From an uncultured virus (IMG/VR IMGVR_UViG_3300022861_000081) (lineage: Duplodnaviria; Heunggongvirae; Uroviricota; Caudoviricetes): DNA of 64,000 bases. The translations under genes were made by a program, and so were the position numbers. Position 1 is the stretch's first letter. The number at the start of each line of letters is the position of its first letter. This document shows, piece after piece, positions 1 to 64,000 of the stretch. The notes under the pieces are model-generated. The model was not told the origin of the DNA, made no database searches, and saw only the letters and a list, made by a program, of their open reading frames with translations. The stretch is from the IMG/VR virus record IMGVR_UViG_3300022861_000081. One strand, 5' to 3'.

Positions 1-384
1 TTACCTCGTTAACAAAACAGTGATGGCTACAGCATTGGTTAACGTAACCACTTGCACACGCACAAACTTTGCCCAGAAAGATGGCAATTCGATCCGGCCA
101 ACATAGGAAGCATTCAATCCGCTAGTCAACGTGGCAAGCGTGACATAGTGTGCATTGTCGTCTGTATCAGATGTTTGAACATCTACTTCAAACGCTCCTG
201 GATTAGCACCAAATGCAAATTCCAGCGACATGCCCCACGGATAAAATGCGCCGCGCTCCCGGCGAAGCTGGTAGGCAATGCTGGCCGTACCGTTTGCCAC
301 GGTTTCGTTTTGGAAGAGAAACGCTTGGCGATTCTCGTAAAGAAGTTGCGCTCTTGCTGTTCCTGCATAACCTGGCATTACCAA
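1..384 (-). CDS. Putative virion structural protein
   Basis: 127-aa ORF ending at the window edge (stop at 1-3), co-oriented with and downstream of the head module; beta-rich composition. Function inferred from position. Confidence 0.5.
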   Translation of the reverse strand: MVMPGYAGTARAQLLYENRQAFLFQNETVANGTASIAYQLRRERGAFYPWGMSLEFAFGANPGAFEVDVQTSDTDDNAHYVTLATLTSGLNASYVGRIELPSFWAKFVRVQVVTLTNAVAITVLLTR

Positions 385-449
385 CCTCCTGCAAAACTCA
401 GTACAATAGAAAAGCGGTTGAACACCGCAATCTCATTCGAGGTGAGATC

Positions 450-998
450 ATGGCCAAGTTTCGCGTCGAGCGCGAACCTGTTGTTCAACCGCTCGACGAG
501 TCTATCAAACTTATTCCTCTCACAAGAGGAAAAATTGCCATCGTCGATGCCGACAATTACGACTGGCTGATGAAATGGAACTGGAGCCTCACCGGGAGCA
601 TTGCCAAGGACAACTTTTACGCTTCCCGCATGATTGTTCGGAAGAAAAAATGGATTCCCATCTGGATGCACCGAGTAGTCATAGGCGCGCGTCAGGGCGA
701 AATCGTTGACCATATTAATGGCGACACTCTTGACAACCGCCGTGCCAACCTTCGCAAGTGCACGACATCTCAAAATGCCCAGAATCACAAAATTCTTTCC
801 TCCAATACTTCTGGTGTGTCCGGGGTCACATGGCACAAAAGAGACCACCTCTGGCAAGTTGCGATTCGTGACCGAGGCAAGCGAATATACATCGGCTTTT
901 TCAAGGAAAAAGAACGCGCAATCCAGGAACACGAAGAAGCGATTAAAAAATTCCACAAAGAATTTGCGCGACTTAACCATTCCAACCCCCAATGTTAA
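450..998 (+). CDS. HNH endonuclease with C-terminal AP2-like DNA-binding domain
   Basis: GAGGTG RBS then ATG at 450; motifs MHRVV, VDHINGDTLDNRRANLR and SNTSGVSGVTW..IYIGFF. Confidence 0.85.
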   Translation: MAKFRVEREPVVQPLDESIKLIPLTRGKIAIVDADNYDWLMKWNWSLTGSIAKDNFYASRMIVRKKKWIPIWMHRVVIGARQGEIVDHINGDTLDNRRANLRKCTTSQNAQNHKILSSNTSGVSGVTWHKRDHLWQVAIRDRGKRIYIGFFKEKERAIQEHEEAIKKFHKEFARLNHSNPQC

Positions 999-1986
999 GA
1001 CCGCCTTCCACCGTCGAGTACGGCTCACCAAACGCCGATGGGAATCTCTGCATCTTCGTGAAGTACAAATCGACAAGGTTCTTGTCCATCACGCGAATGA
1101 TTCTCAAGCGATCACTGTATTCTGCTCGTGCGGCCTGCGTAAGGAATTGCCAGTTCGCGCCGGCTCCACGCTCCATCTCGTCGCCCTTTTGCGATTCCTT
1201 CCAGAGATAGAGCATCTCGTAGGCGCGCAACTTCACCAGCTCTTCCGTCAGCGGAAATGGCAGCGTGTCGGAGTTCTTGACCAGTGCAGGCCAATTGACT
1301 TGGCAACCAAAGGTGTACGGTAATTGCGAGATCGGATGCGGCCACAGTTCATAAAGCATCTGACCCAACGTTGCCGATCCTGGTCGGGTGTCTTGGGCAT
1401 AAGGGATAACGTAAAGCGGCTCGTCGAAATCGGTTCGCTCCGCGTCTTCGTTTGCCAAATCGATCTCTGTCTTGCTCCACCAGTCCAGTTGGTTGTTATT
1501 GGTGGTATCGCGAACGTTGTACCAACGTTTGAAACCAGCCGGTGCCGGGTAGTATGCCTGGTAGGCCATGTAGGTTCCATTGGTCTGCGCCGGTTCCATC
1601 CACGGTCGATCAATCGTCAGCACCACTGCCGAAGTGTTCGTTGAATCCAACGAAATGATGGAATAAAGCGAATAGTAAGGAACGCGGATCTGGTACTGCG
1701 TGATCAGCGGAGGATTGGTAATCGTGGCCAGCCACGCGGCCGAGGCAATGGCGTCACCGGTGATCGTATTCGTGAAGGGAGTAACCGTGATCGTTCCGGG
1801 GCTGAGAAACGTGTTAGTTGGTGCGCCAAGCAACGACGGCGTCAACCACCCACCTGTCTGCAATTGGAAACTCCAGACGTTTTCATCCTGAATCGCGGCA
1901 AATGATTCATTGAGTTTTGTCTTGACAAGTCCAAGGTTACATCCCGGGATTCCAAGCAACTCCTGGATCATGTTAACGAAGGCCAT
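973..1986 (-). CDS. Putative virion protein (head completion/adaptor-like)
   Basis: 337-aa ORF with GGAGG RBS, downstream of capsid genes; function inferred from position only. Confidence 0.5.
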   Translation of the reverse strand: MAFVNMIQELLGIPGCNLGLVKTKLNESFAAIQDENVWSFQLQTGGWLTPSLLGAPTNTFLSPGTITVTPFTNTITGDAIASAAWLATITNPPLITQYQIRVPYYSLYSIISLDSTNTSAVVLTIDRPWMEPAQTNGTYMAYQAYYPAPAGFKRWYNVRDTTNNNQLDWWSKTEIDLANEDAERTDFDEPLYVIPYAQDTRPGSATLGQMLYELWPHPISQLPYTFGCQVNWPALVKNSDTLPFPLTEELVKLRAYEMLYLWKESQKGDEMERGAGANWQFLTQAARAEYSDRLRIIRVMDKNLVDLYFTKMQRFPSAFGEPYSTVEGGLNIGGWNG

Positions 1987-2053
1987 AATTCACCTCCGTT
2001 GACATAGAATAAAAACCAGTTAAAGATAGCTTCCAAGTGGATAGGAGCTTCCG

Positions 2054-2569
2054 ATGAAACGCCACCTGAAAAGAAGCGAAATTATTCAACCGGTTGACGA
2101 ATCCATTAAGTTGATTCCTTTGACGAAAGGACAAGTTGTCATCGTCGATGCCGTCAACTACGACTGGCTGAATCAATGGAATTGGTGTGCAATGTTTGTT
2201 CGTCGAAGGAACTGCTACTACGCCATCCGCAGAGAAGAAAATCGCAATATCTTCATGCACAAGATGATTTTGCAAACTGACAAAGATGTCGATCATCGCG
2301 ACAGAAACACGCTTAATAATCGCCGGTACAATTTGCGCGAATCGACGCGATCCTGCAACATTGCCAATCGAGCTAAACAATCCAACAACACCAGCGGATA
2401 CAAGGGTGCATATTACAACAATAAAAGACATTGTTGGTTCTCTTCGATTCAAGTGATGGGCAAGAGTAAATACCTGGGAAGATTTGCAGACAAGGAATCC
2501 GCAGCACGTGCGTACGATAAAGCTGCGCGCAAAAATTTCGGCGAATTTGCTTGCTGCAATTTTGCCTAG
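2054..2569 (+). CDS. HNH endonuclease with AP2-like domain (paralogue of 450-998)
   Basis: VDHRDRNTLNNRRYNLR, NNTSGYKG, YLGRF..AARAYD; shares QPxDESIKLIPLTxG with 450-998. Confidence 0.85.
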   Translation: MKRHLKRSEIIQPVDESIKLIPLTKGQVVIVDAVNYDWLNQWNWCAMFVRRRNCYYAIRREENRNIFMHKMILQTDKDVDHRDRNTLNNRRYNLRESTRSCNIANRAKQSNNTSGYKGAYYNNKRHCWFSSIQVMGKSKYLGRFADKESAARAYDKAARKNFGEFACCNFA

Positions 2570-2581
2570 CATGTTTCACTC

Positions 2582-2869
2582 CTATTTTCTTGAAGTCCGC
2601 TTTGCCGTTCTCTTCGTTCCGCGCTTGGCACGTGTTCTGGCCGGTGCCGCAAAGCTACGAACCGTAATCTCTCTGCGAATGCGGCTTTTGTTGCCACGCG
2701 ACTTGGAACGTTCCGGGCCATACAAAGCGCCAAAGCCTTTTTCGGCCTTTACGTCCTTTGTCTCTGTGTAAGGCCGCTTGGCACCGGCTTCGGACAGTTG
2801 GTGATATGCGCCGCGTTTGAACCGCCGCCTGCCGTGAAGAACCAATTCCGTGCTTTTTGATTCCGCCAT
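2582..2869 (-). CDS. Small Arg/Lys-rich protein
   Basis: 95-aa very basic ORF with GGAGGGG RBS, in the late operon. Confidence 0.55.
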   Translation of the reverse strand: MAESKSTELVLHGRRRFKRGAYHQLSEAGAKRPYTETKDVKAEKGFGALYGPERSKSRGNKSRIRREITVRSFAAPARTRAKRGTKRTAKRTSRK

Positions 2870-2987
2870 TCCCCCTCCTAATCGCCAGACGACAAATCAA
2901 CATCTCAAAAAGTTCTCTTACCAAAACGCCCCCTGCGAGTCGTCCCCGCAAGAGGCGTTTGGTTTGTCTTCGGGAGAGAAGACCCTG

Positions 2988-3329
2988 TTAAAACTGTCCG
3001 ACGAACGCAGAAACCACAAAAGTCTTCGTAGACAAATTCGTGGCGATTGGCGCAGTTGGAGTGGCTGCGGTGTAGTAGAAGCAACTCCATGTCGCGCGCG
3101 GTCCAGTGGCATTCGGAAACGCCACCAGAAACGTTGTTCCATCCGTCGATGAGCCTTGCAGAATCGCGTCGATGTAGTAGCTGGGCAGAGCTAGAGTAAT
3201 CGGATCTCCCACTGTGCTCGACGAAAGCACTGGCCCGACTCCACTGCCAACAAAGATTGCGCGCCGACCTACAAAATCCGGATAGAGCGGACCGCCGCCA
3301 CCGCCTTTACCCATTGCTGTGAGAACCAT
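2988..3329 (-). CDS. Putative virion protein
   Basis: AAGGAG RBS before ATG at 3329; Gly/Thr/Ala-rich; lies in the head module. Confidence 0.55.
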   Translation of the reverse strand: MVLTAMGKGGGGGPLYPDFVGRRAIFVGSGVGPVLSSSTVGDPITLALPSYYIDAILQGSSTDGTTFLVAFPNATGPRATWSCFYYTAATPTAPIATNLSTKTFVVSAFVGQF

Positions 3330-3400
3330 GGTTGCTCCTTGCTGCAATTACTTGATGGCAATGTGCAGGGACGAGCATCGCTGCCCGTCCCCAACCGTAA

Positions 3401-4246
3401 TTAGTCCTGAACCACCGGCACGTACTGCATCTCGATCTTGAACAAGATGCTGTTGGCTGGCGCATCCAAAGCCTGCCCAATGGTGTAGCCAATCGGGCTT
3501 CCAGCTGCCGCCCGTGTAACTACGAGTCCGTTATTTGCCGGCGTCGCATCGACCAAAGCAGCAGTGGTTGTAGTTCCTACGCCAGACGTTGCCAGAACTG
3601 TCGCTGTGCCAAGTTCCTGAATAAATCCGTAGTTTCCAGGAGTGATTGAATTCAGGAAAACCACTGGACGAACTGGAACAGCCGTACCAGCAGCAACCTG
3701 ATCCGCACTCGTCACCAGATTCGGCGTGGTACTCAACTGTGCCGCCACCGTTCCAACCGTGCCACCAGTGACAAGCGTGAAAGTCGGCACCGAAACATAG
3801 CCGTAGCCGCCCTGCAGCACCGTCACCGAAGTCACCGTCCCAGCAGAGCCGACAACTACCTGAATCAAGGCACCGCTTCCCCCGCCGCTACCCGCCGTGG
3901 CTGCGACGTTATAGGTCCCAGCCGTCTGGCCAGAACCTGCGGTGAGAATCACGACCGACTGCACAGTGGTACCAGCGCGCAGATAGCCGACAGTGCCGGT
4001 CTTGACGTTGGCCGCAGTTGCGCCCGAGTCAACCTGCACAAAGCGGTAACGACCAGCGAACAGAGTGCCATTGGTCGTATACGATCCCTGGAACGCTTCT
4101 TGATTAGTGGCATCGAAGAAGTCGCCAAGATTCAGGCCGCCTGCCGCGAACGGCTGGCCGGTACGGACGTCAGTAAGCGCGGTCGGCGAGGTAAAGTTTC
4201 CGTTATTCCACGCTAACCAAGTAGGTACAATTGGCTGAAATGGCAT
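3401..4246 (-). CDS. Putative capsid decoration/cement-like virion protein
   Basis: 281-aa Thr/Gly/Ala/Val-rich ORF directly after the major capsid gene, with GAGGA RBS. Confidence 0.55.
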   Translation of the reverse strand: MPFQPIVPTWLAWNNGNFTSPTALTDVRTGQPFAAGGLNLGDFFDATNQEAFQGSYTTNGTLFAGRYRFVQVDSGATAANVKTGTVGYLRAGTTVQSVVILTAGSGQTAGTYNVAATAGSGGGSGALIQVVVGSAGTVTSVTVLQGGYGYVSVPTFTLVTGGTVGTVAAQLSTTPNLVTSADQVAAGTAVPVRPVVFLNSITPGNYGFIQELGTATVLATSGVGTTTTAALVDATPANNGLVVTRAAAGSPIGYTIGQALDAPANSILFKIEMQYVPVVQD

Positions 4247-4255
4247 TCCATCCTC

Positions 4256-5488
4256 CTATGCCGTAAATCCAAACGCGTAATTGGAATGACGCGGCTGCAC
4301 GTTGTACAGATTGATACCCAACCGCATAAACAAAGCGTCGATGCTCACGTTGTTCGGCATCGGGGCGCGACGAAGGCCAAAGTTCCAGCCCTTTTTGTTG
4401 GTCGGCCGAATCTTGAAGCTCTCCGGCTCCAAGAAGTACAAAACTTCCGAAGGCTGAATCGTGGTGAGCGAAGGCAGACCGGAACCAGTCGGCGAGACAG
4501 TAACGGCCGCGCCGTTTTTGGTGAACTGCGGAGTCGTAAACGTTACGGTTGTCGTGCTCGATCCAACGCCATCAGCAAGGTTCGTATTGCCAGCCGCACC
4601 GTTTGCCGGAGCCAACTCAATGAAGTTCTGAGCCTGCGCCGAAGGAGCCAGCGGGTCAGCGTAAATGTCCACGCCGTTGAAGTTCAAACCATCCCACTTG
4701 ATGTCGTGGCGAGTGTTCGAAATATCGCGGCGCTGCGCATCGAGCGCAACGGCAATGGCCTTGAATCCGAAAACGTTGGTGATACCCAGCGTCGGATTGC
4801 CGCCCGTCACCTTGCACTGCGACCACAACTGCATCAAGGCAGCAAAATCAATCTGCCCCGTGCCACCTGTCGAGGTGCCCAGGTAAAGCGGCGTCGAGTT
4901 CAGCGCGGTTCCGATGTTTCCGTTGCGCGCCTGTCCACCGTAGTTCGCGTAGATGTTGCCATACACGGACGGATCGATGCCGTTATTCAGAGCTTCATCC
5001 AGACCGTTGATGGTCTTGATGCGATTGTCCTGAATCGTCGCGGCAGAGGCTTGGCCGTGGCGGAACGAATCCATCTCCTGCATGGTGTTCATGGTCATCA
5101 CCATGGCTTCCATGTAGAGCTGGTATTCGTCGACAATCTTCGACGGACCGGAGTTAATCACACCACCGGTGCCGGAACCGTCATCCATCTCCCAGTCGTC
5201 CAGCGGATACCAAGTGGCATACGCCTTCGGCAGGAATTTGATGCCGGTGTTGATCTGCTGGCGAGTCACGGTAACAGTCTGGCCGGGATTCACCGCAGCG
5301 CCCTGAGTGCGCCCGTAGAGAATGCCTTCCATCATGCCCGCGCCGCCCAGGAATTCATCCCACACACCGGCTCGGCGGAGCTTCGCCTGGAAAGGAGTGT
5401 CCACGAACAAGTTGTTGAATACTACATTCTTGCGGACACTTTCCAAGTTAGATGCGTCAATTTCGTTATACAATGGGTCCGTAGGCAT
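4256..5488 (-). CDS. Major capsid protein
   Basis: 410 aa; canonical order terminase-portal-scaffold-capsid; capsid-like segments (INGLDEAL, FNGVDIYAD, LYFLE). Confidence 0.75.
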   Translation of the reverse strand: MPTDPLYNEIDASNLESVRKNVVFNNLFVDTPFQAKLRRAGVWDEFLGGAGMMEGILYGRTQGAAVNPGQTVTVTRQQINTGIKFLPKAYATWYPLDDWEMDDGSGTGGVINSGPSKIVDEYQLYMEAMVMTMNTMQEMDSFRHGQASAATIQDNRIKTINGLDEALNNGIDPSVYGNIYANYGGQARNGNIGTALNSTPLYLGTSTGGTGQIDFAALMQLWSQCKVTGGNPTLGITNVFGFKAIAVALDAQRRDISNTRHDIKWDGLNFNGVDIYADPLAPSAQAQNFIELAPANGAAGNTNLADGVGSSTTTVTFTTPQFTKNGAAVTVSPTGSGLPSLTTIQPSEVLYFLEPESFKIRPTNKKGWNFGLRRAPMPNNVSIDALFMRLGINLYNVQPRHSNYAFGFTA

Positions 5489-5553
5489 ATCTGGTTTCCT
5501 TTCAGCGACTTACGCTGCATTCTCCGTTTCGAGAACTTTCGATTGCTCAAACA

Positions 5554-5620
5554 AAAATGGCCCAAGCCATTTCTGGGCTTGAGCCATTGCTGATTCCCTC
5601 GAAAGGGGGGCATGCGTCTC
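5554..5620 (-). promoter_or_regulatory. Conserved two-hairpin leader element, copy A (upstream of capsid gene)
   Basis: Minus strand GAGACGCATGCCCCCC..GGGAATCAGCAATGGCTCAAGCC..GGCTTGGGCCATTTTT; one of four copies in the window. Confidence 0.7.
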
Positions 5621-5651
5621 GACTGATCTTCACGTCTTCAAACTGCAAAAA

Positions 5652-6677
5652 TTACGCTGCGGTAGACTCAGAAACTTCCTGCCGAATCGCCTGCGATGTT
5701 GCCTGCCGGCGCTGCGATTCATTCAAGTTCAACGGATCAGGACGCTCGTTGGCCTTCACAGCACGTGCCACATCAGCAAAGCGAGAAGGCTGCGCAATCC
5801 GCACATCCGGATTCGATCCAATCTTTTCGGCCCACTTGCGATCTGTTTCTTCAATCGCCTTCTGCCGCGCTTCTTCCGCTTCCTTCAGCTTTGCTTCAAA
5901 AGGTGCCGAAGCTTCCAGCCGAACCTTTGCGTCGTGCTCTTCCTGCGACTTGCGCTGAATCTCAGCCTGCTTGCCGGCAAAGTCGTACTTCCGTGCCACG
6001 TAATCGCGGAACGGCAACCGGGAGTTGCTGGCTTCTTCTGAGAGTTTGTCGAAGGAATCGGGAAGGAACTGTCCACCGCTCAATCGCTGGTATTCCTGCA
6101 TGGCCCAGCCGACATTGCTAATTCCGGCACCCAGGCGCTGATCGATGGCTTCCATCGTGAACGTTGGGCTACCAGGCGTTCCACCCTGCGCACCGGCCAC
6201 ATAGCGGCCTTGTGCATCGCGCTGCTGGTTTGCTGCCTGTGCTTCCTGCGGCTTGTAATTCGGCGCTTCTGTCGGAACAAATCCGGCGGAGCGTGCGGCT
6301 TCATTCTGCGCACGATAGAAAGCGGCTTGCGCTTCCAAATTCGCCTTTTCGGTTCCCCAATTGTTCAATGCCGGCGCAATCTCTTTGTCGTAAAATTCTG
6401 CGTTGGAACGCTGAGCAACTTCGGCCGCTTCTTTTGCTTCTGCCGCAGCCTTTCGTTCCTGTTCAGCTTTTTCGATAGCCTGCTGTGCTGCCTGGCGCTC
6501 TTGCTCTGCCTTTGCGGCAGATTCTTGGGCCTTGGTGGCAGATTCCTGAGCAGTCTTCCGTTCCTGTTCCGCAGTAGTCAGGACTCCGGTGAATGCAGTA
6601 ATCGCCTTTGCATCGAGTGCAGCGATCTGCTCGTCGTTCAATCCGGATTGCTTCAAAATTTCGTTTACTGTCGGCAT
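5652..6677 (-). CDS. Capsid scaffolding protein
   Basis: 341-aa Ala/Glu/Gln coiled-coil-like ORF immediately upstream of the capsid gene. Confidence 0.65.
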   Translation of the reverse strand: MPTVNEILKQSGLNDEQIAALDAKAITAFTGVLTTAEQERKTAQESATKAQESAAKAEQERQAAQQAIEKAEQERKAAAEAKEAAEVAQRSNAEFYDKEIAPALNNWGTEKANLEAQAAFYRAQNEAARSAGFVPTEAPNYKPQEAQAANQQRDAQGRYVAGAQGGTPGSPTFTMEAIDQRLGAGISNVGWAMQEYQRLSGGQFLPDSFDKLSEEASNSRLPFRDYVARKYDFAGKQAEIQRKSQEEHDAKVRLEASAPFEAKLKEAEEARQKAIEETDRKWAEKIGSNPDVRIAQPSRFADVARAVKANERPDPLNLNESQRRQATSQAIRQEVSESTAA

Positions 6678-6698
6678 GTCACTTGTTCTCCCGAAGCG

Positions 6699-7016
6699 TT
6701 AGTATTGCGGTTGCTGACCCATCGGTGTTGGCTGTGGCGGACTTACCAAAGCCGTTTGCATCTCTTGAATTCCCTGCGATACCTTTTCCGCACCAGAGGC
6801 AAGACGCGGATCGGAGGCAGCCATTTGCTTGGCTGTCTGATACCAACGTGCGAGCAACATCTGCATTGGATTGGCAGGAGCTTGCGAAGGAGCACCTTGC
6901 TGCGGGGCATTTTGGTCAGGTGCGCCTTGCGGCTGAGCGCCAGCTCCTTGATCGGGAGGCGGTGTACCTGCACCTTGTCCTTGGTCCTGCGGCATTGGTT
7001 GTGCACTTGTAGCCAT
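6699..7016 (-). CDS. Hypothetical Gln/Pro-rich protein
   Basis: 105-aa ORF with AGGAG RBS between portal and scaffold. Confidence 0.6.
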   Translation of the reverse strand: MATSAQPMPQDQGQGAGTPPPDQGAGAQPQGAPDQNAPQQGAPSQAPANPMQMLLARWYQTAKQMAASDPRLASGAEKVSQGIQEMQTALVSPPQPTPMGQQPQY

Positions 7017-7079
7017 TACTGGAATCTCCTTGAGCGAGATTCCCCAACGGCAGCATAGCTACCGTTGGGGAAAAGGTAA

Positions 7080-7187
7080 CTACGCCTTGATGGCGCTGCG
7101 CTTGCCGCGGCCCTTGCGACCACGACTCTTGCGGCCCTTCTTCAGATGGCTTGCCTTCATTGCACTAGCCTTGCGACGTTTTGCCAT
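7080..7187 (-). CDS. 35-aa protamine-like basic peptide
   Basis: AAGGAGG RBS; MAKRRKASAMKASHLKKGRKSRGRKGRGKRSAIKA. Confidence 0.65.
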   Translation of the reverse strand: MAKRRKASAMKASHLKKGRKSRGRKGRGKRSAIKA

Positions 7188-7214
7188 GATGTTTTCCTCC
7201 TTGGTGTGAAATAG

Positions 7215-7282
7215 AAATGGCCCAAGGCCATTTCTGGTCTTGAGCCATTGCTGATTCCCCAAGGAGGGGGGGCATGCCGCTC
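7215..7282 (-). promoter_or_regulatory. Conserved two-hairpin leader element, copy B
   Basis: Near-identical to 5554-5620; preceded on the minus strand by TTGACG..AATTCGGCTTATAG promoter-like sequence. Confidence 0.7.
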
Positions 7283-7336
7283 AAAAGATTCTGTTAGAGC
7301 TATAAGCCGAATTCTTTTTCGCGTCAAGTGTTATTT

Positions 7337-7576
7337 TTACAAAATCGTTTCGTCTACATCCAGAATCTTACGAATCTCTTCCGCTTGTGCATCAGAAATC
7401 TTAGTGCGCTGTTCGAGATTTACTCCCTGCACAGAACCCTGGTTATACTGAACAACCATCTTTCCGGTTGTTCTTGTAGCTTGGAGTAACTCGTCGGTCT
7501 GCTGAATATCGGCAGGTAATTCGACGCTTACTTCGGTCAAATAGTAGTCTTTTTGAACCTTGATTTGGACTGCCAT
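7337..7576 (-). CDS. Hypothetical protein
   Basis: 79 aa, AAGGAG RBS directly after the portal stop. Confidence 0.6.
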   Translation of the reverse strand: MAVQIKVQKDYYLTEVSVELPADIQQTDELLQATRTTGKMVVQYNQGSVQGVNLEQRTKISDAQAEEIRKILDVDETIL

Positions 7577-7585
7577 GTCTTCTCC

Positions 7586-9670
7586 TTAGCTTTCGCTTAC
7601 TACCGTGCGCGGTTCTCCACCTTGCGCGCCTTTTTGCTTGATCTTGGGCGGCTTTCCTCCGCTCGATGGCCGACCGCCACCAGCGCCCTTGCCACCGCCG
7701 CCGCCCTTACCACCGCCCTTACCACCGCCACCTTCTTCTGGTGGCTGAATTCCGAGCTGCTTCATAAACTGCTGTGCCGCAGCAGCCGCAAGAATCTTCA
7801 GCTTTTGCGATTCCAGCTCTTCGTTGAACCATTTTTCATGTTCGGTATTTCCCTGCACCTCGCCATAGTTGGGGATATCGAGGTTCTTCATCACCGTCGA
7901 CCAAGAAATCGGCGCACCACCACGCTTCAGTTGCAGCATCATCAATTGACGTTGCATCTGCGTCACCTTCAACAGCGTGCTCGGCACCGATACCAACCGA
8001 ATCTGCTTGGCAAACCAACGCGCACGCGTCAGCTGGTTGTAATGCGATGGATCTTCGGGAAAATTACCGCTGATCATCTCGTCGGGCATGTGGCTCGGAA
8101 CCAGATCGTCTGGATTAAAGTCAAAAACCTCTCGTGCAATGCTGTCTGGTCCCACATACTCCATGATTCGTCCGACGTTGAACCATTGCAGGATCAGGAA
8201 TTTCATGCGGTAACCAACCGCCTTATTGCCTTTTTCAATGCGTGCGGCAATGCCCTTTGCAATTGGGCCAATGGACTCCAGCATCTTGTCGGCCGTGTCA
8301 TTGGCAATGTTCATCTTCATGTTCTGAAGATTGCCAAGATCCGTCAGGCCCAACTGCGACTGCTTGCACTCCTTCAAATACTTCAAAAACGTGAAATGCT
8401 CCGAGCTAACACGAACTTCTTCAGGAAGAATCGACTGAAGGATGTCTCTCGGCTTGCCGTCTACGCCGTAGCGCACGTCTTGCTCAAAGATGTCAAAATG
8501 CTCAATCTTTGCGCCGCCTGTGGCGGTGTGGTCATAACCGATCGGCGGATTCAACGTAATCGTGATTACGTCGTCTATCTTGCGCTCGATCTTGCGCGTC
8601 GTTGTTTCAATCGATGCCACATCACCTACTAAAGAACGTCCCAGAGGCTCCCAAGCCCAATCATCCACGGTGTACTGAATCACTGGAATCTTTCCATCCC
8701 AGTCAAAGCTTGGTCCGTCGTACATGGGCCGATCGAGTCCAGTGGAAGTAATGATGAGTCGCAGGTTCGGATACACGCGGCAATCTTCTACCGTCGCCGG
8801 TCGCATGTACGCCAAGCCGTTGCGCATGCCGCCAAAAATCATTTGGCCAACATAGGGAACTTTGTAGAACCAACTGGTGCCAACATCTCCCATTGGCAAT
8901 TCATAACCGGTATTGTTGATTCGGAGGTCGCGAATAAACGTGTAGCGAATTTCGCAATAAAGATTGCCAAAACTCCGGTTTGGGCCACCATAGCGGAAGC
9001 GCTCGGCGTAATCCATCCGTCGCGCTTGAACCTGCGTTTTGTAACTACGCGGTCCAACTGTCTGCAATTGTCCCTGGAAAAGCGGGAAACGACCGTGAGC
9101 TTCTGCGATCGGCATGTAGTCGTAGACCGTGACGGCGTAAGCATCCTGCACGTCGTTGCTTCGAGGAATCTGAACAGGAACTACATCCAGCAGGCCCAAC
9201 GCATCGAACACCATCTTGCGTTCGCCATAGCCATATTCGTCCGCGCGCACCTTTGGCCACAGATAACCGATACCGGTAACGCTGGCATACTGCAAAACTT
9301 TCAAAATCTGGAAAGGAAAATCGGATTCCAGGTAGACGCACTTTGATACCTTGGTCAGCATCTCTGCCATTTGCTTATATGCAGGGATATCCGACCCATA
9401 TCCGGCAATTTCGCGCACTTCGGAAAGAGTTTCGCAGAACTTGCGGATGTCGTATTTCAGTTCATTGGTGACAAGAATTGACCGCGACTTATCTCTGAAG
9501 ATGGCATCGAAAATGCGCATATTCGTGCCCAGGTTCTTGTAGCATGTCTGCCCTTCAAGAAACCCTTCACCTTCTTCGATTTGTTCCTCGACCCATCCAG
9601 CACGCGAACTCGGCGAGGATTCAAACTTTGGGCATTGCCAGCAGGTAGTTTCTAGCTCCATTGCGGTCAA
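7586..9670 (-). CDS. Portal protein
   Basis: 694-aa ORF downstream of the terminase; size and position typical of podovirus-type portals; Gly/Lys-rich C-terminal tail. Confidence 0.7.
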   Translation of the reverse strand: MTAMELETTCWQCPKFESSPSSRAGWVEEQIEEGEGFLEGQTCYKNLGTNMRIFDAIFRDKSRSILVTNELKYDIRKFCETLSEVREIAGYGSDIPAYKQMAEMLTKVSKCVYLESDFPFQILKVLQYASVTGIGYLWPKVRADEYGYGERKMVFDALGLLDVVPVQIPRSNDVQDAYAVTVYDYMPIAEAHGRFPLFQGQLQTVGPRSYKTQVQARRMDYAERFRYGGPNRSFGNLYCEIRYTFIRDLRINNTGYELPMGDVGTSWFYKVPYVGQMIFGGMRNGLAYMRPATVEDCRVYPNLRLIITSTGLDRPMYDGPSFDWDGKIPVIQYTVDDWAWEPLGRSLVGDVASIETTTRKIERKIDDVITITLNPPIGYDHTATGGAKIEHFDIFEQDVRYGVDGKPRDILQSILPEEVRVSSEHFTFLKYLKECKQSQLGLTDLGNLQNMKMNIANDTADKMLESIGPIAKGIAARIEKGNKAVGYRMKFLILQWFNVGRIMEYVGPDSIAREVFDFNPDDLVPSHMPDEMISGNFPEDPSHYNQLTRARWFAKQIRLVSVPSTLLKVTQMQRQLMMLQLKRGGAPISWSTVMKNLDIPNYGEVQGNTEHEKWFNEELESQKLKILAAAAAQQFMKQLGIQPPEEGGGGKGGGKGGGGGKGAGGGRPSSGGKPPKIKQKGAQGGEPRTVVSES

Positions 9671-10239
9671 CCCTCGATTTCATTCAGTACGGCAAAATTT
9701 CCAAACAATTTCACCGCTGCCAGGTTGTACAACACAGCAGCTTCCTCGGGACTGCTACAGATTCCGAGATGATTGTTCTTCCCGTTGTGCTCAATCTGTG
9801 CTGCGAATTTCTTTCCTTTTTTTACTACGCCCCTATATCCCGTACTGCTTTTGTACTTGCGATTAGCTGCGTTTTGACTTGACGTTGCTACGCGCATTTC
9901 GGAACAGCGACAATCCAGTCCGTTCCCGTGGATGTGATCAACCTGAACGCCTTTGCTGACCCCCATAATTACGCGGTGCAACGAAACGTGTTTTCCATAC
10001 TCCTCGCGCAATTCTTCCGTCGAAAGTGCTTCTGCATAAAACTTTTTCTTGCTTGGATGTAAATGCCAAAGAAATTGTGCCGCCAATTCCTTTTTGTCTG
10101 CATCGATAAGCGCTTCATGCCCATCGCCAAAAGGAATATGAACGACACCGTCGTCGTCAGTTATCCATGTCGCAGCAAACTCGGCCCGCTTTTTGCGGAA
10201 GTATTCTTTGCGTCCGCGAATTGTTTCCGGTTGAATCAA
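9667..10239 (-). CDS. HNH endonuclease with AP2-like domain
   Basis: LHRVIMG, VDHIHGNGLDCR, TGYRGV, HLG..PEEAAVLYN; start uncertain. Confidence 0.8.
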   Translation of the reverse strand: MIQPETIRGRKEYFRKKRAEFAATWITDDDGVVHIPFGDGHEALIDADKKELAAQFLWHLHPSKKKFYAEALSTEELREEYGKHVSLHRVIMGVSKGVQVDHIHGNGLDCRCSEMRVATSSQNAANRKYKSSTGYRGVVKKGKKFAAQIEHNGKNNHLGICSSPEEAAVLYNLAAVKLFGNFAVLNEIEG

Positions 10240-10328
10240 GCCTTCACCTGATAACTTCTATTGCGCATAGTAGGCAAAATTTGCCTACACGTCTACGCTA
10301 ATTTCACATAGCGTAAGTTATGCGTAAC

Positions 10329-10754
10329 CTATCGTCCTTTCTCATACGCTTCTGCATGCAGATAGCTTTCGCGCCGCATTTTTGTCTTGTCCGGTCGATT
10401 GCCATACGATTCCAAATGTTGGCGCAAGAAGTCACGGTTCAGGTTATTCCGTGCGTTTGCCATCTGGTGGCGCATGTAGCTGCGCAAGTTGGCGCGGATG
10501 GGTCCTTCAATCATTTCTCGCTGCTCGTCTTCCATCTGGTACTTGTAGGCTTCCCACTTACGCATCCGTTCCGACCACACTTCGGCTTCATGCATGGTGT
10601 TGCAGACAATCTTTTCGAAACCCGCTGGTGCCGGGAACTGTTCAGGAAGGCCCATACGGATTTCGCCGCGAGTTCCATCGTGCCAAAACACGATTTTGGT
10701 TGCTAACTGTGCGTTCAATCGAGACCTCCCACAGAAACCATGTTCGAAGAACAT
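10329..10754 (-). CDS. Hypothetical protein
   Basis: ORF following the terminase; start uncertain. Confidence 0.5.
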   Translation of the reverse strand: MFFEHGFCGRSRLNAQLATKIVFWHDGTRGEIRMGLPEQFPAPAGFEKIVCNTMHEAEVWSERMRKWEAYKYQMEDEQREMIEGPIRANLRSYMRHQMANARNNLNRDFLRQHLESYGNRPDKTKMRRESYLHAEAYEKGR

Positions 10755-12865
10755 ACGGCTTTGCTCAACGGAGGTGCTTTCTCCGTTGGCAATGCATAGC
10801 GCTTTTGCGATCTATCCGCAAGAATGTCGAAATCGTGCGCAGTAAAGAAAGATTGCGCCGCAGCACGCACGCGATCATCATGCTGACCGCTGCGATGCTC
10901 CAACTTGGAAACTCTGCCAGCCGCTGCATGCCGCTCCAGCGTTTTCAACTCTTCAATTAACCATCTGGATGTCGGGCGATACCAGCCACCATTCACAGCT
11001 TCCGTAAAGCGCGTCATCAGGATTGGCACACTCCATACGTTGGAATACCAGCCCTGTTTTTTGCCAGAATCATCCTTGATCTTTTTGCTGTCGTAGCGAC
11101 GTGGAACGTGATGCCAATGGAAGCCCATCAGCTTCAACTGGTGCTGGCATGTATCACCTGGTCTTCCGATCTGCTCCACGCAAAACTTCACGCCACGTGG
11201 ATCTTTTGCATTTTCGCCATACCAGGCGGCAATGCAAGCTGCAAATCCGACAACTTGTGCAGAGTTGATGCGGTTCGATACCAGCTCAGCCACCTGATAG
11301 TCATATTCATCGCCAAAACGGTTGCGCGTTACCGATACGCAGGTTCTGTCTTCATCCTCTTTGCCAAGACCATCTGCCGTGTCGATGCCGCAACTGTAGG
11401 TGTATCCAGGGTTGGGCTCTTCATATACCAGCAGCTTGTCAAAGGTTTCCAGCTCCACATCTTCGTCAATCGGAAGGAGAGGAACCAAAACCCAGTCATA
11501 GCGTTGTCCGCGATCCGATTTCCATGTCACGCGGATATGCGCTTTGTCGTAATCAATCAATGGCTCTGGTGGCTCAAAACCATCGTCGATGGAATCACCA
11601 GTAATGGCGTAGGCTTGCACCTGCTTCTTTCTTTCCTTGGTGTCGCCTTGCACTTCATAAATGTTGTCTTCGATCTCCTGAATCGTTTCCACATCGAACA
11701 CGCTGTCATGCACACCTGTCAGCGCTTCATAGTCGTCAGCCGGCATCTGCGCAAGCCAAATCTTCTGACTGTGATTTTTGCAAGATTTGGCGTAATTGAA
11801 TTCCCAAAACCACTGCTGCTCCAGCGGCATCCGCCAATCTTTTCCAACAATCCGTGACAAAAACGGCGTATTGCGAATGTAGGACTCGGCACGGATCACA
11901 TGCTTGCGCGTTGCTTCCATGCGCTTCTTGTAAAAGTCTTCTGGAACCGGGAACTGACGAATCCATGCCTTTTCAGGGTAAAGATCCGTCGCCATTGCCC
12001 AAGGAATAAATACAGGGCAAAGATCATGCAATCCTTTGGGGAAGTCTTCTTTCGCAGCGCGCCACGTCTCGGCCAACCAGCCGGTGTTTCCACCACCTGT
12101 GCCTTCAAACACCATGAAGAGGTTGGGAGTGGCGTGCGTGGCGCGCAACAGGCCTTCTTCAATCACCTTCTTAGGCTTGGGGATATCCGCCAACTCCGAA
12201 ACGTGAATTAATGTGGGAGTCCAACCTTGCGCGATACCCGTTGCCTGCATACCAGATTGAATGGACAACACAGATCCGTTATCGAATGAGCCTTTGGGTC
12301 CACGGCGCGGCACCAGCCACCAGGGGCATTGGTTGTAGGCAATATCCAGGATGCGACCGATCAGCTCGGACTTATCCGACTGCACCGAGGCCATCACAGC
12401 CTGAGTGTGCGGAATGAACAACATCCTTTGAAGAAACTTCAGAGCGGTTTTTGTGGTGATGCCCACCTGCCGCGCTTTCAAAATCAAAAGGCGAATAGCA
12501 ACTTGCTTTTCGTCGAAATCGGCGATTACGGAATCGAAAACTTCTTGCGATTTCCGGTTTTTGAATTTGAAAATCTCGCCGCCTTCGTTGCAGACGTAGG
12601 CGTAGCAATCGTCAAAGTAGTTGCTATCGAGGGCACACATCACCTGCTCGTTCTCTACCCACCGCCAAATTTCCTTTTGGCGCTTTTGCGTGATGGGACG
12701 CACAAGGGAGATATACGAGGACTTCGAGTTTGATTCGATTTTTACGATGGAATCGATGTAGTGCTTGAATTCTTCCACCTGGGCAAACGTATGAGGGGTA
12801 GGCATCCACCCCTCACGCGCGGCGAACTTGTCCAGGTTCTGTACGATAATCTTTTCGGAATACAT
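10715..12865 (-). CDS. terL: Terminase large subunit
   Basis: Walker A-like LILKARQVGITT, Walker B IHVSE, coupling motif FEGTG, RNase H-like GIDTADG and C-terminal GQHDDRV. Confidence 0.9.
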   Translation of the reverse strand: MYSEKIIVQNLDKFAAREGWMPTPHTFAQVEEFKHYIDSIVKIESNSKSSYISLVRPITQKRQKEIWRWVENEQVMCALDSNYFDDCYAYVCNEGGEIFKFKNRKSQEVFDSVIADFDEKQVAIRLLILKARQVGITTKTALKFLQRMLFIPHTQAVMASVQSDKSELIGRILDIAYNQCPWWLVPRRGPKGSFDNGSVLSIQSGMQATGIAQGWTPTLIHVSELADIPKPKKVIEEGLLRATHATPNLFMVFEGTGGGNTGWLAETWRAAKEDFPKGLHDLCPVFIPWAMATDLYPEKAWIRQFPVPEDFYKKRMEATRKHVIRAESYIRNTPFLSRIVGKDWRMPLEQQWFWEFNYAKSCKNHSQKIWLAQMPADDYEALTGVHDSVFDVETIQEIEDNIYEVQGDTKERKKQVQAYAITGDSIDDGFEPPEPLIDYDKAHIRVTWKSDRGQRYDWVLVPLLPIDEDVELETFDKLLVYEEPNPGYTYSCGIDTADGLGKEDEDRTCVSVTRNRFGDEYDYQVAELVSNRINSAQVVGFAACIAAWYGENAKDPRGVKFCVEQIGRPGDTCQHQLKLMGFHWHHVPRRYDSKKIKDDSGKKQGWYSNVWSVPILMTRFTEAVNGGWYRPTSRWLIEELKTLERHAAAGRVSKLEHRSGQHDDRVRAAAQSFFTAHDFDILADRSQKRYALPTEKAPPLSKAVCSSNMVSVGGLD

Positions 12866-12878
12866 CAGCCCTCATGAG

Positions 12879-12989
12879 CTAGCCCTTGACGGCGATCGTC
12901 TTGCTGGCTCTCTTACCGAGCTTCTTGACACGCGGCGTCATTTTCTTCGTTTCGCACAGCTTGCTTGAAACGCGCTTTGTTTTTGCCAT
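12879..12989 (-). CDS. 36-aa basic peptide
   Basis: AAGGAGG RBS; MAKTKRVSSKLCETKKMTPRVKKLGKRASKTIAVKG. Translated by hand, below the ORF-track cutoff. Confidence 0.6.
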   Translation of the reverse strand: MAKTKRVSSKLCETKKMTPRVKKLGKRASKTIAVKG

Positions 12990-13062
12990 GACGTTCCTCC
13001 TTGGAACTTACGATCCCGCCAACTTGGTTGTTGCGGGAGGGTTGCAATAGGCCGGAAAACAG

Positions 13063-13131
13063 AAATGGCCCAAGGCCATCTCTGGTCCTGAGCCATTGCT
13101 TGTTCCCGCTTGAGCGAGGGGCATGTGTCTC
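13063..13131 (-). promoter_or_regulatory. Conserved two-hairpin leader element, copy C
   Basis: GAGACACATGCCCC..GGGAACAAGCAATGGCTCAGG..GGCCTTGGGCCATTT; preceded by TTGACG..AATTCGGTATAAAT. Confidence 0.7.
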
Positions 13132-13182
13132 GGTAATTGCTTTACATTTATACCGAATTACATCTTGCGTCAAGCGTAACTT

Positions 13183-13791
13183 TTAGTTCTCCGAGCGTAA
13201 CTGTCGGATCGGTACAAGCTTTTGCAATGTATCGCTGGGCGAGGGGAAGAGTTCATCAATGTCATCGTCAAGGCCAAAAACGCCCTTCTCTTCATGCTCT
13301 TCCTTTTCACTGTCACTGGCAGATCCAAACACTGCTTTCCCGATGAATGTTGGACCTTTGGGCGTGGGAAGGAAGCCAAGCGCCTGGTGGATCATCGTGC
13401 GATCCTTCTCGCCGCCGGCCAACTGGGCAAACTGGATTGTCTTTTTCATAATCATCGGATGAGAGCTGAGCGCGATCACCTTCACCGCATTCACGGAAGA
13501 AGCCTGAAGCGCAAACAAGATGGCACCAGTCAATCGTTGCAGATCGATTTTGGCAGAATAGGCGATCGCTTCCCAGGGCAACATCTTACGATCGCTTGTC
13601 GGGAGAGAGTCATATTTCCCCAAAAAAGCCGCAATCACTTCATCCTGAGCGCAAAAACGCATGGCGTTTAAAACAGTCGGCAACCCACCCTCGGCATTTT
13701 TAAACAGTGGGGTGATCTCCGGCAGGGACGCCATCACTTCCGGCTTGATCTTCAGGCGCCGCAGTGCTTCGTCCCTCCGTTTCATCCTCAT
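13183..13791 (-). CDS. Hypothetical protein, terminase small subunit candidate
   Basis: Helical ORF of about 200 aa upstream of terL; start uncertain (the ORF is open to 14025). Confidence 0.4.
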   Translation of the reverse strand: MRMKRRDEALRRLKIKPEVMASLPEITPLFKNAEGGLPTVLNAMRFCAQDEVIAAFLGKYDSLPTSDRKMLPWEAIAYSAKIDLQRLTGAILFALQASSVNAVKVIALSSHPMIMKKTIQFAQLAGGEKDRTMIHQALGFLPTPKGPTFIGKAVFGSASDSEKEEHEEKGVFGLDDDIDELFPSPSDTLQKLVPIRQLRSEN

Positions 13792-14095
13792 CGAGAGCTT
13801 GGGCACTGGCAGCGGATCTTGGGTGGGTTTTAAGGAATTCCCGCTCGCGTTCGCCGATGTATTCTTCTTCCTCGGGGACCGTGAGCCAATCGTCAAGGGA
13901 TTCGTCGCTGGCTCCCTGCTCTTCACGGATAAGGTCTTCTGTGGTGGGGACGCGAGAGTAAACAGCTTCGTGGACTTCTTTTCGTTCTGGCCATTGCTTG
14001 GCGAATTGTTTTTCTTGTGTGTCATGAATGCCTGTCAGTGCAGTTGCCATCTGTTCAAATGCCGCCACAAGTCGCTCTTCAAAGTCTTCTGTCAT
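13700..14095 (-). CDS. Hypothetical acidic protein
   Basis: GGAGG RBS before MTEDFEE. Confidence 0.5.
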   Translation of the reverse strand: MTEDFEERLVAAFEQMATALTGIHDTQEKQFAKQWPERKEVHEAVYSRVPTTEDLIREEQGASDESLDDWLTVPEEEEYIGEREREFLKTHPRSAASAQALDEDETEGRSTAAPEDQAGSDGVPAGDHPTV

Positions 14096-14382
14096 GGCTT
14101 CGGCTCCTCCACCCAATCGCCAGTTCCCTTGCCAAAGTCTGGCCGAACCAAGCGAGAACGCCATTCTCCGGTTTCTTCATCCAGGACAGACGGCAATGGT
14201 GGATCATTCAGCATCGCATCAAGCCGTGCGCGCAGGGTTGTTGGCGTTGTCCACAACCCTACTTCACTGTGCACTTCAAACAGCTGTCCATCACTGCGAA
14301 GGGCGCGAAGGAACTGAAAACGATGCGTGTCCACAGTGACTGGCTTCATCCATTCTGTCCGCAACCAACGCAGTTCGCTCAT
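14092..14382 (-). CDS. Hypothetical protein
   Basis: AGGAG RBS before MSELRW; ATGA overlap with the next gene. Confidence 0.5.
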   Translation of the reverse strand: MSELRWLRTEWMKPVTVDTHRFQFLRALRSDGQLFEVHSEVGLWTTPTTLRARLDAMLNDPPLPSVLDEETGEWRSRLVRPDFGKGTGDWVEEPKP

Positions 14383-14701
14383 TGGTTTTCTCCTGAGGAA
14401 CGTCTCCGTATTCTGGCCAAATTGGAGTCGATAGCTCTTCGATGGAGCTTGGAATGCTTGTTCCATCGAATGGAAGCTCAGGCGTCAAGTTTTGCACCAG
14501 GTGGTAGGGCTTTCCAAGCGTCGGGTTAGCGCAATTTCTGTGCTCGACCTGATCTGCCCAGAAAAGCCCTGCCTTGACGTGGCGATACTTGTGCGCCTTC
14601 AAAATGCGCTTATGGCACAGCCAGCAAGTCCGATGATGAACGGTCTCCAGGTGGAAAATCCCGATCAAGCGTTCAAACCAGGACTGTTTTTTCTCTCCCA
14701 T
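14291..14701 (-). CDS. Hypothetical Cys/His-containing protein
   Basis: Follows 14711-14995; CWLCH..HRNC motif. Confidence 0.4.
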   Translation of the reverse strand: MGEKKQSWFERLIGIFHLETVHHRTCWLCHKRILKAHKYRHVKAGLFWADQVEHRNCANPTLGKPYHLVQNLTPELPFDGTSIPSSIEELSTPIWPEYGDVPQEKTNERTALVADRMDEASHCGHASFSVPSRPSQ

Positions 14702-14710
14702 TGCGCATCC

Positions 14711-14995
14711 TTACTTCTTCACCGGCAGTGCAGGCTTGGGCTGTTCCGGTTCCACGATAAAGTTCTGTGGATTCACGCGGTAGCCGGGATGGCTGGCAGC
14801 GAACTCTGTCAGGATGGTTTGTTCCTGCTGCAGCGCATCCTGCCACTGCTTCTGCACGTCCTGCTTGATCTTTTCGCAGCTCTGAAGAGCAATACGATCT
14901 GCGGTGCTCAGCTGCGGTACCTGATTCGGTTTCGGTGCCTGTTGCGCAAATGCCGGCGTCAATGCCAGCACGAAAATCGCCAACCAACGTTTCAT
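14711..14995 (-). CDS. Putative secreted coiled-coil protein
   Basis: AAGGAG RBS; signal-peptide-like MKRWLAIFVLALTPAFA. Confidence 0.6.
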   Translation of the reverse strand: MKRWLAIFVLALTPAFAQQAPKPNQVPQLSTADRIALQSCEKIKQDVQKQWQDALQQEQTILTEFAASHPGYRVNPQNFIVEPEQPKPALPVKK

Positions 14996-15020
14996 TGTCT
15001 TCTCCTTTGAACTTTGCGCG

Positions 15021-15113
15021 GGCCAAAGGCAGGAATTCGAACCGACGACCCTCTCCGCAACAGGTGCGCCCACCTTTACACGGAGCCGCTCTACCACTGA
15101 GCTACTAAGGTCC
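15021..15113 (-). ncRNA. tRNA-like element with expanded anticodon loop (pseudo-tRNA)
   Basis: D-arm TAGCTCAGTGGTAGAGC, T-loop GGTTCGAAT, anticodon stem CTCCG/CGGAG enclosing a 23-nt loop; acceptor and T stems imperfect. Confidence 0.55.
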
Positions 15114-15148
15114 GCGCGTTCCTCCGGGTACAAGGCCGGAGAACTTCG

Positions 15149-15556
15149 TTACGCCTGCTTCTGCTTTTTGGCGTAATGCCGTTTCTTCACGACGACGGCA
15201 CCTTCCTCATTCTTGCCAAGGGTAGGCACGTCCTGGCCGCTGCGTTCGCGCACAACGTTGAGATGCGGTTCAAGCGCAATCTCAACATCGGCATCAACTT
15301 CTGTGTTGATGATTGGAGATTCTCCGTCTACGGGAAAGTCTTCGCTCGCCGGAGCACTGACATGGACGTCAACCTTGACTTCTGCTGTGTCGAGTCCGCG
15401 CAGATTCAGATGGACCTTGACTGATCCGTCGTAACCGCCTGTGTAGGCATCCATCTCGCGCAGATTGCAATCACCGCGCAGTTTTTCAGCGACTTGATCG
15501 AGCACGTCGTTGATAATCTCTTCTCCCGTCAAACCCTCTACGTAATCGTCTTCCAC
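15149..15556 (-). CDS. Hypothetical acidic protein
   Basis: 135 aa, GAGGTG RBS, GTG start. Confidence 0.55.
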   Translation of the reverse strand: MEDDYVEGLTGEEIINDVLDQVAEKLRGDCNLREMDAYTGGYDGSVKVHLNLRGLDTAEVKVDVHVSAPASEDFPVDGESPIINTEVDADVEIALEPHLNVVRERSGQDVPTLGKNEEGAVVVKKRHYAKKQKQA

Positions 15557-15574
15557 TGAAGCACCTCTCCTGAT

Positions 15575-15817
15575 TTATTCCTTCGCGTCGCTCTTGCATC
15601 TCAAAAGAAACCAAAACTTCGCCATCTCCAGCATCCCAAGGAAGTGCGAATTTTCCAACTGGTTGGATGACCATGCCAAGTCGCCATTTTGCGTTTTGTA
15701 AATCACCACAATCTCTGTCGGCTCGTCGTTTCCAAAGTCTTCCATGCAATCGATCAGCACCTGGGTTGGGCTGCGTGGAGTTTTCTTTTCTTCTTCCACC
15801 CTATGCAGCCTCTTCAT
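15575..15817 (-). CDS. Hypothetical protein
   Basis: 80-aa ORF overlapping the end of the HTH gene. Confidence 0.5.
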   Translation of the reverse strand: MKRLHRVEEEKKTPRSPTQVLIDCMEDFGNDEPTEIVVIYKTQNGDLAWSSNQLENSHFLGMLEMAKFWFLLRCKSDAKE

Positions 15818-16034
15818 TGCTGTACTTCGCCTTGAGCGCCAAAAACTTTCTTAACGTATCAGGAAACGGAATTACCTTTCCTGCTTCGATCAGCTGCACC
15901 GTGCGCCGACTCAAGCCCAGCACTTCAGCCAGCTTGACCTGCGTAAACAGATGATCGTGACGAAACTTGCGCCACTCTTTCTGGCGAGCGTCTCGTTCTT
16001 GCAAATCTTCTTCGGTTGGCTTGGGTCTTGGCAT
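15801..16034 (-). CDS. XRE-family helix-turn-helix regulator
   Basis: FTQVKLAEVLGLSRRTVQLIEAG. Confidence 0.85.
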   Translation of the reverse strand: MPRPKPTEEDLQERDARQKEWRKFRHDHLFTQVKLAEVLGLSRRTVQLIEAGKVIPFPDTLRKFLALKAKYSNEEAA

Positions 16035-16516
16035 TGTTTACGCTCCCTTGAGCACCCGCATTACTTCCATCTCCATAAATTGGCGGGAAACCAATTTCGT
16101 GTCAACGGTAATTTTGTGCCTACCACACATCCTGCCGAAATTGCGCCGGCCGACGAACGCGCTTTGCCGCGCGGTATCGCTGCATACTCTTCCGTCCCCG
16201 TCCGCCACGCATCAGATACCGCTGCAACGGAGTTTCCGCATAAAAATTGTCGCAAAGAAGCTTCAGCAACTTTGCCATTTTTGTCGGATTGGTCTTACGC
16301 AAAGCACACATAACTTCGCTTCCCCACTTTGCGCATAACCTACGCCAGTCTTGGTTTTCTGTCTACTGTGATTTTTCATTGCGCAAGGATTGCGCTCACT
16401 TAGCGAACTGTAACTGCATTCGCTAAAGCATCAGTGTAGATAAAGGCCAAAACCTTTATTTTTAAGTAGTGCGATTTTAGTGCGATTTACGTGATAATAT
16501 GCATTCAGGAGATTTT

Positions 16517-16717
16517 ATGGCACGCATGACAATTGCACTTCCCGCTGAGATTGTAAAAATCGTCAATGACACTGCCCAAAAAGAGTCGGTTCCAAAAACA
16601 GAGATCATTCGACGTATGTTCACTGTGTTGAAGGTAGCCCAGGAAGAAAAAGACAAGGGGAACTCTCTTGGAATCATCAACGGAGAGAAGGTTATTGCCC
16701 GCATTGTTGGTGTATAA
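16517..16717 (+). CDS. Ribbon-helix-helix (CopG-like) protein
   Basis: AGGAG RBS; RMTIALPAEIVKIVNDTAQKESVPKTEIIRR. Confidence 0.7.
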   Translation: MARMTIALPAEIVKIVNDTAQKESVPKTEIIRRMFTVLKVAQEEKDKGNSLGIINGEKVIARIVGV

Positions 16718-16722
16718 ACTTC

Positions 16723-16995
16723 ATGGAAAATGAGAACAAAGAAAAACCGATCATCGTCGATCTTGGCCAACGCGAAGACGTGCCTCGTCCTGAACTCGAT
16801 CCACAAAAGCTATTGTCTTTTGCGCAGCAAATCCTGATGGTTTTAGTCTTTTTAATGTTTCTGGCTTGCGGGGTTTTATTGCGTTGGCCCGGATCAAAAG
16901 AAGCTCAAACCATCTTTGAACAAGCAAGAACGATTCTCCCGCCAATGGTGACGCTTGTTCTTGGCTTTTACTTTGGCGGTCGTCATTCTCGATAA
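16723..16995 (+). CDS. Small two-TM membrane protein
   Basis: Two hydrophobic stretches, ending LVLGFYFG; AT-rich moron-like context. Confidence 0.6.
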   Translation: MENENKEKPIIVDLGQREDVPRPELDPQKLLSFAQQILMVLVFLMFLACGVLLRWPGSKEAQTIFEQARTILPPMVTLVLGFYFGGRHSR

Positions 16996-17093
16996 TTTTT
17001 CAGAACAGGAATAGCCTGTATGTCTTGTTCATGCGGGCTATTCTTTATCACTATTCAGAAATTTTCAGGGCAAAAAAGCTGAGCATGGCTAAT

Positions 17094-17702
17094 GTTGCGT
17101 CTATTCGGCGCACTGTAGAAGCTGTTTGATTGTTGCGCTTATCCAGCGCACTATGACTATCTTGCAACCTTTTTATAGCCAAAAAGCCGTGATGATTCTC
17201 GTGTTGCATCTACTCGATGCACTGAAACTGCCTTGTGACTTTGTGCTATTCCTTGACGCGTTGCGCTTTCTCGGCGCACTCATACGTCTATAAATATCCC
17301 TTGTGTATTATTGCGCTTATTCAGTGTATTGTTGCGCTTATCCAGCGCACTCCTACTTTGTCGCACATGTTGCATCTCTCCGATGCACTTTGACTGTACA
17401 CCCCTACCTATCCATGTTGCATCTGCTCGATGCACTCATACTGTGCTCCTCAACCTATCCATGTTGCGCCTATGCGGTGCACTGAAACCGCATTACTGCG
17501 AAATCCAAGGCTCACGTACGTTGCATCTTCTCGATGCACTTCAACCAGTCTGCTATACAGCAGACAAAAACGAATGCCAATGGAGGTTGCATCTGTTCGA
17601 TGCACTCATACGGATTTGGTACGGGATGCTGTTGTTGCGCTTATCCAGCGCACTAGAACATCTTGTCAGCTCATTCTTCAGGTTGCGCCTGCTCGACGCA
17701 CT
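17094..17702 (-). CRISPR. CRISPR array 1: 13 degenerate/minimised repeat units
   Basis: Core GTTGCRYY-N5-RRYGCACT at 17094, 17132, 17203, 17260, 17310, 17331, 17369, 17416, 17463, 17520, 17586, 17634 and 17682; period 21-71 nt; minus-strand TTGACA at 17741-17746. Confidence 0.8.
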
Positions 17703-17755
17703 CATATGACACCTCAATACTTTGCGCCAAGCCCCCGCGTTGTCAACAAATTTCT

Positions 17756-18283
17756 TTAGCTCCGCGATGCCAGAATTTTGGTTGCCTCAGTCAATGTAAT
17801 CATAAGCGTTTGTGGATTGATCGGCGAAGCGATGAAGCCGTATTTCTCGTAGAACTGTTTTGCATCCTTAGAAATTGCATTTACCAAAACCGCACGAATG
17901 CCGGCAATCTCAGCAGCCTGCAAAGTGCGCAAAACCGCATCCCGCAAAAGATCCGCCCCAATCCCGCGATGCTGAAAGTGTTCATCCACAGCCAGTCGTC
18001 CGATCAGCATCACGGGCACTGGATCGGGCATGTTGCGCTTGATGCGTGTGGGTGCCTCGACATGTGCCACAGCACCAGTCGCCAGCGCATAAAAACCAAC
18101 GACATGACCTTCTGAGCACACCACTTTAGTACGCGATGCTCCATTCTTCTCGTTTTGAAGTGCCCGCGTCTTCAACCACAGATTGAGAGATGATTCGCCA
18201 CAGCAGAATTGCGTAAGATCATGTTCCACTGTCAGCTTTTCTGGAGCGGTAATACGGATCTTGGACGCCTCTACTCCTCCCAC
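17756..18283 (-). CDS. GNAT-family acetyltransferase toxin (AtaT/TacT-like)
   Basis: FCCGESSLNLWLK, VVGFYAL, NMPDPVPVMLIGRLAVD..QHRGIG, FYEKYGF; next to a DUF1778-like gene. Confidence 0.9.
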   Translation of the reverse strand: MGGVEASKIRITAPEKLTVEHDLTQFCCGESSLNLWLKTRALQNEKNGASRTKVVCSEGHVVGFYALATGAVAHVEAPTRIKRNMPDPVPVMLIGRLAVDEHFQHRGIGADLLRDAVLRTLQAAEIAGIRAVLVNAISKDAKQFYEKYGFIASPINPQTLMITLTEATKILASRS

Positions 18284-18555
18284 GATGGTTTCCTCGCTAG
18301 CAGCTTTGCCAGTTTTGGGTTGGACTTGGGAGGATTGTCTAGCATGTCATTGAAGCGTTGGAACTCTTCTTTCCCGAGACGGAAGTAGCAGCGATCAAGC
18401 AAAATCGCTTCCGCTTCCCTGCACGCCGCATCCAGCATGAAATCCGTGCGGTTCCTTCCCAGCACTTCTGCTGCACTATCAATTAATGTCTTTTGCCGCA
18501 GATTGGCACGCAAATTGATGTTCGTAGCCCGCAATTCAGCAACGACAGAACCCAT
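18271..18555 (-). CDS. DUF1778-family antitoxin (TacA/AtaR-like)
   Basis: INLRA..QKTLIDSAAEVLGRNRTDFMLDAACREAE..LDNPP..NPKLAKLL. Confidence 0.9.
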   Translation of the reverse strand: MGSVVAELRATNINLRANLRQKTLIDSAAEVLGRNRTDFMLDAACREAEAILLDRCYFRLGKEEFQRFNDMLDNPPKSNPKLAKLLARKPSWEE

Positions 18556-18617
18556 GACCCACCTCCTGAATGTATACACAATGAGCGTACAGCATCGTGC
18601 GCACAATGTAAAGCGCC

Positions 18618-18899
18618 TTAGTACAGCTTGCGGCAGTCATAACACCAGAACCCGTCAGGCCGCTGGAAACCCTTGTGCCCCTTGTCGTGTGGGCATCTGG
18701 CAAGGCCAGCAGGACTCGAATCCGCGACAGGCCGATTATGAGTCGGTTGCTCTACCGGCTGAGCTACAGTCCCGCTGTTCCACTTCCGCGTGCGACACTC
18801 GGGATTACGGCATTGCGCGGGTATCGGTTTACGAACGTCTACCGGCCAAAGATACCCACACACGTCGCATCGATATGCCTCCATCTTAGTTTTGCCCAT
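18618..18899 (-). CDS. Zn-ribbon protein containing an in-frame tRNA-like sequence
   Basis: CDVCG..CRNPECRTRKWN and CPH..CYDC motifs; N-terminal part paralogous to 41382-41576. Confidence 0.65.
   Translation of the reverse strand: MGKTKMEAYRCDVCGYLWPVDVRKPIPAQCRNPECRTRKWNSGTVAQPVEQPTHNRPVADSSPAGLARCPHDKGHKGFQRPDGFWCYDCRKLY
18698..18773 (-). tRNA. tRNA(CAT)-like (Met/Ile2), degenerate acceptor and T stems
   Basis: 76 nt: GGGACTGTAGCTCAGCCGGTAGAGCAACCGACTCATAATCGGCCTGTCGCGGATTCGAGTCCTGCTGGCCTTGCCA. Confidence 0.6.
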
Positions 18900-18969
18900 G
18901 AGTAGATTCTACTCACCAGCCTGAGTAGAATCTACTCAGCACTACCACCATTTGAGTCGAGCCGACTCA
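18899..18969. promoter_or_regulatory. Three 17-bp palindromic operators TGAGTNGANNCNACTCA
   Basis: TGAGTAGATTCTACTCA (18899), TGAGTAGAATCTACTCA (18922), TGAGTCGAGCCGACTCA (18953). Confidence 0.7.
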
Positions 18970-19032
18970 GCATGCCATAAACAATGCACACCGCAGTTCG
19001 TAAGCTGGCAGCTTATATCGTGCAGCACCGCG

Positions 19033-19350
19033 TTACTCATCCCATGAATCTGCAAAACCAATAGCCCCATACCCGTCTATCGTAATAATGAAAAGGTCCT
19101 GCCACCCAATGCGCGGATCACCATCCTTGCTGTACCGCCTTGCATGTATCGCATCAGGAGCAACATCGATGAAATGAGCAAGATCCTGTGCAATATGCCG
19201 CTTCACATCATCCACACTCGCAAACGTCCGAACCGTCTCCATCGACTCTGCCAAACCACCACGATGAAACCTAAAACGTATTCCCACTTCCCCACCCCTC
19301 CTAACACCGCAGCGCATAAACTGACAACTCCTATCCTGCCACATACGCAA
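19033..19350 (-). CDS. Hypothetical phage protein
   Basis: RFHRGGLAESMETV..DPRIGW; start uncertain. Confidence 0.5.
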   Translation of the reverse strand: MRMWQDRSCQFMRCGVRRGGEVGIRFRFHRGGLAESMETVRTFASVDDVKRHIAQDLAHFIDVAPDAIHARRYSKDGDPRIGWQDLFIITIDGYGAIGFADSWDE

Positions 19351-20105
19351 CGCTCAAGCATATCAACTTTGCGCTTCCGTTGCGCTCTATCCACTACGCT
19401 ACCTAAATTTTCATAGATTTTCCTTTGCGCTTCCGTTGCGCTTCTAGCTTCGGAATTTCTATATTTTTTCCGGGTGAGGGCTAAGGCGTCATAGACGTCG
19501 GGCCACCCCCCCAGCCCGGACAACTAAGGAAACGCGCGCGACTATAGACGCGACAATTGACTAGGATCTACCACCGCCGGCAGCATTGCGCAGACCGGCC
19601 GGCAGGCCACCGCCGCTAAATCTGTAGAATTGGCGACAGACTACCACCCCGGACAGCCACACACCCCTGAAACTGGCCTACAGACGGCTCTAGAGCACTG
19701 CTAGAGGCGCTAGGTGCGCTCTGTAGCGCCATTGCCGCGCCAGCCTATGCGCGCACCCGTGGCAGGCCGCACAGCGCTTGCATTGCGCCTGTTTACGCGT
19801 TTGATAGGCGTCCATGAATCTTGGATAGGCGAGCAAAGGCTTTGTCTCTTCCATCATGTATTGCGCCTTTTGCGCCTGTTGCCCTGTACCGCCGCACACA
19901 GAGAACCGGCATTTTGCCGCTTTGCCGGTAGCGCAGAGTATCGCACCAAACCCGCATAGGCGTTAGGCTTGCGGCTCTTATGCTTGCACCACGCTGGTAT
20001 ACGTACGCCAACTAAATCGAAACGAATCGTCACAACGATACGATTTATACTTGCAATGCTGTTACGTTTCAGGCATAGTAATAACAGCACGGGAGACGAC
20101 ACACA

Positions 20106-20252
20106 ATGACGGCACAGGGAATCATGCAGAACGTACGAATCTTGGAATACCTGAAGAAAGAGGTCCGCATCCTCACCAACCGCACGTCGCGTGATCAGGC
20201 GTTGTATGACGCTATCCGCATTGTGAGCGGCGTTACTCGCGGAAACCTTTAA
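20106..20252 (+). CDS. 48-aa hypothetical early protein
   Basis: GGGAG RBS; follows a TTGCAA..CATAGT promoter-like sequence; translated by hand. Confidence 0.5.
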   Translation: MTAQGIMQNVRILEYLKKEVRILTNRTSRDQALYDAIRIVSGVTRGNL

Positions 20253-20319
20253 CCAATGCGCCCGCTCGTGGGCATGGTACGCGAGCAAGAATCTACAAGG
20301 CACACGGGAGAGAGACACA

Positions 20320-20844
20320 ATGCTTACACCTGAACCTGATACCAAACTGACGTTGATTAACAGCAAAGGGCGCATTGTCGCCTATGCGTTTCCGTGCCGT
20401 GTTGAGGCGTTTGCTTCCGATTTTAACTATCGGCTGGAGAATGGCGCGGGTTGCGGCTGTGACAAGGAATGTTTGTTTAAGGCGTTCGCGTATGTTTGGT
20501 TAGACGCAACGTCCTGCAATGCTTCGGGACCGCTTGCGGCGGAATGGGTCGAGTACATGAAAACCAAACTGCGCGACACTAAACGGTTTCCGGTCGTCAT
20601 TCTTGAACGGAAGGAACAGAGCGCAAACACGGAAGAGCGCAAGGTAAAAATCGTTGCGCAGTTTGGGCCGGAGTACAGCTTTGTGTCTGACAGCCAAGAT
20701 ACAGCGCCGATCAAGGAATCTGTACCGGACGCGAAAAACTATGATGCGTTCTTTGTGTTGTCGGGAGACGGCGAGTATACGGCAGTTTGGGGCATGGTTG
20801 GGATTGTCCCGTACCGCTCGAAGCTTGTAACGCGGCTGCTGTAA
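20320..20844 (+). CDS. Hypothetical early protein
   Basis: 174-aa ORF with GGGAG RBS. Confidence 0.6.
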   Translation: MLTPEPDTKLTLINSKGRIVAYAFPCRVEAFASDFNYRLENGAGCGCDKECLFKAFAYVWLDATSCNASGPLAAEWVEYMKTKLRDTKRFPVVILERKEQSANTEERKVKIVAQFGPEYSFVSDSQDTAPIKESVPDAKNYDAFFVLSGDGEYTAVWGMVGIVPYRSKLVTRLL

Positions 20845-20907
20845 TCAACGCGCCCGCTCGCACACAGCGCAAACTATCACGCAAGATAACAGAAAAGGAA
20901 AAGCGCA

Positions 20908-21129
20908 ATGGCAAAGTATTTTGTACGGTTGAATCGGGACGTGGAGACGGAAGTGGGGCATCTAGTTGTAATGAGCATGGACGGGAGCAAAACGCCGATT
21001 GCCGCGCCTACCACCTTTGTGCAGCGTGCGGGCGAGTGCAAGTTTTCGACGGCGAAGAGCGCCAAGGCTTTCGTCAAGGCACAGCGTGACGCACACGGGA
21101 TTGACGTATGCTCAGACGTTTACGCCTAG
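20908..21129 (+). CDS. Hypothetical protein
   Basis: 73 aa, AAGGA RBS. Confidence 0.55.
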   Translation: MAKYFVRLNRDVETEVGHLVVMSMDGSKTPIAAPTTFVQRAGECKFSTAKSAKAFVKAQRDAHGIDVCSDVYA

Positions 21130-21198
21130 CTGCATAACGCACACGGCGCAAACTATCACGCATTACTCACAGAGGCAAAGCCTCAAGGATACAAGGCC

Positions 21199-21858
21199 AT
21201 GGCATACGAAACAGCGGAGCAACTTGCAGCGGTACAGGCATGGGCAAAGCAGCACGGGCGCACGTGGAAAGCAGCATTGCGCGCGGCATGGGCGAGCGGA
21301 GACTATCAGGGTTTCGACGGCGCGCCGCTTTTGCAGCAACTCCGAAACGCGTTTGGGCCCTCGTGGCTTGTATCGTTTCGCCTGCCGGTCGAGACACAAG
21401 ATCTCGCACCCGTTTCCAAGGTCACGCTTTCGCCTAAGTCTGCCCGCGCCGTGAAGAAATACGGCTTAGATGAATGCGTTAAAGCGTATGCCCGGAACCA
21501 AGAGGGCTACGGCGCGTCGACCATCGCTTTCGAAAACGGCTGGCGAACGAATCAGGCCGATGCAGCCATTGACGCGGGCGAAGAATATACCGTCTTCACG
21601 ACCGGCCATGCATTGCCCTATGGTCCAAGGCACGCGGGCGAAGTTGCGCCGCTTGAGAATCTGCCTACGGCTACGGAATGCGCCGAAACTCTTGCGCCTG
21701 TAGATCCTGCCCACGTGAAATGGATGGAGTCCATACTCGCGGAGGATACGCGCTCAACAGACTATGAGCTGGGGCTATTTTTCGTAGCTCATGCCGTGCC
21801 GCAAAAGACGGCGGAAAGCTACATTGCGCGCCGTGCCGATTACCATAACGCGCTCTAG
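21199..21858 (+). CDS. Hypothetical protein
   Basis: 219 aa; N-terminus WAKQHGRTWKAAL..LQQLRNAFGPSWL resembles a small mobile-element domain. Confidence 0.6.
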   Translation: MAYETAEQLAAVQAWAKQHGRTWKAALRAAWASGDYQGFDGAPLLQQLRNAFGPSWLVSFRLPVETQDLAPVSKVTLSPKSARAVKKYGLDECVKAYARNQEGYGASTIAFENGWRTNQADAAIDAGEEYTVFTTGHALPYGPRHAGEVAPLENLPTATECAETLAPVDPAHVKWMESILAEDTRSTDYELGLFFVAHAVPQKTAESYIARRADYHNAL

Positions 21859-21893
21859 ACATAGCAGGGGCACAGCCCCAAGGATTACGCATT

Positions 21894-22118
21894 ATGCCTT
21901 ACACAGATGCAGAGCGCGTTATCGTACAGCGGCGCATTTTCGGCTGTACGGCGGCAGAGCTGGAAACCATCGTAGATGCACAGCATCCGCGCTTAAAGAT
22001 TGCACTCTCTGTGCTGTCGGACGCGCAAGAGCTGATACAGCGCGGGCAGACAGAGGATGCGCGGCAAGCCATTAACCGGGCAAAATACATGATCAACGCG
22101 GCGGAGAATCGCGCGTAG
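21894..22118 (+). CDS. Hypothetical protein
   Basis: 74 aa, AAGGA RBS after a GGGGC-ACA-GCCCC hairpin. Confidence 0.55.
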   Translation: MPYTDAERVIVQRRIFGCTAAELETIVDAQHPRLKIALSVLSDAQELIQRGQTEDARQAINRAKYMINAAENRA

Positions 22119-22179
22119 GGAAAGCGCAAACAATCACGCAACACTAGCAGGGGCACAGCCCCAAGAAAGCGAAACGATT

Positions 22180-22821
22180 ATGAAACGCGACGGGAAAAAA
22201 GTTACGCTGGAAATGACGCCTTGCACGTGGTGCCACGGAACGGGAACCGCTGCAGCGCTGGTACTCTGCCCCAACTGCGAAGGAACCGGACGCGGCCCAC
22301 GTGGCGGTGAAAACGGCTGCCGCAAGTGTAACGGCATGCGCAAGGTTTACAGCCATACGCTCACTGAAACCTGCACGAGCTGCAATGGCGCTGGACAGGT
22401 TCCGGAAACGAATTGCGATACCATGCCCGCCGAATGGTGGAGTGCATTCGATTTTCGCGTCTACCGGCAAGATAGAGGCCAAACCTATAACGAATATTTG
22501 CTCGCGCATGGATGCGTTTATTCCTGCACGGATTACGGCACGGCTGCCGGTATGTCCGATGAGGCCATTATCGCCAAGGTGATGGGCGAAGAGCGCTTTA
22601 CGCAATTGATCAAAGTCGCGGACAAGGAAAATGTCCTTTGCAATCACATCGGCATTTTTATCAATCGCGAAGGGTACTCTGTGCGCGCGGTTTTTGAATC
22701 GGACGGCGCGGACGCGCTGAACACTCTGGCGCATGAACGCGGCAAAGAGGAAGGCTTGCGCGTAGGCAATGCCATTGCACAGGCAGGCGGTAACGGCACT
22801 ATCGGTGCAATCTATAAATAA
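22180..22821 (+). CDS. Protein with DnaJ-type CxxCxGxG zinc-finger repeats
   Basis: CTWCHGTG, CPNCEGTG, CRKCNG and CTSCNGAG; no J-domain HPD motif. Confidence 0.7.
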   Translation: MKRDGKKVTLEMTPCTWCHGTGTAAALVLCPNCEGTGRGPRGGENGCRKCNGMRKVYSHTLTETCTSCNGAGQVPETNCDTMPAEWWSAFDFRVYRQDRGQTYNEYLLAHGCVYSCTDYGTAAGMSDEAIIAKVMGEERFTQLIKVADKENVLCNHIGIFINREGYSVRAVFESDGADALNTLAHERGKEEGLRVGNAIAQAGGNGTIGAIYK

Positions 22822-22909
22822 CAATCTGTTACGGAATTACGATTTATAGTTGCAATGCCGTAACTATCATGATAGGGTTATATCAGTTCAGGAGAGAGAG
22901 GAACACACA

Positions 22910-23110
22910 ATGAGCATGGAAAAAGGTTTATGCGGTTACGTTTGTTTTTATCAGGGAAAGCGCGTGGAAGTCTACGCCGAATCGATGCTTGCAGCACAGA
23001 AGCTTGTGGCCGCGCAATTGCAAGTACCTGCCAGAAAGCAGTATTTAATCTCTGTGAATCTTTGCGAGCGCGAAGACGGCTCAGACGTGATTCATACGGC
23101 GACGTTCTAA
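22910..23110 (+). CDS. Hypothetical phage protein
   Basis: GAGGA RBS; GYVCFYQGKRVEVYA. Confidence 0.6.
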   Translation: MSMEKGLCGYVCFYQGKRVEVYAESMLAAQKLVAAQLQVPARKQYLISVNLCEREDGSDVIHTATF

Positions 23111-23221
23111 CGCGGGAGTTTTTCCCGTCTACGTGGTAATCGGTCCACGTGCTGAACGAGCGCAAGTCAGAGACTTTAAGCGCGAAACGGGAACTTAGTT
23201 CCGAGCCTCAAGGGGGGCAGA

Positions 23222-24169
23222 ATGAACACTTTTGCACACAATTTTTCTATCGGCGCGGCAATCAATCCTAGCGTAGCTCTTCGCCTGCAGAATCCGCTTT
23301 CTATGGATGAATTGCGCCATTATGCGCCGTCCGCCTTTGCCACGTCCGCGCACGAATCCCGCTCTGCCCGCTATACCTATATTCCCACGTCAGACGTTAT
23401 TGACGGCCTTATGAAAGAGGGTTTCCAGCCTTTTAAAGCCACGCAAGGCCGCTCGCGTGTTGCGGGCAAGGCCGAATACACAAAGCACATGATTCGTTTC
23501 CGCCATCCTGATTCTTTCAGCGCAATTCAAAAAGTGGGCGATTCCGTCCCGGAGGTCGTTCTCGTCAATTCCCACGATGGCACGAGCGCGTATAAGCTGA
23601 GCGCCGGTCTTTTCCGTTTGGTTTGCTCGAATGGCCTTATGGTTTCAGATTCCACCGTTCCGATGCTCTCCATTCAACACAAAGGCGACATTGTTCGCGA
23701 CGTGATCGAAGGATCTTTCCAGATTGTCGGCCAGAGCGAAAAAGCGCTCGCACGCGCGGATGAATGGAATCAGCTTCAGCTTACGGCAGGCGAGCAAGGC
23801 GCGTTTGCCGATGCTGCGCGGCAATTGCGCTTTTCAGATGTAGAGGGCAAAATTACATCGCCGATTACCGCTGAGCAACTTCTTCGCCCGCGTCGTGAGG
23901 CCGATGCTACCGGCCTTATCAATTGGCGCACCCCCGCCGCTCCAAAGCCGGATCTTTGGCACACGTTGAACGTGGTGCAGGAGAATGTAGTGCGCGGCGG
24001 ATTGCATGGCATGCAGCACGGCACAGACCCGCAGACCGGCCGCCGCACCATGCGCCGCGTTACGACGCGCGAGGTTCGCGGCATCGATCAAGATGTACGC
24101 CTGAACAGAGCTTTGTGGCAACTGGCGGAACGCATGGCAGAGCTGAAAGGCGCGGCCGTAGCTGCCTAG
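23222..24169 (+). CDS. DUF932/DUF945-family protein
   Basis: APSAFA..HESRSARYTYIPT, KHMIRFR, NSHDGTSAY, FRLVCSNG, LNRALW. Confidence 0.85.
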   Translation: MNTFAHNFSIGAAINPSVALRLQNPLSMDELRHYAPSAFATSAHESRSARYTYIPTSDVIDGLMKEGFQPFKATQGRSRVAGKAEYTKHMIRFRHPDSFSAIQKVGDSVPEVVLVNSHDGTSAYKLSAGLFRLVCSNGLMVSDSTVPMLSIQHKGDIVRDVIEGSFQIVGQSEKALARADEWNQLQLTAGEQGAFADAARQLRFSDVEGKITSPITAEQLLRPRREADATGLINWRTPAAPKPDLWHTLNVVQENVVRGGLHGMQHGTDPQTGRRTMRRVTTREVRGIDQDVRLNRALWQLAERMAELKGAAVAA

Positions 24170-24246
24170 CTCGCACGTACAGGGCAGGCGCAATGTCTGC
24201 CCATTTTCTTCACCGTACAGCCACAACATTCAAAGGATGCGCCCCT

Positions 24247-25053
24247 ATGTTCAGGATTCAATTCCATGTGAGTTATCAGGATCAAGTGTGTTACGACGTT
24301 TTTGGTCACGACACAGTGAGGCAGATTGAAACCTACTCCGCCCCACAGCATACGCTCGATTACATGCGCACCACGTTTAATCATAACGGCGACGCGACGG
24401 CATTCGAGCGCAACATTTTGAGCCGTCAAGGTGGCGCTGTGATTCGCGCAGTTCACGGTTTGAGCGAGCCTTTCCCGTACAGATGGAGCATGGGAACGTA
24501 TTCGCTATTCGTGGGCGAGCTGTACCGCATGCGCGCCGATTATATGGCCGATTACGCGCTGAAAGTCAAAAAATATGGCCTTGCCGACTGGGGCGACCCC
24601 GAGCCTATGCGCCCGATTCCGAGCCCTATCTACTTTGATAGAAGCATGGAGTTAAACCGCTTTCAGGTCGAGCCATGGTTTAACTCTGCCGTCTCTGCCA
24701 GCATCAAAAACGCGATTATTCTCGCCGAGCGCATGCGCGACTATGACGCGATTCAAGGGCCGCGCGTTGGCGATTGGCTGGACACTCCCAAGGGACAATT
24801 CCGCATTGCGCTTTGCTCGAAGGACACAATCCAACCCACCATGTACACAGCGGAAGAGAATCAGGGTTTTTACCTTGGCGGCGCTATTTCCTATAGCGGC
24901 AGTCTCGGCGAGCCCGTTCAGCTTTCCCGGATGTATGACTCGGGAGAAAAGCGCGCGGCGCTCGTTTGGTTTTTCAGCGAAAATGACGTGCGCGCACATA
25001 ACAGCGTTTATCAGAAGGCCGATTTTCGCATCTTTCGTTTGATCGGAGAGTAA
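24247..25053 (+). CDS. DUF4121-like protein
   Basis: C-terminal GPRVGD..GFYLG..SYSG..WFF..AHN pattern; family call from recall. Confidence 0.55.
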   Translation: MFRIQFHVSYQDQVCYDVFGHDTVRQIETYSAPQHTLDYMRTTFNHNGDATAFERNILSRQGGAVIRAVHGLSEPFPYRWSMGTYSLFVGELYRMRADYMADYALKVKKYGLADWGDPEPMRPIPSPIYFDRSMELNRFQVEPWFNSAVSASIKNAIILAERMRDYDAIQGPRVGDWLDTPKGQFRIALCSKDTIQPTMYTAEENQGFYLGGAISYSGSLGEPVQLSRMYDSGEKRAALVWFFSENDVRAHNSVYQKADFRIFRLIGE

Positions 25054-25058
25054 CGGCT

Positions 25059-25295
25059 ATGTACACGACTTTTGAAGATGAGCGCACCGTATACGTTGCG
25101 GCGAATGGTGAGGCACTGGTAACGGCAACAATCAACGGCAAACGGGAGTATGTTGCTGCTACAAAAGACGGCTATCGCACCGATTATCCAATCGACTACG
25201 GCACAGGGCAAATTGGCTGGGATAATCCGGAATGGTTCACAGCAGGATTCAAGAAACGCGCACGCACGGCAATTCTGGCCGGAAAGGGGCTCTAG
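25059..25295 (+). CDS. Hypothetical protein
   Basis: 78 aa, GGAGAG RBS. Confidence 0.55.
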   Translation: MYTTFEDERTVYVAANGEALVTATINGKREYVAATKDGYRTDYPIDYGTGQIGWDNPEWFTAGFKKRARTAILAGKGL

Positions 25296-25733
25296 ATGGG
25301 TTACTGCTACAGTCAAAGCGGTCGTTTGTTGTGCGACTATTGCGGCGCAGAGGGCGCGAGAAAGTATCGTTGCCCGTTTGAATGGTGCCAACCCGTCGCG
25401 GCCTGCCCCGCTTGCCACAAGGCGCACGCGGAACACTTCGGGCGAGCCGCTCACCGTGCGCAAGGATGCGAAAAAAGGCATCTGCAATTTGCCGCTGAAC
25501 TGGCGGAGCGCGCGGCGGCAATCGCGGCAGGCGAGTTTGTCCTTTCCGCTGGCCTGAACGCTGGAAATGATATGGTTCACGCCATTTTTAGCAGCGCCAC
25601 CGGCGAAAAAGGTAAACTAATTCCACGCGCAATTTATGCGCAACGTGAGAGTTTTACCGGCTGCATGACCATTGCAAAGTTCGAAGAGCTGGCAGGGCAT
25701 GCTTTGCCCGATGCGCCCGCCACTTACCACTAA
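25296..25733 (+). CDS. Cys-rich hypothetical protein
   Basis: CDYC, CPFEWC and CPAC motifs. Confidence 0.6.
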   Translation: MGYCYSQSGRLLCDYCGAEGARKYRCPFEWCQPVAACPACHKAHAEHFGRAAHRAQGCEKRHLQFAAELAERAAAIAAGEFVLSAGLNAGNDMVHAIFSSATGEKGKLIPRAIYAQRESFTGCMTIAKFEELAGHALPDAPATYH

Positions 25734-26178
25734 CCTTTCGCCCGCCCGTGGGCCTGTACGCGGGCAAGGAACGGCGATGGTTTTAACTACGGTTTTTTGC
25801 ATTGGTTGGTTTCTCATCGCCCTTGCATTCTTGCGAATTGAAGACCGCATCGACAGGGTAGAGCGCCGTAACGCTGAACGCTTTGAAGAGCTGGAAAAGA
25901 AAATCGGGAGGTAAGAAGCCAGTGAACGCACAAATGATCATCGACATTTTTTGTGTAGTTTTGACCATCACCGCTTTCTGGTCGTTTCGGGCGGACATAC
26001 AGAGGAACCACGCCACGCGGGAAATTCTTTATCGGCTTGAGCGATTGGAAAGTAACTTGGACGACCTGAAAAAGCAGTTTGAAGAAAGCGAAAAAGCGTA
26101 ATCTAACAGAGTCCAGATTCCGGACTTTGATAGGCAACAGATTTTTAACGGCGGCACAGCCGCAAGGAGAAACAGAGT

Positions 26179-26628
26179 ATGCCTGAACAGGATGAGTTTT
26201 TTGGCAAGGTCATTTACAGCTACACGCGCGCGCAGGCGATTGACGACGGCGTTTTGGTGGATCTGTCGGACCCGTCTTTCACCTTTCGCCGTGGCCTGAA
26301 CATTCTCAAAGAGGCCGGTATCAAATTTCCTCTCGCCATGACGCAGACCTCTTTTGCTCGCACAGTGCAAGAGCTTGGCGAGCCCCTACCCCCTGCCCAA
26401 GACCTAAGCGGGCGACTATGGGACGTGCTGACCATGCTCAAATTTGCCATAAAGAACGGCGGAAACGAGAGCACGCTTTTCTTTTCCGTGTGCGTGTGGA
26501 ATTGGGTATACGTCGACGGCAAGCGCACCGCGCGCACCAAACAGGAAACCGTGCAACTCAAGGCCGTTTGCGGTCCCGGCGACAATGCCGAGCCTGTGAT
26601 TACCGTCATGCTGCCAGACGAAGACTAA
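26179..26628 (+). CDS. Conserved mobile-element protein (DUF6573-like)
   Basis: VIYSYTRAQAIDDGVLVD..GRLWDVL..LKAVCGPGDNAEPVITVMLPDED. Confidence 0.75.
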   Translation: MPEQDEFFGKVIYSYTRAQAIDDGVLVDLSDPSFTFRRGLNILKEAGIKFPLAMTQTSFARTVQELGEPLPPAQDLSGRLWDVLTMLKFAIKNGGNESTLFFSVCVWNWVYVDGKRTARTKQETVQLKAVCGPGDNAEPVITVMLPDED

Positions 26629-26698
26629 GCACCTGTTTGATAGGCGACCAATTCACGCGTAACAGTCGGGTTTTTTCCCGGCAGAATCGAGGGGCACC

Positions 26699-27097
26699 AT
26701 GGAATTTCAATTGAAAATCGAATTAGGCAATGACGCCATGCAGACGGCTGACGACATTCGCGCAGCCGTAAAGGACGTGGCCAAGTATCTCAAGGATTGG
26801 CGCCCCGGCGAGCTGCCCGAAGCTGGGGACAATGCGCCTATCCGCGACGTAAACGGGAACACTGTGGGCGGGTGGAAAATGGTCGAGCACGCGCCCGCGT
26901 CCAATCCGCTCGAAGATCCAAGCAACCTGGCAACCGTTCTAGCTGCCTTGCGCCTCTTCCAGCGCACCTATGACGGCTACGCCGCAAAGCACATCTATGA
27001 TGCGTTCCCGGACCACTTCACGGCCGCCGACGGCAGCACTATCGAGCCGCTTAGCACCGATGACATTGACGCGCTTTGTGTGGATCTGAACGCGTAA
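26699..27097 (+). CDS. Hypothetical protein
   Basis: FQLKIELGNDAM..IRDVNGNTVG; GAGGGG RBS. Confidence 0.6.
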   Translation: MEFQLKIELGNDAMQTADDIRAAVKDVAKYLKDWRPGELPEAGDNAPIRDVNGNTVGGWKMVEHAPASNPLEDPSNLATVLAALRLFQRTYDGYAAKHIYDAFPDHFTAADGSTIEPLSTDDIDALCVDLNA

Positions 27098-27166
27098 ACT
27101 TGCCCTTTTGATAGGCGACCAACTTTTTCCAACTATCCGGAATTTCCGGAGGCATGAGGTAACACA

Positions 27167-27331
27167 ATGAAAACGAAAACCTATGTTTTTTCTGTGACTC
27201 TGAAAGGCAAAGGCGACAACCCGGACGACGCCTGGAAGGATGCAGTCGACGCATTTTCACTCGACGCCGGCATTACGCCCGACGCCTACGAAGAAGAGGA
27301 CGAAGACAGCGACGACGACGAAGACAGCTAG
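27167..27331 (+). CDS. 54-aa protein with poly-acidic tail
   Basis: GAGGT RBS; ends YEEEDEDSDDDEDS; translated by hand. Confidence 0.6.
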   Translation: MKTKTYVFSVTLKGKGDNPDDAWKDAVDAFSLDAGITPDAYEEEDEDSDDDEDS

Positions 27332-27402
27332 CGCACCCCATTTGATAGGGGACACTTTTTTCATGACAATCACGATTTTTTAGCAGGGGCTCAGCCCCAA
27401 GA

Positions 27403-28413
27403 ATGGAAGAAAACACCATGGCAACCATGACCATGCCCGCCGTCCGCACCGCCACCACCCCCACCAGCAAACTCGTTATCCGTTTCCGCACCTGGGCCGA
27501 TGCCCTGCAGCCGAAGATCGAGCACGCAGGCCGACCGATGACGCAGAACCCGACGCCGAAGCGTCAACGGGAATATCAGGGCCGGATGCACGATTGCCGC
27601 AACCTGGAGCGCACACAGCGGGCACTGCGCGCCCTGGCCGATGCGCTCGAAGCCGGAACGGTTCCGCCCGAGCTGGCCGCGCTTACCAAGAAAGCTGAAA
27701 TTGAACACATGGTGCATAAGGGAATCGATTGCGGCAGGGGCGGCTATTATTCCGTGATGGAATCGGACGACTACGCCGAGACTTCGCCAGCGGCGCGGCT
27801 CCTGCAAGGCATGATCGAGGGCAATTCCGCCGAGCGCACCGAACGCGAACGGCTGCGCAAGATTGACGCGCTCGCGGCCGAAATCAAGCTCAGTAGCTAC
27901 CCTGGCTATTTCCCCACGCAGAAACCCGTGATTGAAATCATGCTGCGCCGTGCGCACATTCAGCCCGGCATGAGGGTATTAGAGCCGGAAGCCGGTAGCG
28001 GAGACATTGCCGATGGCGTGAGCGCGGCGGTCCCTGGCGTCATTTTGGAAGTGATCGAGCCGGTTTTCAAGCTCCGCGAGCTGCTGGAGCTGAAGGGCTA
28101 CAAGCTGGTAGGCGAGGACCTGATGCAGCTTTCACGCTCCGAGCTGGGCCAGTATGACCGCATTGTTATGAACCCGCCTTTTGAGCGGCAGCAAGACCTC
28201 GACCACATCCGCCGCGCCTACAATCTGCTCGCCCCGCGCGGTATCCTGGTCTCTGTCTTGAGTCCAAGTTTTGAATTCCGCTCAGACCGCAAGAGCACCG
28301 ATTTTCGCGCGTGGCTGGATGAGGTAAGCGCCACGTGGGAAAACCTGCCCGAAGGATCTTTCAAGGCCAGCGGTACAGGCGTCAGCACGCGGCTTTTAGT
28401 CGTTGAGCGATAG
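27403..28413 (+). CDS. SAM-dependent DNA (adenine) methyltransferase
   Basis: YFPT, VLEPEAGSG (motif I), IVMNPPF (motif IV), FKASGT. Confidence 0.85.
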   Translation: MEENTMATMTMPAVRTATTPTSKLVIRFRTWADALQPKIEHAGRPMTQNPTPKRQREYQGRMHDCRNLERTQRALRALADALEAGTVPPELAALTKKAEIEHMVHKGIDCGRGGYYSVMESDDYAETSPAARLLQGMIEGNSAERTERERLRKIDALAAEIKLSSYPGYFPTQKPVIEIMLRRAHIQPGMRVLEPEAGSGDIADGVSAAVPGVILEVIEPVFKLRELLELKGYKLVGEDLMQLSRSELGQYDRIVMNPPFERQQDLDHIRRAYNLLAPRGILVSVLSPSFEFRSDRKSTDFRAWLDEVSATWENLPEGSFKASGTGVSTRLLVVER

Positions 28414-28657
28414 GAGACTCATGGGCTACGCGCAGGCGATGAAATGGCAACGCACCCACCGCAAGGGAACTCGGCAGCCGGTTCTGATGTCCACCGGCTC
28501 CGGGTTCTGGCCCGCTCATTCCTGGCTGGAAAGAATCTTCTGGCCATACCTCAAACGGTGCGAGGCGGCTGGTATCGAGCCGATGGAATGCCAAGCCTAT
28601 TACAATGCAACGCTCAGCGGCGGCGCAGGCGACCCGCGCCTCTCTGAACAGGATTAA
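28403..28657 (+). CDS. Hypothetical protein
   Basis: Short ORF coupled to the methyltransferase stop; start uncertain. Confidence 0.45.
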   Translation: MSDRRLMGYAQAMKWQRTHRKGTRQPVLMSTGSGFWPAHSWLERIFWPYLKRCEAAGIEPMECQAYYNATLSGGAGDPRLSEQD

Positions 28658-28789
28658 CACCCCATTTTGATAGGGGACACTTTTTTCACGCATAGACGCG
28701 TTTTTAACTAGGACCCAGCCCTAGCCCAAACGTATAACCAAATTTATGCTCAAATGGGTGCTATAGTTGGTTCACGGAGGAAACAAGGC

Positions 28790-28987
28790 ATGAGAGCAAC
28801 CGTATCCCTTGACGACAATCTGTTACGAACAGCAGAAGAGTACAGCGGCTTGACAGAAAGGGCAGCATTGATTCGCGCCGCATTAAAGTCACTGATTGCG
28901 AGAGAAGCCGGTCGTAGACTTTTGGCTTTGGCCGGAACCGCCCCGGACATTGAGGACGTGCGGAGATTGCGAGTAGCTGAACAGTGA
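28790..28987 (+). CDS. vapB: VapB-type antitoxin
   Basis: MRATVSLDDNLLRTAEEYSGLTERAALIRAALKSLIAREAGRRL. Confidence 0.85.
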   Translation: MRATVSLDDNLLRTAEEYSGLTERAALIRAALKSLIAREAGRRLLALAGTAPDIEDVRRLRVAEQ

Positions 28988-29355
28988 TTCTCGCAGACAC
29001 TTCAATCTGGATAGCCATGTTTCGAACTGGCGCTTACAGTGCAGAGCTGCACACATTGATTGCCAATGATCAACTCTGCACGCACCCTTTTTTGATTGCG
29101 GAGCTAGCACTCGGCACATTGCCAGAACGCAAAAAGACACTGGCGTATCTTGACCAGCTAATTTCTATTCCTCCCGTGCAATTGGAGGACATTCGGTACA
29201 TGATCGAGGCACGGGGATTTGCTTCAAAGGGAATCGGCTTAACGGATGCGCATTTAATTGCATCTTGTTTGGCAATTCCGGGAACTCTGCTTTGGACTCT
29301 TGATCGCAAACTGGGCAATGTCGCTGAATCTCTGAACATTCGCGCTACTCTCTAA
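28984..29355 (+). CDS. vapC: VapC PIN-domain toxin
   Basis: ILADTSIWI, ELALG, GIGLTDAHL, LWTLD; GTGA overlap with vapB. Confidence 0.9.
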   Translation: MILADTSIWIAMFRTGAYSAELHTLIANDQLCTHPFLIAELALGTLPERKKTLAYLDQLISIPPVQLEDIRYMIEARGFASKGIGLTDAHLIASCLAIPGTLLWTLDRKLGNVAESLNIRATL

Positions 29356-29375
29356 CACCCCAAGGAGCCAACACC

Positions 29376-29927
29376 ATGAGCAAGCCTGAAGTATCCCGAC
29401 GCAACGAAGACGGAGACCGCATCGCCGTCATTCACTCATACGCGCCTGGAGACGGTAACCTGTCTTTTGTGGCCGCCGATGTCGAGCATCCTCACAGCGC
29501 CGTTTCTCCCAGTCCAACCCGCGAAGAGTGCGAGGCCGCGTGTCCCGATGGCTGGGAACTCTATCAGGAAGGGCCGTCCTGGCGCGCTCGCAGGTTCGCG
29601 ACTGCCTCGCCAATTACCGCACCGATTCTGCTCCCGCTTCCGGCGCTGAAGGAAAAAGACTTTTCCATTGAAGCCGACGCACAAGGCTACCGGATCATTT
29701 ACAAGGGTCACAACATCGGCGGAGCCGGTACTCTCGGCAAATTCAAAGGAGCGGGAAGACCACGCGCCGGTTTTCCAAACCGCGCAGTCGAACAGACGGC
29801 GGATTACCACCAACAGGCGCAATCTGAAATAAAGAGTCTCCTTGCCGGTCATGGACAGGCACGCTTTCAAACCATCATCGACGAAATCGACGCTGAACCA
29901 GTCCCGGACTTCAAGCAACCCTCATAG
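29376..29927 (+). CDS. Hypothetical protein
   Basis: 183 aa, AAGGAG RBS. Confidence 0.55.
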   Translation: MSKPEVSRRNEDGDRIAVIHSYAPGDGNLSFVAADVEHPHSAVSPSPTREECEAACPDGWELYQEGPSWRARRFATASPITAPILLPLPALKEKDFSIEADAQGYRIIYKGHNIGGAGTLGKFKGAGRPRAGFPNRAVEQTADYHQQAQSEIKSLLAGHGQARFQTIIDEIDAEPVPDFKQPS

Positions 29928-30006
29928 CACGTTTTGATAGGGGACACTTTTTCAACGACAGAAACGCATTTTAACGGGGGCTCAGCCCCAGAAAGGCTTT
30001 TGCCTT

Positions 30007-30588
30007 ATGCCTCTTTTGGCTACCGTTCCTACTCCTCCCACGCCGATCAGCGCACCGGAACCAGAACGCCACAGAGGCCGACCAGCCCTCACAGATGAAG
30101 AGCGCGAAGAGCGGCGACTTGCACGGAACAAAGCACGGCGCGAACAGCGCCAAGCCGCGCACGTTGCCGTAGAACCCCCGCCGCCTGCCGTGGAAGTCGA
30201 AGAACCCCAGCCCACTCCACCACCAGCGCCACCACACGTTTACTTTGCGCTGGGCCAACGTGCCCGCGCTTTGCTGGGCTTTGGTCTAGGGGCATTCGTG
30301 CCCCTGGCCAGCTACATGGAAATTCACTTTGAAGTGGGTCACCACCCGCAGCTCTGGTTTCTCGTGGCCGGGGCGCTTGCTTACTCCGCGATCAGCGTCT
30401 ACACCTGGGCCGTCGAGGCCTTTCATTACCAGCTCAAGGCACTCGGCTTTGTCGTGCTGCTTGAAGGCACCATGACGTTCTGCAGCATCCTCTGGCTGAG
30501 TTTGGCCGGGCTGGCAATTCTCATGATCCTGAACGCCATCACCGCCGCTGTTACGTTGCAGGCGCGCAGTCCGGATTCCGGACTCTAG
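30007..30588 (+). CDS. Membrane protein with Pro/Glu-rich N-terminus
   Basis: About four hydrophobic segments in the C-terminal half. Confidence 0.6.
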   Translation: MPLLATVPTPPTPISAPEPERHRGRPALTDEEREERRLARNKARREQRQAAHVAVEPPPPAVEVEEPQPTPPPAPPHVYFALGQRARALLGFGLGAFVPLASYMEIHFEVGHHPQLWFLVAGALAYSAISVYTWAVEAFHYQLKALGFVVLLEGTMTFCSILWLSLAGLAILMILNAITAAVTLQARSPDSGL

Positions 30589-30719
30589 CAAATCGCTCGG
30601 CGGTGCGAATACAAGTTGACGCATTGATACGACAGGCGCAAAGTATTGGATAGGCCCTATTTGATAGGGGACCAAGTTTTTTTGAATACTCCGGCAATTC
30701 AAAGAACCGAGGCGAAAGA

Positions 30720-30935
30720 ATGTATTTGTTTCCTGACATGCTCAATTTGACTGAAGTCAAGTGGCCCACAGATGCACATCGCGATGTGGCCGAAAAGGCA
30801 CTGCTTGGCAATCGCAACTACAGCCGTCTTTCTGATCTGACAGAGGCGACAAGGATTATCTCCCATATTCCTGCCGACAAGATCAAAACGGTAACCGCCG
30901 TGGACCTTATGCGTCTTGGCATCATGATCGATTAA
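30720..30935 (+). CDS. Hypothetical protein
   Basis: 71 aa, GAGG RBS. Confidence 0.5.
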   Translation: MYLFPDMLNLTEVKWPTDAHRDVAEKALLGNRNYSRLSDLTEATRIISHIPADKIKTVTAVDLMRLGIMID

Positions 30936-30950
30936 CGAAAGCGAGACTCA

Positions 30951-31556
30951 ATGAGCGTTGAAAAAGTCGAAAAGATTTTCAGCAAATGCGTTTGCGAACG
31001 GCCGGATTGCCCTGGCAAGGGCAAACCCTGGTACTTCAAGGGGGGAGAGCTTCCCGACCGTTGCCACTGGTGCAAGCGCATCAAGTGGTGGGGCATCGAT
31101 CTTTCTCTTGAAGAGCGTAACAAGGTGCGGCAACAGTACATCCAAGACGTTGTAAAAATCGTCAACAAATGCGTATGCGAGCACGACGATTGCCCGGGGC
31201 AGGGCAAGCCCTGGTACTCGAAGAATGAGGCGATTCCCGCTCGTTGCCACTGGTGCAATCGTACAAGCTGGAACGGCGTCGACCGCCGACTGCTCAGCCA
31301 GAAATCCATCTGGGTGCGTGTCCAACAGTGCACCGTATGCGGCGGCACGGAATGGGCCACGGATGAGGCAGGCGAATCGGTCTGCGTACACTGCACGAAA
31401 TCGGCTTCGCCGCGGCTCAAGCCAAAAGAGCGAAAGATTGTGCCTGCCGCTCATGCACCTGGCTGCACCTGCGCACTGTGCCGCAAGAAGCGCGCCAAGA
31501 AACCCGCTGCAGCCATTGCGCTGCCCAAACCCAAGAGAGTGAGGAACCCGGAATGA
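30951..31556 (+). CDS. Multi-Zn-ribbon protein with internal duplication
   Basis: Two copies of KCVCE..DCPGxGKPWY..PxRCHWC..W, plus CTVC and CVHC. Confidence 0.7.
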   Translation: MSVEKVEKIFSKCVCERPDCPGKGKPWYFKGGELPDRCHWCKRIKWWGIDLSLEERNKVRQQYIQDVVKIVNKCVCEHDDCPGQGKPWYSKNEAIPARCHWCNRTSWNGVDRRLLSQKSIWVRVQQCTVCGGTEWATDEAGESVCVHCTKSASPRLKPKERKIVPAAHAPGCTCALCRKKRAKKPAAAIALPKPKRVRNPE

Positions 31557-31768
31557 ACATGCAGATCATCTTGCGGCAACTCGACAGCGACGACTTTGGA
31601 AAGATGCTGAAAGTCTGCAAAAGCTCACGCGAACGGTTTTACCTGGAAGCCGCGCGCATTAATCCAAACTTTGAATACCACATCGATCTGCCCGGCCCCG
31701 ATGGCCCTACCAAACCCGTCGACATGCAAACGTGGCTTGCCGACAAAGAAAGGTTCCCCGACGACTGA
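31553..31768 (+). CDS. Hypothetical protein
   Basis: ATGA-coupled to the previous gene. Confidence 0.5.
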   Translation: MNMQIILRQLDSDDFGKMLKVCKSSRERFYLEAARINPNFEYHIDLPGPDGPTKPVDMQTWLADKERFPDD

Positions 31769-31796
31769 GCAAAATGATGGCACAATGGGAGGTCAA

Positions 31797-32504
31797 ATGA
31801 CGGAAAAAGTACACTTTCGCAAGGATCTGACAGGCAAAGTCTTTGGTCGGCTTACTGTAACGGGATACTCGCATCAAGCCGGAAAGTCATCGGTTTGGAA
31901 CTGCCTTTGCGTCTGCGGAAATACGACTCAAGTTCGCCAAAGCAATCTTACGAGGGGCGGCGTTGTTTCCTGTGGTTGCCGCAGAAAAGAAATTCAAAAT
32001 CACATCAAGTTCTATTCTCCAGAATCTGCTCTTACGCATGGCTGCGCTCGCACACGGTTAGGAAAAAGGACTGCTGTCTATACGATATGGTGTGGGATGA
32101 AACGGCGTTGTTCTTCACCAAAATGCAAATGCTTTTCGTACTACGGCGGACGTGGAATCAAAGTCTGCAAACGATGGGAAAAGTTTGAAAACTTCCTGGC
32201 GGATATGGGTAAGCCAAAACCGGGAATGACACTTGACCGCTTTCCGGATAAAGACGGCGATTATGAACCGACAAATTGCCGATGGGCTACATGGAAAGAG
32301 CAGGCAAACAATCAACGCCCCCGTTCATTTTTCATTGACAAGCCTGAACATGCTGACATTTTGCAGAAAATCTTATCGCTGCACTCTTTGGGCAAAACTA
32401 CCAGAGATATTGCAGACGTGCTGAATTCTATGAAAATTATGTCACCCCGTGGAAAATGCTGGTGGGGATCAGGCATTGATCGTATCTTGCGCAATCATCG
32501 ATAG
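31797..32504 (+). CDS. HNH-type endonuclease with C-terminal recombinase-like DNA-binding domain
   Basis: DLTGKVFGRLTV, WNCLCVCG, SCGC, YGGRGIKVC, TLDR..GDYEPTNCRWAT. Confidence 0.8.
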   Translation: MTEKVHFRKDLTGKVFGRLTVTGYSHQAGKSSVWNCLCVCGNTTQVRQSNLTRGGVVSCGCRRKEIQNHIKFYSPESALTHGCARTRLGKRTAVYTIWCGMKRRCSSPKCKCFSYYGGRGIKVCKRWEKFENFLADMGKPKPGMTLDRFPDKDGDYEPTNCRWATWKEQANNQRPRSFFIDKPEHADILQKILSLHSLGKTTRDIADVLNSMKIMSPRGKCWWGSGIDRILRNHR

Positions 32505-32511
32505 GAGAAAA

Positions 32512-33192
32512 ATGGAAGCTGTTTCATATATGCGGTGTTCTGGCGAAAGCCAAGTTCTCGGCGATACGTGGGAACGTCAGCGCGCAGTTATCGTTAAATA
32601 TGCCGCCGCCAATGAAATTGCAATTGTCGATGAATTCCGGGATGAAGGCGTAACAGGCAAGATGGAGTTGGAAGGACGTGCCGGTCTTTCAGCCTGCATA
32701 CAATTCATCCGTGAAAAGGGAATCAAGCTTGTTTTGGTTGAGTCCAGCGACAGATTGGCCCGCGACATGATCGTGGCAGAAGTTGTTGTACGCGAGTTTC
32801 AAAAGATTGGAGTTCGCGTCATTTCTGCGTCTGGCGGTATCGATCTAACCGAGGGAGACGATTCCAACCCCACGGCTAAACTAATTCGTCAGATTCTAGC
32901 GGCCGTCGCCGAGTTTGATCGCTGCGTAATCGTACTTAAGCTACGCGGTGCGCGCCAGCGCAAGAAGGCTAGAGGAGAACGTGGAGACGGCCGGCACGCC
33001 TTTGGAGAAAAACCTGGAGAAGCCATAGTCCTCGCACAGATTCGTGCGTTAAAGGCCCAAGGAGAGACGACCCGGGCCATTGCCGGCGCCTTGAACGCCA
33101 CCGCCATTCCCACGCGCATGGGGGGCACCTGGAAGGCCGGGACGGTGGCAAAGATCCTTGCTCGTGAGAAATTTCACAGCGCTTGCGCGTGA
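32512..33192 (+). CDS. Serine recombinase (resolvase family) with recombinase DNA-binding domain
   Basis: YMRCS (catalytic Ser), DEGVTG, SDRLARD, AVAEFDR. Confidence 0.9.
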   Translation: MEAVSYMRCSGESQVLGDTWERQRAVIVKYAAANEIAIVDEFRDEGVTGKMELEGRAGLSACIQFIREKGIKLVLVESSDRLARDMIVAEVVVREFQKIGVRVISASGGIDLTEGDDSNPTAKLIRQILAAVAEFDRCVIVLKLRGARQRKKARGERGDGRHAFGEKPGEAIVLAQIRALKAQGETTRAIAGALNATAIPTRMGGTWKAGTVAKILAREKFHSACA

Positions 33193-33255
33193 ATTACGCG
33201 TTTTCATCGGAATTAGGGTATTTGAAAGCAAAAAGGTAGTTGAGCTATATCAAGA

Positions 33256-34703
33256 GTTGCATCTATGCGATGCACTTCAACTGCATTGCTACCGATGAGG
33301 TAGCGCTGTCGCTACGGATTTCGCGTTGCACTTATCCAGTGCACTTCAACTGCATTACTACGCTGGTGGGTCCTTGTAAGTTGCATCTGTTCGATGCACT
33401 CAAACTACATTGCGACTCGATCAACTGCTCGACTTCGGGTAACGTGACCTCGTTGCATCTACGCGATGCACTCAAACTGCTTTGATGCTTGCTATCTTTT
33501 GGCACATTTCCATTTTTCCAGTAGTTGCATCTATGCGATGCACTGAGACTATTTTGCGACACGGAGTTGAATCAAGAAGCAATAAGCCTGTTGCATCTAT
33601 GCGATGCACTTTGACTGCTTTGCTATCCCACTAATAAGCCTTTGCAGGATCATTTTCCCAGTTGCATCTGCTCGATGCACTTTAACTACCTTGCGACCAT
33701 GTGAGAATGCTGGTGGCTCTCTCTTGACGAAGTTGCATCTGCTCGATGCACTCAAACTACATTGCGACACGGCTACGGAAGCCGTCTTGCTGCTGCTATG
33801 AATGTTGCATCTGTTCGATGCACTTTAACTACCTTGCGACGACTGTTTATGCTTTTGAACTCACACACTACGACCGTTGCATCTGTTCGATGCACTGAAA
33901 CTACATTGCGACAGCAGAAAAAATCGAGAAATGATTCCGATACCATGTTGCATCTGCTCGATGCACTGAAACTACCTTGCGACGAAACCTGGAAAACCTG
34001 TCCACCGGGACCGTAATAGTTGCATCTGCTCGATGCACTAAAACTATCTTGCGACGTTCGACTTCAGCCAAGAGAGACATGACCGCGAGTGTTGCATCTG
34101 TTCGATGCACTTAAACTATCTTGCGACCCTATAATTTGTCCAGACACTAGCGTCCACAACCGTTGCATCTGTTCGATGCACTGAAACTGCCTTGCGACGC
34201 ATGTACTCCCAAAGCGTGTACTCTTGATGCAAGTTGCATCTGTTCGATGCACTGAAACTACATTGCGGCTTGGTGAGCCCTTGGAAAGTGTTAGCAGGTC
34301 ATCAAGGTTGCATCTGTTCAATGCACTGAAACTATCTTGCGGCATGATCGAGCAGTTGAGCAATACAAGGTGCGATACGCGTTGCATCTGTTCGATGCAC
34401 TTTAACTACCTTGCGACACGAAATTGCGGGACTCTTTTACCAGGTGATGGATGTTGCATCTGTTCGATGCACTGAAACTACATTGCGACCTAAACATCAC
34501 CATGCAGGACAAGCTCGACCTCCAGTTGCATCTGTTCGATGCACTGAAACTACATTGTGACTCGCCACCTTCGGAAGAAACAAGAAGACCAGAAGTTGCA
34601 TCTGTTCGATGCACTGAAACTACATTGCGGCGGCCAGCGCCTCCGTGTTGTTGGGGTCCGAGAGCAGTTGCATCTGTTCGATGCACTGAAACTACATTGC
34701 GGC
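33256..34703 (-). CRISPR. CRISPR array 2: 21 repeats, 20 spacers
   Basis: 37-nt repeat, plus-strand consensus GTTGCATCTGTTCGATGCACTGAAACTACATTGCGAC; spacers mostly 32-37 nt, one of 18 nt; repeats most uniform at the right end. Confidence 0.97.
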
Positions 34704-34885
34704 TGCGCTCATTATAACGCTTTGCGATTGAAGAAGATCAAGGACGTTTTTCGCGAACCTCGCAAATCTGCGCTCTTCTAGTTGGGATGCTCGATACAAT
34801 GCCCTCATTATCTCCTTCAAAATCATTTTCTTACGCCTTGCGCGAACCTCCCGCCTTTTTCCGGCCGCTTAGGGTTCGCGGAAAA
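34704..34885 (-). promoter_or_regulatory. CRISPR leader/promoter of array 2
   Basis: Minus-strand TATAAT at 34711-34716; CGCGAACCTC at 34752 and 34841 with inverted GGTTCGCG at 34873. Confidence 0.7.
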
Positions 34886-34890
34886 CCAGC

Positions 34891-35436
34891 TCAAATCGTC
34901 GGTTGATACGTGCCGGCCATCAATTGCTTGGCGATCACGTCGTTTTGGTTGGGCCATGCCGCACGGCGCGCCAACCCTTCTCGCTGCGCTTCCCGCACCG
35001 CATCCGCTTTGATCCATCGATCATAACTCTGGTACTGGATCAGCCGCATCCATTCCAGCACCAGCGTGCTGATCGCTTGATTCACAGCCGCCAGCGTGCC
35101 CGGTCCAAAAAGGCCATCCACCTCCACAGTGTGGCCCGCATGGATCAGCGCGGCCTGCAAATGCTCAATACCGGTCTCTGTGCCCTGGTTTACCCCATCG
35201 TCAAGCAGCTTGGTGGCCACGTCCTGGTTCACGATCTGGCTGTAGAGCGGATTCCAAAAATACTTCAGATAAAGCGCGGTCGCTTCCTCGGCCGTCTTTG
35301 GCTGGGCAATCTTAAGAAGCTTGCACGTGGCCGCTGACCATCCGAACTTGGTCTTGCCGCCAGGGTCACCCTTCAGGGTTCCCACGCCCCCCTCATGCGC
35401 CAGCACCACCTTGATCGCCACATTGAAATCAGCCAT
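34891..35436 (-). CDS. Endolysin, glycoside hydrolase family 108 with peptidoglycan-binding region
   Basis: VLAHEGG..DPGGKTKFG, YLKYFW, DDGVNQG, VDGLFGPGTLAA. Confidence 0.85.
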   Translation of the reverse strand: MADFNVAIKVVLAHEGGVGTLKGDPGGKTKFGWSAATCKLLKIAQPKTAEEATALYLKYFWNPLYSQIVNQDVATKLLDDGVNQGTETGIEHLQAALIHAGHTVEVDGLFGPGTLAAVNQAISTLVLEWMRLIQYQSYDRWIKADAVREAQREGLARRAAWPNQNDVIAKQLMAGTYQPTI

Positions 35437-35968
35437 GCACCAGCTCTCCCTGCCCCAGCAAAAAGCTTTCGTACGCCCGCAAGACGTGCGCCTTGCCCAC
35501 AGGCTGGCAGCGGTCGATGAAGAATACGCCGTCAAGATGATCGATTTCATGTTGCACAATCCGTGCGGCCGCGCCCCGATAAATGGTGAGATTTTCAGCG
35601 TCAGGCTCTTCGAGGGTGCCATTGCGCACATGCACAATCTCGCTACGCCATATTCTGGCCTTGGCCCGCTCGGTCGGCGGCAAACTCAGGCAGCTTTCCG
35701 TCGCCAGAAAATCCTTTCCTGCCCAGTTCACAATCTCTGGATTGATCAACACCTGAATTTCGTTCGACGGGGGCAACTTCACCACCGCCAGTTGCAGAAA
35801 GACGCCTACCTGCGGGGCAGACAGTCCGGTGCCGTCGTGTTGTTGCATCAGGCGCAACATCTGGCGGATCAACACGCGCACATTGTCCGACTTTTGTACG
35901 CGTCGACAGGCCCTGCCTGCGAGTTCTCTGTGGTAAAAATTCAGCGACAACTTTCCCAAGCGCGGCAT
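35429..35968 (-). CDS. def: Peptide deformylase
   Basis: All three motifs present: GLSAPQVG, ESCLS (canonical EGCLS), QHEIDHLDG. Confidence 0.9.
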   Translation of the reverse strand: MPRLGKLSLNFYHRELAGRACRRVQKSDNVRVLIRQMLRLMQQHDGTGLSAPQVGVFLQLAVVKLPPSNEIQVLINPEIVNWAGKDFLATESCLSLPPTERAKARIWRSEIVHVRNGTLEEPDAENLTIYRGAAARIVQHEIDHLDGVFFIDRCQPVGKAHVLRAYESFLLGQGELVHG

Positions 35969-35971
35969 AGG

Positions 35972-36250
35972 CTATCCCTTGCTTCCTTGGTCCCATCCAT
36001 ATTTTTCGATGTATTCGCGATCACACTCAACGGAGCCGCACTGCAAAAGCTCTTTCTCTGAAGCAGCCACCGCGTAAAGGCAATCCAGCAAGATAGGAAA
36101 CGCCTCTGGAGTGTTTTTCAGCTTTCGTTGCGCATTCTTCAGGTCTGTGGTGACAGTGCGTTCAGACACACCCATCCGCTCCGCAATCACGCGGACAGGC
36201 ATTACTCCATTTGCAAATTCTTCATAGGTTTTTCTTCCGCGCTTGCCCAT
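35972..36250 (-). CDS. HTH DNA-binding protein (sigma region 4/LuxR-like)
   Basis: VRVIAERMGVSERTVTTDLKNAQRKL. Confidence 0.7.
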   Translation of the reverse strand: MGKRGRKTYEEFANGVMPVRVIAERMGVSERTVTTDLKNAQRKLKNTPEAFPILLDCLYAVAASEKELLQCGSVECDREYIEKYGWDQGSKG

Positions 36251-36402
36251 GCCGCTCGCTCCTCGGTGCACGATGCGCAGTGTATGCGCAGTGCTGGAGC
36301 GGATTATAAACAGGCATGTTTGTAAAACTCTTCGAGGTCGAAGAAAGGCGAGAAAGGTTCTATTTGGATCGAAAAAAAGGAAGCGTTGGCAGAGTAGCCG
36401 CG

Positions 36403-36431
36403 TTGACATCTGTAAACTATAGCGATACAGT
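36403..36431 (+). promoter_or_regulatory. Sigma70-type promoter of higBA
   Basis: TTGACA-17 nt-TACAGT with an overlapping CTGTA..TACAG inverted repeat. Confidence 0.7.
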
Positions 36432-36437
36432 TCCTAT

Positions 36438-36716
36438 ATGATTAAGTCGTTCCGGCATGCCGGGCTGGAAAAGTTTTTCAAGACCGGCAGCAAGGCCGGG
36501 ATTCAGCCACATCATGCTGCAAAGTTGGAAGAGCAGCTATCTCTTCTCAACCGCGCAAGGAGTCCCGACGATTTGGCAAAGCCTGTGTCGTGGGGATTGC
36601 ATCAGTTGCATGGCAAAGAGAAACACTGGTCAATACGGGTAAACGGAAACTGGCGGTTGACCTTTACCTTCGATGGCGAGGATGTAATTCTCTTGGACTA
36701 TAAGGATTACCACTAA
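36438..36716 (+). CDS. higB: HigB (RelE/ParE-like) toxin
   Basis: MIKSFRHAGLEKFF..WSIRVNGNWRLTF..DYH. Confidence 0.92.
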   Translation: MIKSFRHAGLEKFFKTGSKAGIQPHHAAKLEEQLSLLNRARSPDDLAKPVSWGLHQLHGKEKHWSIRVNGNWRLTFTFDGEDVILLDYKDYH

Positions 36717-36725
36717 GGGGAGAAA

Positions 36726-37010
36726 ATGCCTACTGAAATGTACAACCCGGCTCATCCTGGCCGTGTGCTGCGCGACTACTTGGAAGGTGTGAATATCACG
36801 CATTTTGCAAAGCACATCGGCGTATCCCGCGTGACGCTTTCCAAGGTGCTCAACTGTCGTGGGGGCATCACGGCGGAAATGTCCATCCGGCTTTCTGCTG
36901 CGCTAGGGACGCACCCGAGCCTGTGGTTTGAGATGCAAACCGACTACGATTTTGCTCAAGCGAGGAAAAAGAAAATCCCAAAGATTCCTCTCTTCAGCAA
37001 GGCCGCGTAG
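36726..37010 (+). CDS. higA: HigA antitoxin
   Basis: NPAHPGRVL..FAKHIGVSRVTLS..ITAEMSIRL..WFEMQTDYD. Confidence 0.92.
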   Translation: MPTEMYNPAHPGRVLRDYLEGVNITHFAKHIGVSRVTLSKVLNCRGGITAEMSIRLSAALGTHPSLWFEMQTDYDFAQARKKKIPKIPLFSKAA

Positions 37011-37028
37011 GCATACGCGGCCGGGGAT

Positions 37029-37448
37029 TTAGTTCATTTTAGAAAGGTCGTCAGGCTCCTGAAATGCGACCTTCACCTTGCATACGACGTGTTGCGGTTC
37101 AACCGCCGCATCTGCCATATTCATGCCTTTTGAGTTCACAGAACGAAACAAAAAACCCAACAGTTTCTTGTTGTTACTTGTCAGTGTCGCTATGCAGTCT
37201 TTCTGCAGCTTGACAACACGAAACCACGCAAGATTTCTAAAGGTAAGGCAAACGCATAAAGCCGATGCTACTAGCGCAAGTGGCCAGAGCATCGGCTTTT
37301 TGTGCAAATAGTCAGAGTAAATACATGCTCCCACCGACACGAGCCACACGCTAACAGTCAAGTCGTAGACGGCAAAAAGCACCGACCGCCAAAGGAATGG
37401 CAGACATTCCCAAGCGGCTTCCGTCCGATTTCTGATCTCTTTGATCAT
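37029..37448 (-). CDS. Two-TM membrane protein
   Basis: Two hydrophobic segments; holin candidate by proximity to the endolysin only. Confidence 0.45.
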   Translation of the reverse strand: MIKEIRNRTEAAWECLPFLWRSVLFAVYDLTVSVWLVSVGACIYSDYLHKKPMLWPLALVASALCVCLTFRNLAWFRVVKLQKDCIATLTSNNKKLLGFLFRSVNSKGMNMADAAVEPQHVVCKVKVAFQEPDDLSKMN

Positions 37449-37487
37449 GGGTCTTCTCTTTCTGTGGTCCGGAATCTGGACTGCGGT

Positions 37488-37733
37488 TCAGCGGGCTTTT
37501 TCTACCTTCACCCAAGGATACCCGACCGGCGTGCAAACAAGTTCGGGGTCGTGGCGCAGACTGTTAAAGATCCCCGCACGCGTATCGCTGGCTGTGGCCT
37601 CAAACACGGAATACCGTCCAATCTCCAGCACGCGGGCTTTGACGCTCTCGTAGGTCAGGTTCTTCTTCATGTCCATGGTCGATTCAAAGTGGTCGACACA
37701 AGCTTTGTTCATATCCAAACCTCTACAATGCAA
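37488..37733 (-). CDS. Hypothetical protein
   Basis: GRYSVFEAT..GYPWVKV; start probably at 37712. Confidence 0.45.
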   Translation of the reverse strand: MHCRGLDMNKACVDHFESTMDMKKNLTYESVKARVLEIGRYSVFEATASDTRAGIFNSLRHDPELVCTPVGYPWVKVEKAR

Positions 37734-37957
37734 GGGTCGTCATTCTCGTAGCGTTCCAAGCAAAAGAGTCCAGGCGGAACGTGCTTCCGAATCTCGGGGA
37801 GCGTATCGGCCAAAGCCACATCGTCGGTCGGGAAAAAGTCGCCGGCCGTAATGCCCCAGCGCCGCATCACAAAGTGGTCAGGATAATCGCGCGGATGGTC
37901 ATAGATCACCCACTGGGAAATTTCAGAGTGCGGCTTGGCTGTCGAATCGTTTTCCAT
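37709..37957 (-). CDS. Hypothetical phage protein
   Basis: WVIYDHPRDYPDHFVMRRW..DDPCIVEVWI; GAGGA RBS. Confidence 0.65.
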   Translation of the reverse strand: MENDSTAKPHSEISQWVIYDHPRDYPDHFVMRRWGITAGDFFPTDDVALADTLPEIRKHVPPGLFCLERYENDDPCIVEVWI

Positions 37958-37988
37958 TGTTCCTCTAGATTTACGGCTTCTTGTATCT

Positions 37989-38722
37989 GTTGCATCTATC
38001 CGATGCACTGCAACTGCATTGCTACGATGTCCATCCTAGCCAGTTTCCCATTGTTGGTTGCATCTACGCGATGCACTCAAACTACCTTGCGACCGGAGAC
38101 TACGGTGTTGCCCACCCTGATCTAGTTGTTGCATCTGTTCGATGCACTTAAACTACCTTGCTACCCCACGCCCACGTTGCTTTGAAGCGGTTGCCGTTGT
38201 TGCATCTATCCGATGCACTAAGACTATCTTGCTACACGTTTGCAGATTACCGTTATCGCATCTGGGGCGTTGCATCTATGCGATGCACTTTGACTGCTTT
38301 GTTACCTGGCAGTACACGCATGCGTGACAGTTCGAACAGTTGCATCTACTCGATGCACTTCAACTGCTTTGCTACGAAGCGGATGTGCTATTCGCTGGGT
38401 ATCTTAATGGTTGCATCTACGCGATGCACTCAAACTGCCTTGCGACCAAATGCTGGAATTTGTGAATGCAGCTTTAAAACGTTGCATCTGTTCGATGCAC
38501 TTCAACTACCTTGCGACATTGACCGAAGGTCAAGCAACTCATGCTAAGTACGTTGCATCTACTCGATGCACTGAAACTACCTTGCGACCAGCGAGACAGG
38601 TTCATCACTGGCGAGTCGTTGAAGTTGCATCTACGCGATGCACTCAAACTACATTGCGACCAGTATTTCGACCGCATGAATCGCTTTGCCATGGTTGCAT
38701 CTGCTCGATGCACTTCAACTAC
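37989..38722 (-). CRISPR. CRISPR array 3: 11 repeats, 10 spacers
   Basis: Same repeat family, with almost every repeat a different variant; spacers 31-35 nt; rightmost repeat truncated to 29 nt and abutting a GC hairpin at 38723-38751. Confidence 0.95.
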
Positions 38723-38757
38723 TGGGAGTGCACCCGAGGGGTACACTCCCACTTTGT

Positions 38758-39315
38758 TTACCGCTTGGTCAACTCGGCAAGATTGGCCGCCACAAGCCGG
38801 ACAAACTCCTGCTCCGGCAGCTCGTTTTCCCGAGCGATCTGGGCAGCCAGGCTTTCCAGTTTGCCCATCGCATAGCCCACCATCGCGGGAGGAATCGGCG
38901 CAATTTCCAGCTGCTTCTTCACCACGACCGCGATCTCGCCTTGCGGCGCCACCACAGGAATCGGCTTCTTCTGGTAGCTTCTCTTTGCAACAGCGGGCTT
39001 CTTTGCAATAGCGGGCTTCTGCGCTTTGGCGCGCGCCAGCTTCTCGTGATAGGCCACAGTCGAAGGCGACGTACCATGGACATGATGCTGTATCCAGCGA
39101 TGTACCCCAAAGCCACGCGTGTCTTTGAAGTCAGCCCGGCCGCATTCTGGGCAAATCAATGTTGCCGGATCTGGTTTGGCTATTGGACTTGTCATTGTCA
39201 TCTCCTCGGTATCGATAATCGGTGCTTCCGTTTGTTCGTTTGTTTCAATCCGCGCGCCTAGGTGAGGCGCGATCTCTCCATCTTCTTCAAGAGGTGTATC
39301 TTGATGCGCTTCCAT
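38758..39315 (-). CDS. Hypothetical protein with C2H2-like zinc finger
   Basis: CPECGRADFKDTRGFGVHRWIQHH. Confidence 0.6.
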   Translation of the reverse strand: MEAHQDTPLEEDGEIAPHLGARIETNEQTEAPIIDTEEMTMTSPIAKPDPATLICPECGRADFKDTRGFGVHRWIQHHVHGTSPSTVAYHEKLARAKAQKPAIAKKPAVAKRSYQKKPIPVVAPQGEIAVVVKKQLEIAPIPPAMVGYAMGKLESLAAQIARENELPEQEFVRLVAANLAELTKR

Positions 39316-39407
39316 CCTATATCCTCGTGGAACAAAATTCGTTAGAAAAATACACCGTTTTTGCGTTATTCCGTACACAGACAATCAACAGACGTTTTTA
39401 CCGCTCG

Positions 39408-39782
39408 TTATGGCTCATCTGCCCACGGCGACAAGCCATATTTTTCCCACTTGGGGTCAAAGCGACAATTCGCCGGTGCACCTTCAAAAAGCGGCGCGAT
39501 CTGCTCATCGGAGAACCCGGCTAAGCCACAACCAATCCGCACCACGTGGAACTCCAAATCCGTGTGCGCCCGCGCATACTCCAGAAACATGTCAACACTG
39601 GCTTGAATGTCGATCAGTCGCCGCACTTTGTACGGAGTGATCTTTGTCGGAATCGCATAGGCATTGCCCGTGCGGCCTTCGCCCACACCAAACTTCGCGC
39701 CATATTCCCGCGCGGCAATCTTCGCCGTGCCTGCGCCATGTATTCCACGCTGATTCGATCCAAAACAAAAGATTTTATCCAT
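39408..39782 (-). CDS. Macro-domain-like phage protein
   Basis: IFCFGSNQRGIHGAGTA, AYAIPT, RIGCGLAG..IAPLF. Confidence 0.7.
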   Translation of the reverse strand: MDKIFCFGSNQRGIHGAGTAKIAAREYGAKFGVGEGRTGNAYAIPTKITPYKVRRLIDIQASVDMFLEYARAHTDLEFHVVRIGCGLAGFSDEQIAPLFEGAPANCRFDPKWEKYGLSPWADEP

Positions 39783-39791
39783 GGTGCCTTC

Positions 39792-40517
39792 TCAGCTTTC
39801 AAAAAGTCGCTTGAGCGCCGGACGCTCCTCGGCTGGTCGACGATCTCGGTCTGCTTCGTCCATAAAGTCTTTGGGAAGTTGAGCCGCATCAAGAGCGGTA
39901 AAAACCTTGGCCAAGCTCGGCTTATTCTCGCTCTCCAACCTCCGAAAAACCACGCGCCACACCCAGGTCTCCGGGGTTATCCCCGCACTTTCGTCCATCG
40001 CATCGTTGGACTTGATCTCACGCATGCGCTGCGCATGCACCTCTGTCACTTCGAGCGAAAGCTGCGATGCCCAACGGGGCATTGCAACAGAGCTGCGCCA
40101 CACGTTGTCCGATGCTCCGCACCCGCATTCTTCCGGCTTTTTGCTGGGGTGGTCAGACAAGAAGATGACGCGCTTGCGCCAGTAATCCAACAACACGGGG
40201 TCTTTTTCTACCTTCCATGAAACCGGCATTCTGTACTTTTCCAGCACTTGCGGATGCGGTTCCACACGCGCCCACACCTGCCGAACCCAAAGCAGATCAC
40301 CAGGGGCTCCGTACGGGCAACGCCACCTCTCTTCATCGGCGCTGTACCAGTGCAACGAAGTCGCAAAATCTTGAATTAAGGTTTCTCCCGGCGGTTGGGG
40401 ATAGATAGGCCTAGCCATTTGCGTGATCAAGCCACGCTTGATTTTATTGACGCTGCCCGAGGGAAACGTAACCGACCGCCAGCTAGGTTTTCGATTCCCA
40501 AAAAGTTGTTTTGTCAT
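39792..40517 (-). CDS. ASCH/PUA-like phage protein with VapB-like C-terminal tail
   Basis: CPYGAPGDLLWVRQ, WRSSVAMPRWAS, WVWRVVF, followed by an antitoxin-like tail. Confidence 0.6.
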   Translation of the reverse strand: MTKQLFGNRKPSWRSVTFPSGSVNKIKRGLITQMARPIYPQPPGETLIQDFATSLHWYSADEERWRCPYGAPGDLLWVRQVWARVEPHPQVLEKYRMPVSWKVEKDPVLLDYWRKRVIFLSDHPSKKPEECGCGASDNVWRSSVAMPRWASQLSLEVTEVHAQRMREIKSNDAMDESAGITPETWVWRVVFRRLESENKPSLAKVFTALDAAQLPKDFMDEADRDRRPAEERPALKRLFES

Positions 40518-40525
40518 CACTTTGC

Positions 40526-40870
40526 CTATCTTACCAAGTGGACGTAAACCTCCAGACCCTTCGCCCGAGCCGTCTTGATCATGTGCTCGGTACCGCGGCT
40601 TTTGCCGTCCCACAGCGCGATCAGCGCTTCGCCGTATTCTGCCATTTGCACATTGCGCAGGTATCCGGCCTGACCGCCGTTCCGTTCCCAATTGGCAGGG
40701 AAACTGACAACCGGAATTCCGCGACGTTGTGCCCACCAGTTGCCAAGCCGGTCAGCTCCGCGCGCTTCGCCGCATACCACTTCGGTGATCTTGAATCCAG
40801 ATTCGCGAATCGCATCATAAAGCAGCTGTATATCGGTCATCGTTCGGCTGCCAGCAATAATGGTTTTCAC
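40526..40870 (-). CDS. SLOG-superfamily (DUF2493/YspA-like) protein
   Basis: IIAGSR, VVCGEARGADRLG, AGYLRNVQMA, WDGKSRGTEHMI. Confidence 0.85.
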   Translation of the reverse strand: MKTIIAGSRTMTDIQLLYDAIRESGFKITEVVCGEARGADRLGNWWAQRRGIPVVSFPANWERNGGQAGYLRNVQMAEYGEALIALWDGKSRGTEHMIKTARAKGLEVYVHLVR

Positions 40871-41009
40871 AACGCACCTCTACTTGCCCCGGGCTTTCAC
40901 CTTTTCCTCAAGCCAGCGCGCAAAACGATCCGCAAAGTGCCAAGCGCCCAGAGCCAAGCAGCAGCTCACCACGGTAGCTCCAAAAAGCGCCCAAACGTCC
41001 CCCATGGCT

Positions 41010-41228
41010 TCAGTTCTCCTTGTTCTTGATCTCCCAAATATCCTCCACGGAAAGATGCAAAAAACGAGCCAATTTCAACGCGGTAGACAAGCTTACAGCA
41101 CCATTCAGCTCTAGTCGTTTCACCACGGATACAGCAATCCCCGACTGCTTTGCGACTTGATCCGCCGAAAGACCAGCTTCGTTGCGCAACGCGCGCAAAT
41201 CCACTCGCAGAACTACCTCTTCTTCCAT
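41010..41228 (-). CDS. XRE-family HTH regulator
   Basis: LRALRNEAGLSADQVAKQSGI..ALKLARFL..VEDIW. Confidence 0.8.
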   Translation of the reverse strand: MEEEVVLRVDLRALRNEAGLSADQVAKQSGIAVSVVKRLELNGAVSLSTALKLARFLHLSVEDIWEIKNKEN

Positions 41229-41381
41229 CTCTGTCCTCGGTCCGCAATTTTTGAGCGATTTCGATGCTCCCAAATTTTAATCGCTTTCCACAATACCCAT
41301 TTTGAACCGAAAAAACCACAAAAATCATAGAACATAGGATTTTCCCGCATTATGGGCGCAAATTAAAAGCGACAGAACATT

Positions 41382-41576
41382 TTAACTTTTCGGAGGTTTC
41401 ACTTGTGTCTGTTCCGGTTTTACACGTGGCCACGTCCGCCGATCTTCTCCCCCAGAATTCCAACGCCAACTTCTGCATTTGCGATTCCAGCATCGCTCAG
41501 GCAAAGGCTTTGCCTTGTCATACACTTCCTTCGCCCCGCAAACATCACACACCAAAATATCGCCATTGGTAATCAT
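41382..41576 (-). CDS. Small Zn-ribbon protein
   Basis: CDVCG..LPERCWNRKCRSWRWN. Confidence 0.65.
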   Translation of the reverse strand: MITNGDILVCDVCGAKEVYDKAKPLPERCWNRKCRSWRWNSGGEDRRTWPRVKPEQTQVKPPKS

Positions 41577-41670
41577 TTCATCACTTTACCCAATTGAGCA
41601 TTTTTTTGCCAACCATTCAGGAACGTTTGGCCTAAATATCAGGTACAATGTCCCCACAAGGAGGATACAG

Positions 41671-42288
41671 ATGCGTGTTGCAATTTACAGTTGCACCCCC
41701 ATAAAGGATGATCCACACATCGCCGAAAACCAGATTCAGCGCATGGAAGAGATGGTACTGCGCTATGGCTGGAGAACGACACACATCTACCGCGATCTAG
41801 TCACCTCCCCGGGCGCGGATCGCGATGCTTACAAGAAGATGCTGCTGGACGCGAAACAGCATCATTTTGATGCGCTCATCTTCTGGACGCTCAACCAGCT
41901 CACTCGTCAAAATGCCAACAATACCATATTGCTTCTGCACAAACTCTCTTGTTGGAATGTCGGATTCTGTTCTTATACAGAGCGGCACCTGGATTCCTGC
42001 CACACCTCAAGGGAGACAGTGTTCGCGATTATCGCCCTACTGGTTGAGCAAAACAGCGTTTACATCGGAGAAAAAACGCGCATTGGCATTGAGAAACAAC
42101 AGCAGATGCATACACCAGGCCCCAACGGACGATTCGGCCCCGGCAGGCCTCCGGCCGTCTTTGACCAAGAAAGGGCTCAGGAGCTTCGCGCAAGAGGGAA
42201 GTCGTATACCACCATCGCCACCGTTTGCGGCGTTTCAAAGGCAACGATTTCCAGGTACTTTAAAGAAGCGAGGGAACACTCAGTTTAG
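41671..42288 (+). CDS. Resolvase-family protein, catalytic motifs degenerate, with C-terminal HTH
   Basis: AAGGAGG RBS; MRVAIYSCT in place of YxRVS; NQLTR in place of DRLxR; GRP..IATVCGVSKATISRY. Confidence 0.75.
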   Translation: MRVAIYSCTPIKDDPHIAENQIQRMEEMVLRYGWRTTHIYRDLVTSPGADRDAYKKMLLDAKQHHFDALIFWTLNQLTRQNANNTILLLHKLSCWNVGFCSYTERHLDSCHTSRETVFAIIALLVEQNSVYIGEKTRIGIEKQQQMHTPGPNGRFGPGRPPAVFDQERAQELRARGKSYTTIATVCGVSKATISRYFKEAREHSV

Positions 42289-42672
42289 GGCTGGATTAAA
42301 GCGACTGGCGCAATGCTTTTCTGCCTCCTTGCATTCTTCAACCAGATGGCGATGGCCTTCTAACGCTTCTTCCTTCGAGGTATACCGCCGCTGTTCTCCG
42401 TTGAGAGGACCACCAAACACCATCGTTTCCCAAAGCACCGGCTCGTGAAGGAGCGGATCTTGCAGACAAAATGAGAGGAACCTTTCGTCCAAACCGAGGA
42501 AGATAGTTGAGACTTTCCCCCAACTGAAGTTGGTGGTTGCCAAATGGCGATCATGGGCTTCGAGCCATTCGGCCCATTTCAGCACATCGTGCTCGGGCAC
42601 CGGATTGCCTTCGTCGTTCAAAACATACGAGCCAATCCACGGATGTTCAGATTCGTCCTCAGTACCCATCAT
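42280..42672 (-). CDS. Hypothetical phage protein
   Basis: VSTIFLGLD..LWETMVFGG..RYTS..ALEGH. Confidence 0.65.
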   Translation of the reverse strand: MMGTEDESEHPWIGSYVLNDEGNPVPEHDVLKWAEWLEAHDRHLATTNFSWGKVSTIFLGLDERFLSFCLQDPLLHEPVLWETMVFGGPLNGEQRRYTSKEEALEGHRHLVEECKEAEKHCASRFNPALN

Positions 42673-43895
42673 GCCTCCTCTACCGCATCCTTATGCTCTT
42701 GGCAAACATAGATTCCGGGGGCGATCCGTTGAATCACGCCATCTCTATTCAAAGTCGACAACAGCGCGTACACATATTGTTTGGCATTTGCACGTTTTGC
42801 TGCTGGCAGCGCTTGGACAACCTCGGCATTGCTCCACTTGCGGCCAGGGTTTTCTTTAATCACCTTCAGCACATCCTCGCGATGGCACGCTGTTGGAGAG
42901 TTGAGGGAAGACCTGTGATATTGGCGTTTCTCTTCCCCCTCATGATGCTTATGCGCAGTGTGTGCAGGGGCCCGCAAGATGGATTCAACACTTGAGCTTT
43001 GTTCCGCCACCAGCGCACAGGCTGCAATCACTTCATCCAACTGGTGCAAATATTCGCGCTGCTGCTCACCTAAAAACTCTTCTTTGTCCAGCTTGTCTTG
43101 AAGGACGGCGAGCTGGCCTCTCAAATCAGTTTGTCGGGCGGTAGATTGGTCCAACGTAAAAACGACGCTCGTCTTTGCCGTGCGCAATTGGTCGACCATC
43201 GAACGTAAATGACCATCGAAAGGCGTCGATTGCTCCAACCATTTGAGGCTCTGAGGTAACGCAGCAACAGATTGTGGCGTCTCTTCTTGGCCGGGGTGCT
43301 CTTCCACCACCTTTTCATTGGGATCTAAAACCAAAACCTTTGGAGTTTCTGGCGGCCGAATCGGTGTCACCGTGGCAACCAAGCTGAGTTTAGGTGCATC
43401 TACTTCAGCAGGTGCCTCGATCTCAGGAATAATAGGAATTTCGGCTACAGGTTCAGGTGCCGGGGCCTGTTGTGGCAGCGCTTCCGGCGCAACAGCAACA
43501 GGGGTTTCAACCTTCGTTTCTTCAACTTTTGGCTCTTCAATCTTTACTTCTTCGGCCTTTGGCTCTTCAATCTTTGGTTCTTCCGCCTTGGGTTCCGGCA
43601 AAGGAGGTTCAGACTTTTCTACCAATTCCGGTGAAACAGGGTACACATGAACAGAAAATGCATTTTTTCTACTGGGCGGCGTCACATACCGAGGCGCGGA
43701 AGGCTCTTTTGTGAAAGGCGTACCGGCAATCGCCTGATATGGATTCTTGAAAACAGTGGAAATAGGTTTCTTCTTTGGAGATCGTCTAGCAGACTTTATC
43801 GCAGATGCAATCAATACCTCTGTCTTTCGGTGGAGTTGATCGCTCGGGGATACTAGAACGGCTGCCAACTTGTCACGCATCAATGGATTTCTCAT
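42669..43895 (-). CDS. Hypothetical protein with Pro/Glu-rich repeats, coiled coil and C-terminal wHTH-like region
   Basis: EEPK(I/A/V) repeats; GGAGG RBS. Confidence 0.6.
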   Translation of the reverse strand: MRNPLMRDKLAAVLVSPSDQLHRKTEVLIASAIKSARRSPKKKPISTVFKNPYQAIAGTPFTKEPSAPRYVTPPSRKNAFSVHVYPVSPELVEKSEPPLPEPKAEEPKIEEPKAEEVKIEEPKVEETKVETPVAVAPEALPQQAPAPEPVAEIPIIPEIEAPAEVDAPKLSLVATVTPIRPPETPKVLVLDPNEKVVEEHPGQEETPQSVAALPQSLKWLEQSTPFDGHLRSMVDQLRTAKTSVVFTLDQSTARQTDLRGQLAVLQDKLDKEEFLGEQQREYLHQLDEVIAACALVAEQSSSVESILRAPAHTAHKHHEGEEKRQYHRSSLNSPTACHREDVLKVIKENPGRKWSNAEVVQALPAAKRANAKQYVYALLSTLNRDGVIQRIAPGIYVCQEHKDAVEEA

Positions 43896-44070
43896 TCGTT
43901 TCCTCCAGGGCATTACAGGTCATTACTGCACAGTCCAAAAAGGGTTGTCGAAGACACTCTATGATAAAGAGCCCCCTTTGTCCAACAAAAACCTACGCGC
44001 ATCCTTTCAGTAAACAGTAAGCGGCCAACAGTTTCAACTGTCAGCTACTTACTGCTCACTGCGGGCGTGC

Positions 44071-45006
44071 TCACATCGTCGCTTCAAACTTCGGCTCGGA
44101 CCACGCCTCAACGTACGCGGCGGTTTCCGGGTCCAGTTCACGCGTCAGGGTGCGCGAAAAAGTCATAAAGTCTTGCAGCGGAGTCAGCGTCACGATCAAA
44201 AAGGGATCAATTGCCAGCTGTTCCACGTAAAACATGGCTTCCGGCAGCTCGCGCTTGATCTCGATAGCCTTTTGCAGCGCAAACTCCGGCACCGGCTGGC
44301 GATAGTCCTTCAAAGGCGTAATCCGCCATGTCGGGTCGAACATCTTGCCAGAGGTGCTGTAGTGCTGAGCCATCTGCTTCTTGTACGCAGAAACGCCCTT
44401 TTCTTCGAGCACTTGAATTTCCAGCTTGGCCAGCACCCGCTTCAGCGTGCCAGGCGTACGCAGCTCCTGGCGCAGCGGAGTGTAGCCCAACAGCGCTTCA
44501 GCTTCGGTTGCCAGCTTTTGCCGTGGATCGGTCAAGTCCAAATTCTGAACTTCCACCGGCACCCGCTGCAGCATCTCCCGGCTCGGCTCATCCACCACTT
44601 CGAGCGCCGGAGTCATAGCATTTGCCGCTTCACCCCCATTGAAACCGTACACACCTGTATAAGAACCGATGCTGTTGTTGTACAAGTAGCTGTACTCGTA
44701 CTGGATGGGCATTGTCTGTGGTTCCGCAAAGCTTACCGACGCACCGGTTCCTTGGCCACTGCGTGAAAGGTCCGTAACCCATGGCCACTGAGCCGGAGTT
44801 GCCGGCCAGATCGCATTGTTCTGCCGCAGCGCTGCAAGCTCTGTCTGCAGGGTCGGCAGGGATGGCAGGGATCGAACGCCAGTCAGCCGATAGGCTTCTT
44901 CTTCCGTCGGCGCAACCATAATGTCTGTCGATGCACTAGAATGGCCCGTCAACCGATCGATGGTGCGCTGACGTGCTCCTGAAAATACAGTCGCAAAATT
45001 TGGCAT
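44071..45006 (-). CDS. Hypothetical protein
   Basis: GAGGAG RBS; 311 aa. Confidence 0.6.
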   Translation of the reverse strand: MPNFATVFSGARQRTIDRLTGHSSASTDIMVAPTEEEAYRLTGVRSLPSLPTLQTELAALRQNNAIWPATPAQWPWVTDLSRSGQGTGASVSFAEPQTMPIQYEYSYLYNNSIGSYTGVYGFNGGEAANAMTPALEVVDEPSREMLQRVPVEVQNLDLTDPRQKLATEAEALLGYTPLRQELRTPGTLKRVLAKLEIQVLEEKGVSAYKKQMAQHYSTSGKMFDPTWRITPLKDYRQPVPEFALQKAIEIKRELPEAMFYVEQLAIDPFLIVTLTPLQDFMTFSRTLTRELDPETAAYVEAWSEPKFEATM

Positions 45007-45044
45007 TATCTTCTCCTCGATGGAATTTGGTTTCCTGTGCGTTA

Positions 45045-45281
45045 CTAAGGTGCCAATACTTCTGGTTTGGCACCAGCCATAAATCGATCCAAGAGTTTGT
45101 GCGCGCAAGCCTGCCCACACACATGCTCGGTTTCGTCTTCGTCGAGCCGGTGCTCCTGCACCGCCCTTTCCCACGTTTGCAAGTGGAAGCCGACGGGCGT
45201 CGACACAAGAACAAACCAATGGTTGGCGTCCTTGTGCTCAACCCCACAGCAGCTGCACGCGTAAACTTTTTTGAGCGTCAT
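45045..45281 (-). CDS. Small Zn-binding protein
   Basis: CSCCG..HWF..HVCGQAC. Confidence 0.6.
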   Translation of the reverse strand: MTLKKVYACSCCGVEHKDANHWFVLVSTPVGFHLQTWERAVQEHRLDEDETEHVCGQACAHKLLDRFMAGAKPEVLAP

Positions 45282-45493
45282 CCGTTACTTCCTCTTAGGT
45301 GGAACAAGCAGCGCACGAGCCAAAACAAGAGTTACCACCAACAGCGATAATTCCAATCCCATTCCCACCTAACTTCCCACTAGAGCATTTTTCCAATTGG
45401 TGTAGAGCGAAAGCAGGATGCCGAGTGGATTTTTCCTTAAGAAAAAGCCACCTTGCACGCCACTCAACACTGCACGTGTATTGGAAAAATGCT

Positions 45494-46336
45494 CTAACTC
45501 ATTACATCGTTGTCAATCAATCGAGCCAGCCAATTAAGCCCTTTTCCTGTAACTAGCACCTGCGAATACAAGTGTTCAAATCCACCCTCAAAATAAGTCT
45601 TTTCCTTTACCACAAAATAGCCCAACTCGATGTAGCGCTGGTACGGCAGGTTATCAGTAATGAAAATTTGTTTTAACCGCAAAAGGACAAACAGCCGGGT
45701 GCGTCCCGTCTGCAAAATCTTGGCGGCTTCCAGCATGGTGTGCAAACCATCGGCTGTGGCAATCCGGTCTGCAATTTGCGCTTTGGGAGCCATGATCGCC
45801 TTTTGCTTTTCAAGCGCTTCAATCTCCCGCTCGCGCTGTTGCCGCAGCTGGTACTCGGCCGCGTACTGGCGATAGCGCTCTGCCAGCGCCAATGCCGCAG
45901 TGCCCGGATCGGTCAAGTCAACCAACGCCGGACCGGCCAACTGGGTTTCCAACTCCTGCCACCGGTCAATGATCCTGGCGCGCAAATCCACCCGGTAGCC
46001 AGAGATCAACACCAGCGTCTCTCGCTTCGGCAACTGGATTTCAGCGATAGAACCCAGGTTATCCACGTAGACGTTAACCCCTTTGTTCTCAATAGCTCGT
46101 TTTTGAGCTATTGAATCTAAAGAGTTTGCAGCACCCTTTTCTTCAAAGCTCAAGGTCGAAGGATCGATTCCTGGCCGGGGATAAAGGTCGCACAACATCG
46201 CACGAATATCGCGCAGCACATTCCTGTGTTCTTTCCCAGTCAGCGCCGCAATCTCGCGGCTACTCATTCTCACTGGAACCTGCGGCGGAATTTGCGCATT
46301 GCGTGCGTCAGAAAACAAGCTTAAGGTTGTGCCCAC
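45494..46336 (-). CDS. Rha-family regulator fused to antirepressor (Ant/KilAC) domain
   Basis: MSSREIAALTGKEHRNVLRDIR, SGYRVDLRARIIDRWQELE, PYQRYIELGYF..VTGKG. Confidence 0.9.
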   Translation of the reverse strand: MGTTLSLFSDARNAQIPPQVPVRMSSREIAALTGKEHRNVLRDIRAMLCDLYPRPGIDPSTLSFEEKGAANSLDSIAQKRAIENKGVNVYVDNLGSIAEIQLPKRETLVLISGYRVDLRARIIDRWQELETQLAGPALVDLTDPGTAALALAERYRQYAAEYQLRQQREREIEALEKQKAIMAPKAQIADRIATADGLHTMLEAAKILQTGRTRLFVLLRLKQIFITDNLPYQRYIELGYFVVKEKTYFEGGFEHLYSQVLVTGKGLNWLARLIDNDVMS

Positions 46337-46483
46337 GTATCACCTCCATCCAGAGATTGGAAAAGTGGGGAGATTGCTGTATAGAAGCAATCTCCCCCCC
46401 CTCAAAGCCGTCCCTGCGGATCAAACTGCAATCCGTTCCCTTCGGCAGCGGGAGATGCAGAACGGCCAACTCGTGCGACGGCT

Positions 46484-47242
46484 TTAGCGAATCGCATCCA
46501 GATCTGCGTTCAACGCTGCCGCATCAAACCCAGAAGGAGCTTTGCCGGTCGTCAGCCAATCGGCGCCGATCAGCGCGTACGTCTCGTCGCAATACTTATC
46601 CCAAAATGCCTTGGTCATCTGCAGCGGGCCACCCCAGGTAATGCAGGTGAAACTCTCGGCATCGTACTTCGGCACAAAGACGCAGTGGCCGCCCCAACTT
46701 CCCGGTTCGGCATTTTCGCCCGTTTGGCTGGTCACATCCCACACCGTCTGGTTCTGCGCCGTCACCGGCAGGTTCAATCCGATGTACACGCCGCCAAACA
46801 AAAAAATGGCTTGCTGAATCTCGGTCAGGTTTTGGAAGTCGGCAGAGGCAAAGGCACCCAGGGCATGGCCACCCAAGCCGTACTTGCGCCACTTGGTCAG
46901 CACATCCAGTTCTACGCCGCCATTGTCCGTTGTGGAGTCTCCCGGCACATAGCCGTCCCAACTTTCGTAGGCGCTTTCAATCACCGAATCGGCAATCGTG
47001 ATCATGCTGGTGGTGTTGGCAGACCACACCTGCACGGCATGGCCACAGCCGGCAATCGTGCAATCGCCCAACGTGTCGTTGAGCATCATGCCCCATTGCG
47101 CTGTGCCCTTGGTCCAGTCCGCGCTTGCGGGCGGTGTGGGCAATGCCGGAGTCAGATACTTTGCGAACTTCAGCGTCCGCGTATCTGTTTTGATCGCCTT
47201 GCGCCCAAGTCGCTTTCCAAACAACTCCTGCTTTCTGCTCAT
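46484..47242 (-). CDS. Papain-like cysteine peptidase
   Basis: NDTLGDCTIAG (Cys), WGGHCV (His), ITWG. Confidence 0.7.
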   Translation of the reverse strand: MSRKQELFGKRLGRKAIKTDTRTLKFAKYLTPALPTPPASADWTKGTAQWGMMLNDTLGDCTIAGCGHAVQVWSANTTSMITIADSVIESAYESWDGYVPGDSTTDNGGVELDVLTKWRKYGLGGHALGAFASADFQNLTEIQQAIFLFGGVYIGLNLPVTAQNQTVWDVTSQTGENAEPGSWGGHCVFVPKYDAESFTCITWGGPLQMTKAFWDKYCDETYALIGADWLTTGKAPSGFDAAALNADLDAIR

Positions 47243-48051
47243 GCCGCTTCCTCGCTCGCGCTGCCTTCCCCGCAGCAAACCTTTAAAATCTCGCCCATTT
47301 CTTGGATGTGCGCCGCAAATAACGTGCGCAGCGCTTCCAGCTCTTCCACGCTGTGCGCTTCCGTCACCGCGCGCGTCAACCGTGGAATCGACTCGGCCAT
47401 GAAGCCCACCAGCGTCGGCTTGTCGTGGTATTCGGCAATCATCAGCTCCAGCGCGTAGCCAGGGTCGTCGATGCCGTGCTCATGCTGCCATTCTTCAAGA
47501 CCACTCTCGATGAACTCGCGTTGCGACTGTCTCACACTCCATTTCACCGAGGTGTTTCTGTCTTTGGGCGGCGTATTCTCGGCCAAAGACACATACTTTC
47601 CTACTTCGCTTTGGAACTCTCGCGCCTGCATGGTGGCGGCTGCATTCAGCAAAGCAGGGTCCGCGCGCATCGTAGATGGTGCCTTCGCCAATTCCTCTGC
47701 GTTCTCAATCGACATCGAAAGGAATTGCTCTTTGCTGAGCATCTGTAACCGTTCCGCCAAATCCACCATCATGTACCAGGTTGAGCGGCCAATGCCTTTG
47801 CTGGCGCGGTAGCTCTTTTCGTCCGGATAGCCCAACCGCTCCCAGCCGTTGTAGCGTTTGATGAAGTAGCCCTCCCAGCCAATCAGCATTGACCGCTTGT
47901 TCAGCGCTACCCACGATTCGGTAATTGCTCGATCACTCTCGTGAAGCCGTTCATCGAGGCTTTTCACCGGAGCAATCCCATCTGTATTCACGAGCATCAG
48001 AGCGTGCTCGTTCGCTTGAAACGCTTCTGTACCCATGCCGATTCTCCTCAA
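47239..48051 (-). CDS. Hypothetical protein
   Basis: 270-aa ORF coupled in the operon. Confidence 0.55.
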   Translation of the reverse strand: MRRIGMGTEAFQANEHALMLVNTDGIAPVKSLDERLHESDRAITESWVALNKRSMLIGWEGYFIKRYNGWERLGYPDEKSYRASKGIGRSTWYMMVDLAERLQMLSKEQFLSMSIENAEELAKAPSTMRADPALLNAAATMQAREFQSEVGKYVSLAENTPPKDRNTSVKWSVRQSQREFIESGLEEWQHEHGIDDPGYALELMIAEYHDKPTLVGFMAESIPRLTRAVTEAHSVEELEALRTLFAAHIQEMGEILKVCCGEGSASEEAA

Positions 48052-48260
48052 TCCGTGTTTTCTGCTTGGCCCGAATACTTATCGAGCCAGGCGTTAAAGT
48101 GGACGGTCAATGTCTTAGCCTCATCGATCGTCAAGCTGTTGTCGCAAGAAAAGCTCGATCCGTCCTTACGCACCGCCAGCACCAGTAACTTGGCAATCTG
48201 CGTGTCTTCTTCGATCAGGCGAGCGGCAATGGCCGCAGGTGTTTCCGGAAAAGTTGTCAT
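48048..48260 (-). CDS. Hypothetical protein
   Basis: 70 aa, ATGA-coupled. Confidence 0.5.
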   Translation of the reverse strand: MTTFPETPAAIAARLIEEDTQIAKLLVLAVRKDGSSFSCDNSLTIDEAKTLTVHFNAWLDKYSGQAENTD

Positions 48261-49978
48261 CCCGCTTTCTCCTGTTTGTTGAATAACGGTGCATCACCTT
48301 CAATGCGCAAACGCGCAATTTCCGCATATGCTGGATTGACCTCAATGCCAATAAAATTGAACCCTTCGCGCAGTGCCGCAATGCCCGTCGACCCCGATCC
48401 CATAAACAGATCGAGCACCGTTCCTTGTGGCGGGGTTACTAACCGGCACAGATACGCCATCAAGGCAATAGGTTTCACCGTTGGATGTGTATTGCTACGC
48501 ATAGTTTTTCCGCGAAGATAAGGGTTATCAATCGGGACTTTACGGCCATCGTCCACAATCTTTTCTTCAGTACCCCACAATCCTTGGTTACGCTCTTCAC
48601 GGCTTGCTTTCGCACAGTAGTAGAAACGTGCGGCAGAACCTTGATCCAACCGGCGCGCTCCTGGCTTCATCGCAAAGTTGGTGCTGCCATTCTGTTCGTA
48701 GGTGCGATTTGCGCTCGGCTCCCCTTCACGCGTATCGGGATCTACCGACTTAAAGAACCGCGCCGCAGAACCGGTATCGCCTGCATAAGCTTTTTCTTCA
48801 TAGCTTTCAAATTTTCCGTAGATTCCATCAGTCTTTGGCTGATTTCTATGCCCGCTAAAGTCTCCAGAAGATGTCTGCGGAAATGCAGCAATTACTTCAT
48901 CGCTTCCGTCGTGGATCACGTTGGCTGGCCAACGGCCAAAACCAACGTCACCAGTGCGATTGCTACCGTTTAACCCATTACCGAGAGCCACACTACGCGA
49001 CTCTGAGCGCGAAGAAAATAAAGGAACACCGTCTAACGCTTCCACACGGCACGCATCGATGTTCATCGCACCAGTGCCATATTCCAAAACATTTGCGGCC
49101 ACGGTACCGATCAGCGGCTTACGCGCAACAACTATTGGCTCGTGTGACGGTTTCAGCGCTGTGCCCCAACCTGCCCATTGCTTTGCTGCATCCGTGGCAG
49201 GCATCGTAATTGGTTGCGGCGGATAGTCGTAACTGACTCTGCGTGTCTCGCTGTACTGTTGCCCAGCTTTTCCACGGTGATAGGGAGCAGGTGCCACGAC
49301 TTCCCGTTCTTCCCCAGCCGCCTTATCGATTGCCTTGCTTACATCCAGCGATTTAGGAAAACCACTCCCATAAATCCACATGATCTGATCACGGATTTCA
49401 AAACCAGCATCTTCAATCGCGCAAGCCATCCGGTGATAAGTACGACTGCCGCCAAATGCCAGCAGATAGCCACCAGGTTTCAATACACGCAGCGCATCAA
49501 CTGCCCAGGAGAAATACCAATCCTGAAGTGCCTGCATCACATGCGCATCCGCACCATAGCTTGCGCCATTACCATTGCGAACCTTGCTACGGCCATACGG
49601 GCTATCAGGCGTCTGCATCGTGCCGTCGAATCCTTGTCGGTGATCTGTCTTCCACGGAGCATCCCAATCTTTTCCCATAAACTCCAAGCCATACGGGGGA
49701 TCAGTGACGATGGAATCCACCGACGCGTCTGCCAGCGTTTTCAGTTGCTCCGTTACGTCGCCTTCCAAGATTCGATACACGCTCGCTCCTCGCAGTTCTC
49801 TGTTTATGCCGCCGCTCGTTGCGCATGCTTCAACTTCAAATGGATTTTCTGCTGCTTTGAAATTCCCAACAGCAAGCGCCGCGATGCATCGTCGGCGCAT
49901 CTGTCGAGCTGGTCCAGAAGTGGTGGTAACTTCTCCGTCTGTTTGGCTGAAAGCCGAAACCGATTCGCGTATTTCCAC
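48257..49978 (-). CDS. DNA methyltransferase (N6-adenine/N4-cytosine, beta class)
   Basis: IVTDPPY, WIYGSGFPKS, HPTVKP, VLDLFMGSGSTG; start uncertain. Confidence 0.9.
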   Translation of the reverse strand: MEIRESVSAFSQTDGEVTTTSGPARQMRRRCIAALAVGNFKAAENPFEVEACATSGGINRELRGASVYRILEGDVTEQLKTLADASVDSIVTDPPYGLEFMGKDWDAPWKTDHRQGFDGTMQTPDSPYGRSKVRNGNGASYGADAHVMQALQDWYFSWAVDALRVLKPGGYLLAFGGSRTYHRMACAIEDAGFEIRDQIMWIYGSGFPKSLDVSKAIDKAAGEEREVVAPAPYHRGKAGQQYSETRRVSYDYPPQPITMPATDAAKQWAGWGTALKPSHEPIVVARKPLIGTVAANVLEYGTGAMNIDACRVEALDGVPLFSSRSESRSVALGNGLNGSNRTGDVGFGRWPANVIHDGSDEVIAAFPQTSSGDFSGHRNQPKTDGIYGKFESYEEKAYAGDTGSAARFFKSVDPDTREGEPSANRTYEQNGSTNFAMKPGARRLDQGSAARFYYCAKASREERNQGLWGTEEKIVDDGRKVPIDNPYLRGKTMRSNTHPTVKPIALMAYLCRLVTPPQGTVLDLFMGSGSTGIAALREGFNFIGIEVNPAYAEIARLRIEGDAPLFNKQEKAG

Positions 49979-49999
49979 TTGCGCATGTTCATGGCAACC

Positions 50000-50212
50000 T
50001 CAAGCCACTTTCCGTCTGCGCACCACCACAGACCGGTAAACAGCTTTCTTTGTTTTTTCCTCTGCATTCCAGCGCAGGACATCAAGCGCGCAAATCCGCT
50101 GCAACGCCCAAGTGCGATCCAGCAGATGCTCGTCGGCGGCTCTGGCCAATGCCCGCCGAAAAAGTACCAACTCAAACGGATTCATCGTCACGGTTACATC
50201 GGTTTTAGCCAT
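50000..50212 (-). CDS. Hypothetical protein
   Basis: 70 aa, coupled to the primase stop. Confidence 0.45.
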   Translation of the reverse strand: MAKTDVTVTMNPFELVLFRRALARAADEHLLDRTWALQRICALDVLRWNAEEKTKKAVYRSVVVRRRKVA

Positions 50213-51921
50213 TAGTCATACCTCTCAATGGATGCGTGAACATCGGGATCAAACGGAATTGGCCCTCTCTCCAGCGGCACCAAAGCCAGGTTTCCGCCAC
50301 CGTGTTGAATGGTGAAGGAGATCGGCTCACGAGACTCAGCCGCCTTGGTTTCAAACTCGGCACGACGGATCATCTTTTTCTCTCCCGCGTTTTCAATCGA
50401 GAAACCGATGGACCATTCCGTCCAGCCGTGAATCGAAGTTGCGCCGCGAATGCGCGTAAAGAAGCGTCCTGTACCTGCTTCCTTGCTCACGTGGTGAATC
50501 ACACCGATGGCGCAACCGGCTTGCTGGCCCATCTGGCCAATCTTTTTCACCACCTGCCCCATCTCCGTGTTGTTGTTCTCGTCGCGGTTGTGCAGCCGGT
50601 TCAGCACGTCGAAGACGGCAAACTCCACGCCACGCTCTTTCAGGTCGTCGGCCATGTGCTGTAGCTGATCGTCGTTGTCAACGTCGAAGTCGCCAAGCTG
50701 CTCGCGCGTGTTCATCCAAAGCCAGCCTGACGGGTCCTCGCCAGAGTCAAGGCCTTTCCCGCGCAACAATGCCTGCACACGCACCTTCGTCAGCATGGGA
50801 GAATCCTCGCGGCTGATGTAGGCTGTGCGGATGCGGCGGGGAATCTTGCACCCCAGCCATGGTTTGCCCGTGGCCAATGAAAGCAGCAGATCGAGAGAAG
50901 CCAAGGACTTTCCAGTTTTCGGTTCGGCCGCGATCATGCCGTTGCCGCCTACCTGGATTACGCCATCCACCAGCCACTCGATTTCCGCATCGGCGGTCAT
51001 GGACCACTCCACGGCGTCCACCAGCCAGTTCTCTCTCTTGGCATCCGCTCCCGTCCAGATCGGCGATTCCACAATTCGCTTCTCCAGCTCGGCCACGGTG
51101 TGTTCTTTCAGAAAGTCGCTGACGTCGCTTTTCTCCGGCATCTCCGGGAAGGAGATCACGCGCACGGCATAGGCAAAGGGAGCAACGGAAGCCGCAACCG
51201 TCTCTGCGTAGATCTGGCCAGGCTCGTCGTGGTCGGCGAAGATCATCACCTGCTTGCCGGTGAAATACGGCGCGTAAGAGTCCAGCCACTTCGGCGAATG
51301 CCCCTTCTGCCATGCGCCGTCGTAGGTCGTCGTCGTGGCAATTGAAAAGGCGTACTTGGCAAAGAGATTGGCTTCCAGCAGGTTGTCGGCATCTTTTTCG
51401 CCTTCGCAAACCATGGCGATGTTAGATTTCACCAGATGCGGCAGGTTGTAGAGCACGCGCCGCGTCCGTTCGCCTTCCTTGGCGTCGATGCCCGGCTTCC
51501 ATGCACCATCCACCAACCGGAAAACGCGGAAGGTCTTTTCGCCAATCTCTGGCTGGTAACGCCGCTTCTGGAACAGTGCCAATCCGTTCTCGTCGCGATA
51601 GTCGTAGATCGCCACGGGGGGCCCGAGCTGCATCTCACCCTCACGGCGCGCCACCGGCGCGGCTCCGGTAATTTCAGCCACGTTGGTTTCGGCTTGCTCC
51701 AGCGAGCAGTGAGAGAACCGCGCTTCGAACTGGAAGACGTTGCCCTTGGCGCCGCAGGCGTGGCAGTTGAAGCCGCCGTTGCCGTCCAGGAAGAGCGTGC
51801 AGGATGGATTCGCTTCGTCGTGGAAGGCGCAACGCACGGCAGCCTTCTCACGCGCCGGAATGTGCTGCCCTGGGTGGCGGTGTTCGAAGTAGTGCCGAAT
51901 TTGGTCGAAGCTCAGTTGCAT
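50212..51921 (-). CDS. Primase-helicase (Zn-binding, TOPRIM and RecA-like AAA domains)
   Basis: CAFHDE..CHACG, VCEGEKDAD, ADHDEPG, Walker A AEPKTGKS, IHHVSK. Confidence 0.9.
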   Translation of the reverse strand: MQLSFDQIRHYFEHRHPGQHIPAREKAAVRCAFHDEANPSCTLFLDGNGGFNCHACGAKGNVFQFEARFSHCSLEQAETNVAEITGAAPVARREGEMQLGPPVAIYDYRDENGLALFQKRRYQPEIGEKTFRVFRLVDGAWKPGIDAKEGERTRRVLYNLPHLVKSNIAMVCEGEKDADNLLEANLFAKYAFSIATTTTYDGAWQKGHSPKWLDSYAPYFTGKQVMIFADHDEPGQIYAETVAASVAPFAYAVRVISFPEMPEKSDVSDFLKEHTVAELEKRIVESPIWTGADAKRENWLVDAVEWSMTADAEIEWLVDGVIQVGGNGMIAAEPKTGKSLASLDLLLSLATGKPWLGCKIPRRIRTAYISREDSPMLTKVRVQALLRGKGLDSGEDPSGWLWMNTREQLGDFDVDNDDQLQHMADDLKERGVEFAVFDVLNRLHNRDENNNTEMGQVVKKIGQMGQQAGCAIGVIHHVSKEAGTGRFFTRIRGATSIHGWTEWSIGFSIENAGEKKMIRRAEFETKAAESREPISFTIQHGGGNLALVPLERGPIPFDPDVHASIERYD

Positions 51922-51990
51922 TGCGTTTTCCTCTCCAGTTCCCGTTGTGCCTTGTGAAGCCCCACGGCCAGGTCTTCGGCCGTGGGAGAG

Positions 51991-52878
51991 TTACGCCACG
52001 CTTAGCACTTCGTAGGCGCGCACACCCGGCTTCAATCCCCAACGCTTCGAAGTTCGCCACCGGCCTTCGCCATAAAACTTTTCAGGGCCACACGCCACCT
52101 TGCTGAGTTTGCCGGCCGTATCCAAGCGGCAGTATTCCTTCCAGGCCGCCACCATCCCGTCGCGAATGCCGTCCAAGTCGCCGGGATAGGTCTTGAGTTC
52201 CTGCTCGGCCTGTCTGGCAATCTGGTTTCGAGCCCATTCGGTTGTCATGCCGATGGCTTCAATCACAGCCGTTGCGATCATCTGCGCTTCGTCGCTCAAC
52301 GGCTCGTTCACCCGTTGCTGCATAGTTCGTTTTTTCCATCGGTCTCTCGGGGAAAGAGAATCGCCGGGGGCATCGGCGGATTCCAGAGTTTCTCCGGAAT
52401 CTGCCCCCCTGTTCCCTGTTCCCTGTTCCCTGTTCCCTGTTCCCTGATCAGGGCGGAGCGGCTCCGTAACTTCCCCGAGGCTCTCTGGATCTTTCACGAG
52501 TAACTCTGGAGACTCTCCGGAAACTTCCGGAGTTCCTTCCCATAAGATGAGTGAAACATTGAACTTACTTTTTGTAGGGTGACTAATCTTCTGATGGTTT
52601 TTGAAATGGATGACTTGTCCGTAGCGCTTACCGTTGTAGCTGCCGAAGCGTAAATAACCGATCGATGCAAGTTCTTTCAAATATTTCGAAATATTTTTAA
52701 AATCTTTGCGTAATGGGCACGTTCCGGCACGCACAAGCACCGGATTTGCGTTGAAGTAGCCCTCGTCATCGGCGTAGCAGAGCAGCGCTTCAGCAAGAAG
52801 ATGCGCTTGCGCCGACAAGGACGAGAGTCCTTCATTCGCGTTGAACTCCGGTTTGATACTGCGTATACGACCCATCAC
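51991..52878 (-). CDS. Phage replication initiator/replisome organiser
   Basis: GRIRSIKPEF, YADDEGYF, HFKNHQKI, followed by a low-complexity linker. Confidence 0.8.
   Translation of the reverse strand: MMGRIRSIKPEFNANEGLSSLSAQAHLLAEALLCYADDEGYFNANPVLVRAGTCPLRKDFKNISKYLKELASIGYLRFGSYNGKRYGQVIHFKNHQKISHPTKSKFNVSLILWEGTPEVSGESPELLVKDPESLGEVTEPLRPDQGTGNREQGTGNRGADSGETLESADAPGDSLSPRDRWKKRTMQQRVNEPLSDEAQMIATAVIEAIGMTTEWARNQIARQAEQELKTYPGDLDGIRDGMVAAWKEYCRLDTAGKLSKVACGPEKFYGEGRWRTSKRWGLKPGVRAYEVLSVA
52407..52446. repeat. Tandem 7-mer (CCCTGTT) x5.7 inside the initiator gene; candidate origin
   Basis: Direct inspection; flanked by several TCCGGA/TCTGGA motifs. Confidence 0.7.
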
Positions 52879-53972
52879 TTATCCTTGTTTCTTTGCGCTT
52901 TTTGCTTCGAGGTACGCTTCAATGAATGCTTGTGCCGCAGGGATGCAGATTGCATCGCCGTAGAGGCGAAGTCGTCCCACGCGGGCGGCACTCCCATGAG
53001 CCAGCGGGAATGAGCCGGATTCAACTGGCCGGAACTTTCCATCCCGGCATCCAATCCAGTCAGCATCTCGCCAGAAGCCGTTAAGCGGACTGGCCCCGCG
53101 AACTTCACTGCATGTTCCAAACTCGCTGTGTGTTTCTTGCCGTCCAGCGTCATTCCCGTTGCGTCCATCACTTCCGTCGACACCGAACGGCCTCCATTCG
53201 GGGTACAGGGAGTCGGCCATGCCGCCAAGTATGCTTGTGATGGCACCCGATCCAAGCGCGTTCTCTTCGAACCGTCTGGGTTGATTCCCGTCTGTGCCAT
53301 TCCCGGCGTGTCCTTCCAATCTCGTGCGGATGGGCTCGCCCAAGCTGACAGAAACACTTGGTCCTCCAGACGGCTCTTCTTGTCCTCCGCTCGGTCTGGA
53401 TTCCCCGTGCTGTGTCCCGTTTCTGTCGAACGTGGAGTTGCCCAAGTCGCCAGATTCGCTTGGCTGTGCAGTGTGTCCGGCTTGCCCCGATGCGCTCCCG
53501 CACATTCCGAGTCCTCTGCCTTCGGCGTCGACCATGACGAAAGAGTCGCCGCGTTGCTCAGGTCGTGCGGGAAATAGTGGTTGTCCGCTGCCGTGTTGCC
53601 CCGCAGCTTGTCGTCGTGCGTCTGCGGTGTTGGCCAGTGCGTAATTTGCGCTGCTTCCGACAAGTTGACCTGGTGCCCCTGTTCTCGTCGCAACGCCGCT
53701 TTCTCCGGGTCCGCATACTCGCCGCCTCTCCGGCACGCATCCGGACTGGGCCAGGAAGTAAAGTCGTTCTTTTTCCGGTTTGGCAATGCTCGGAGTGACA
53801 TGATCGAGTTCCCGTTTGGTGTTTCTCGCGTTTTCCATACGTGTCCAAACAATCCAGATTGCAATGTTGAAGTGGTTTTACGAAGCCGCTGAAAAATCTG
53901 TTCTTGGAGTTGCTGCTCCCTGCCGCTTTCAGGTGCCAAAAGGGACATTTGCATCATGCCGCACCTCGGCAC
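52875..53972 (-). CDS. C5-cytosine methyltransferase beta-like polypeptide (W-x-T/S-P repeats, motif IX-like end)
   Basis: Six WP(S/T)P-like repeats and LNPAHSRWLMGVPPAW. Confidence 0.7.
   Translation of the reverse strand: MPRCGMMQMSLLAPESGREQQLQEQIFQRLRKTTSTLQSGLFGHVWKTRETPNGNSIMSLRALPNRKKNDFTSWPSPDACRRGGEYADPEKAALRREQGHQVNLSEAAQITHWPTPQTHDDKLRGNTAADNHYFPHDLSNAATLSSWSTPKAEDSECAGAHRGKPDTLHSQANLATWATPRSTETGHSTGNPDRAEDKKSRLEDQVFLSAWASPSARDWKDTPGMAQTGINPDGSKRTRLDRVPSQAYLAAWPTPCTPNGGRSVSTEVMDATGMTLDGKKHTASLEHAVKFAGPVRLTASGEMLTGLDAGMESSGQLNPAHSRWLMGVPPAWDDFASTAMQSASLRHKHSLKRTSKQKAQRNKDK
52879..53838 (-). CDS. C5-cytosine methyltransferase C-terminal (motif X-like) fragment in overlapping frame
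   Basis: Ends FWRDADW..RVGRLRLYGDAICIPAAQAFI. Confidence 0.6.
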   Translation of the reverse strand: MENARNTKRELDHVTPSIAKPEKERLYFLAQSGCVPERRRVCGPGESGVATRTGAPGQLVGSSANYALANTADARRQAAGQHGSGQPLFPARPEQRGDSFVMVDAEGRGLGMCGSASGQAGHTAQPSESGDLGNSTFDRNGTQHGESRPSGGQEEPSGGPSVSVSLGEPIRTRLEGHAGNGTDGNQPRRFEENALGSGAITSILGGMADSLYPEWRPFGVDGSDGRNGNDAGRQETHSEFGTCSEVRGASPLNGFWRDADWIGCRDGKFRPVESGSFPLAHGSAARVGRLRLYGDAICIPAAQAFIEAYLEAKSAKKQG

Positions 53973-54493
53973 ATTCTCCTTGCAAATTCCAAATTTTTCA
54001 GCGACTCCACAGGCCGCTTAGCCCATGAAGTCTTACCGCCAAGTGCTGCGATCTCCCGGCGGTCCATCTTGGGCAACTCGACAACGCGCCGTATTGGTTC
54101 ATGGTGCAGATGCCATTCTCTGTGGCACGGGTCGCAAAGCCAGCGCACTTCAAGCGGCTTGTTGTAGTCATCATGGTGCGCATGAATTGAACTGCGTCCG
54201 TGTTTCTGCTTGCTGTTGTCGCCGCACACTTCACACGGTTGCTGAATGAGTTTGCCGCGACAAATTGCCTTGGCCACAATCGCATGGACTCGCTTGTCGT
54301 ATGGATAACCACCCTTAAAAAAGTGGTTGTCCTCGCCCCAGCGTTGTTGCGAACGAAAGACCACATTGCGGCGTTTGAGTGCGGCATAAAGGCTATTACG
54401 TCGTTGGCCGTATGCCTTTGCGACTTCCGCGACAGAGAAGCCAGCGTTGTACATCGCAACGGCGTCTTCGAAATTCTTTCTTTTAGCTGGCAT
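53954..54493 (-). CDS. HNH-type endonuclease with N-terminal HTH
   Basis: AAGGAG RBS; PCEVCG..HAHHDDYNKPLEVRWLCDPCHREWH. Confidence 0.8.
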   Translation of the reverse strand: MPAKRKNFEDAVAMYNAGFSVAEVAKAYGQRRNSLYAALKRRNVVFRSQQRWGEDNHFFKGGYPYDKRVHAIVAKAICRGKLIQQPCEVCGDNSKQKHGRSSIHAHHDDYNKPLEVRWLCDPCHREWHLHHEPIRRVVELPKMDRREIAALGGKTSWAKRPVESLKNLEFARRMCRGAA

Positions 54494-54494
54494 A

Positions 54495-55013
54495 TCAATC
54501 GCTCCTTTCGCCAAAAAAATACAGTCTTTGTCTGATGTGAGGTGCTCCAAATCCACTAGCCGGGATATCCGCAGCAACCACCGAATAACCCGCGCTGTTC
54601 AAATCCGACTTCACCAAGTCGTACCAGCCAAGTGCCAACTTGCTCGAAACTTGTTCTCCAAAAACAATTACTGGCTTGCGTATTTGAATAAGCGGGAAAA
54701 GGGCAGGCCAAAGGTGCCGTGGGTCGTCGAATCCTTTTCCTTTGCCAGCCACAGAAAAAGAAGGGCAGGGGCAAGAAAACGTCCAGACGGGCCGGTCGTC
54801 GGGCCATCCAGCTTGACGCAGGGCGACGCTCCAGAATCCGCCACCTGCGAAGAAGTGGCATTGGGCATATCCCATAAGGTCGGCTGGTTCAACATCGACG
54901 ATGCTCCGTTCATCTACATCCCCCGGTGCAATTGCGCCTGCTTGGATGGCTTCCCGCAAGACTTCAGACTTGAAAGGATCGATCTCGTTGTAGTAAGCGC
55001 CGATCTGCATCAT
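54495..55013 (-). CDS. C5-cytosine methyltransferase catalytic N-terminal part
   Basis: YNEID, HFFAGGG, SCPCPSFS (catalytic PC), GEQV, APHIRQRLY. Confidence 0.85.
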   Translation of the reverse strand: MMQIGAYYNEIDPFKSEVLREAIQAGAIAPGDVDERSIVDVEPADLMGYAQCHFFAGGGFWSVALRQAGWPDDRPVWTFSCPCPSFSVAGKGKGFDDPRHLWPALFPLIQIRKPVIVFGEQVSSKLALGWYDLVKSDLNSAGYSVVAADIPASGFGAPHIRQRLYFFGERSD

Positions 55014-55116
55014 CTGTTCCTGCGCTCCTCAAAAAAATGCGCAAAGAATCCCCGACCGCTCAAGAAAGCAGAGTGGCAAAGTCGCATCGATTCAATGCAA
55101 TTTTTAGGTGTGGGAG

Positions 55117-55329
55117 TTACGCAGCTCTCTCGGCAGCACGCTCGGCCAGCCAGTGATCAATGTCGGCAGACAGCCAACCCATGGCACGCATGCTGAGCTT
55201 TACCGGAGCGGGGAAAGAACCCGACTTTTGGAGTGAATAGATCGTGCTAGCGCTCAGTCCGACCATCGCTACCACTTGCTTCTTACGCAGAATCGCTGGC
55301 GATCCTGGTACCTCGGTAGGTTTCTTCAT
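55117..55329 (-). CDS. AlpA-family regulator/excisionase
   Basis: ILRKKQVVAMVGLSASTIY..FPAPVKL..GWL..IDHWL. Confidence 0.9.
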   Translation of the reverse strand: MKKPTEVPGSPAILRKKQVVAMVGLSASTIYSLQKSGSFPAPVKLSMRAMGWLSADIDHWLAERAAERAA

Positions 55330-55511
55330 CTCAATATCCTCAAGCGAAACTACCGTGATTATTCGCGTTTTTTTTTGCTTTGCAAGCGGAATTTTTAAAA
55401 CTAATGCTATAAGTCGAGATAAGTCGAGAATGAGCTAAAACGTCGAGGTAAAAAGGCCGGCGCACGGGGTATTTTCCCCTCGCGGCCGGCTCGTTTTTTT
55501 AAATTTTGTTG

Positions 55512-56789
55512 TTAGGCGGCGGGAATTTCTCGCGTTGCTTTATTGCGGCACTCGTCCAAAAAATCTGCCCAGGCTTGCATCATTTGTCGACGCGGTTCAA
55601 GATATTGCGCATAGTTGTAAGCCTGTGAAACCGTATCGCCAGCTCCAGAAACATGGGAAAGTTGCGTTTCAATGTGAAGATGATTGAAACCTTTCTCGTG
55701 CAGATAGGTCGATGCAAGACCTCGCCATCCATGCCCTGTCATCGTCCGATGATAGCCAAGGCGTTTCAGCGTATGCAGCAGGATGTTGCTGCAGATCGTC
55801 TTTGATGCGTGGCCACCAATACTCGGAAACATATATTCTCCAGAACCAGAGAGTTCGTAGAGTCGCTTGAACGCATCAAGACTCTGCCGCGAAAGTGGAA
55901 CCAAGTGCGCTCTCTTTTCCTGTCTCCTGCCTTTCATCCGTTGCGGAGGAATAGCCCACAGCTTTTTTTCCCAATCGATTTCTTCCCAGCGTCCAGAAAG
56001 TAATTCTGTAGTACGCAAGAAGGTCAGACTCATCAGTTTCAGAGCAAGACACGTCACGGGATAGCCGGTGTTTTGATCCATCTTCTGAATTAGAGCAGGC
56101 AATTCAGAGAGCGAAATACGCGCAAAATGCCCTTTCACGGTTCTGGAAAGAATGTCCTCTGAACGGATACTCGTGGCGGGATTCAGACTGTTCCCGTCCA
56201 ATATTCCATTATTCTGCCCCCAGGTAAAAATCTGCCGAATCGTCTGCAAATTGCGTCGAGCACTATCATGTGAACCCCGATCATCTGTTGCTCTAATCGC
56301 ATCCACAATATCCAGGCGCTGGATGTCTTCCGGGCGCATTTTACCAAGTCGCGGAATCGTATCGCCTTCCAGCCGACGTTGAACTCTATCGATATACTTT
56401 TGGTTTTTGTCGTTTTTCCACCAAGCAAACCATTGCCGCGCCAGATTTTCAAAGTTCGGCTCGGTCGCTGTCTTTTTTTTCTTCGCAGCCAGCGCTTCTC
56501 GCAGCTCATGCTTGGCTTCCTGGCGCTCTGCCATAGGATCGGTGCCAGCGGCCAGCTTTGCCCGCGCCTCGGCGTGGAGGAGCCGTGCCTGGGCCAAAGA
56601 TACGTCAGGATATTTGCCAAAGGCCATTTGCTTCTGCTTGCCTTCACAGCGGTACTTCCAGCGCCACAGCTTTCCACCAGTCGGTGCGATGAGCAAATGA
56701 AGACCGCCGTGGTCAAAAATCTTGTAGGGCTTGGGCTTAACCGCTGCCTTTTCACACTGCAAGTTTGAAAGTTCACCCACTATTTTCAT
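55512..56789 (-). CDS. int: Tyrosine integrase, P4-like
   Basis: Arm-binding N-terminus (DHGGLHL..WRWKY..GKYPDVSL); catalytic R (LRTTE), HGWR, LSH and AYN. Confidence 0.93.
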   Translation of the reverse strand: MKIVGELSNLQCEKAAVKPKPYKIFDHGGLHLLIAPTGGKLWRWKYRCEGKQKQMAFGKYPDVSLAQARLLHAEARAKLAAGTDPMAERQEAKHELREALAAKKKKTATEPNFENLARQWFAWWKNDKNQKYIDRVQRRLEGDTIPRLGKMRPEDIQRLDIVDAIRATDDRGSHDSARRNLQTIRQIFTWGQNNGILDGNSLNPATSIRSEDILSRTVKGHFARISLSELPALIQKMDQNTGYPVTCLALKLMSLTFLRTTELLSGRWEEIDWEKKLWAIPPQRMKGRRQEKRAHLVPLSRQSLDAFKRLYELSGSGEYMFPSIGGHASKTICSNILLHTLKRLGYHRTMTGHGWRGLASTYLHEKGFNHLHIETQLSHVSGAGDTVSQAYNYAQYLEPRRQMMQAWADFLDECRNKATREIPAA

Positions 56790-56819
56790 GATTTCTACCT
56801 GTTCCTTCTCCCCGATGGC

Positions 56820-57112
56820 GTATTGGGGGCACACCGCATGAGTCAAAGTGTACCAAAAAATGCCCCCAGAAAAGCGCCGTTTACAGATGATCGTCCCCAA
56901 CTCTCCTAAACGCTAATGATTCAAAAAGTCGATAGGCAAAAAGGAGAAATCCTTTGTTCTAAATGGGTTAGAAGGGTAAAAACAGGGGAGAAACGTCGAG
57001 ATAAGTTTAGATTATATATGTGGAGTTGTGTCCTACCACGGAATACTTAGAACGAACAAAACAAAGGACTTATTCCTTGCTTTTTAAGAAGTGCCCCCAA
57101 AAATGTCCCAGC
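56820..57112. other. Putative attP region
   Basis: Non-coding, AT-rich; TGCCCCCA-like arm repeats at 56824 (inverted), 56861, 57092 and 57104; GTCGAGATAAGT shared with the alpA upstream region. Confidence 0.55.
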
Positions 57113-57172
57113 ATCGGATTTTCTTTCAAAAAGTATGTCGGCGATCACTGAGAGCGATCGCCGACATACTTT

Positions 57173-57433
57173 TCAGAGGCATGCCCTGTTCTCTAGCGTA
57201 AGTATAGTCATAGAGTGCGGACGTTGTTCTAGCGTCTGCAAAAATACTTTTAATTCGGAGGCGCGGTAACGGTATGTGCACTTGCCATTGGAACCAATCA
57301 CAAAAGCAATGCAAGGGATTTTGCCTTCATGCGCCCAGCGCTTAATCGTGTTCACGCTAAAGCCGAGATATTTGGCCGCTTCTTTGGCATCGATCAGAGG
57401 TTCAAGCGGTGGTTCTGCAGATGCGATACCCAT
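57173..57433 (-). CDS. Excisionase-like HTH (MerR/HTH_17) protein
   Basis: LIDAKEAAKYLGFSVNTIKRWAHEGKIP..YRYRASEL. Confidence 0.85.
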   Translation of the reverse strand: MGIASAEPPLEPLIDAKEAAKYLGFSVNTIKRWAHEGKIPCIAFVIGSNGKCTYRYRASELKVFLQTLEQRPHSMTILTLENRACL

Positions 57434-57778
57434 TTGCTGTACTCCTTCATGCTTCTACAAACTGTTCATTCTCAATCAATTTGCATTAACTATCCCTTTT
57501 TGAAACAGAATTCATCGGAAGTGTAGCATAAAGCAGCAAAAAATGTAAAATAACGTGAAAAAGATTTTTAGAGTGCAAAGAGGCACATAACAAAGGGCCA
57601 GCCACCGAGGAGAGACCAGCCCTTTGCAAAATAACCGCTTATGAAGAGCACCAGTTCAGAAGCGGCACCAGCACAGGCAAGAACTACCCGCCTGTTTGCA
57701 TTGAACTTCCGTTCCGATTTTCTGTCAAGACTGTTTTTTGGCAGTCCGGAATCCGGACTGCCCCCACCGCGCACAGGA

Positions 57779-58093
57779 TCAATTCGGCTTTTGGGAGCCA
57801 CTTGGGGTTGGCATCGCGTAAAGGGCCAGCTGATCCAGAACCTGGTTTGAAAATTCTTTGGAAAACGATTCTTTCCATGGATCATCCAGGTGAAACGCCG
57901 TATGGGCCAGAATTCTCCCGGCGCACTTCGGGCAGCCAAACAGAAAGTGATCCCCCTCCACGACCTCGGGGTCGTTGCTATCCTGCATAACCCAGCACAA
58001 AACCGCAGAGTGAATATCATGCTGCTTCAAAAGCGCTTCAAATGCTTTGGTGAATTCCTGGCTAGGCATCATGGTCTTCCCTCCCCCGAGCAT
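57779..58093 (-). CDS. Hypothetical protein
   Basis: GGAGGG RBS before MMPSQ. Confidence 0.45.
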   Translation of the reverse strand: MLGGGKTMMPSQEFTKAFEALLKQHDIHSAVLCWVMQDSNDPEVVEGDHFLFGCPKCAGRILAHTAFHLDDPWKESFSKEFSNQVLDQLALYAMPTPSGSQKPN

Positions 58094-58172
58094 CTTTCCC
58101 TCGGCTTACGCGGTGGCGCTCGGTTTATGCCTCGTGAGCGCCACTGTCAATGCCTTCAAATGAGCGTGTTGT

Positions 58173-58520
58173 TCAAGCCGTAGGGGCCTCAGGTGCCTTC
58201 GGCGCTTCTGGCTCGGTGGAAGGGGCAACATGATTATTCGTCCGCGTCCGACGTGGCTTATTCGATTTGTAGACATAAACGCTTTTGGAATTTGGCGGGC
58301 ACGAAACCCACAGATTATGGTTGTTGGCACTGCTGAAGGTTCGGATCACATTGGCTGCTTTTGCCGCCAAAATAGCGTTGGCAAAGTCTTCAATTGCGAC
58401 CTTCGGCAGACCGTCTTCTCCCAGCGATGCATTCAACGCCGCATCAATCAACGGCTTATACAGATCGATATGCGACTTTTTCGGGAAAGCCTTGCTTTGT
58501 TCCATCATGCGTAATGGCAT
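58173..58520 (-). CDS. Hypothetical protein
   Basis: AAGGAG RBS; about 115 aa. Confidence 0.55.
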   Translation of the reverse strand: MPLRMMEQSKAFPKKSHIDLYKPLIDAALNASLGEDGLPKVAIEDFANAILAAKAANVIRTFSSANNHNLWVSCPPNSKSVYVYKSNKPRRTRTNNHVAPSTEPEAPKAPEAPTA

Positions 58521-58652
58521 ATTGACATAGCTCCTTGGGGCTATTTTTATTACGCAAAAATCATACGCTTTCTTTGCGCTTTTTCTCCCCTATTATGCGA
58601 CCGTGGCCAAGAACAATAAACATCTGCGTTCTCTACCACGGTCGGCATGGGC

Positions 58653-59732
58653 TTACAGGAACAACTTGTCCGCAGGATCACTGCCCTTTTCTTGCTTTTT
58701 GCCAAACTGTTCTTGAATGGCATCGAGCACTTGCTGGAACTGATCCTGCCGGATCAAGTACCGATGCTGAACTTCAAACTCCTTGTCGAGAAACGCCTTG
58801 ATCTGATCTTCTGTCAGGTTCAGCTTGCGCTGAATATCGAACAGCGTCACGGCATCTTCAAAAGAAATATGGATCTTGGGGTCATGGCCAGGCCGCGTCT
58901 CCCATTCTTCCCGCTTGCTGGGCTTTTTCTGACTCGCCTTCTTGCCCAGCGAGCAGTCTGCCGTGTGGCCATTCAAGGTGCGGCACTCCGCGCAGATTAC
59001 GGCGTCTGGTGCCCGCTGCGTTCCTTCATGGCCATGGCCGCGATTGGGCTCCGAAGATACCTTGAGCGTGCCCAGCTCGCGCCGGACTTTGTCCAGCTTG
59101 TGGTTTACTGGCGGCACGGGATCTCCTTCAATCGTCGACGACACTTCCTCCGGGATATAAAACTGCCCCAGCTCTTCCGGCCAACCGCGGCGAATGGCCT
59201 TCGATTCAGCGCACTTTTCGGTCTGGCCGAGCGGCATTTTTTCCCATTGGGAGACAGGCTCCAGCTTACCTGTTGCCCGGTTTTTCTTGGTTTGCACAGA
59301 TTCCCGATAGTACGCCGTTGCGCCAAATTCTTTCCATTGCGAAGACTGTTCGTGCCATTTTTGCACCCACACTGTCACGCGAAGATTGTCTGTTCCCTGC
59401 CCTTCCACCAGCGGCAGCTTGTCAGACGGCATGTACAGGCCGGTGCGATTGGCGACCGACCGGAAGCCGTCAATGCCCACCTGGAGCACCATCCGCTCTT
59501 CATATTGGCCAGTCTCTGAATTCCATGTGCGCCGCTTGATGGCATAGATTTGCTTTTGGAGCGGATCGAGTCGCCGCACGCGCGCCACATGGCAGAACAT
59601 CATGAATTCCGGGTCAGACAACCCTGGTGCCACTGTTTGCTTGATCAGTTCAAGGTTTTCTGGCCGCTCCCAGTCCTGATTAACGACCGTCATGCCCTGC
59701 GTATTTGCGACCATCATTCCAGTTTCAGGCAT
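58653..59732 (-). CDS. bet: Bet/RecT-family single-strand annealing protein
   Basis: LDPLQKQIY, QVGIDGFRSVANRTG, WEKMP..KCAESKAIRRGWP..YIPEE. Confidence 0.88.
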   Translation of the reverse strand: MPETGMMVANTQGMTVVNQDWERPENLELIKQTVAPGLSDPEFMMFCHVARVRRLDPLQKQIYAIKRRTWNSETGQYEERMVLQVGIDGFRSVANRTGLYMPSDKLPLVEGQGTDNLRVTVWVQKWHEQSSQWKEFGATAYYRESVQTKKNRATGKLEPVSQWEKMPLGQTEKCAESKAIRRGWPEELGQFYIPEEVSSTIEGDPVPPVNHKLDKVRRELGTLKVSSEPNRGHGHEGTQRAPDAVICAECRTLNGHTADCSLGKKASQKKPSKREEWETRPGHDPKIHISFEDAVTLFDIQRKLNLTEDQIKAFLDKEFEVQHRYLIRQDQFQQVLDAIQEQFGKKQEKGSDPADKLFL

Positions 59733-60777
59733 TTTCCTCTCCTTTTGTGATCTGTACCAGCACGGGATGTCTCACATAGCCGCAGATTTGGTAATATCCG
59801 CACCATTTTCGATCGCATCCCCACCAGCTTTGATTCGCCGGTACAAAGACGCCGGTTTTCATGGCGTGGATCAAATTGGCAAAGCGGTTTAAAAATACCT
59901 GCACGTCGTCTATACTGCGTGTTGTGACCGTGGGCACGTATTTTAATGTCGGCTTTGCGGCATTCGTGCGGACCAGAAAATCCAACACCATTTTGTCGGG
60001 CAATTTCCCGTCCACGACGTAGCTGGCAGTCGCGTACGCAGTCAACTGGTTGGAATCATCGGCCGTGCCCGCTTTATTGTTCCCGTCCATGTACGACGGA
60101 GTAGGCGATTTAGCGGATGTCTTTGTGTCACGGATGACGAGCAATTCTTTATCTCCGTCATGCACAATTTCCTGCACGTCCTGCTCACCCACGAAATCAA
60201 CGCCTGTGCGGGCAGCGGCATTTAATGACCGCGCCTGTGCGTGCAGGATATTGGCCGCGTATTTGTCGGGCGTCGCTTCTGCCGAAGCGTGCAATTCTTT
60301 TGCCCGGGAGCGCAAAAAAGCGTCCATGTCCACGGAGAATTTACGGCGTGTGCGGACTGGCTGAATTTTCGGTGCCGCCTCGTCGTGGTGCAATCCGGAC
60401 AAAGAAAGCGCTTTGTCCTTTGCCTCGCCCAATACCTGGTCCAGGCTTTTGCCGTCCTTTTTCTCGTCCTGGTCGAGTTCGATGGGTTCGTTTTTCTGCT
60501 CCTGCTCGAACTTGGCGGCCGAGATCGCGAGCACGTCGTCGCGCTTCAACAGCTCCCCTGTCTCGATCTTGTGGTCGAGATCCTGCGTCACCGATTCGTC
60601 TGTGGATTTGCCCACCAGCAGAAATGCGTTCGGTGGCGACTTGATGCCGAGGATGTAGCGAAAAAGAAAGCGCTGGCCGCAATCTGCCGCCATATTCAGC
60701 GCAGAAACGTGAATTTGACGACGCAATCTAGCTTTGCTTACGATTTTGTCAAGTGAGGGCACAGGGCTCTTTTCCAT
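59725..60777 (-). CDS. PD-(D/E)XK nuclease (RecB/Cas4-like exonuclease partner of Bet)
   Basis: HVSAL..CGQRFLFRY, D..IRDTKT, QLTAY, C-terminal CDRKWCGYYQIC. Confidence 0.8.
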   Translation of the reverse strand: MEKSPVPSLDKIVSKARLRRQIHVSALNMAADCGQRFLFRYILGIKSPPNAFLLVGKSTDESVTQDLDHKIETGELLKRDDVLAISAAKFEQEQKNEPIELDQDEKKDGKSLDQVLGEAKDKALSLSGLHHDEAAPKIQPVRTRRKFSVDMDAFLRSRAKELHASAEATPDKYAANILHAQARSLNAAARTGVDFVGEQDVQEIVHDGDKELLVIRDTKTSAKSPTPSYMDGNNKAGTADDSNQLTAYATASYVVDGKLPDKMVLDFLVRTNAAKPTLKYVPTVTTRSIDDVQVFLNRFANLIHAMKTGVFVPANQSWWGCDRKWCGYYQICGYVRHPVLVQITKGEENA

Positions 60778-61265
60778 GTGACTCCTTTCACGATGGTCCA
60801 AATGCAGAACTGACTGACGCCGAACTGCTTGCCAATTTGTTTTTGTGAGGCAGATCCGCAAGAGTACATTTTCCGGATCGTTCCAACTTGTTCAAGCGTC
60901 AGCTTTGCATGGGGATTGTTTTCTCCCCACGGTTTACGGTTCTTTGCAGCAGCATCCGCTTGGTTATCTAGGTCCGTTCCTAAAAACAGATGGCTTGGAC
61001 GAACACAAAGAGTGTTGTCACAGCTATGACACACAAGTAATCTGTCAGGGATAGGACCAACAAACAACAGATACGCCAACCGATTTGCTTTGAAAACCTT
61101 ACCGTTCCACCAAATTTGTCCGTAGCGCGCCACTACGGTTCCTGTCCAGTTCCAACAGTTGCCAGTACGGTCAACATATTTCCAGAAATCCTGTGGTCGG
61201 CGCTTTCCATCAGGAATGTCAATTCGGCTGTTGCGGACTGCTTGAACAGCAGCGGCCATGTGCAT
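60738..61265 (-). CDS. HNH endonuclease
   Basis: CWNWTG, ANRLAY, VCHSCDNTLCVRPSHLFLGT..N, GENNPHAKLT, C-terminal HTH. Confidence 0.88.
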   Translation of the reverse strand: MHMAAAVQAVRNSRIDIPDGKRRPQDFWKYVDRTGNCWNWTGTVVARYGQIWWNGKVFKANRLAYLLFVGPIPDRLLVCHSCDNTLCVRPSHLFLGTDLDNQADAAAKNRKPWGENNPHAKLTLEQVGTIRKMYSCGSASQKQIGKQFGVSQFCIWTIVKGVTWKRALCPHLTKS

Positions 61266-61289
61266 GATCTCCTCAAGGCCAAAAACGAC

Positions 61290-61355
61290 AATAGCCTAGG
61301 CCATTGCCAGGCTTGAGCCATTGCTTATTCCCGCCAACCGGGGGGCATGCGTCTC
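61290..61355 (-). promoter_or_regulatory. Conserved two-hairpin leader element, copy D
   Basis: GAGACGCATGCCCCCC..GGGAATAAGCAATGGCTCAAGCC..GGCCTAGGCTATT. Confidence 0.65.
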
Positions 61356-61446
61356 TGATAATTTGAGAGATAGTCTGAATCCGATTTTTTGTCTACTGTA
61401 AAAAATTAGAGTAGACGCGCAGCGGAGTTTGCCTTATGCTGCGCGC

Positions 61447-61623
61447 ATGGAAAAGAAAACCAAGTTGACGAAAGCCGATCCAGATTTTTATAGAAAGATT
61501 GCCGCCATTGCCGGCAACAATTTGGTGCGCAAGAAGGGTACAGAATACTTTTCTAAGCTGGCGGCAAAAAGCCACCCACGCGATCATTATTTTGGCGGAC
61601 GCCCCAAGAAGAAAGTGGCGTAA
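61447..61623 (+). CDS. Small basic protein (KGG-repeat-like)
   Basis: DFYRKIAAIAG / EYFSKLAAKS internal repeat. Confidence 0.55.
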   Translation: MEKKTKLTKADPDFYRKIAAIAGNNLVRKKGTEYFSKLAAKSHPRDHYFGGRPKKKVA

Positions 61624-61679
61624 CCGATTCCTTTTTTTGCTGCCGTGCTCATGAGGCGCGAGGTTGTCGCGATTACCGG

Positions 61680-62961
61680 GTTGCATCTATTCGATGCACT
61701 AAAACCGCATTGCTACGGTGGAATGTCCACTTCTTCGTCAGACGTATACAGTTGCATCTATCCGATGCACTAAAACTGCGTTGCTACAATAATCTCCCAA
61801 TGGAGTGGGAACCCGACTATGTTGCACTTGTCCAGTGCACTAAAACTTCGTTGCTACTGTGCATGTTGACAAAAAAGGCAAACTTAAGTGGTTGCACTTG
61901 TCCAGTGCACTAAAACTGCGTTGCTACGCCCAATGTCTCCGATGATGCTCTCTGGACGAACGGGTTGCACCTGTCCAGTGCACTAAAACTTCGTTGCTAC
62001 GAGGTGCCGAGATGGGCAAAGACAACATTTATGTGGTTGCATCTATCCGATGCACTAAAACTTCGTTGCTGCGTAAAGCCGTGAAATTTACCTCGCATAT
62101 CTGGATGTTGCACTTGTCCAGTGCACTAAAACTACGTTGCTACGCCGGGTCCAGCAGGAGCACGTTATCTGTGGGCGGTTGCACTTGTCCAGTGCACTGA
62201 AACTACGTTGCTACGAGACACCCTGCACTTCATCGCAAAATTCGATGGGTTGCACTTATCCAGTGCACTAAAACTGCGTTGCTACGCGTAGTTTCATTCG
62301 AGGAGCGTACATTGTCATAGTTGCACTTGTCCAGTGCACTGAAACCGCGTTACTACTTCAGCGTGTTGCACTTGTCCAGTGCACTAAAACTGCATTACTG
62401 CGTGACAAAGCGTCAATAAAGCGCCGATTCCGAAGGTTGCACTTGTCCAGTGCACTCAAACTGCGTTGCTACAATGCCCCTCGGCTTGCCGTTTCGACGG
62501 CACTGGCGTTGCACTTGTCCAGTGCACTAAAACCGCGTTACTACACTATCGGCCAAGAGATAAGGGCGACCCAAGCAAGTTGCACTTGTCCAGCGCACTA
62601 AAACCGCATTACTACGAATCATTCATAAATTCATAGACTGCGATAAAGCGTTGCACTTGTCCAGTGCACTCAAACTGCGTTACTACTTTTGGACGAGATG
62701 GATGCAGCTGTAGGAGGAAACGTTGCACTTGTCCAGCGCACTTTAACTGCGTTGCTACTTGCTACAGTTCATACACTTGTGCGGAAGATTGGTGTTGCAC
62801 TTATCCAGTGCACTTAAACCGCGTTGCTACTTGGTTCCGTATTTTTCAAGTGCGTTGCATCTACTCGATGCACTAAAACCACGTTGCTACCTGCGCTTAA
62901 GCTCGTTACAGGCTCTGAGTTTGTGTTGCATCTGCTCGATGCACTTTGACTACGCTGGTGC
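61680..62961 (-). CRISPR. CRISPR array 4: 19 repeats, 18 spacers, adjacent to the effector
   Basis: Dominant variant GTTGCACTTGTCCAGTGCACTAAAACTGCGTTGCTAC; spacers mostly 33-36 nt, one of 8 nt and one of 23 nt; minus-strand extended -10 TGCTATAAT at 62982-62990. Confidence 0.97.
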
Positions 62962-63063
62962 CTTTTCAGCACTATAAAAACATTATAGCATCCAAAAAAT
63001 GCAAAATGCTTTGGGAGGGGGGGCAAAAATGCCCCTCCCCTGCCTCGATCTTGTTTGTTTTCA

Positions 63064-64000
63064 TCAAAGATCGTCTGTGCCGCTTTCGTCACCTTCCAGC
63101 GACTGCGTGTCTTCTTCTTCGTCTTCAAATCCCGGCGTCTGTGCGTCTTCTTCAGATTCGTCTTCATTTCCCAGCGCCAGCTTTGCCAGCTTGGGATCGC
63201 AGGCAAAGCGCGACAGATTTACCGCAGCGTTGTAATCCTGGTCAATCAGCCTTCCACATGCTTCACACTGGAAGCGATCCTTTTCCGTCGATGGATTCAG
63301 ATGATTGCAATATGAGCACATGCGCGTTGTGTTCATTGCCTCATACGGCTCAGTCACAATTCCGTATTTCACGGCAGTGTACTTGAGCAGAGAGATGAAG
63401 CGGCCAACAGCAGCAAATTGCCGGTATTTCTGCGAGCGCTTCAAGCTTACGGGATCGGTGTTCTCCTGGTGGACCGCAATTTTGGCCAGAAAGTTCTTTT
63501 CCAGGATCAACCGTGTAATGCTCTTTTTCTTCAGGTAGCTGCAAACATCATGGGCGACTTGCAGCTGGTTGTATTCAATACGCGCGCTGACTTTTTTGCT
63601 GTATGCGGCCGCAAGAGTCCCAATTTGTTCCTCGTTTTTTCCCCACGCATTCAGGATGCTCTGCACATCAACATCGTCTTTGAATTCCTCCTTGAGCCGC
63701 AGCAATCCACTACGACCGGCTTTCTCCAGCCATGCAGGCGTGTTTTCCCCAAGTTGCTTGCGCAGCGCAATCTTGGCCGTATCTTTGAAGTAGTCACGGC
63801 GAGTCTGCAACGCGGTTCTGATCTCCAACGCGTTGGGGATTCCATCTCCCGGCTTCCAATCAGGGAATAGCCGCGTGATATTGCGTTTTTCCCAGCGTGT
63901 GGGTCCCATATCGATGCGGAATGGCACACGATCTTTGTGATCTTTGGGCGATTTCTCAAAGTCCATCACAAGCTCGCGCACTGTCCAGCTCGTTGGCTCA
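63064..64000 (-). CDS. TnpB/Cas12-like RuvC effector (type V candidate), 5' end outside the window
   Basis: Frame is open to the window edge; RuvC-II-like LILE, Zn finger TTRMCSYC..FQCEACG, RuvC-III DQDYNAAVNL; 100 bp upstream of array 4 on the same strand. Confidence 0.85.
   Translation of the reverse strand, partial: EPTSWTVRELVMDFEKSPKDHKDRVPFRIDMGPTRWEKRNITRLFPDWKPGDGIPNALEIRTALQTRRDYFKDTAKIALRKQLGENTPAWLEKAGRSGLLRLKEEFKDDVDVQSILNAWGKNEEQIGTLAAAYSKKVSARIEYNQLQVAHDVCSYLKKKSITRLILEKNFLAKIAVHQENTDPVSLKRSQKYRQFAAVGRFISLLKYTAVKYGIVTEPYEAMNTTRMCSYCNHLNPSTEKDRFQCEACGRLIDQDYNAAVNLSRFACDPKLAKLALGNEDESEEDAQTPGFEDEEEDTQSLEGDESGTDDL

Follow-up and report, generated by a model that had tools for sequence, protein, structure and literature searches.

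The window, i.e., the whole stretch of 64,000 nucleotides analyzed here, showed a phage-like gene content, with an integrase, RecT, a Rha/ANT antirepressor, a primase-helicase, a GH108 lysin, serine recombinases, and a DNA methylase. It belongs to an Acidobacteriaceae phage with a CRISPR system of its own. The elements of this system are the following:

63064..64000, minus strand: cas12 gene, 3' part, truncated at the end of the window and bearing a Cas12f1-like TNB domain
61680..62961, minus strand: regular array A4, 19 repeats, directly downstream of cas12
37989..38730, minus strand: regular array A3, 11 repeats
33256..34703, minus strand: regular array A2, 21 repeats of 37 nt, with a conserved leader motif to its right (34704-34790)
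17094..17702, minus strand: irregular array of 13 hairpin units; the numbering 1-13 runs left to right on plus coordinates

The scan for a degenerate hairpin pattern gave 63 matches across the window, all on the plus strand, against a shuffle expectation of 0.88, and none of 100 shuffles reached 63. These matches were grouped as 12 at 17094-17701, 21 at 33256-34686, 11 at 37989-38713, and 19 at 61680-62944; a degenerate unit at 17310 was caught only with a looser regular expression and brought the irregular array to 13 units. In the regular arrays, the 37-nt repeat is composed, on plus coordinates, of a 21-nt hairpin and a 16-nt tail, the spacers are mostly 33-35 nt long, and the periods are mostly 70-72 nt. 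This agrees with a preliminary description of this DNA, which had given the other arrays a period of about 71 nt.

Transcription of the arrays is most likely on the minus strand. This reading is based on the strand of the cas12 gene beside A4, the position of the leader to the right of A2, the A2 spacer second from the right end, which is the only one in this array private to the window, the non-Watson-Crick stem pairs of the window's regular arrays, 4/4 of which are G.U on the minus strand, and the truncated tails of the right-most repeats of A3 and A4. Viewed on this strand, each repeat ends 3' in its hairpin and the spacer follows directly, which is the arrangement of Cas12 crRNAs with a 5' handle. 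The A2 leader motif was also found beside the arrays in L026, L081, and L095. Arrays with the same hairpin were present in Acidobacteriaceae, namely in the chromosome of Telmatobacter bradus DSM 23630, a Terracidiphilus MAG, and bog MAGs, and about 17 single hairpin matches in other phyla were, by our own estimate, at the chance level for an 18-base pattern in that collection. One spacer from L095, an array of an Acidobacteriales MAG, matched the window at 47271-47303 in 30/33 positions; this was the sole clear protospacer, and it shows that this phage is targeted by arrays of the family.

Next, we analyzed the irregular array. Each of its units is a copy of the hairpin at the 3' end of the 37-nt repeat in the three regular arrays, in the same orientation as these; read on the minus strand, the array starts with unit 13. 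The 13 units with a 21-nt hairpin and the periods of 38, 71, 57, 50, 21, 38, 47, 47, 57, 66, 48, and 48 nt reported in the preliminary description were reproduced exactly by the pattern scan plus the looser expression. It had also been stated that most units lost the 16-nt tail of the repeat, and we scored the tails with a weight matrix generated from 49 regular tails, where regular tails score at least 12. Units 2, 3, and 9 contained a clear tail, with scores of 10.1, 19.9, and 16.5, respectively, units 10 and 11 were borderline (p 0.002-0.004), and the remaining 8 of the 13 units had lost it. The statement thus stands for most units but not for the whole tail: the first 5 nt, ending in AC, were kept in 10/13 irregular units (p 5e-11, the AC frequency in the window being 0.054) and in 51/51 regular units. 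Since these nucleotides are mostly kept, the retained core is 26 nt long, not 21.

The sequence left before the next hairpin was also measured. After the 26-nt core, units 7, 8, 11, 12, and 4 leave 21, 21, 22, 22, and 24 nt, respectively, and units 1 and 6 leave 12 nt each; after the full repeat, units 3, 9, 10, and 2 leave 20, 20, 29, and 34 nt, and there is nothing left in unit 5. Therefore, units 1, 5, and 6 have no usable spacer. The resemblance to pre-trimmed mature crRNAs proposed in the preliminary description holds for the five units with 21-24 nt after the core and for guide X, described below, with 27 nt versus 33-36 nt elsewhere, but the units with 12 nt or none are too short to guide. 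Two tandem duplications were detected in the array:

17303..17345, minus strand: 21-nt tandem duplication, origin of the degenerate unit 5 (TRF period 21, 2.0 copies)
17366..17467, minus strand: 47-nt tandem duplication covering units 7 and 8 plus the beginning of unit 9 (TRF period 47, 2.2 copies, 83% matches)

The first of these is missing from the relative L203, and in the second, the first 10 nt beside the hairpin are identical in units 7 and 8. When compared with a canonical CRISPR array, the 21-nt hairpin was observed in 13/13 units, and the full 37-nt repeat was clear in three and borderline in two. Near-constant unique spacers were not found, with periods of 21-71 nt and units 7 and 8 being tandem copies, and the irregular array lacked the leader motif that A2 and the arrays in L026, L081, and L095 have on their right. 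The differences between lineages were unit duplications and deletions, not leader-side addition of spacers. A cas effector is present in the same genome, on the same strand, beside A4, an array with the same hairpin. The Rfam models showed no match to CRISPR direct repeats, a tRNA being the sole match in the window at the gathering score. A coding sequence within the array was considered and rejected: the internal open reading frames had no Pfam match and the unit periods were not multiples of three.

To compare the stems, 30 distinct hairpins from the irregular arrays of the window, L132, L134, and L119 were read on the minus strand; 96.1% of the cells paired, and 31 carried two-sided changes. 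The covariation score was 0.449 against 0.266 in shuffles, none of 500 shuffles reached it, and all the slid controls were far lower. Mutations spread evenly through the stems, named in the preliminary description as an observation that would speak against a guide array, were thus not seen, as pairing came with compensatory changes. This covariation may come from inherited working arrays or from palindrome template switching, so it need not reflect selection here. Some mismatched stems on the minus strand had been noted before, and these were located in units 1, 4, 5, and 9, as A.C pairs; this is 4/13, versus 0/51 in the regular arrays (p 0.001). Across lineages, disrupted hairpins were found in 6/30 distinct irregular and 4/38 distinct regular hairpins (p 0.32). 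The wobble pairs showed no strand bias across lineages, with 8 minus-compatible and 7 plus-compatible, and although 5/6 non-Watson-Crick pairs of the irregular array in the window would be G.U on the plus strand, this number was not significant. At the fourth pair, G-C instead of A-U, i.e., G at position 6, was present in 23/65 irregular-unit contexts and in 2/168 regular ones (p 1e-12), counts that take in near-duplicate, related loci.

Then, we searched for the locus in relatives, as the preliminary description had recommended. The array was 100% identical in 3 of the 15 related virus records (G001, G003, and G005). A metagenome scan with the end of guide X joined to the hairpin as the query retrieved 47 stretches, and hairpins were contained in 14, the other 33 resembling chance matches. 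The 14 stretches included four copies with the window architecture, five diverged irregular arrays (L129, L132, L134, L138, and L142), two short arrays (L135 and L166), and three stretches from regular arrays of another lineage (L133 and L140; L145). The diverged irregular arrays occupy the same place as in the window, with a left flank 86-93% identical and a tRNA-side flank about 84% identical (L132, L134, and L142), confirming that the locus is conserved in diverged relatives. Some of their units are common with the window, at 76-90% identity, and others were gained or lost; the orthologous units of the window and L132, with this same identity, are no better conserved than the coding flanks. 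A second scan, with guide Y joined to the hairpin, gave three further lineages, L203, L206, and L217, with 3-5 hairpins within 785-819 bases each. Units of 37-40 nt were found in L033 and L015 as well. Most of these relatives are fragments of 0.8-2.4 kb.

Two of the guides recurred beyond the window lineage:

17607..17633, minus strand: guide X, 27 nt between hairpins 11 and 12, no repeat tail; the hairpin-proximal 17 nt are 17617-17633
17240..17259, minus strand: guide Y, 20-nt spacer flanked by the full repeat of unit 3 and by hairpin 4, in a 57-nt unit

Guide X was found in five contexts: the window/L132 lineage, L135, the regular arrays L140 and L145, and the Telmatobacter chromosome (L119). 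The mean pairwise identity among these was 0.976 at positions 1-17 from the hairpin and 0.520 at positions 18-27. X is a spacer of 33-36 nt preceded by a full repeat in L140, L145, and Telmatobacter; the version in the window and L135 directly joins the preceding hairpin and measures 27-28 nt. The hairpin attached to X in L145 is unlike the other hairpins listed for that array, suggesting that hairpin and X move together. For guide Y, the first 10 nt beside the hairpin were identical in six versions (window, L132, L203, L206, L217, and L119), and the architecture of its 57-nt unit is shared by the window, L132, L203, L206, and L217. The Telmatobacter element has two hairpins, lies among gene fragments, and bears spacers of regular length (about 36 nt) that match Y and X of the window on the hairpin-proximal side. 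When both guides were compared between the window and Telmatobacter, 1/27 proximal and 8/20 distal positions differed (p 0.0026). The Telmatobacter element was found independently, with the whole array as the query, and the other X contexts were found by scanning for X itself, so the recurrence is real but is not an unbiased measure of conservation. In the neighboring gene 16723-16995, 21/91 third codon positions (23%) differed when the window was compared with L132; with this as the reference, X differed at 0/27 positions (p 0.0009) and the TTGACA flank described below at 4/53 (p 0.003). Collectively, the conservation of these two guides suggests, from sequence comparison, that the array may hold hard-wired guides rather than being the product of plain decay.

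The region upstream of the array, on the minus strand, contains the following:

17703..17755, minus strand: array upstream flank, with a perfect TTGACA at 17746-17741
17756..18606, minus strand: toxin-antitoxin pair directly upstream of the array, GNAT acetyltransferase (17756-18283) and TacA-like antitoxin (18271-18606)

The TTGACA pointing into the array was already part of the preliminary description and is indeed present; it has a weak -10, and the site was absent from the promoter-scan output. The flank that contains it is conserved at 49/53 positions in the L132 lineage. In that lineage, the toxin-antitoxin pair, including the GNAT gene, is missing from this place, and rearrangement between two hairpin copies has affected the segments on the right side of the array. 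An acetyltransferase is known as an anti-CRISPR. A role of the GNAT protein as an anti-Cas12 acetyltransferase was set aside here, since its matches are to acetyltransferases of the toxin type and its partner is a TacA-like antitoxin. The GNAT protein search gave near-identical phages only.

Metatranscriptome contigs from two studies matched the array with 0-2 differences: X16 covered 17063-17389, X15 covered 17300-17625 in pieces, and X18 covered 17071-17266 and 17661-17916, the latter bridging the GNAT gene into the array. These contigs are strandless, carry neither ends nor expression level, and may be carried-over DNA; the flanking genes had an RNA-library depth similar to that of the array. 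In RNA run X17, there were just hairpin-sized pieces joined to spacers of other arrays.

The full Cas12 protein, of 770 aa (P0001), was taken from L014, an identical viral contig. Its sequence matches were confined to the RuvC/zinc-ribbon end of TnpB/Cas12 families, and the best PADLOC models were Cas12f and Cas12u1, with E about 6e-23. We found 111 relatives (clusters at 90% identity) with 37-94% identity, none of them with a Cas name in the source and two labelled Terracidiphilus. In 27 aligned sequences, the RuvC acidic triad was D/E in 27/27, E in 27/27, and D in 26/27. The AlphaFold model of P0001 had a pLDDT of 82 and a pTM of 0.67, and the fold search with this model returned Cas12m structures as the top four, with E of 2e-21 to 3e-17 and a TM-score of 0.52-0.62 on the target; the best match was Cas12m2 (8hhl, E 2e-21), and Cas12f came next, with 1e-12. 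According to the predicted structure, the effector fold is closest to Cas12m, the DNA-binding type. Cas12m, as described in PMC11013384, uses a crRNA of about 50 nt, about 30 nt of it derived from the repeat, is free of tracrRNA, and binds DNA but does not cut it; the same text reports that variants with a D-E-D triad are likewise non-cutting and silence through binding. The effector search in the Telmatobacter genome gave no match.

The preliminary description had advised a search of the sequence beside each hairpin against host and phage promoters. Our target searches in phage, host, plasmid, and virus collections gave none. With up to three mismatches, the X 17-mer was found only in the array itself when the window, L014, and 10 related virus records were searched. 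In 401 Acidobacteriaceae genomes, there was no exact match, and 13 genomes had a one-mismatch match, which, by our reading, is at or below the level of the reversed-pattern control. In the virus collection, the only exact match outside an array was in a 4-kb contig with a repetitive open reading frame and was judged to be chance. The GenBank phages and plasmids contained no match for the array region, and X gave only hits with E of 5-8. The 18-mer of the guide beside hairpin 11 was found in arrays only in the virus collection, the 10-nt guide of units 7 and 8 joined to the hairpin was found in the window lineage only, plus two chance matches, and the spacers of the irregular array had no match in the locus stretches from relatives. 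Seeds of at least 10 nt from the 12 guides were not found in the window, G001, or L014, except for one 10-mer expected by chance; self-targeting or autoregulation was thus rejected. We also considered the capture of a host gene, since the minus strand of unit 8 matched a conserved DHOD-like host gene with 92% identity over 35 nt (E 6.5e-6 per genome), and the control search with array A3 showed no non-array match above 40 bits. This candidate was set aside because the homologous tail in L132 differs and an unrelated gene that encodes the same short peptide matches too.

The explanation that we tentatively prefer is that this is a compacted, non-acquiring array at the size of mature crRNAs that still supplies some fixed guides. 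It is based on the anatomy of the array, its homology to the regular repeat, its conservation and turnover in relatives, the hairpin-proximal conservation of X and Y, and the Cas12m-like fold of the effector model, all of which were observed. The array would be a side array of the phage's own type V, Cas12m-like system, evolutionarily maintained and unable to acquire spacers. It would have originated from a regular array by deletion of the parts that crRNA maturation discards, i.e., the repeat's 5' portion and the distal spacer end, and, by a second route, by tandem duplication of whole units, with each unit keeping the crRNA handle of the 21-nt hairpin plus 5 nt. We infer that minus-strand transcription would start from the conserved TTGACA flank or come from read-through of the toxin-antitoxin pair, and that the transcript would be processed so that the units leaving at least 20 nt after the handle (X, Y, and about seven others) yield ready-sized crRNAs of about 47-50 nt. 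These compact crRNAs would load the phage Cas12, and the complex would bind a conserved target and probably silence it. By-products would come from the units in which 12 nt or nothing follows the core. What is kept (hairpin plus 5 nt, proximal spacer, and upstream flank) and what is lost (the rest of the tail and the far spacer end) agree with crRNA function having been under selection in part of the array. The preliminary description had ascribed silencing to the short length of the guides, a point that we do not share: 20-27 nt is not short for Cas12, and silencing would follow from the Cas12m-like effector, not from guide length. The more specific proposal, that this leaderless array of 26-nt handles and guides of about 21 nt, with the ancient guides X and Y and a Cas12m-like binder, is a hard-wired silencer of a conserved host, plasmid, or rival-phage gene, is doubtful.

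A decaying remnant, in which the leader was lost, acquisition ceased, and no guides are made, is a serious alternative and comes closest to this explanation, although we regard it as somewhat less likely. Here, pieces would be deleted and duplicated by slippage and recombination between hairpins, and the apparent conservation would be shared ancestry over little time. The irregular spacer lengths, the three units with no usable spacer, the two tandem duplications, the stems mismatched in the window versus none in the regular arrays, the turnover of units between lineages, and the lack of both a leader motif and a strong promoter all agree with decay, as do the lack of a target in phage, host, plasmid, and virus collections and the Telmatobacter copy, which lies among gene fragments in a genome with no effector match. 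Nevertheless, remnants would not be expected to diverge far from the hairpin and not beside it, as X and Y did in the comparison with Telmatobacter, nor to leave X unchanged at 27/27 positions while third codon positions changed. In addition, the architecture of the 57-nt Y unit was kept in at least five lineages, and the irregular hairpins were disrupted no more than the regular ones across lineages. Simple decay, offered as a caveat in the preliminary description, may account for part of the array.

Two other explanations leave the guides aside. In one, handle-only RNAs act as decoys, a kind of RNA anti-CRISPR, that occupy the Cas12 of a rival phage or host with the same repeat family, the G-C stem being the adapted form. 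The excess of G at position 6 in the irregular contexts, the occurrence of the hairpin in chromosomal arrays of Acidobacteriaceae, and the rival spacer that matches this phage at 30/33 positions, and thus aims the system at it, are compatible with such a role, and phage repeat-only RNAs that inhibit Cas proteins are reported in PMC11656645. Even so, we consider it improbable: decoys would compete with the phage's own three arrays, which have the same handle, unless they were variant-specific, they leave the proximal conservation of X and Y unexplained, and the stem-type count includes near-duplicate loci. As this phage encodes an effector itself and its regular arrays share the hairpin, the decoy against a host Cas complex suggested in the preliminary description is not needed. 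In the other, the hairpins have a non-guide role, either as a DNA recombination hot spot that shuffles cargo, e.g., the toxin-antitoxin pair, or as a plus-strand transcript antisense to crRNA handles. This is the least probable of the explanations, despite the rearranged segments and absent GNAT gene in L132 and the 5/6 window pairs that would be G.U on the plus strand; the latter was not significant and found no support in the wobble pairs across lineages, and the sole plus-strand promoter-like site precedes a terminator-like hairpin. Plus-strand expression was rejected because the window's excess of plus-compatible wobbles, 5 versus 1, vanished across lineages.

Finally, we compared the array with the closest known systems. 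CreA, CreR, and tracr-L are examples of regulatory mini-arrays or cr-like RNAs. Like these, as presented in PMC10120712, the irregular array has repeat-like elements outside the main arrays and diverged repeats, and the known cases, for which a partial spacer match suffices, work by effector binding and not cutting, as proposed here, some of them being phage-borne. The known mini-arrays have one or two spacers and match, in part, a promoter that lies within the cas locus or close to it, and the survey found none in most type V-A loci (PMC10120712). Here, in contrast, there are 13 units located 46 kb from cas12, with no match of at least 10 nt in phage DNA beyond chance; in the window, G001, and L014, none of the 12 guides matched a cas-locus promoter or a toxin gene. 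Subtype V-M, found on plasmids and prophages (PMC11013384 and PMC11656645), is comparable in that the effector fold here is closest to Cas12m2 and Cas12m; the 3' repeat hairpin beside the spacer, carriage on mobile elements, and an expected crRNA of about 50 nt are common to both, and no anti-repeat was seen here, as in that subtype. The effector differs in its length, 770 aa versus about 600, and in sequence similarity limited to the RuvC/zinc-ribbon end.

Two phage-borne elements treated in PMC11656645 are also comparable. The Racr units are phage repeat-derived hairpins with little or no spacer. Three units here have no usable spacer, and the same hairpin occurs in Acidobacteriaceae chromosomes; but Racrs are solitary and mimic host repeats, whereas this phage owns an effector, most units have a spacer, and two spacers are conserved (PMC11656645). 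Virus-borne competition mini-arrays are viral arrays with no nearby adaptation module, and rival arrays do target this phage, but the repeats of those mini-arrays are regular, and their full spacers match related viruses (PMC11656645). Here, X had no match outside the array in 10 related virus records. Short-repeat Cas12a arrays are engineered shortened arrays, and V-K transposons have a short crRNA. In PMC10478742, engineered arrays have repeats and spacers trimmed to the needs of the mature guide, as here, except that those are man-made, and the capacity for spacer acquisition is said to keep natural arrays longer than necessary. We found no description of a natural array trimmed in this way, or of this Cas12 clade, in open-access papers and bioRxiv. 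The array is set apart from the closest known systems by its 13 units, handle-trimmed repeats, guides shared across lineages, and lack of a match in its own genome.

Provided that processing and loading of the compact units take place, the array shows what remains once acquisition stops, i.e., a handle and a guide of about 20 nt, the same end point reached in the engineers' shortened arrays. The conservation of guides among phage lineages would indicate that a phage-borne Cas12m-like system has a function that is fixed and inherited, for example silencing or competition, and if the silencer proposal is true, this would be an inherited regulatory program built from CRISPR parts and not adaptive immunity. 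The 17-nt conserved core of X offers a route to the target and the PAM. The effector family is large (111 clusters at 90% identity) and carries no name in its sources, and it is accompanied by unusually variable repeats with compensated stems.

The effector gene of the system, encoding a 770-aa Cas12, lay at one edge of the window, which also contained three regular arrays, A2, A3 and A4, built on the 37-nt repeat:

63064-64000, minus strand: 3' part of the cas12 gene, which is full length in the viral contig L014 (8624-10936)
33256-34703: regular array A2
37989-38730: regular array A3
61680-62961: regular array A4

The family of this protein comprised 111 clusters sharing 37-94% identity, none of which bore a Cas name in the source. 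The predicted structure had Cas12m2 and Cas12m as its nearest folds, but the phage protein is about 170 aa longer than these, and we propose that it may represent a branch of type V, so far undescribed, in phages and prophages of Acidobacteriaceae. Our only clue to the PAM was a hint from one protospacer, whose 5' flank ended in ATCC:

47271-47303, minus strand: protospacer, 30 of 33 positions matching a spacer of the L095 array (Acidobacteriales MAG), with mismatches at guide positions 2, 5 and 20

Near-identical repeats are the norm inside a single CRISPR array; A2, A3 and A4 each displayed unusual internal heterogeneity. Loops and tails differed from unit to unit, and entire stem variants (ATC/GAT and ACT/AGT) alternated, with the pairs compensated. 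Recombinase genes adjoined A2 and A3:

31671-33192 and 41479-42288, plus strand: serine recombinase/resolvase genes

Within the former, recombinase domains were detected in both ORFs, 31671-32504 and 32449-33192, which may be a single broken or frameshifted gene.

In the irregular array of 13 compacted hairpin units, unit 8 and its tail (17416-17451, minus strand) showed 92% identity over 35 nt to a host gene that is conserved and encodes a DHOD-like protein, found at four loci (L099, L103, L107 and L108). This match scored about 9 bits over the top non-array match from the control search with A3, and the likeness is probably due to chance, though this explains it incompletely.

The phage repeat family was also present in the Telmatobacter bradus chromosome (G016):

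1029440-1036655: regular arrays (L081, L195)
about 861635-861740: separate two-hairpin remnant with X and Y, two guides of the irregular array (L119, L194)

No cas gene was found near these regular arrays, and the genome gave no match to the phage Cas12. The remnant was flanked by gene fragments (M16 peptidase and Nramp), and two group II intron reverse transcriptases lay nearby.

Beside the irregular array were the following genes:

17756-18606, minus strand: GNAT acetyltransferase and TacA-like antitoxin pair, directly upstream
18698-18773, minus strand: tRNA-Met (CAT), about 1 kb to the right

The acetyltransferase was similar to toxin-type enzymes (top PDB match E 2.5e-47; matches included KacT), its partner was TacA-like (Pfam TacA1, E 2.9e-24), and one RNA-library contig spanned the GNAT gene into the first unit of the array. 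The tRNA-Met gene belonged to a block common to the window and its relatives, and the surrounding flank was about 84% identical in the diverged L132 lineage.

Follow-up and report, generated by a model that had tools for sequence, protein, structure and literature searches.

A larger relative of Cas12m beside CRISPR arrays in a temperate peat-bog phage

The effector gene and the arrays around it

The window, by which we mean the whole stretch of 64,000 nucleotides of an uncultured virus, is phage-like in gene content, in agreement with the phage origin given by the first-pass annotation, and its carrier is a temperate peat-bog phage. At one edge lies the 3' part of a Cas12m-like type V effector gene next to a CRISPR array (A2); with A0, A1 and A3 there are four arrays in the window, dispersed between genes (Table 1). 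The effector open reading frame consists of the last 311 codons and the stop and is open at the window edge. It matches PF07282 (Cas12f1-like TNB) at 9.2e-14 (51.8 bits, cutoff 26.3) and contains LILE, AAVGRFISLLKY, TTRMCSYC, CEACG and DQDYNAAVNL, every motif that had been quoted as a C-terminal TnpB/Cas12 signature. It spans the REC2 coiled coil, RuvC-II (with the Glu in RLILEKNF), the CxxC...CxxC zinc ribbon (TNB) and RuvC-III (with the Asp in IDQDYNAAVNL). RuvC-I and the rest of the 5' part are beyond the window edge, as had been supposed. The full gene is available in the syntenic locus of another viral contig, L001 (L001:5971/6001-8283), and its 760-aa product, P0001, is 93-94% identical to the window effector. 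RuvC-I in this twin has its Asp within GLDVGWRR, and the triad D433, E616, D704 is present together with all four zinc-ribbon Cys. Judged from these residues, kept in the window protein and its twin, DNA cleavage is possible.

Table 1. Features of the window
Feature	Position	Strand	Basis and remarks
Array-like cluster A0, eroded	17094..17702	minus	9 handles (strict pattern), about 13 by eye
Array A1, 21 repeats, 20 spacers	33256..34703	minus	repeat variant GTCGCAATGTAGTTTCAGTGCATCGAACAGATGCAAC
Array A3, 11 handles, about 34-nt spacers	37989..38722	minus	begins right after a G+C hairpin
Array A2, 19 repeats of 37 nt, 18 spacers	61680-62961	minus	repeat comparison; layout repeated in L001
Spacer 14 of A2	62001..62035	minus	sole spacer with a target found
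Extended -10-like box TGCTATAAT	62990..62982	minus	direct reading; about 20 nt upstream of first A2 repeat
G+C-rich hairpin GGGGAGGGGCA-TTTTT-GCCCCCCCCTCCC	63013..63040	minus	direct reading; 24 nt past effector stop
3' part of Cas12m-like type V effector gene	63064..>64000	minus	ORF, PF07282, P0001 identity, conserved columns

Between the effector gene and A2 there is a G+C-rich hairpin which looks like a terminator or attenuator. It was missed by the terminator scan because its tail is too poor in T, and a contig from an RNA library (X20 record 14, 62953-63103) crosses it. The distance from the effector stop codon to the first A2 repeat is 102 nt, practically the 100 bp first described for a 19-repeat array on the effector strand. 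The extended -10-like box that had been assigned to the array was also found and is a putative A2 promoter; it is absent from the consensus promoter scan since it has no -35 match. Read on the minus strand, the A2 consensus repeat is GTAGCAACGCAGTTTTAGTGCACTGGACAAGTGCAAC. Sixteen of the spacers are 33-36 nt long and the other two, which are truncated, 23 and 8 nt. Tandem Repeats Finder gave no entry for 55000-64000, which is expected for an array with unique spacers between the repeats. The first, promoter-proximal repeat has a degenerate 5' half and an intact 3' hairpin handle; no other repeat is as degenerate, which is unusual for arrays still gaining spacers at the end beside the presumed promoter. 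All 16 full-length A2 spacers are identical in L001, i.e. there is no spacer turnover between the window and L001. Since the array recurs in L001 and a same-strand array lies downstream of the effector gene in seven of seven viral relatives, the A2 finding is far beyond chance.

The A2 handle recurs in all three other arrays. The A1 repeat has this 3' handle with compensatory changes in the stem, and A0 retains the ~21-nt hairpin handle alone, with gaps of 17-50 nt. The first A3 spacers are common to the window and four related viral contigs, and one relative, L013, has its own spacers interleaved with common ones. Contigs from four RNA libraries correspond to parts of A2 and the effector gene with 0 differences; strand, ends and level are not readable from them, DNA carry-over is possible, and window parts they do not cover are no evidence of silence. 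Spacer turnover is indicated by RNA-library contigs which carry the same repeats with different flanks.

The first-pass annotation had reported no adaptation genes. This holds for the window and L001, but in the relatives L005 and L007 cas4, cas1 and cas2 are situated between the effector gene and the array. The Cas1 of L005 scores above the curated type I-C cutoff (473 bits versus 385), and the module of both relatives is type I-C-like. There was no transposase among the neighbour genes scanned.

The effector family and its kinship with Cas12m

Full-length members of the family (n = 99) have 689-935 aa, with a median of 745, and share GLD(I/V)GWRR, an invariant Glu, D-x-N-A-A and four Cys. 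The catalytic triad is DED in 61 of them, EED in 19 and different in the other 19, where DEG, DQD, HQD, NPD and DAD are included; 38 of the 99 triads are thus altered, some in a clearly disabling way. Viral carriers of the family are temperate phages of 55-89 kb. Names given to the effector in the protein atlas are solely "transposase" or TnpB-type. The split RuvC (I, II and III), the TNB/zinc-ribbon insert and matches to Cas12 folds are those of a type V effector, as had been proposed from the zinc ribbon and the RuvC-II/III motifs, and so is the stable linkage with arrays in all seven viral loci. Linkage is mixed in the four genome loci of the family, two having short arrays, one a divergent 3-copy mini-array and one (L011) no array.

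When the family profile was compared with the PDB sequence set, the best matches were Cas12m chains (23vw at 5.4e-20 in three stretches, 23vu at 2.4e-14, Cas12m2 at 2e-7). A profile-profile comparison (hhalign) with 15 Cas12m-type representatives gave probability 100 and E 1.9e-47 over 525 columns, with family positions 120-732 aligned to Cas12m 6-573 of 584. The AlphaFold model of the effector (pLDDT 82.5) has Cas12m2 (8hhl, 3e-21) as its top Foldseek match, and in VIA comparisons it reached Z 18.4 with Cas12m 8pm4 (model 105-718 on chain 1-604) and 18.2 with Cas12m2, versus about 16 for Cas12f and 12.2-13.3 for CasPhi and Cas-lambda. Long helices at 506-607 of the model give the V-M architecture, a coiled-coil REC2 inside RuvC. 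Profiles, profile-profile comparison and fold searches all agree that Cas12m/V-M (formerly V-U1) is the nearest known group, which bears out the resemblance noted at first. Membership in Cas12j (CasPhi) or Cas-lambda was rejected because the family profile matched no such chain at E <= 1 in the PDB set, which contains them, and because their fold Z scores are below those of Cas12m and Cas12f.

The family is nevertheless not part of the V-M clade as presently sampled. The PADLOC Cas12u1 (V-U1) model matches it at about 1e-23 over profile positions 228-528 alone, versus 1e-67 to 1e-112 over the full length for six bona fide Cas12m representatives. In a FastTree tree (midpoint rooting, no TnpB outgroup, rows of at least 480 aa) the family, with 32 rows, and a sister clade are split from the six representatives by a branch with 100% SH-like support. 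The proteins also exceed the compact V-M size of about 520-650 aa. Their residues 1 to about 105 form an additional N-terminal domain, and the hhalign alignment shows an insert at about 468-505 in relation to Cas12m. The N-terminal domain folded alone found no convincing match by VIA (best Z 4.3 among 48,161 chains) and had a best Foldseek E of 0.07, poor matches which do not establish a new fold. The family is therefore a separate, larger sister clade of Cas12m with an added N-terminal domain of ~105 aa. The early suggestion of a separate clade agrees with this tree. Its argument, a Glu kept at RuvC-II, is correct as an observation but does not distinguish the family, as Cas12m clades 3 and 4 are also D-E-D (PMC10442227, PMC11013384). 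The description of the effector as compact or minimal has to be abandoned, for with about 760 aa it is mid-sized.

Repeat hairpin and spacer target

Across 89 unique repeats the stem contains 520 Watson-Crick pairs. Pairs 23-31 (TA in 57, CG in 32) and 24-30 (CG in 58, TA in 28) covary, G18:A36 is invariant and the terminal C is found in 88 of 89. Twelve G-U pairs fit the gene strand versus two fitting the opposite strand, counts which are not independent events and in which the pattern used for extracting the repeats fixed some positions. No anti-repeat 14-mer is present in the window or L001. These results support the earlier reading of a 3' hairpin followed by AC as a tracrRNA-independent layout. 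At the sequence level the putative crRNA has the V-M form (no tracrRNA, 3' stem closed by G:A, terminal C). The known crRNA of Cas12m2 forms a helix of six pairs, with G:A as the closing pair, and finishes in C(-1) (PMC10442227).

Spacer 14 of A2 is identical to metagenome contig L014 over 35 of 35 nt and also in the neighbouring base, and its junction sequence also occurs in RNA-library contigs of two runs with different study codes. The protospacer comprises the RBS, the ATG and the first 8 codons of a DUF2188 gene which adjoins ArdC-N, DUF6908 and WYL genes, and its flank on the non-target strand is 5'-TTC. The PAM of Cas12m2 is 5'-TTN (PMC10442227). As this is a single protospacer among 134 spacers, n = 1 for the PAM and for the target class alike. 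When the 134 spacers were searched against 274 kb surrounding ArdC-type elements, with up to 5 mismatches allowed, the L014 match was the one real match and shuffled spacers gave 0. Likewise, 131 spacers compared with all loci examined, window included, at up to 4 mismatches matched L014 alone, and the 38 window spacers, with up to 6 mismatches allowed, matched nothing but array copies in the window and in L001-L007. The A2 and A1 spacers had no match in the phage collection. A2 had none in 401 host-family genomes, with two candidates scored per genome, and at most repeat-level similarity in four MAGs that carry the family. In the viral collection the full spacer 14 and three 24-nt spacer seeds found arrays of related phages or nothing, and the flank of the L014 target was absent.

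Mode of action and comparison with known systems

We consider it reasonably probable that a functional type V system of the phage, guided by crRNA against rival mobile DNA, has its 3' end in the window. Its processing, PAM, manner of interference and biological role we infer as follows. The arrays would be transcribed on the strand of the effector gene, and the pre-crRNA would be cut inside the repeats without a tracrRNA. Each crRNA would then consist of a ~20-nt 5' handle (AGUGCAYY-loop-RRUGCA, with G:A closure, then C) and a spacer. The complex could locate matching double-stranded DNA beside a T-rich 5' PAM (TTC in the one case) and block or destroy it. The targets may be mobile elements that compete with the phage in its Acidobacteriaceae hosts, both other phages and elements of the conjugative or integrative kind. 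Because adaptation genes are missing here and an I-C-like module is present in relatives, spacers are possibly gained in the relatives that bear cas4-cas1-cas2 or through host enzymes, and they could spread by recombination between arrays.

Of the two manners of interference, binding with transcriptional silencing, as in Cas12m, appears likelier to us than cleavage. That the effector is an active nuclease with an intact D-E-D RuvC, cutting rival elements like CasPhi, Cas-lambda and Cas12a, we regard as rather unlikely, even if the intact residues of P0001, the majority state of the triad (DED in 61 of 99) and the full adaptation module in relatives, typical of interference-competent systems, all speak for it. 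The 38 altered triads, DEG, DQD, DAD, HQD and NPD among them, occur in full-length proteins, and the nearest characterised family is reported as non-cutting even with D-E-D: tested D-E-D variants of Cas12m are among the effectors described as binding rather than cutting, and restoring DED in Cas12m2 did not regain cleavage (PMC11013384, PMC10442227). Also, the single target, an RBS and start codon, is in a position that suits silencing. The translation start could also be read as a sign that the arrays are regulatory and not defensive, the effector being a programmable repressor of host-resident elements, or of its own or kin genomes (e.g. in superinfection or lysogeny), with mostly old, fixed spacers as guides. 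In accordance with that are the identity of all 16 full spacers in L001 despite a 6-7% difference in effector protein, the A3 spacers common to the window and four viral contigs, the scattering of four arrays between genes and the bare handles of eroded A0. We find regulation improbable all the same, as none of the spacers targets the window (38 compared at up to 6 mismatches, 131 at up to 4), the spacers of L013 differ and are interleaved with common ones, the RNA-library contigs with other flanks imply turnover, and relatives possess cas1-cas2-cas4.

The view that the protein is a TnpB of transposon type, or else a relic in decay beside unrelated repeats and without guide function, is very hard to credit. 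It could appeal to the fact that NCBIfam TnpB models are the sole named matches of the protein, to the atlas names and to the L011 locus without an array. However, the TnpB scores are far below the curated cutoffs (NF040570 43.6 vs 100, NF038280 29.3 vs 350, NF038281 26.8 vs 425), the protein has the REC lobes of Cas12m and is about twice as large as TnpB, arrays accompany it at seven of seven viral loci and the hairpin covaries. With these scores, and with no transposase among the scanned neighbours, membership in TnpB (IS200/IS605, IS607) was rejected.

Returning to a guided system against rival mobile DNA, we propose, tentatively and as a possibility short of an even chance, that it represents a sister subtype of V-M within type V that has not been described before. 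Its effector would be ~750 aa long and have a new N-terminal domain, its 37-nt repeat would carry a handle like that of Cas12m, and complete versions would also have captured a type I-C adaptation module which selects the same TTC motif that the effector reads; temperate Acidobacteriaceae phages would use it to silence competing conjugative or integrative elements from several arrays at once. As a locus it is a variant of the phage Cas12m-type loci already reported, rather than a new kind of system. It would mean that the Cas12m lineage is not confined to small effectors without adaptation genes, but has a branch enlarged by about 150 residues and a domain of unknown fold, with a full cas4-cas1-cas2 in some phages. 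The family would be a natural series in which to see how a binding-only or weakly cutting effector joins, or leaves, a complete adaptive system, and a further case in which a temperate phage directs its guides to a different class of mobile element, here to a translation start. It could also be of use as a tool, with an effector free of tracrRNA, a short handle and catalytic sites naturally ranging from DED to clearly dead.

With TnpB (IS200/IS605, IS607) the family has the RuvC and Zn-ribbon core in common and differs in being about twice as large and linked to arrays, with no transposase neighbours seen and sub-cutoff scores. Repeats of CasPhi and Cas-lambda have a 3' hairpin. CasPhi (Cas12j) and Cas-lambda are similar to the family in being phage-borne, 700-800 aa long and crRNA-only, yet their fold scores are weaker (Z 12-13 vs 18 for Cas12m) and they come from huge phages, whereas the family is carried by temperate ones. 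Cas12r of the Thermus Lalka phages is likewise a phage type V effector; its system lacks adaptation genes, the repeats are degenerate, a mini-spacer is truncated, and the spacers target host integrative elements. It belongs to another effector family and has 29-bp repeats, an ARG PAM and, unlike the family, a crRNA in which the spacer lies 5' of the repeat part (preprint 10.64898/2026.04.20.719267).

Phage-borne Cas12m-type loci are already in print (PMC11576732; preprint 10.64898/2026.09.14.751636). The phage Cas12m homologs from the IMG/VR set have 623-999 aa, often exceeding bacterial proteins, are D-E-D in 9 of 21 and resemble the family in viral origin, an adjacent array and the usual lack of adaptation genes (PMC11576732), while MvCas12m has 610 aa (preprint 10.64898/2026.09.14.751636). 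Six or seven contig identifiers of the family were compared with supplementary files 1-12 (7 aside), 16 and 17 of PMC11576732, and no viral contig of the family was among them. One sample number in that supplement recurs, but on a different contig. The viral Cas12m rows of the same paper (60 of 66 compared) matched the Cas12m model nearly end to end, unlike the family, and the family motifs are absent from its candidate table. One supplement of PMC10691335 had no matching accession, and in the literature on type V effectors and on peat or Acidobacteria viral CRISPR we found no published description of the clade; it could already be named or V-U-numbered in earlier surveys or in data files accompanying PMC10691335 and PMC12669027.

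The closest comparison is with Cas12m itself (MmCas12m2 8hhl, 8hio; Cas12m 8pm4; 23vw, 23vu), to which the family is homologous along the whole Cas12m length, with WED, REC1, RuvC-I, the coiled-coil REC2, RuvC-II, the Zn-ribbon and RuvC-III in the same order. Both have a crRNA-only layout with a six-pair repeat helix closed by G:A and a final C, and a T-rich 5' flank (TTC with n = 1 in the family, TTN in Cas12m). The drifting catalytic triad of the family is a further likeness, gradual loss of the catalytic site being described also in subtype V-M (PMC10691335). The family differs in its separate place on the tree, its partial match to the V-U1 model, its length (689-935 aa vs about 520-650), the N-terminal domain (1 to about 105) and the insert at about 468-505, and some of its members carry cas4-cas1-cas2, whereas V-M is described without other cas genes (PMC10691335).

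The effector gene and its full-length relatives

The minus-strand ORF that runs off the window's edge contains all of the TnpB/Cas12 C-terminal signature motifs quoted in the first-pass annotation and matches PF07282 (Cas12f1-like TNB domain; 9.2e-14, Pfam), and its scores against the NCBIfam TnpB and Cas12f2 models are far under their cutoffs. The array reported past the end of this ORF is indeed there on the same strand, with a stop-to-array gap of 102 nt. The extended -10 box proposed beside the array can be read directly in the sequence as TGCTATAAT, but a simple consensus scan does not call it, and such scans did not call the hairpin between gene and array either. The glutamate said to be kept at RuvC-II is seen in the window fragment itself together with the second aspartate, while RuvC-I, as anticipated, lies outside the window and its aspartate is visible only in P0001, the close twin of the window protein.

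This twin (760 aa, 93% identical) is the closest of 84 relatives of 563-783 aa found in a search limited to longer proteins, and the syntenic viral contig L001 (94% identity) places the full gene at L001:5971/6001-8283. In an alignment of 37 members RuvC-I reads GLD(I/V)GWRR, the RuvC-II Glu and four zinc-ribbon Cys vary little or not at all, and the RuvC-III Asp is conserved in at least 90%. Among 99 full-length members (102 candidates, from which three shorter than 680 aa were dropped) the catalytic triad is DED in 61, EED in 19 and different in the other 19, which include DEG (4), DQD, DAD, DKD, DPD, HQD (2), HQE, NPD and HGD.

Coordinates of the effector gene, its 3' flank and the arrays of the window and of MAG loci
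Feature	Location	Strand	Basis
Effector ORF, 3' part, 311 aa, open at window edge	63064-64000	minus	ORF call
G+C hairpin between gene and array	63013-63040	minus	direct reading
TGCTATAAT, between gene and array	62990..62982	minus	direct reading
Array A2, 19 repeats of 37 nt, 18 spacers	61680-62961	minus	
Array A0, eroded to bare handles, 17-50 nt between handles	17094-17702	minus	
Array A1, 21 repeats	33256-34703	minus	
Array A3, 11 repeats	37989-38722	minus	
L008 array, 4 repeats, reaching contig end			
L009 array, 3 repeats			
3-copy mini-array after family gene, divergent repeat AGTGGCTCGCACAGAGTCAAC; on 476-kb MAG contig	L010:10300-10480		

Arrays, repeats and a spacer target

An array downstream of the gene and on its strand is present in all seven viral loci of the family, one of which (L002) has arrays on both sides. 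Four further loci come from MAGs titled Acidobacteriaceae, Terracidiphilus or Acidobacteria; no array was found at L011, and the divergent repeat of L010 still folds into a short hairpin ending in AAC. Tandem Repeats Finder reported nothing for A2, the array next to the window gene, which is expected since its repeats are interspaced. Sixteen of the A2 spacers are 33-36 nt long and two are truncated, to 23 and 8 nt. The window has 60 copies of the handle, i.e. the 3' hairpin part of the repeat; they fall into four clusters, and all of them are on the minus strand. A0, A1 and A3 lie up to 45 kb away from the effector gene; A0 contains two near-duplicate 26-nt "spacers", and an acetyltransferase-like gene (17756-18283, 3e-35) is directly beside it.

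Truncated spacers are situated at 62357-62364 (8 nt), 62831-62853 (23 nt), 33362-33379 (18 nt) and 33561-33589 (29 nt), and the L001 array preserves the spacing produced by the 8- and 23-nt ones, which indicates old deletions rather than errors of assembly. L001 has every one of the 16 full-length A2 spacers, and four viral contigs share the first A3 spacers. The homologous array of a viral relative (L013:2700-3215, minus) has spacers 14, 15 and 17 in common with the window, with different ones between and before them; the repeat matches this relative (G006, an 89-kb viral contig) at five separate places, and the repeat variants recur beside different flanks in contigs of RNA libraries. Between the far end of A2 and an HNH gene there is a 64-aa lysine-rich ORF (61429-61623, plus), which gave no family match and is conserved in L013.

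From 10 arrays we extracted 131 repeats, 89 of them unique; they are conserved over their final 21 nt and drift in the 5' half. Watson-Crick pairs fill 520 of the 534 cells of the six-pair stem, G18:A36 is invariant and the terminal C is present in 88 of the 89, an invariance partly built in because the extraction pattern fixed several positions. Two stem positions covary (TA 57 and CG 32; CG 58 and TA 28), and at these the pattern had allowed either purine or either pyrimidine. Of the G-U pairs, twelve are compatible with the gene strand, versus two that would suit the other. The handle follows the same plan as the Cas12m2 crRNA, for which the accessible text of PMC10442227 gives six pairs, a G:A pair and then C(-1). 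Outside the arrays, neither the window nor L001 contains a repeat-complementary 14-mer (at most one mismatch), a result that together with the conserved 3' hairpin is, at the sequence level, in accordance with the tracrRNA-independent layout suggested before.

The sequence of A2 spacer 14 was found between non-repeat flanks in contigs of two RNA libraries, and the flank led to metagenome contig L014, which matches the 35-nt spacer exactly, plus one adjacent base. A 68-aa DUF2188 gene is hit at its start: the match spans its Shine-Dalgarno sequence and ATG and the first eight codons, and the spacer 14 crRNA would be antisense to its mRNA. The searches made found no protospacer other than this one. 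Its neighbours on L014:1-3753 are genes for an ArdC-N anti-restriction protein, for DUF6908 and for a WYL regulator; DNA 64-80% identical to the first 2.4 kb of L014 turns up, often several times in one genome, in 94 of 401 genomes from the hosts' family, a spread that fits a conjugative or integrative element. The non-target-strand flank is CGGCGTTC, with TTC directly 5' of the protospacer (n=1). Type I-C systems use TTC. The PAM of Cas12m2 is TTN according to PMC10442227.

Carrier, adaptation genes and mode of action

The phage origin of the window was borne out by a PHROGs scan of 52 ORFs, with matches that include a major head protein (weakly, 8.6e-7), large terminase, endolysin, Ant-type anti-repressor, primase/helicase, replication initiator, serine and tyrosine integrases, RecT, DNA methyltransferases and a number of HNH nucleases. 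This identifies the carrier as a prophage or a temperate phage. HNH genes are at 9667-10239, 31671-32504, 53954-54577 and 60738-61265, four methyltransferase-like genes at 27403-28413, 48257-49978, 52875-53972 and 54495-55013, and a phage-borne peptide deformylase-like gene at 35429-35968 (5.5e-26). The stretch 61300-64000 is nearly identical in 16 runs labelled peat metagenome, some of which may be the window's own source.

The reported lack of adaptation genes holds for the window and for 6 kb upstream of the L001 gene, but in the relatives L005 and L007 the gene is separated from its array by cas4, cas1 and cas2 (Pfam 1.5e-24, 8e-93 and 8.9e-23), and the L005 Cas1 exceeds the curated type I-C cutoff (473 versus 385 bits). 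Type V-M is described as array-only in the available part of PMC10691335. L005 and L007 adjoin genes for an exonuclease and for an Erf-type annealing protein, which is the same sort of placement as that of the window locus beside RecT and its nuclease. The RecT-adjacent gene is no cas4 but a PD-(D/E)XK nuclease belonging to the recombination module. About 2 kb upstream of the L001 effector gene, beyond the window's edge, there is a MazF/PemK toxin gene (2.9e-25) with a MazE-like antitoxin gene (L001:3189-3901).

Contigs of four RNA libraries match the locus with 0 differences at 61661-61970, 61792-62040, 62570-62715, 62677-62827, 62772-62988, 62953-63103, 63565-63795, 63677-63869 and 63957-64000, though strand and level cannot be read from contigs of this kind and the libraries may contain DNA. 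Cleavage by the window-type protein is possible, as the D-E-D triad is intact in this particular protein when the RuvC-I Asp is read from its twin. D-E-D variants of Cas12m are, however, among the effectors reported in the accessible sections of PMC11013384 to protect via DNA binding rather than cleavage, and this, the drifting of the triad across members and the position of the single known target on a translation start argue for binding-based interference as the probable mode of action.

Kinship with Cas12m

The locus is genuine: a type V system carried by a phage, within the Cas12m lineage and in an enlarged, so far uncharacterised clade. In the profile and structure comparisons proposed earlier, Cas12m was nearest by profile, profile-profile and fold searches alike. 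Among PDB sequences the family profile ranked Cas12m chains at the top (23vw at 5.4e-20 in three stretches, 23vu at 2.4e-14), with further matches to a Fanzor2 chain (2.4e-12) and Cas12m2 (2e-7) and none to CasPhi, Cas-lambda or Cas12g chains at E <= 1. Against 15 Cas12m-type representatives the profile-profile alignment (probability 100, E 1.9e-47, 525 columns) begins at family position 120 and spans 6-573 of the 584 template positions. The AlphaFold model (pLDDT 82.5) had Cas12m2 as best Foldseek match (3e-21), and VIA put Cas12m 8pm4 on top (Z 18.4, rmsd 6.4, 451 aligned) and 8hhl at Z 18.2, followed by Cas12f (about 16) and by CasPhi and Cas-lambda (12-13).

A search among 1.84 billion representatives returned 2641 proteins at E <= 0.001. 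In a FastTree phylogeny of 91 rows (fragments below 480 aa left out, midpoint root, without outgroup) the family is a 32-row clade with 100% SH-like support, its sister has 8 rows of 640-730 aa, and a 100% branch separates both from a 50-row side holding six Cas12m proteins, so that the clade suspected in the first-pass annotation does stand apart from bona fide Cas12m. NCBI models would give the family protein no name, one source names a member "zinc ribbon domain-containing protein", and protein atlas names are transposase-type only. No description of the enlarged clade was found in the literature searched, which did not cover the listings of V-U6 to V-U45, V-O, V-P and V-Q. Phage-encoded Cas12m homologs from IMG/VR have 623-999 aa, with D-E-D in 9 of 21, in the available text of PMC11576732, and a myxophage Cas12m of 610 aa appears in the accessible part of a 2026 preprint (10.64898/2026.09.14.751636).

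Residues 1 to ~105 of the family protein are without counterpart in Cas12m; folded alone, this N-terminal domain has pLDDT >90 for residues 1-95 and gave no convincing structural match (best VIA Z 4.3, best Foldseek E 0.07). The PADLOC V-U1 model covers the six Cas12m proteins of the tree (577-622 aa) over their full length, with E-values of 1e-67 to 1e-112, whereas its match to the family (about 1e-23) is limited to profile positions 228-528, and this partial match and the separate tree clade set the family apart from ordinary Cas12m.
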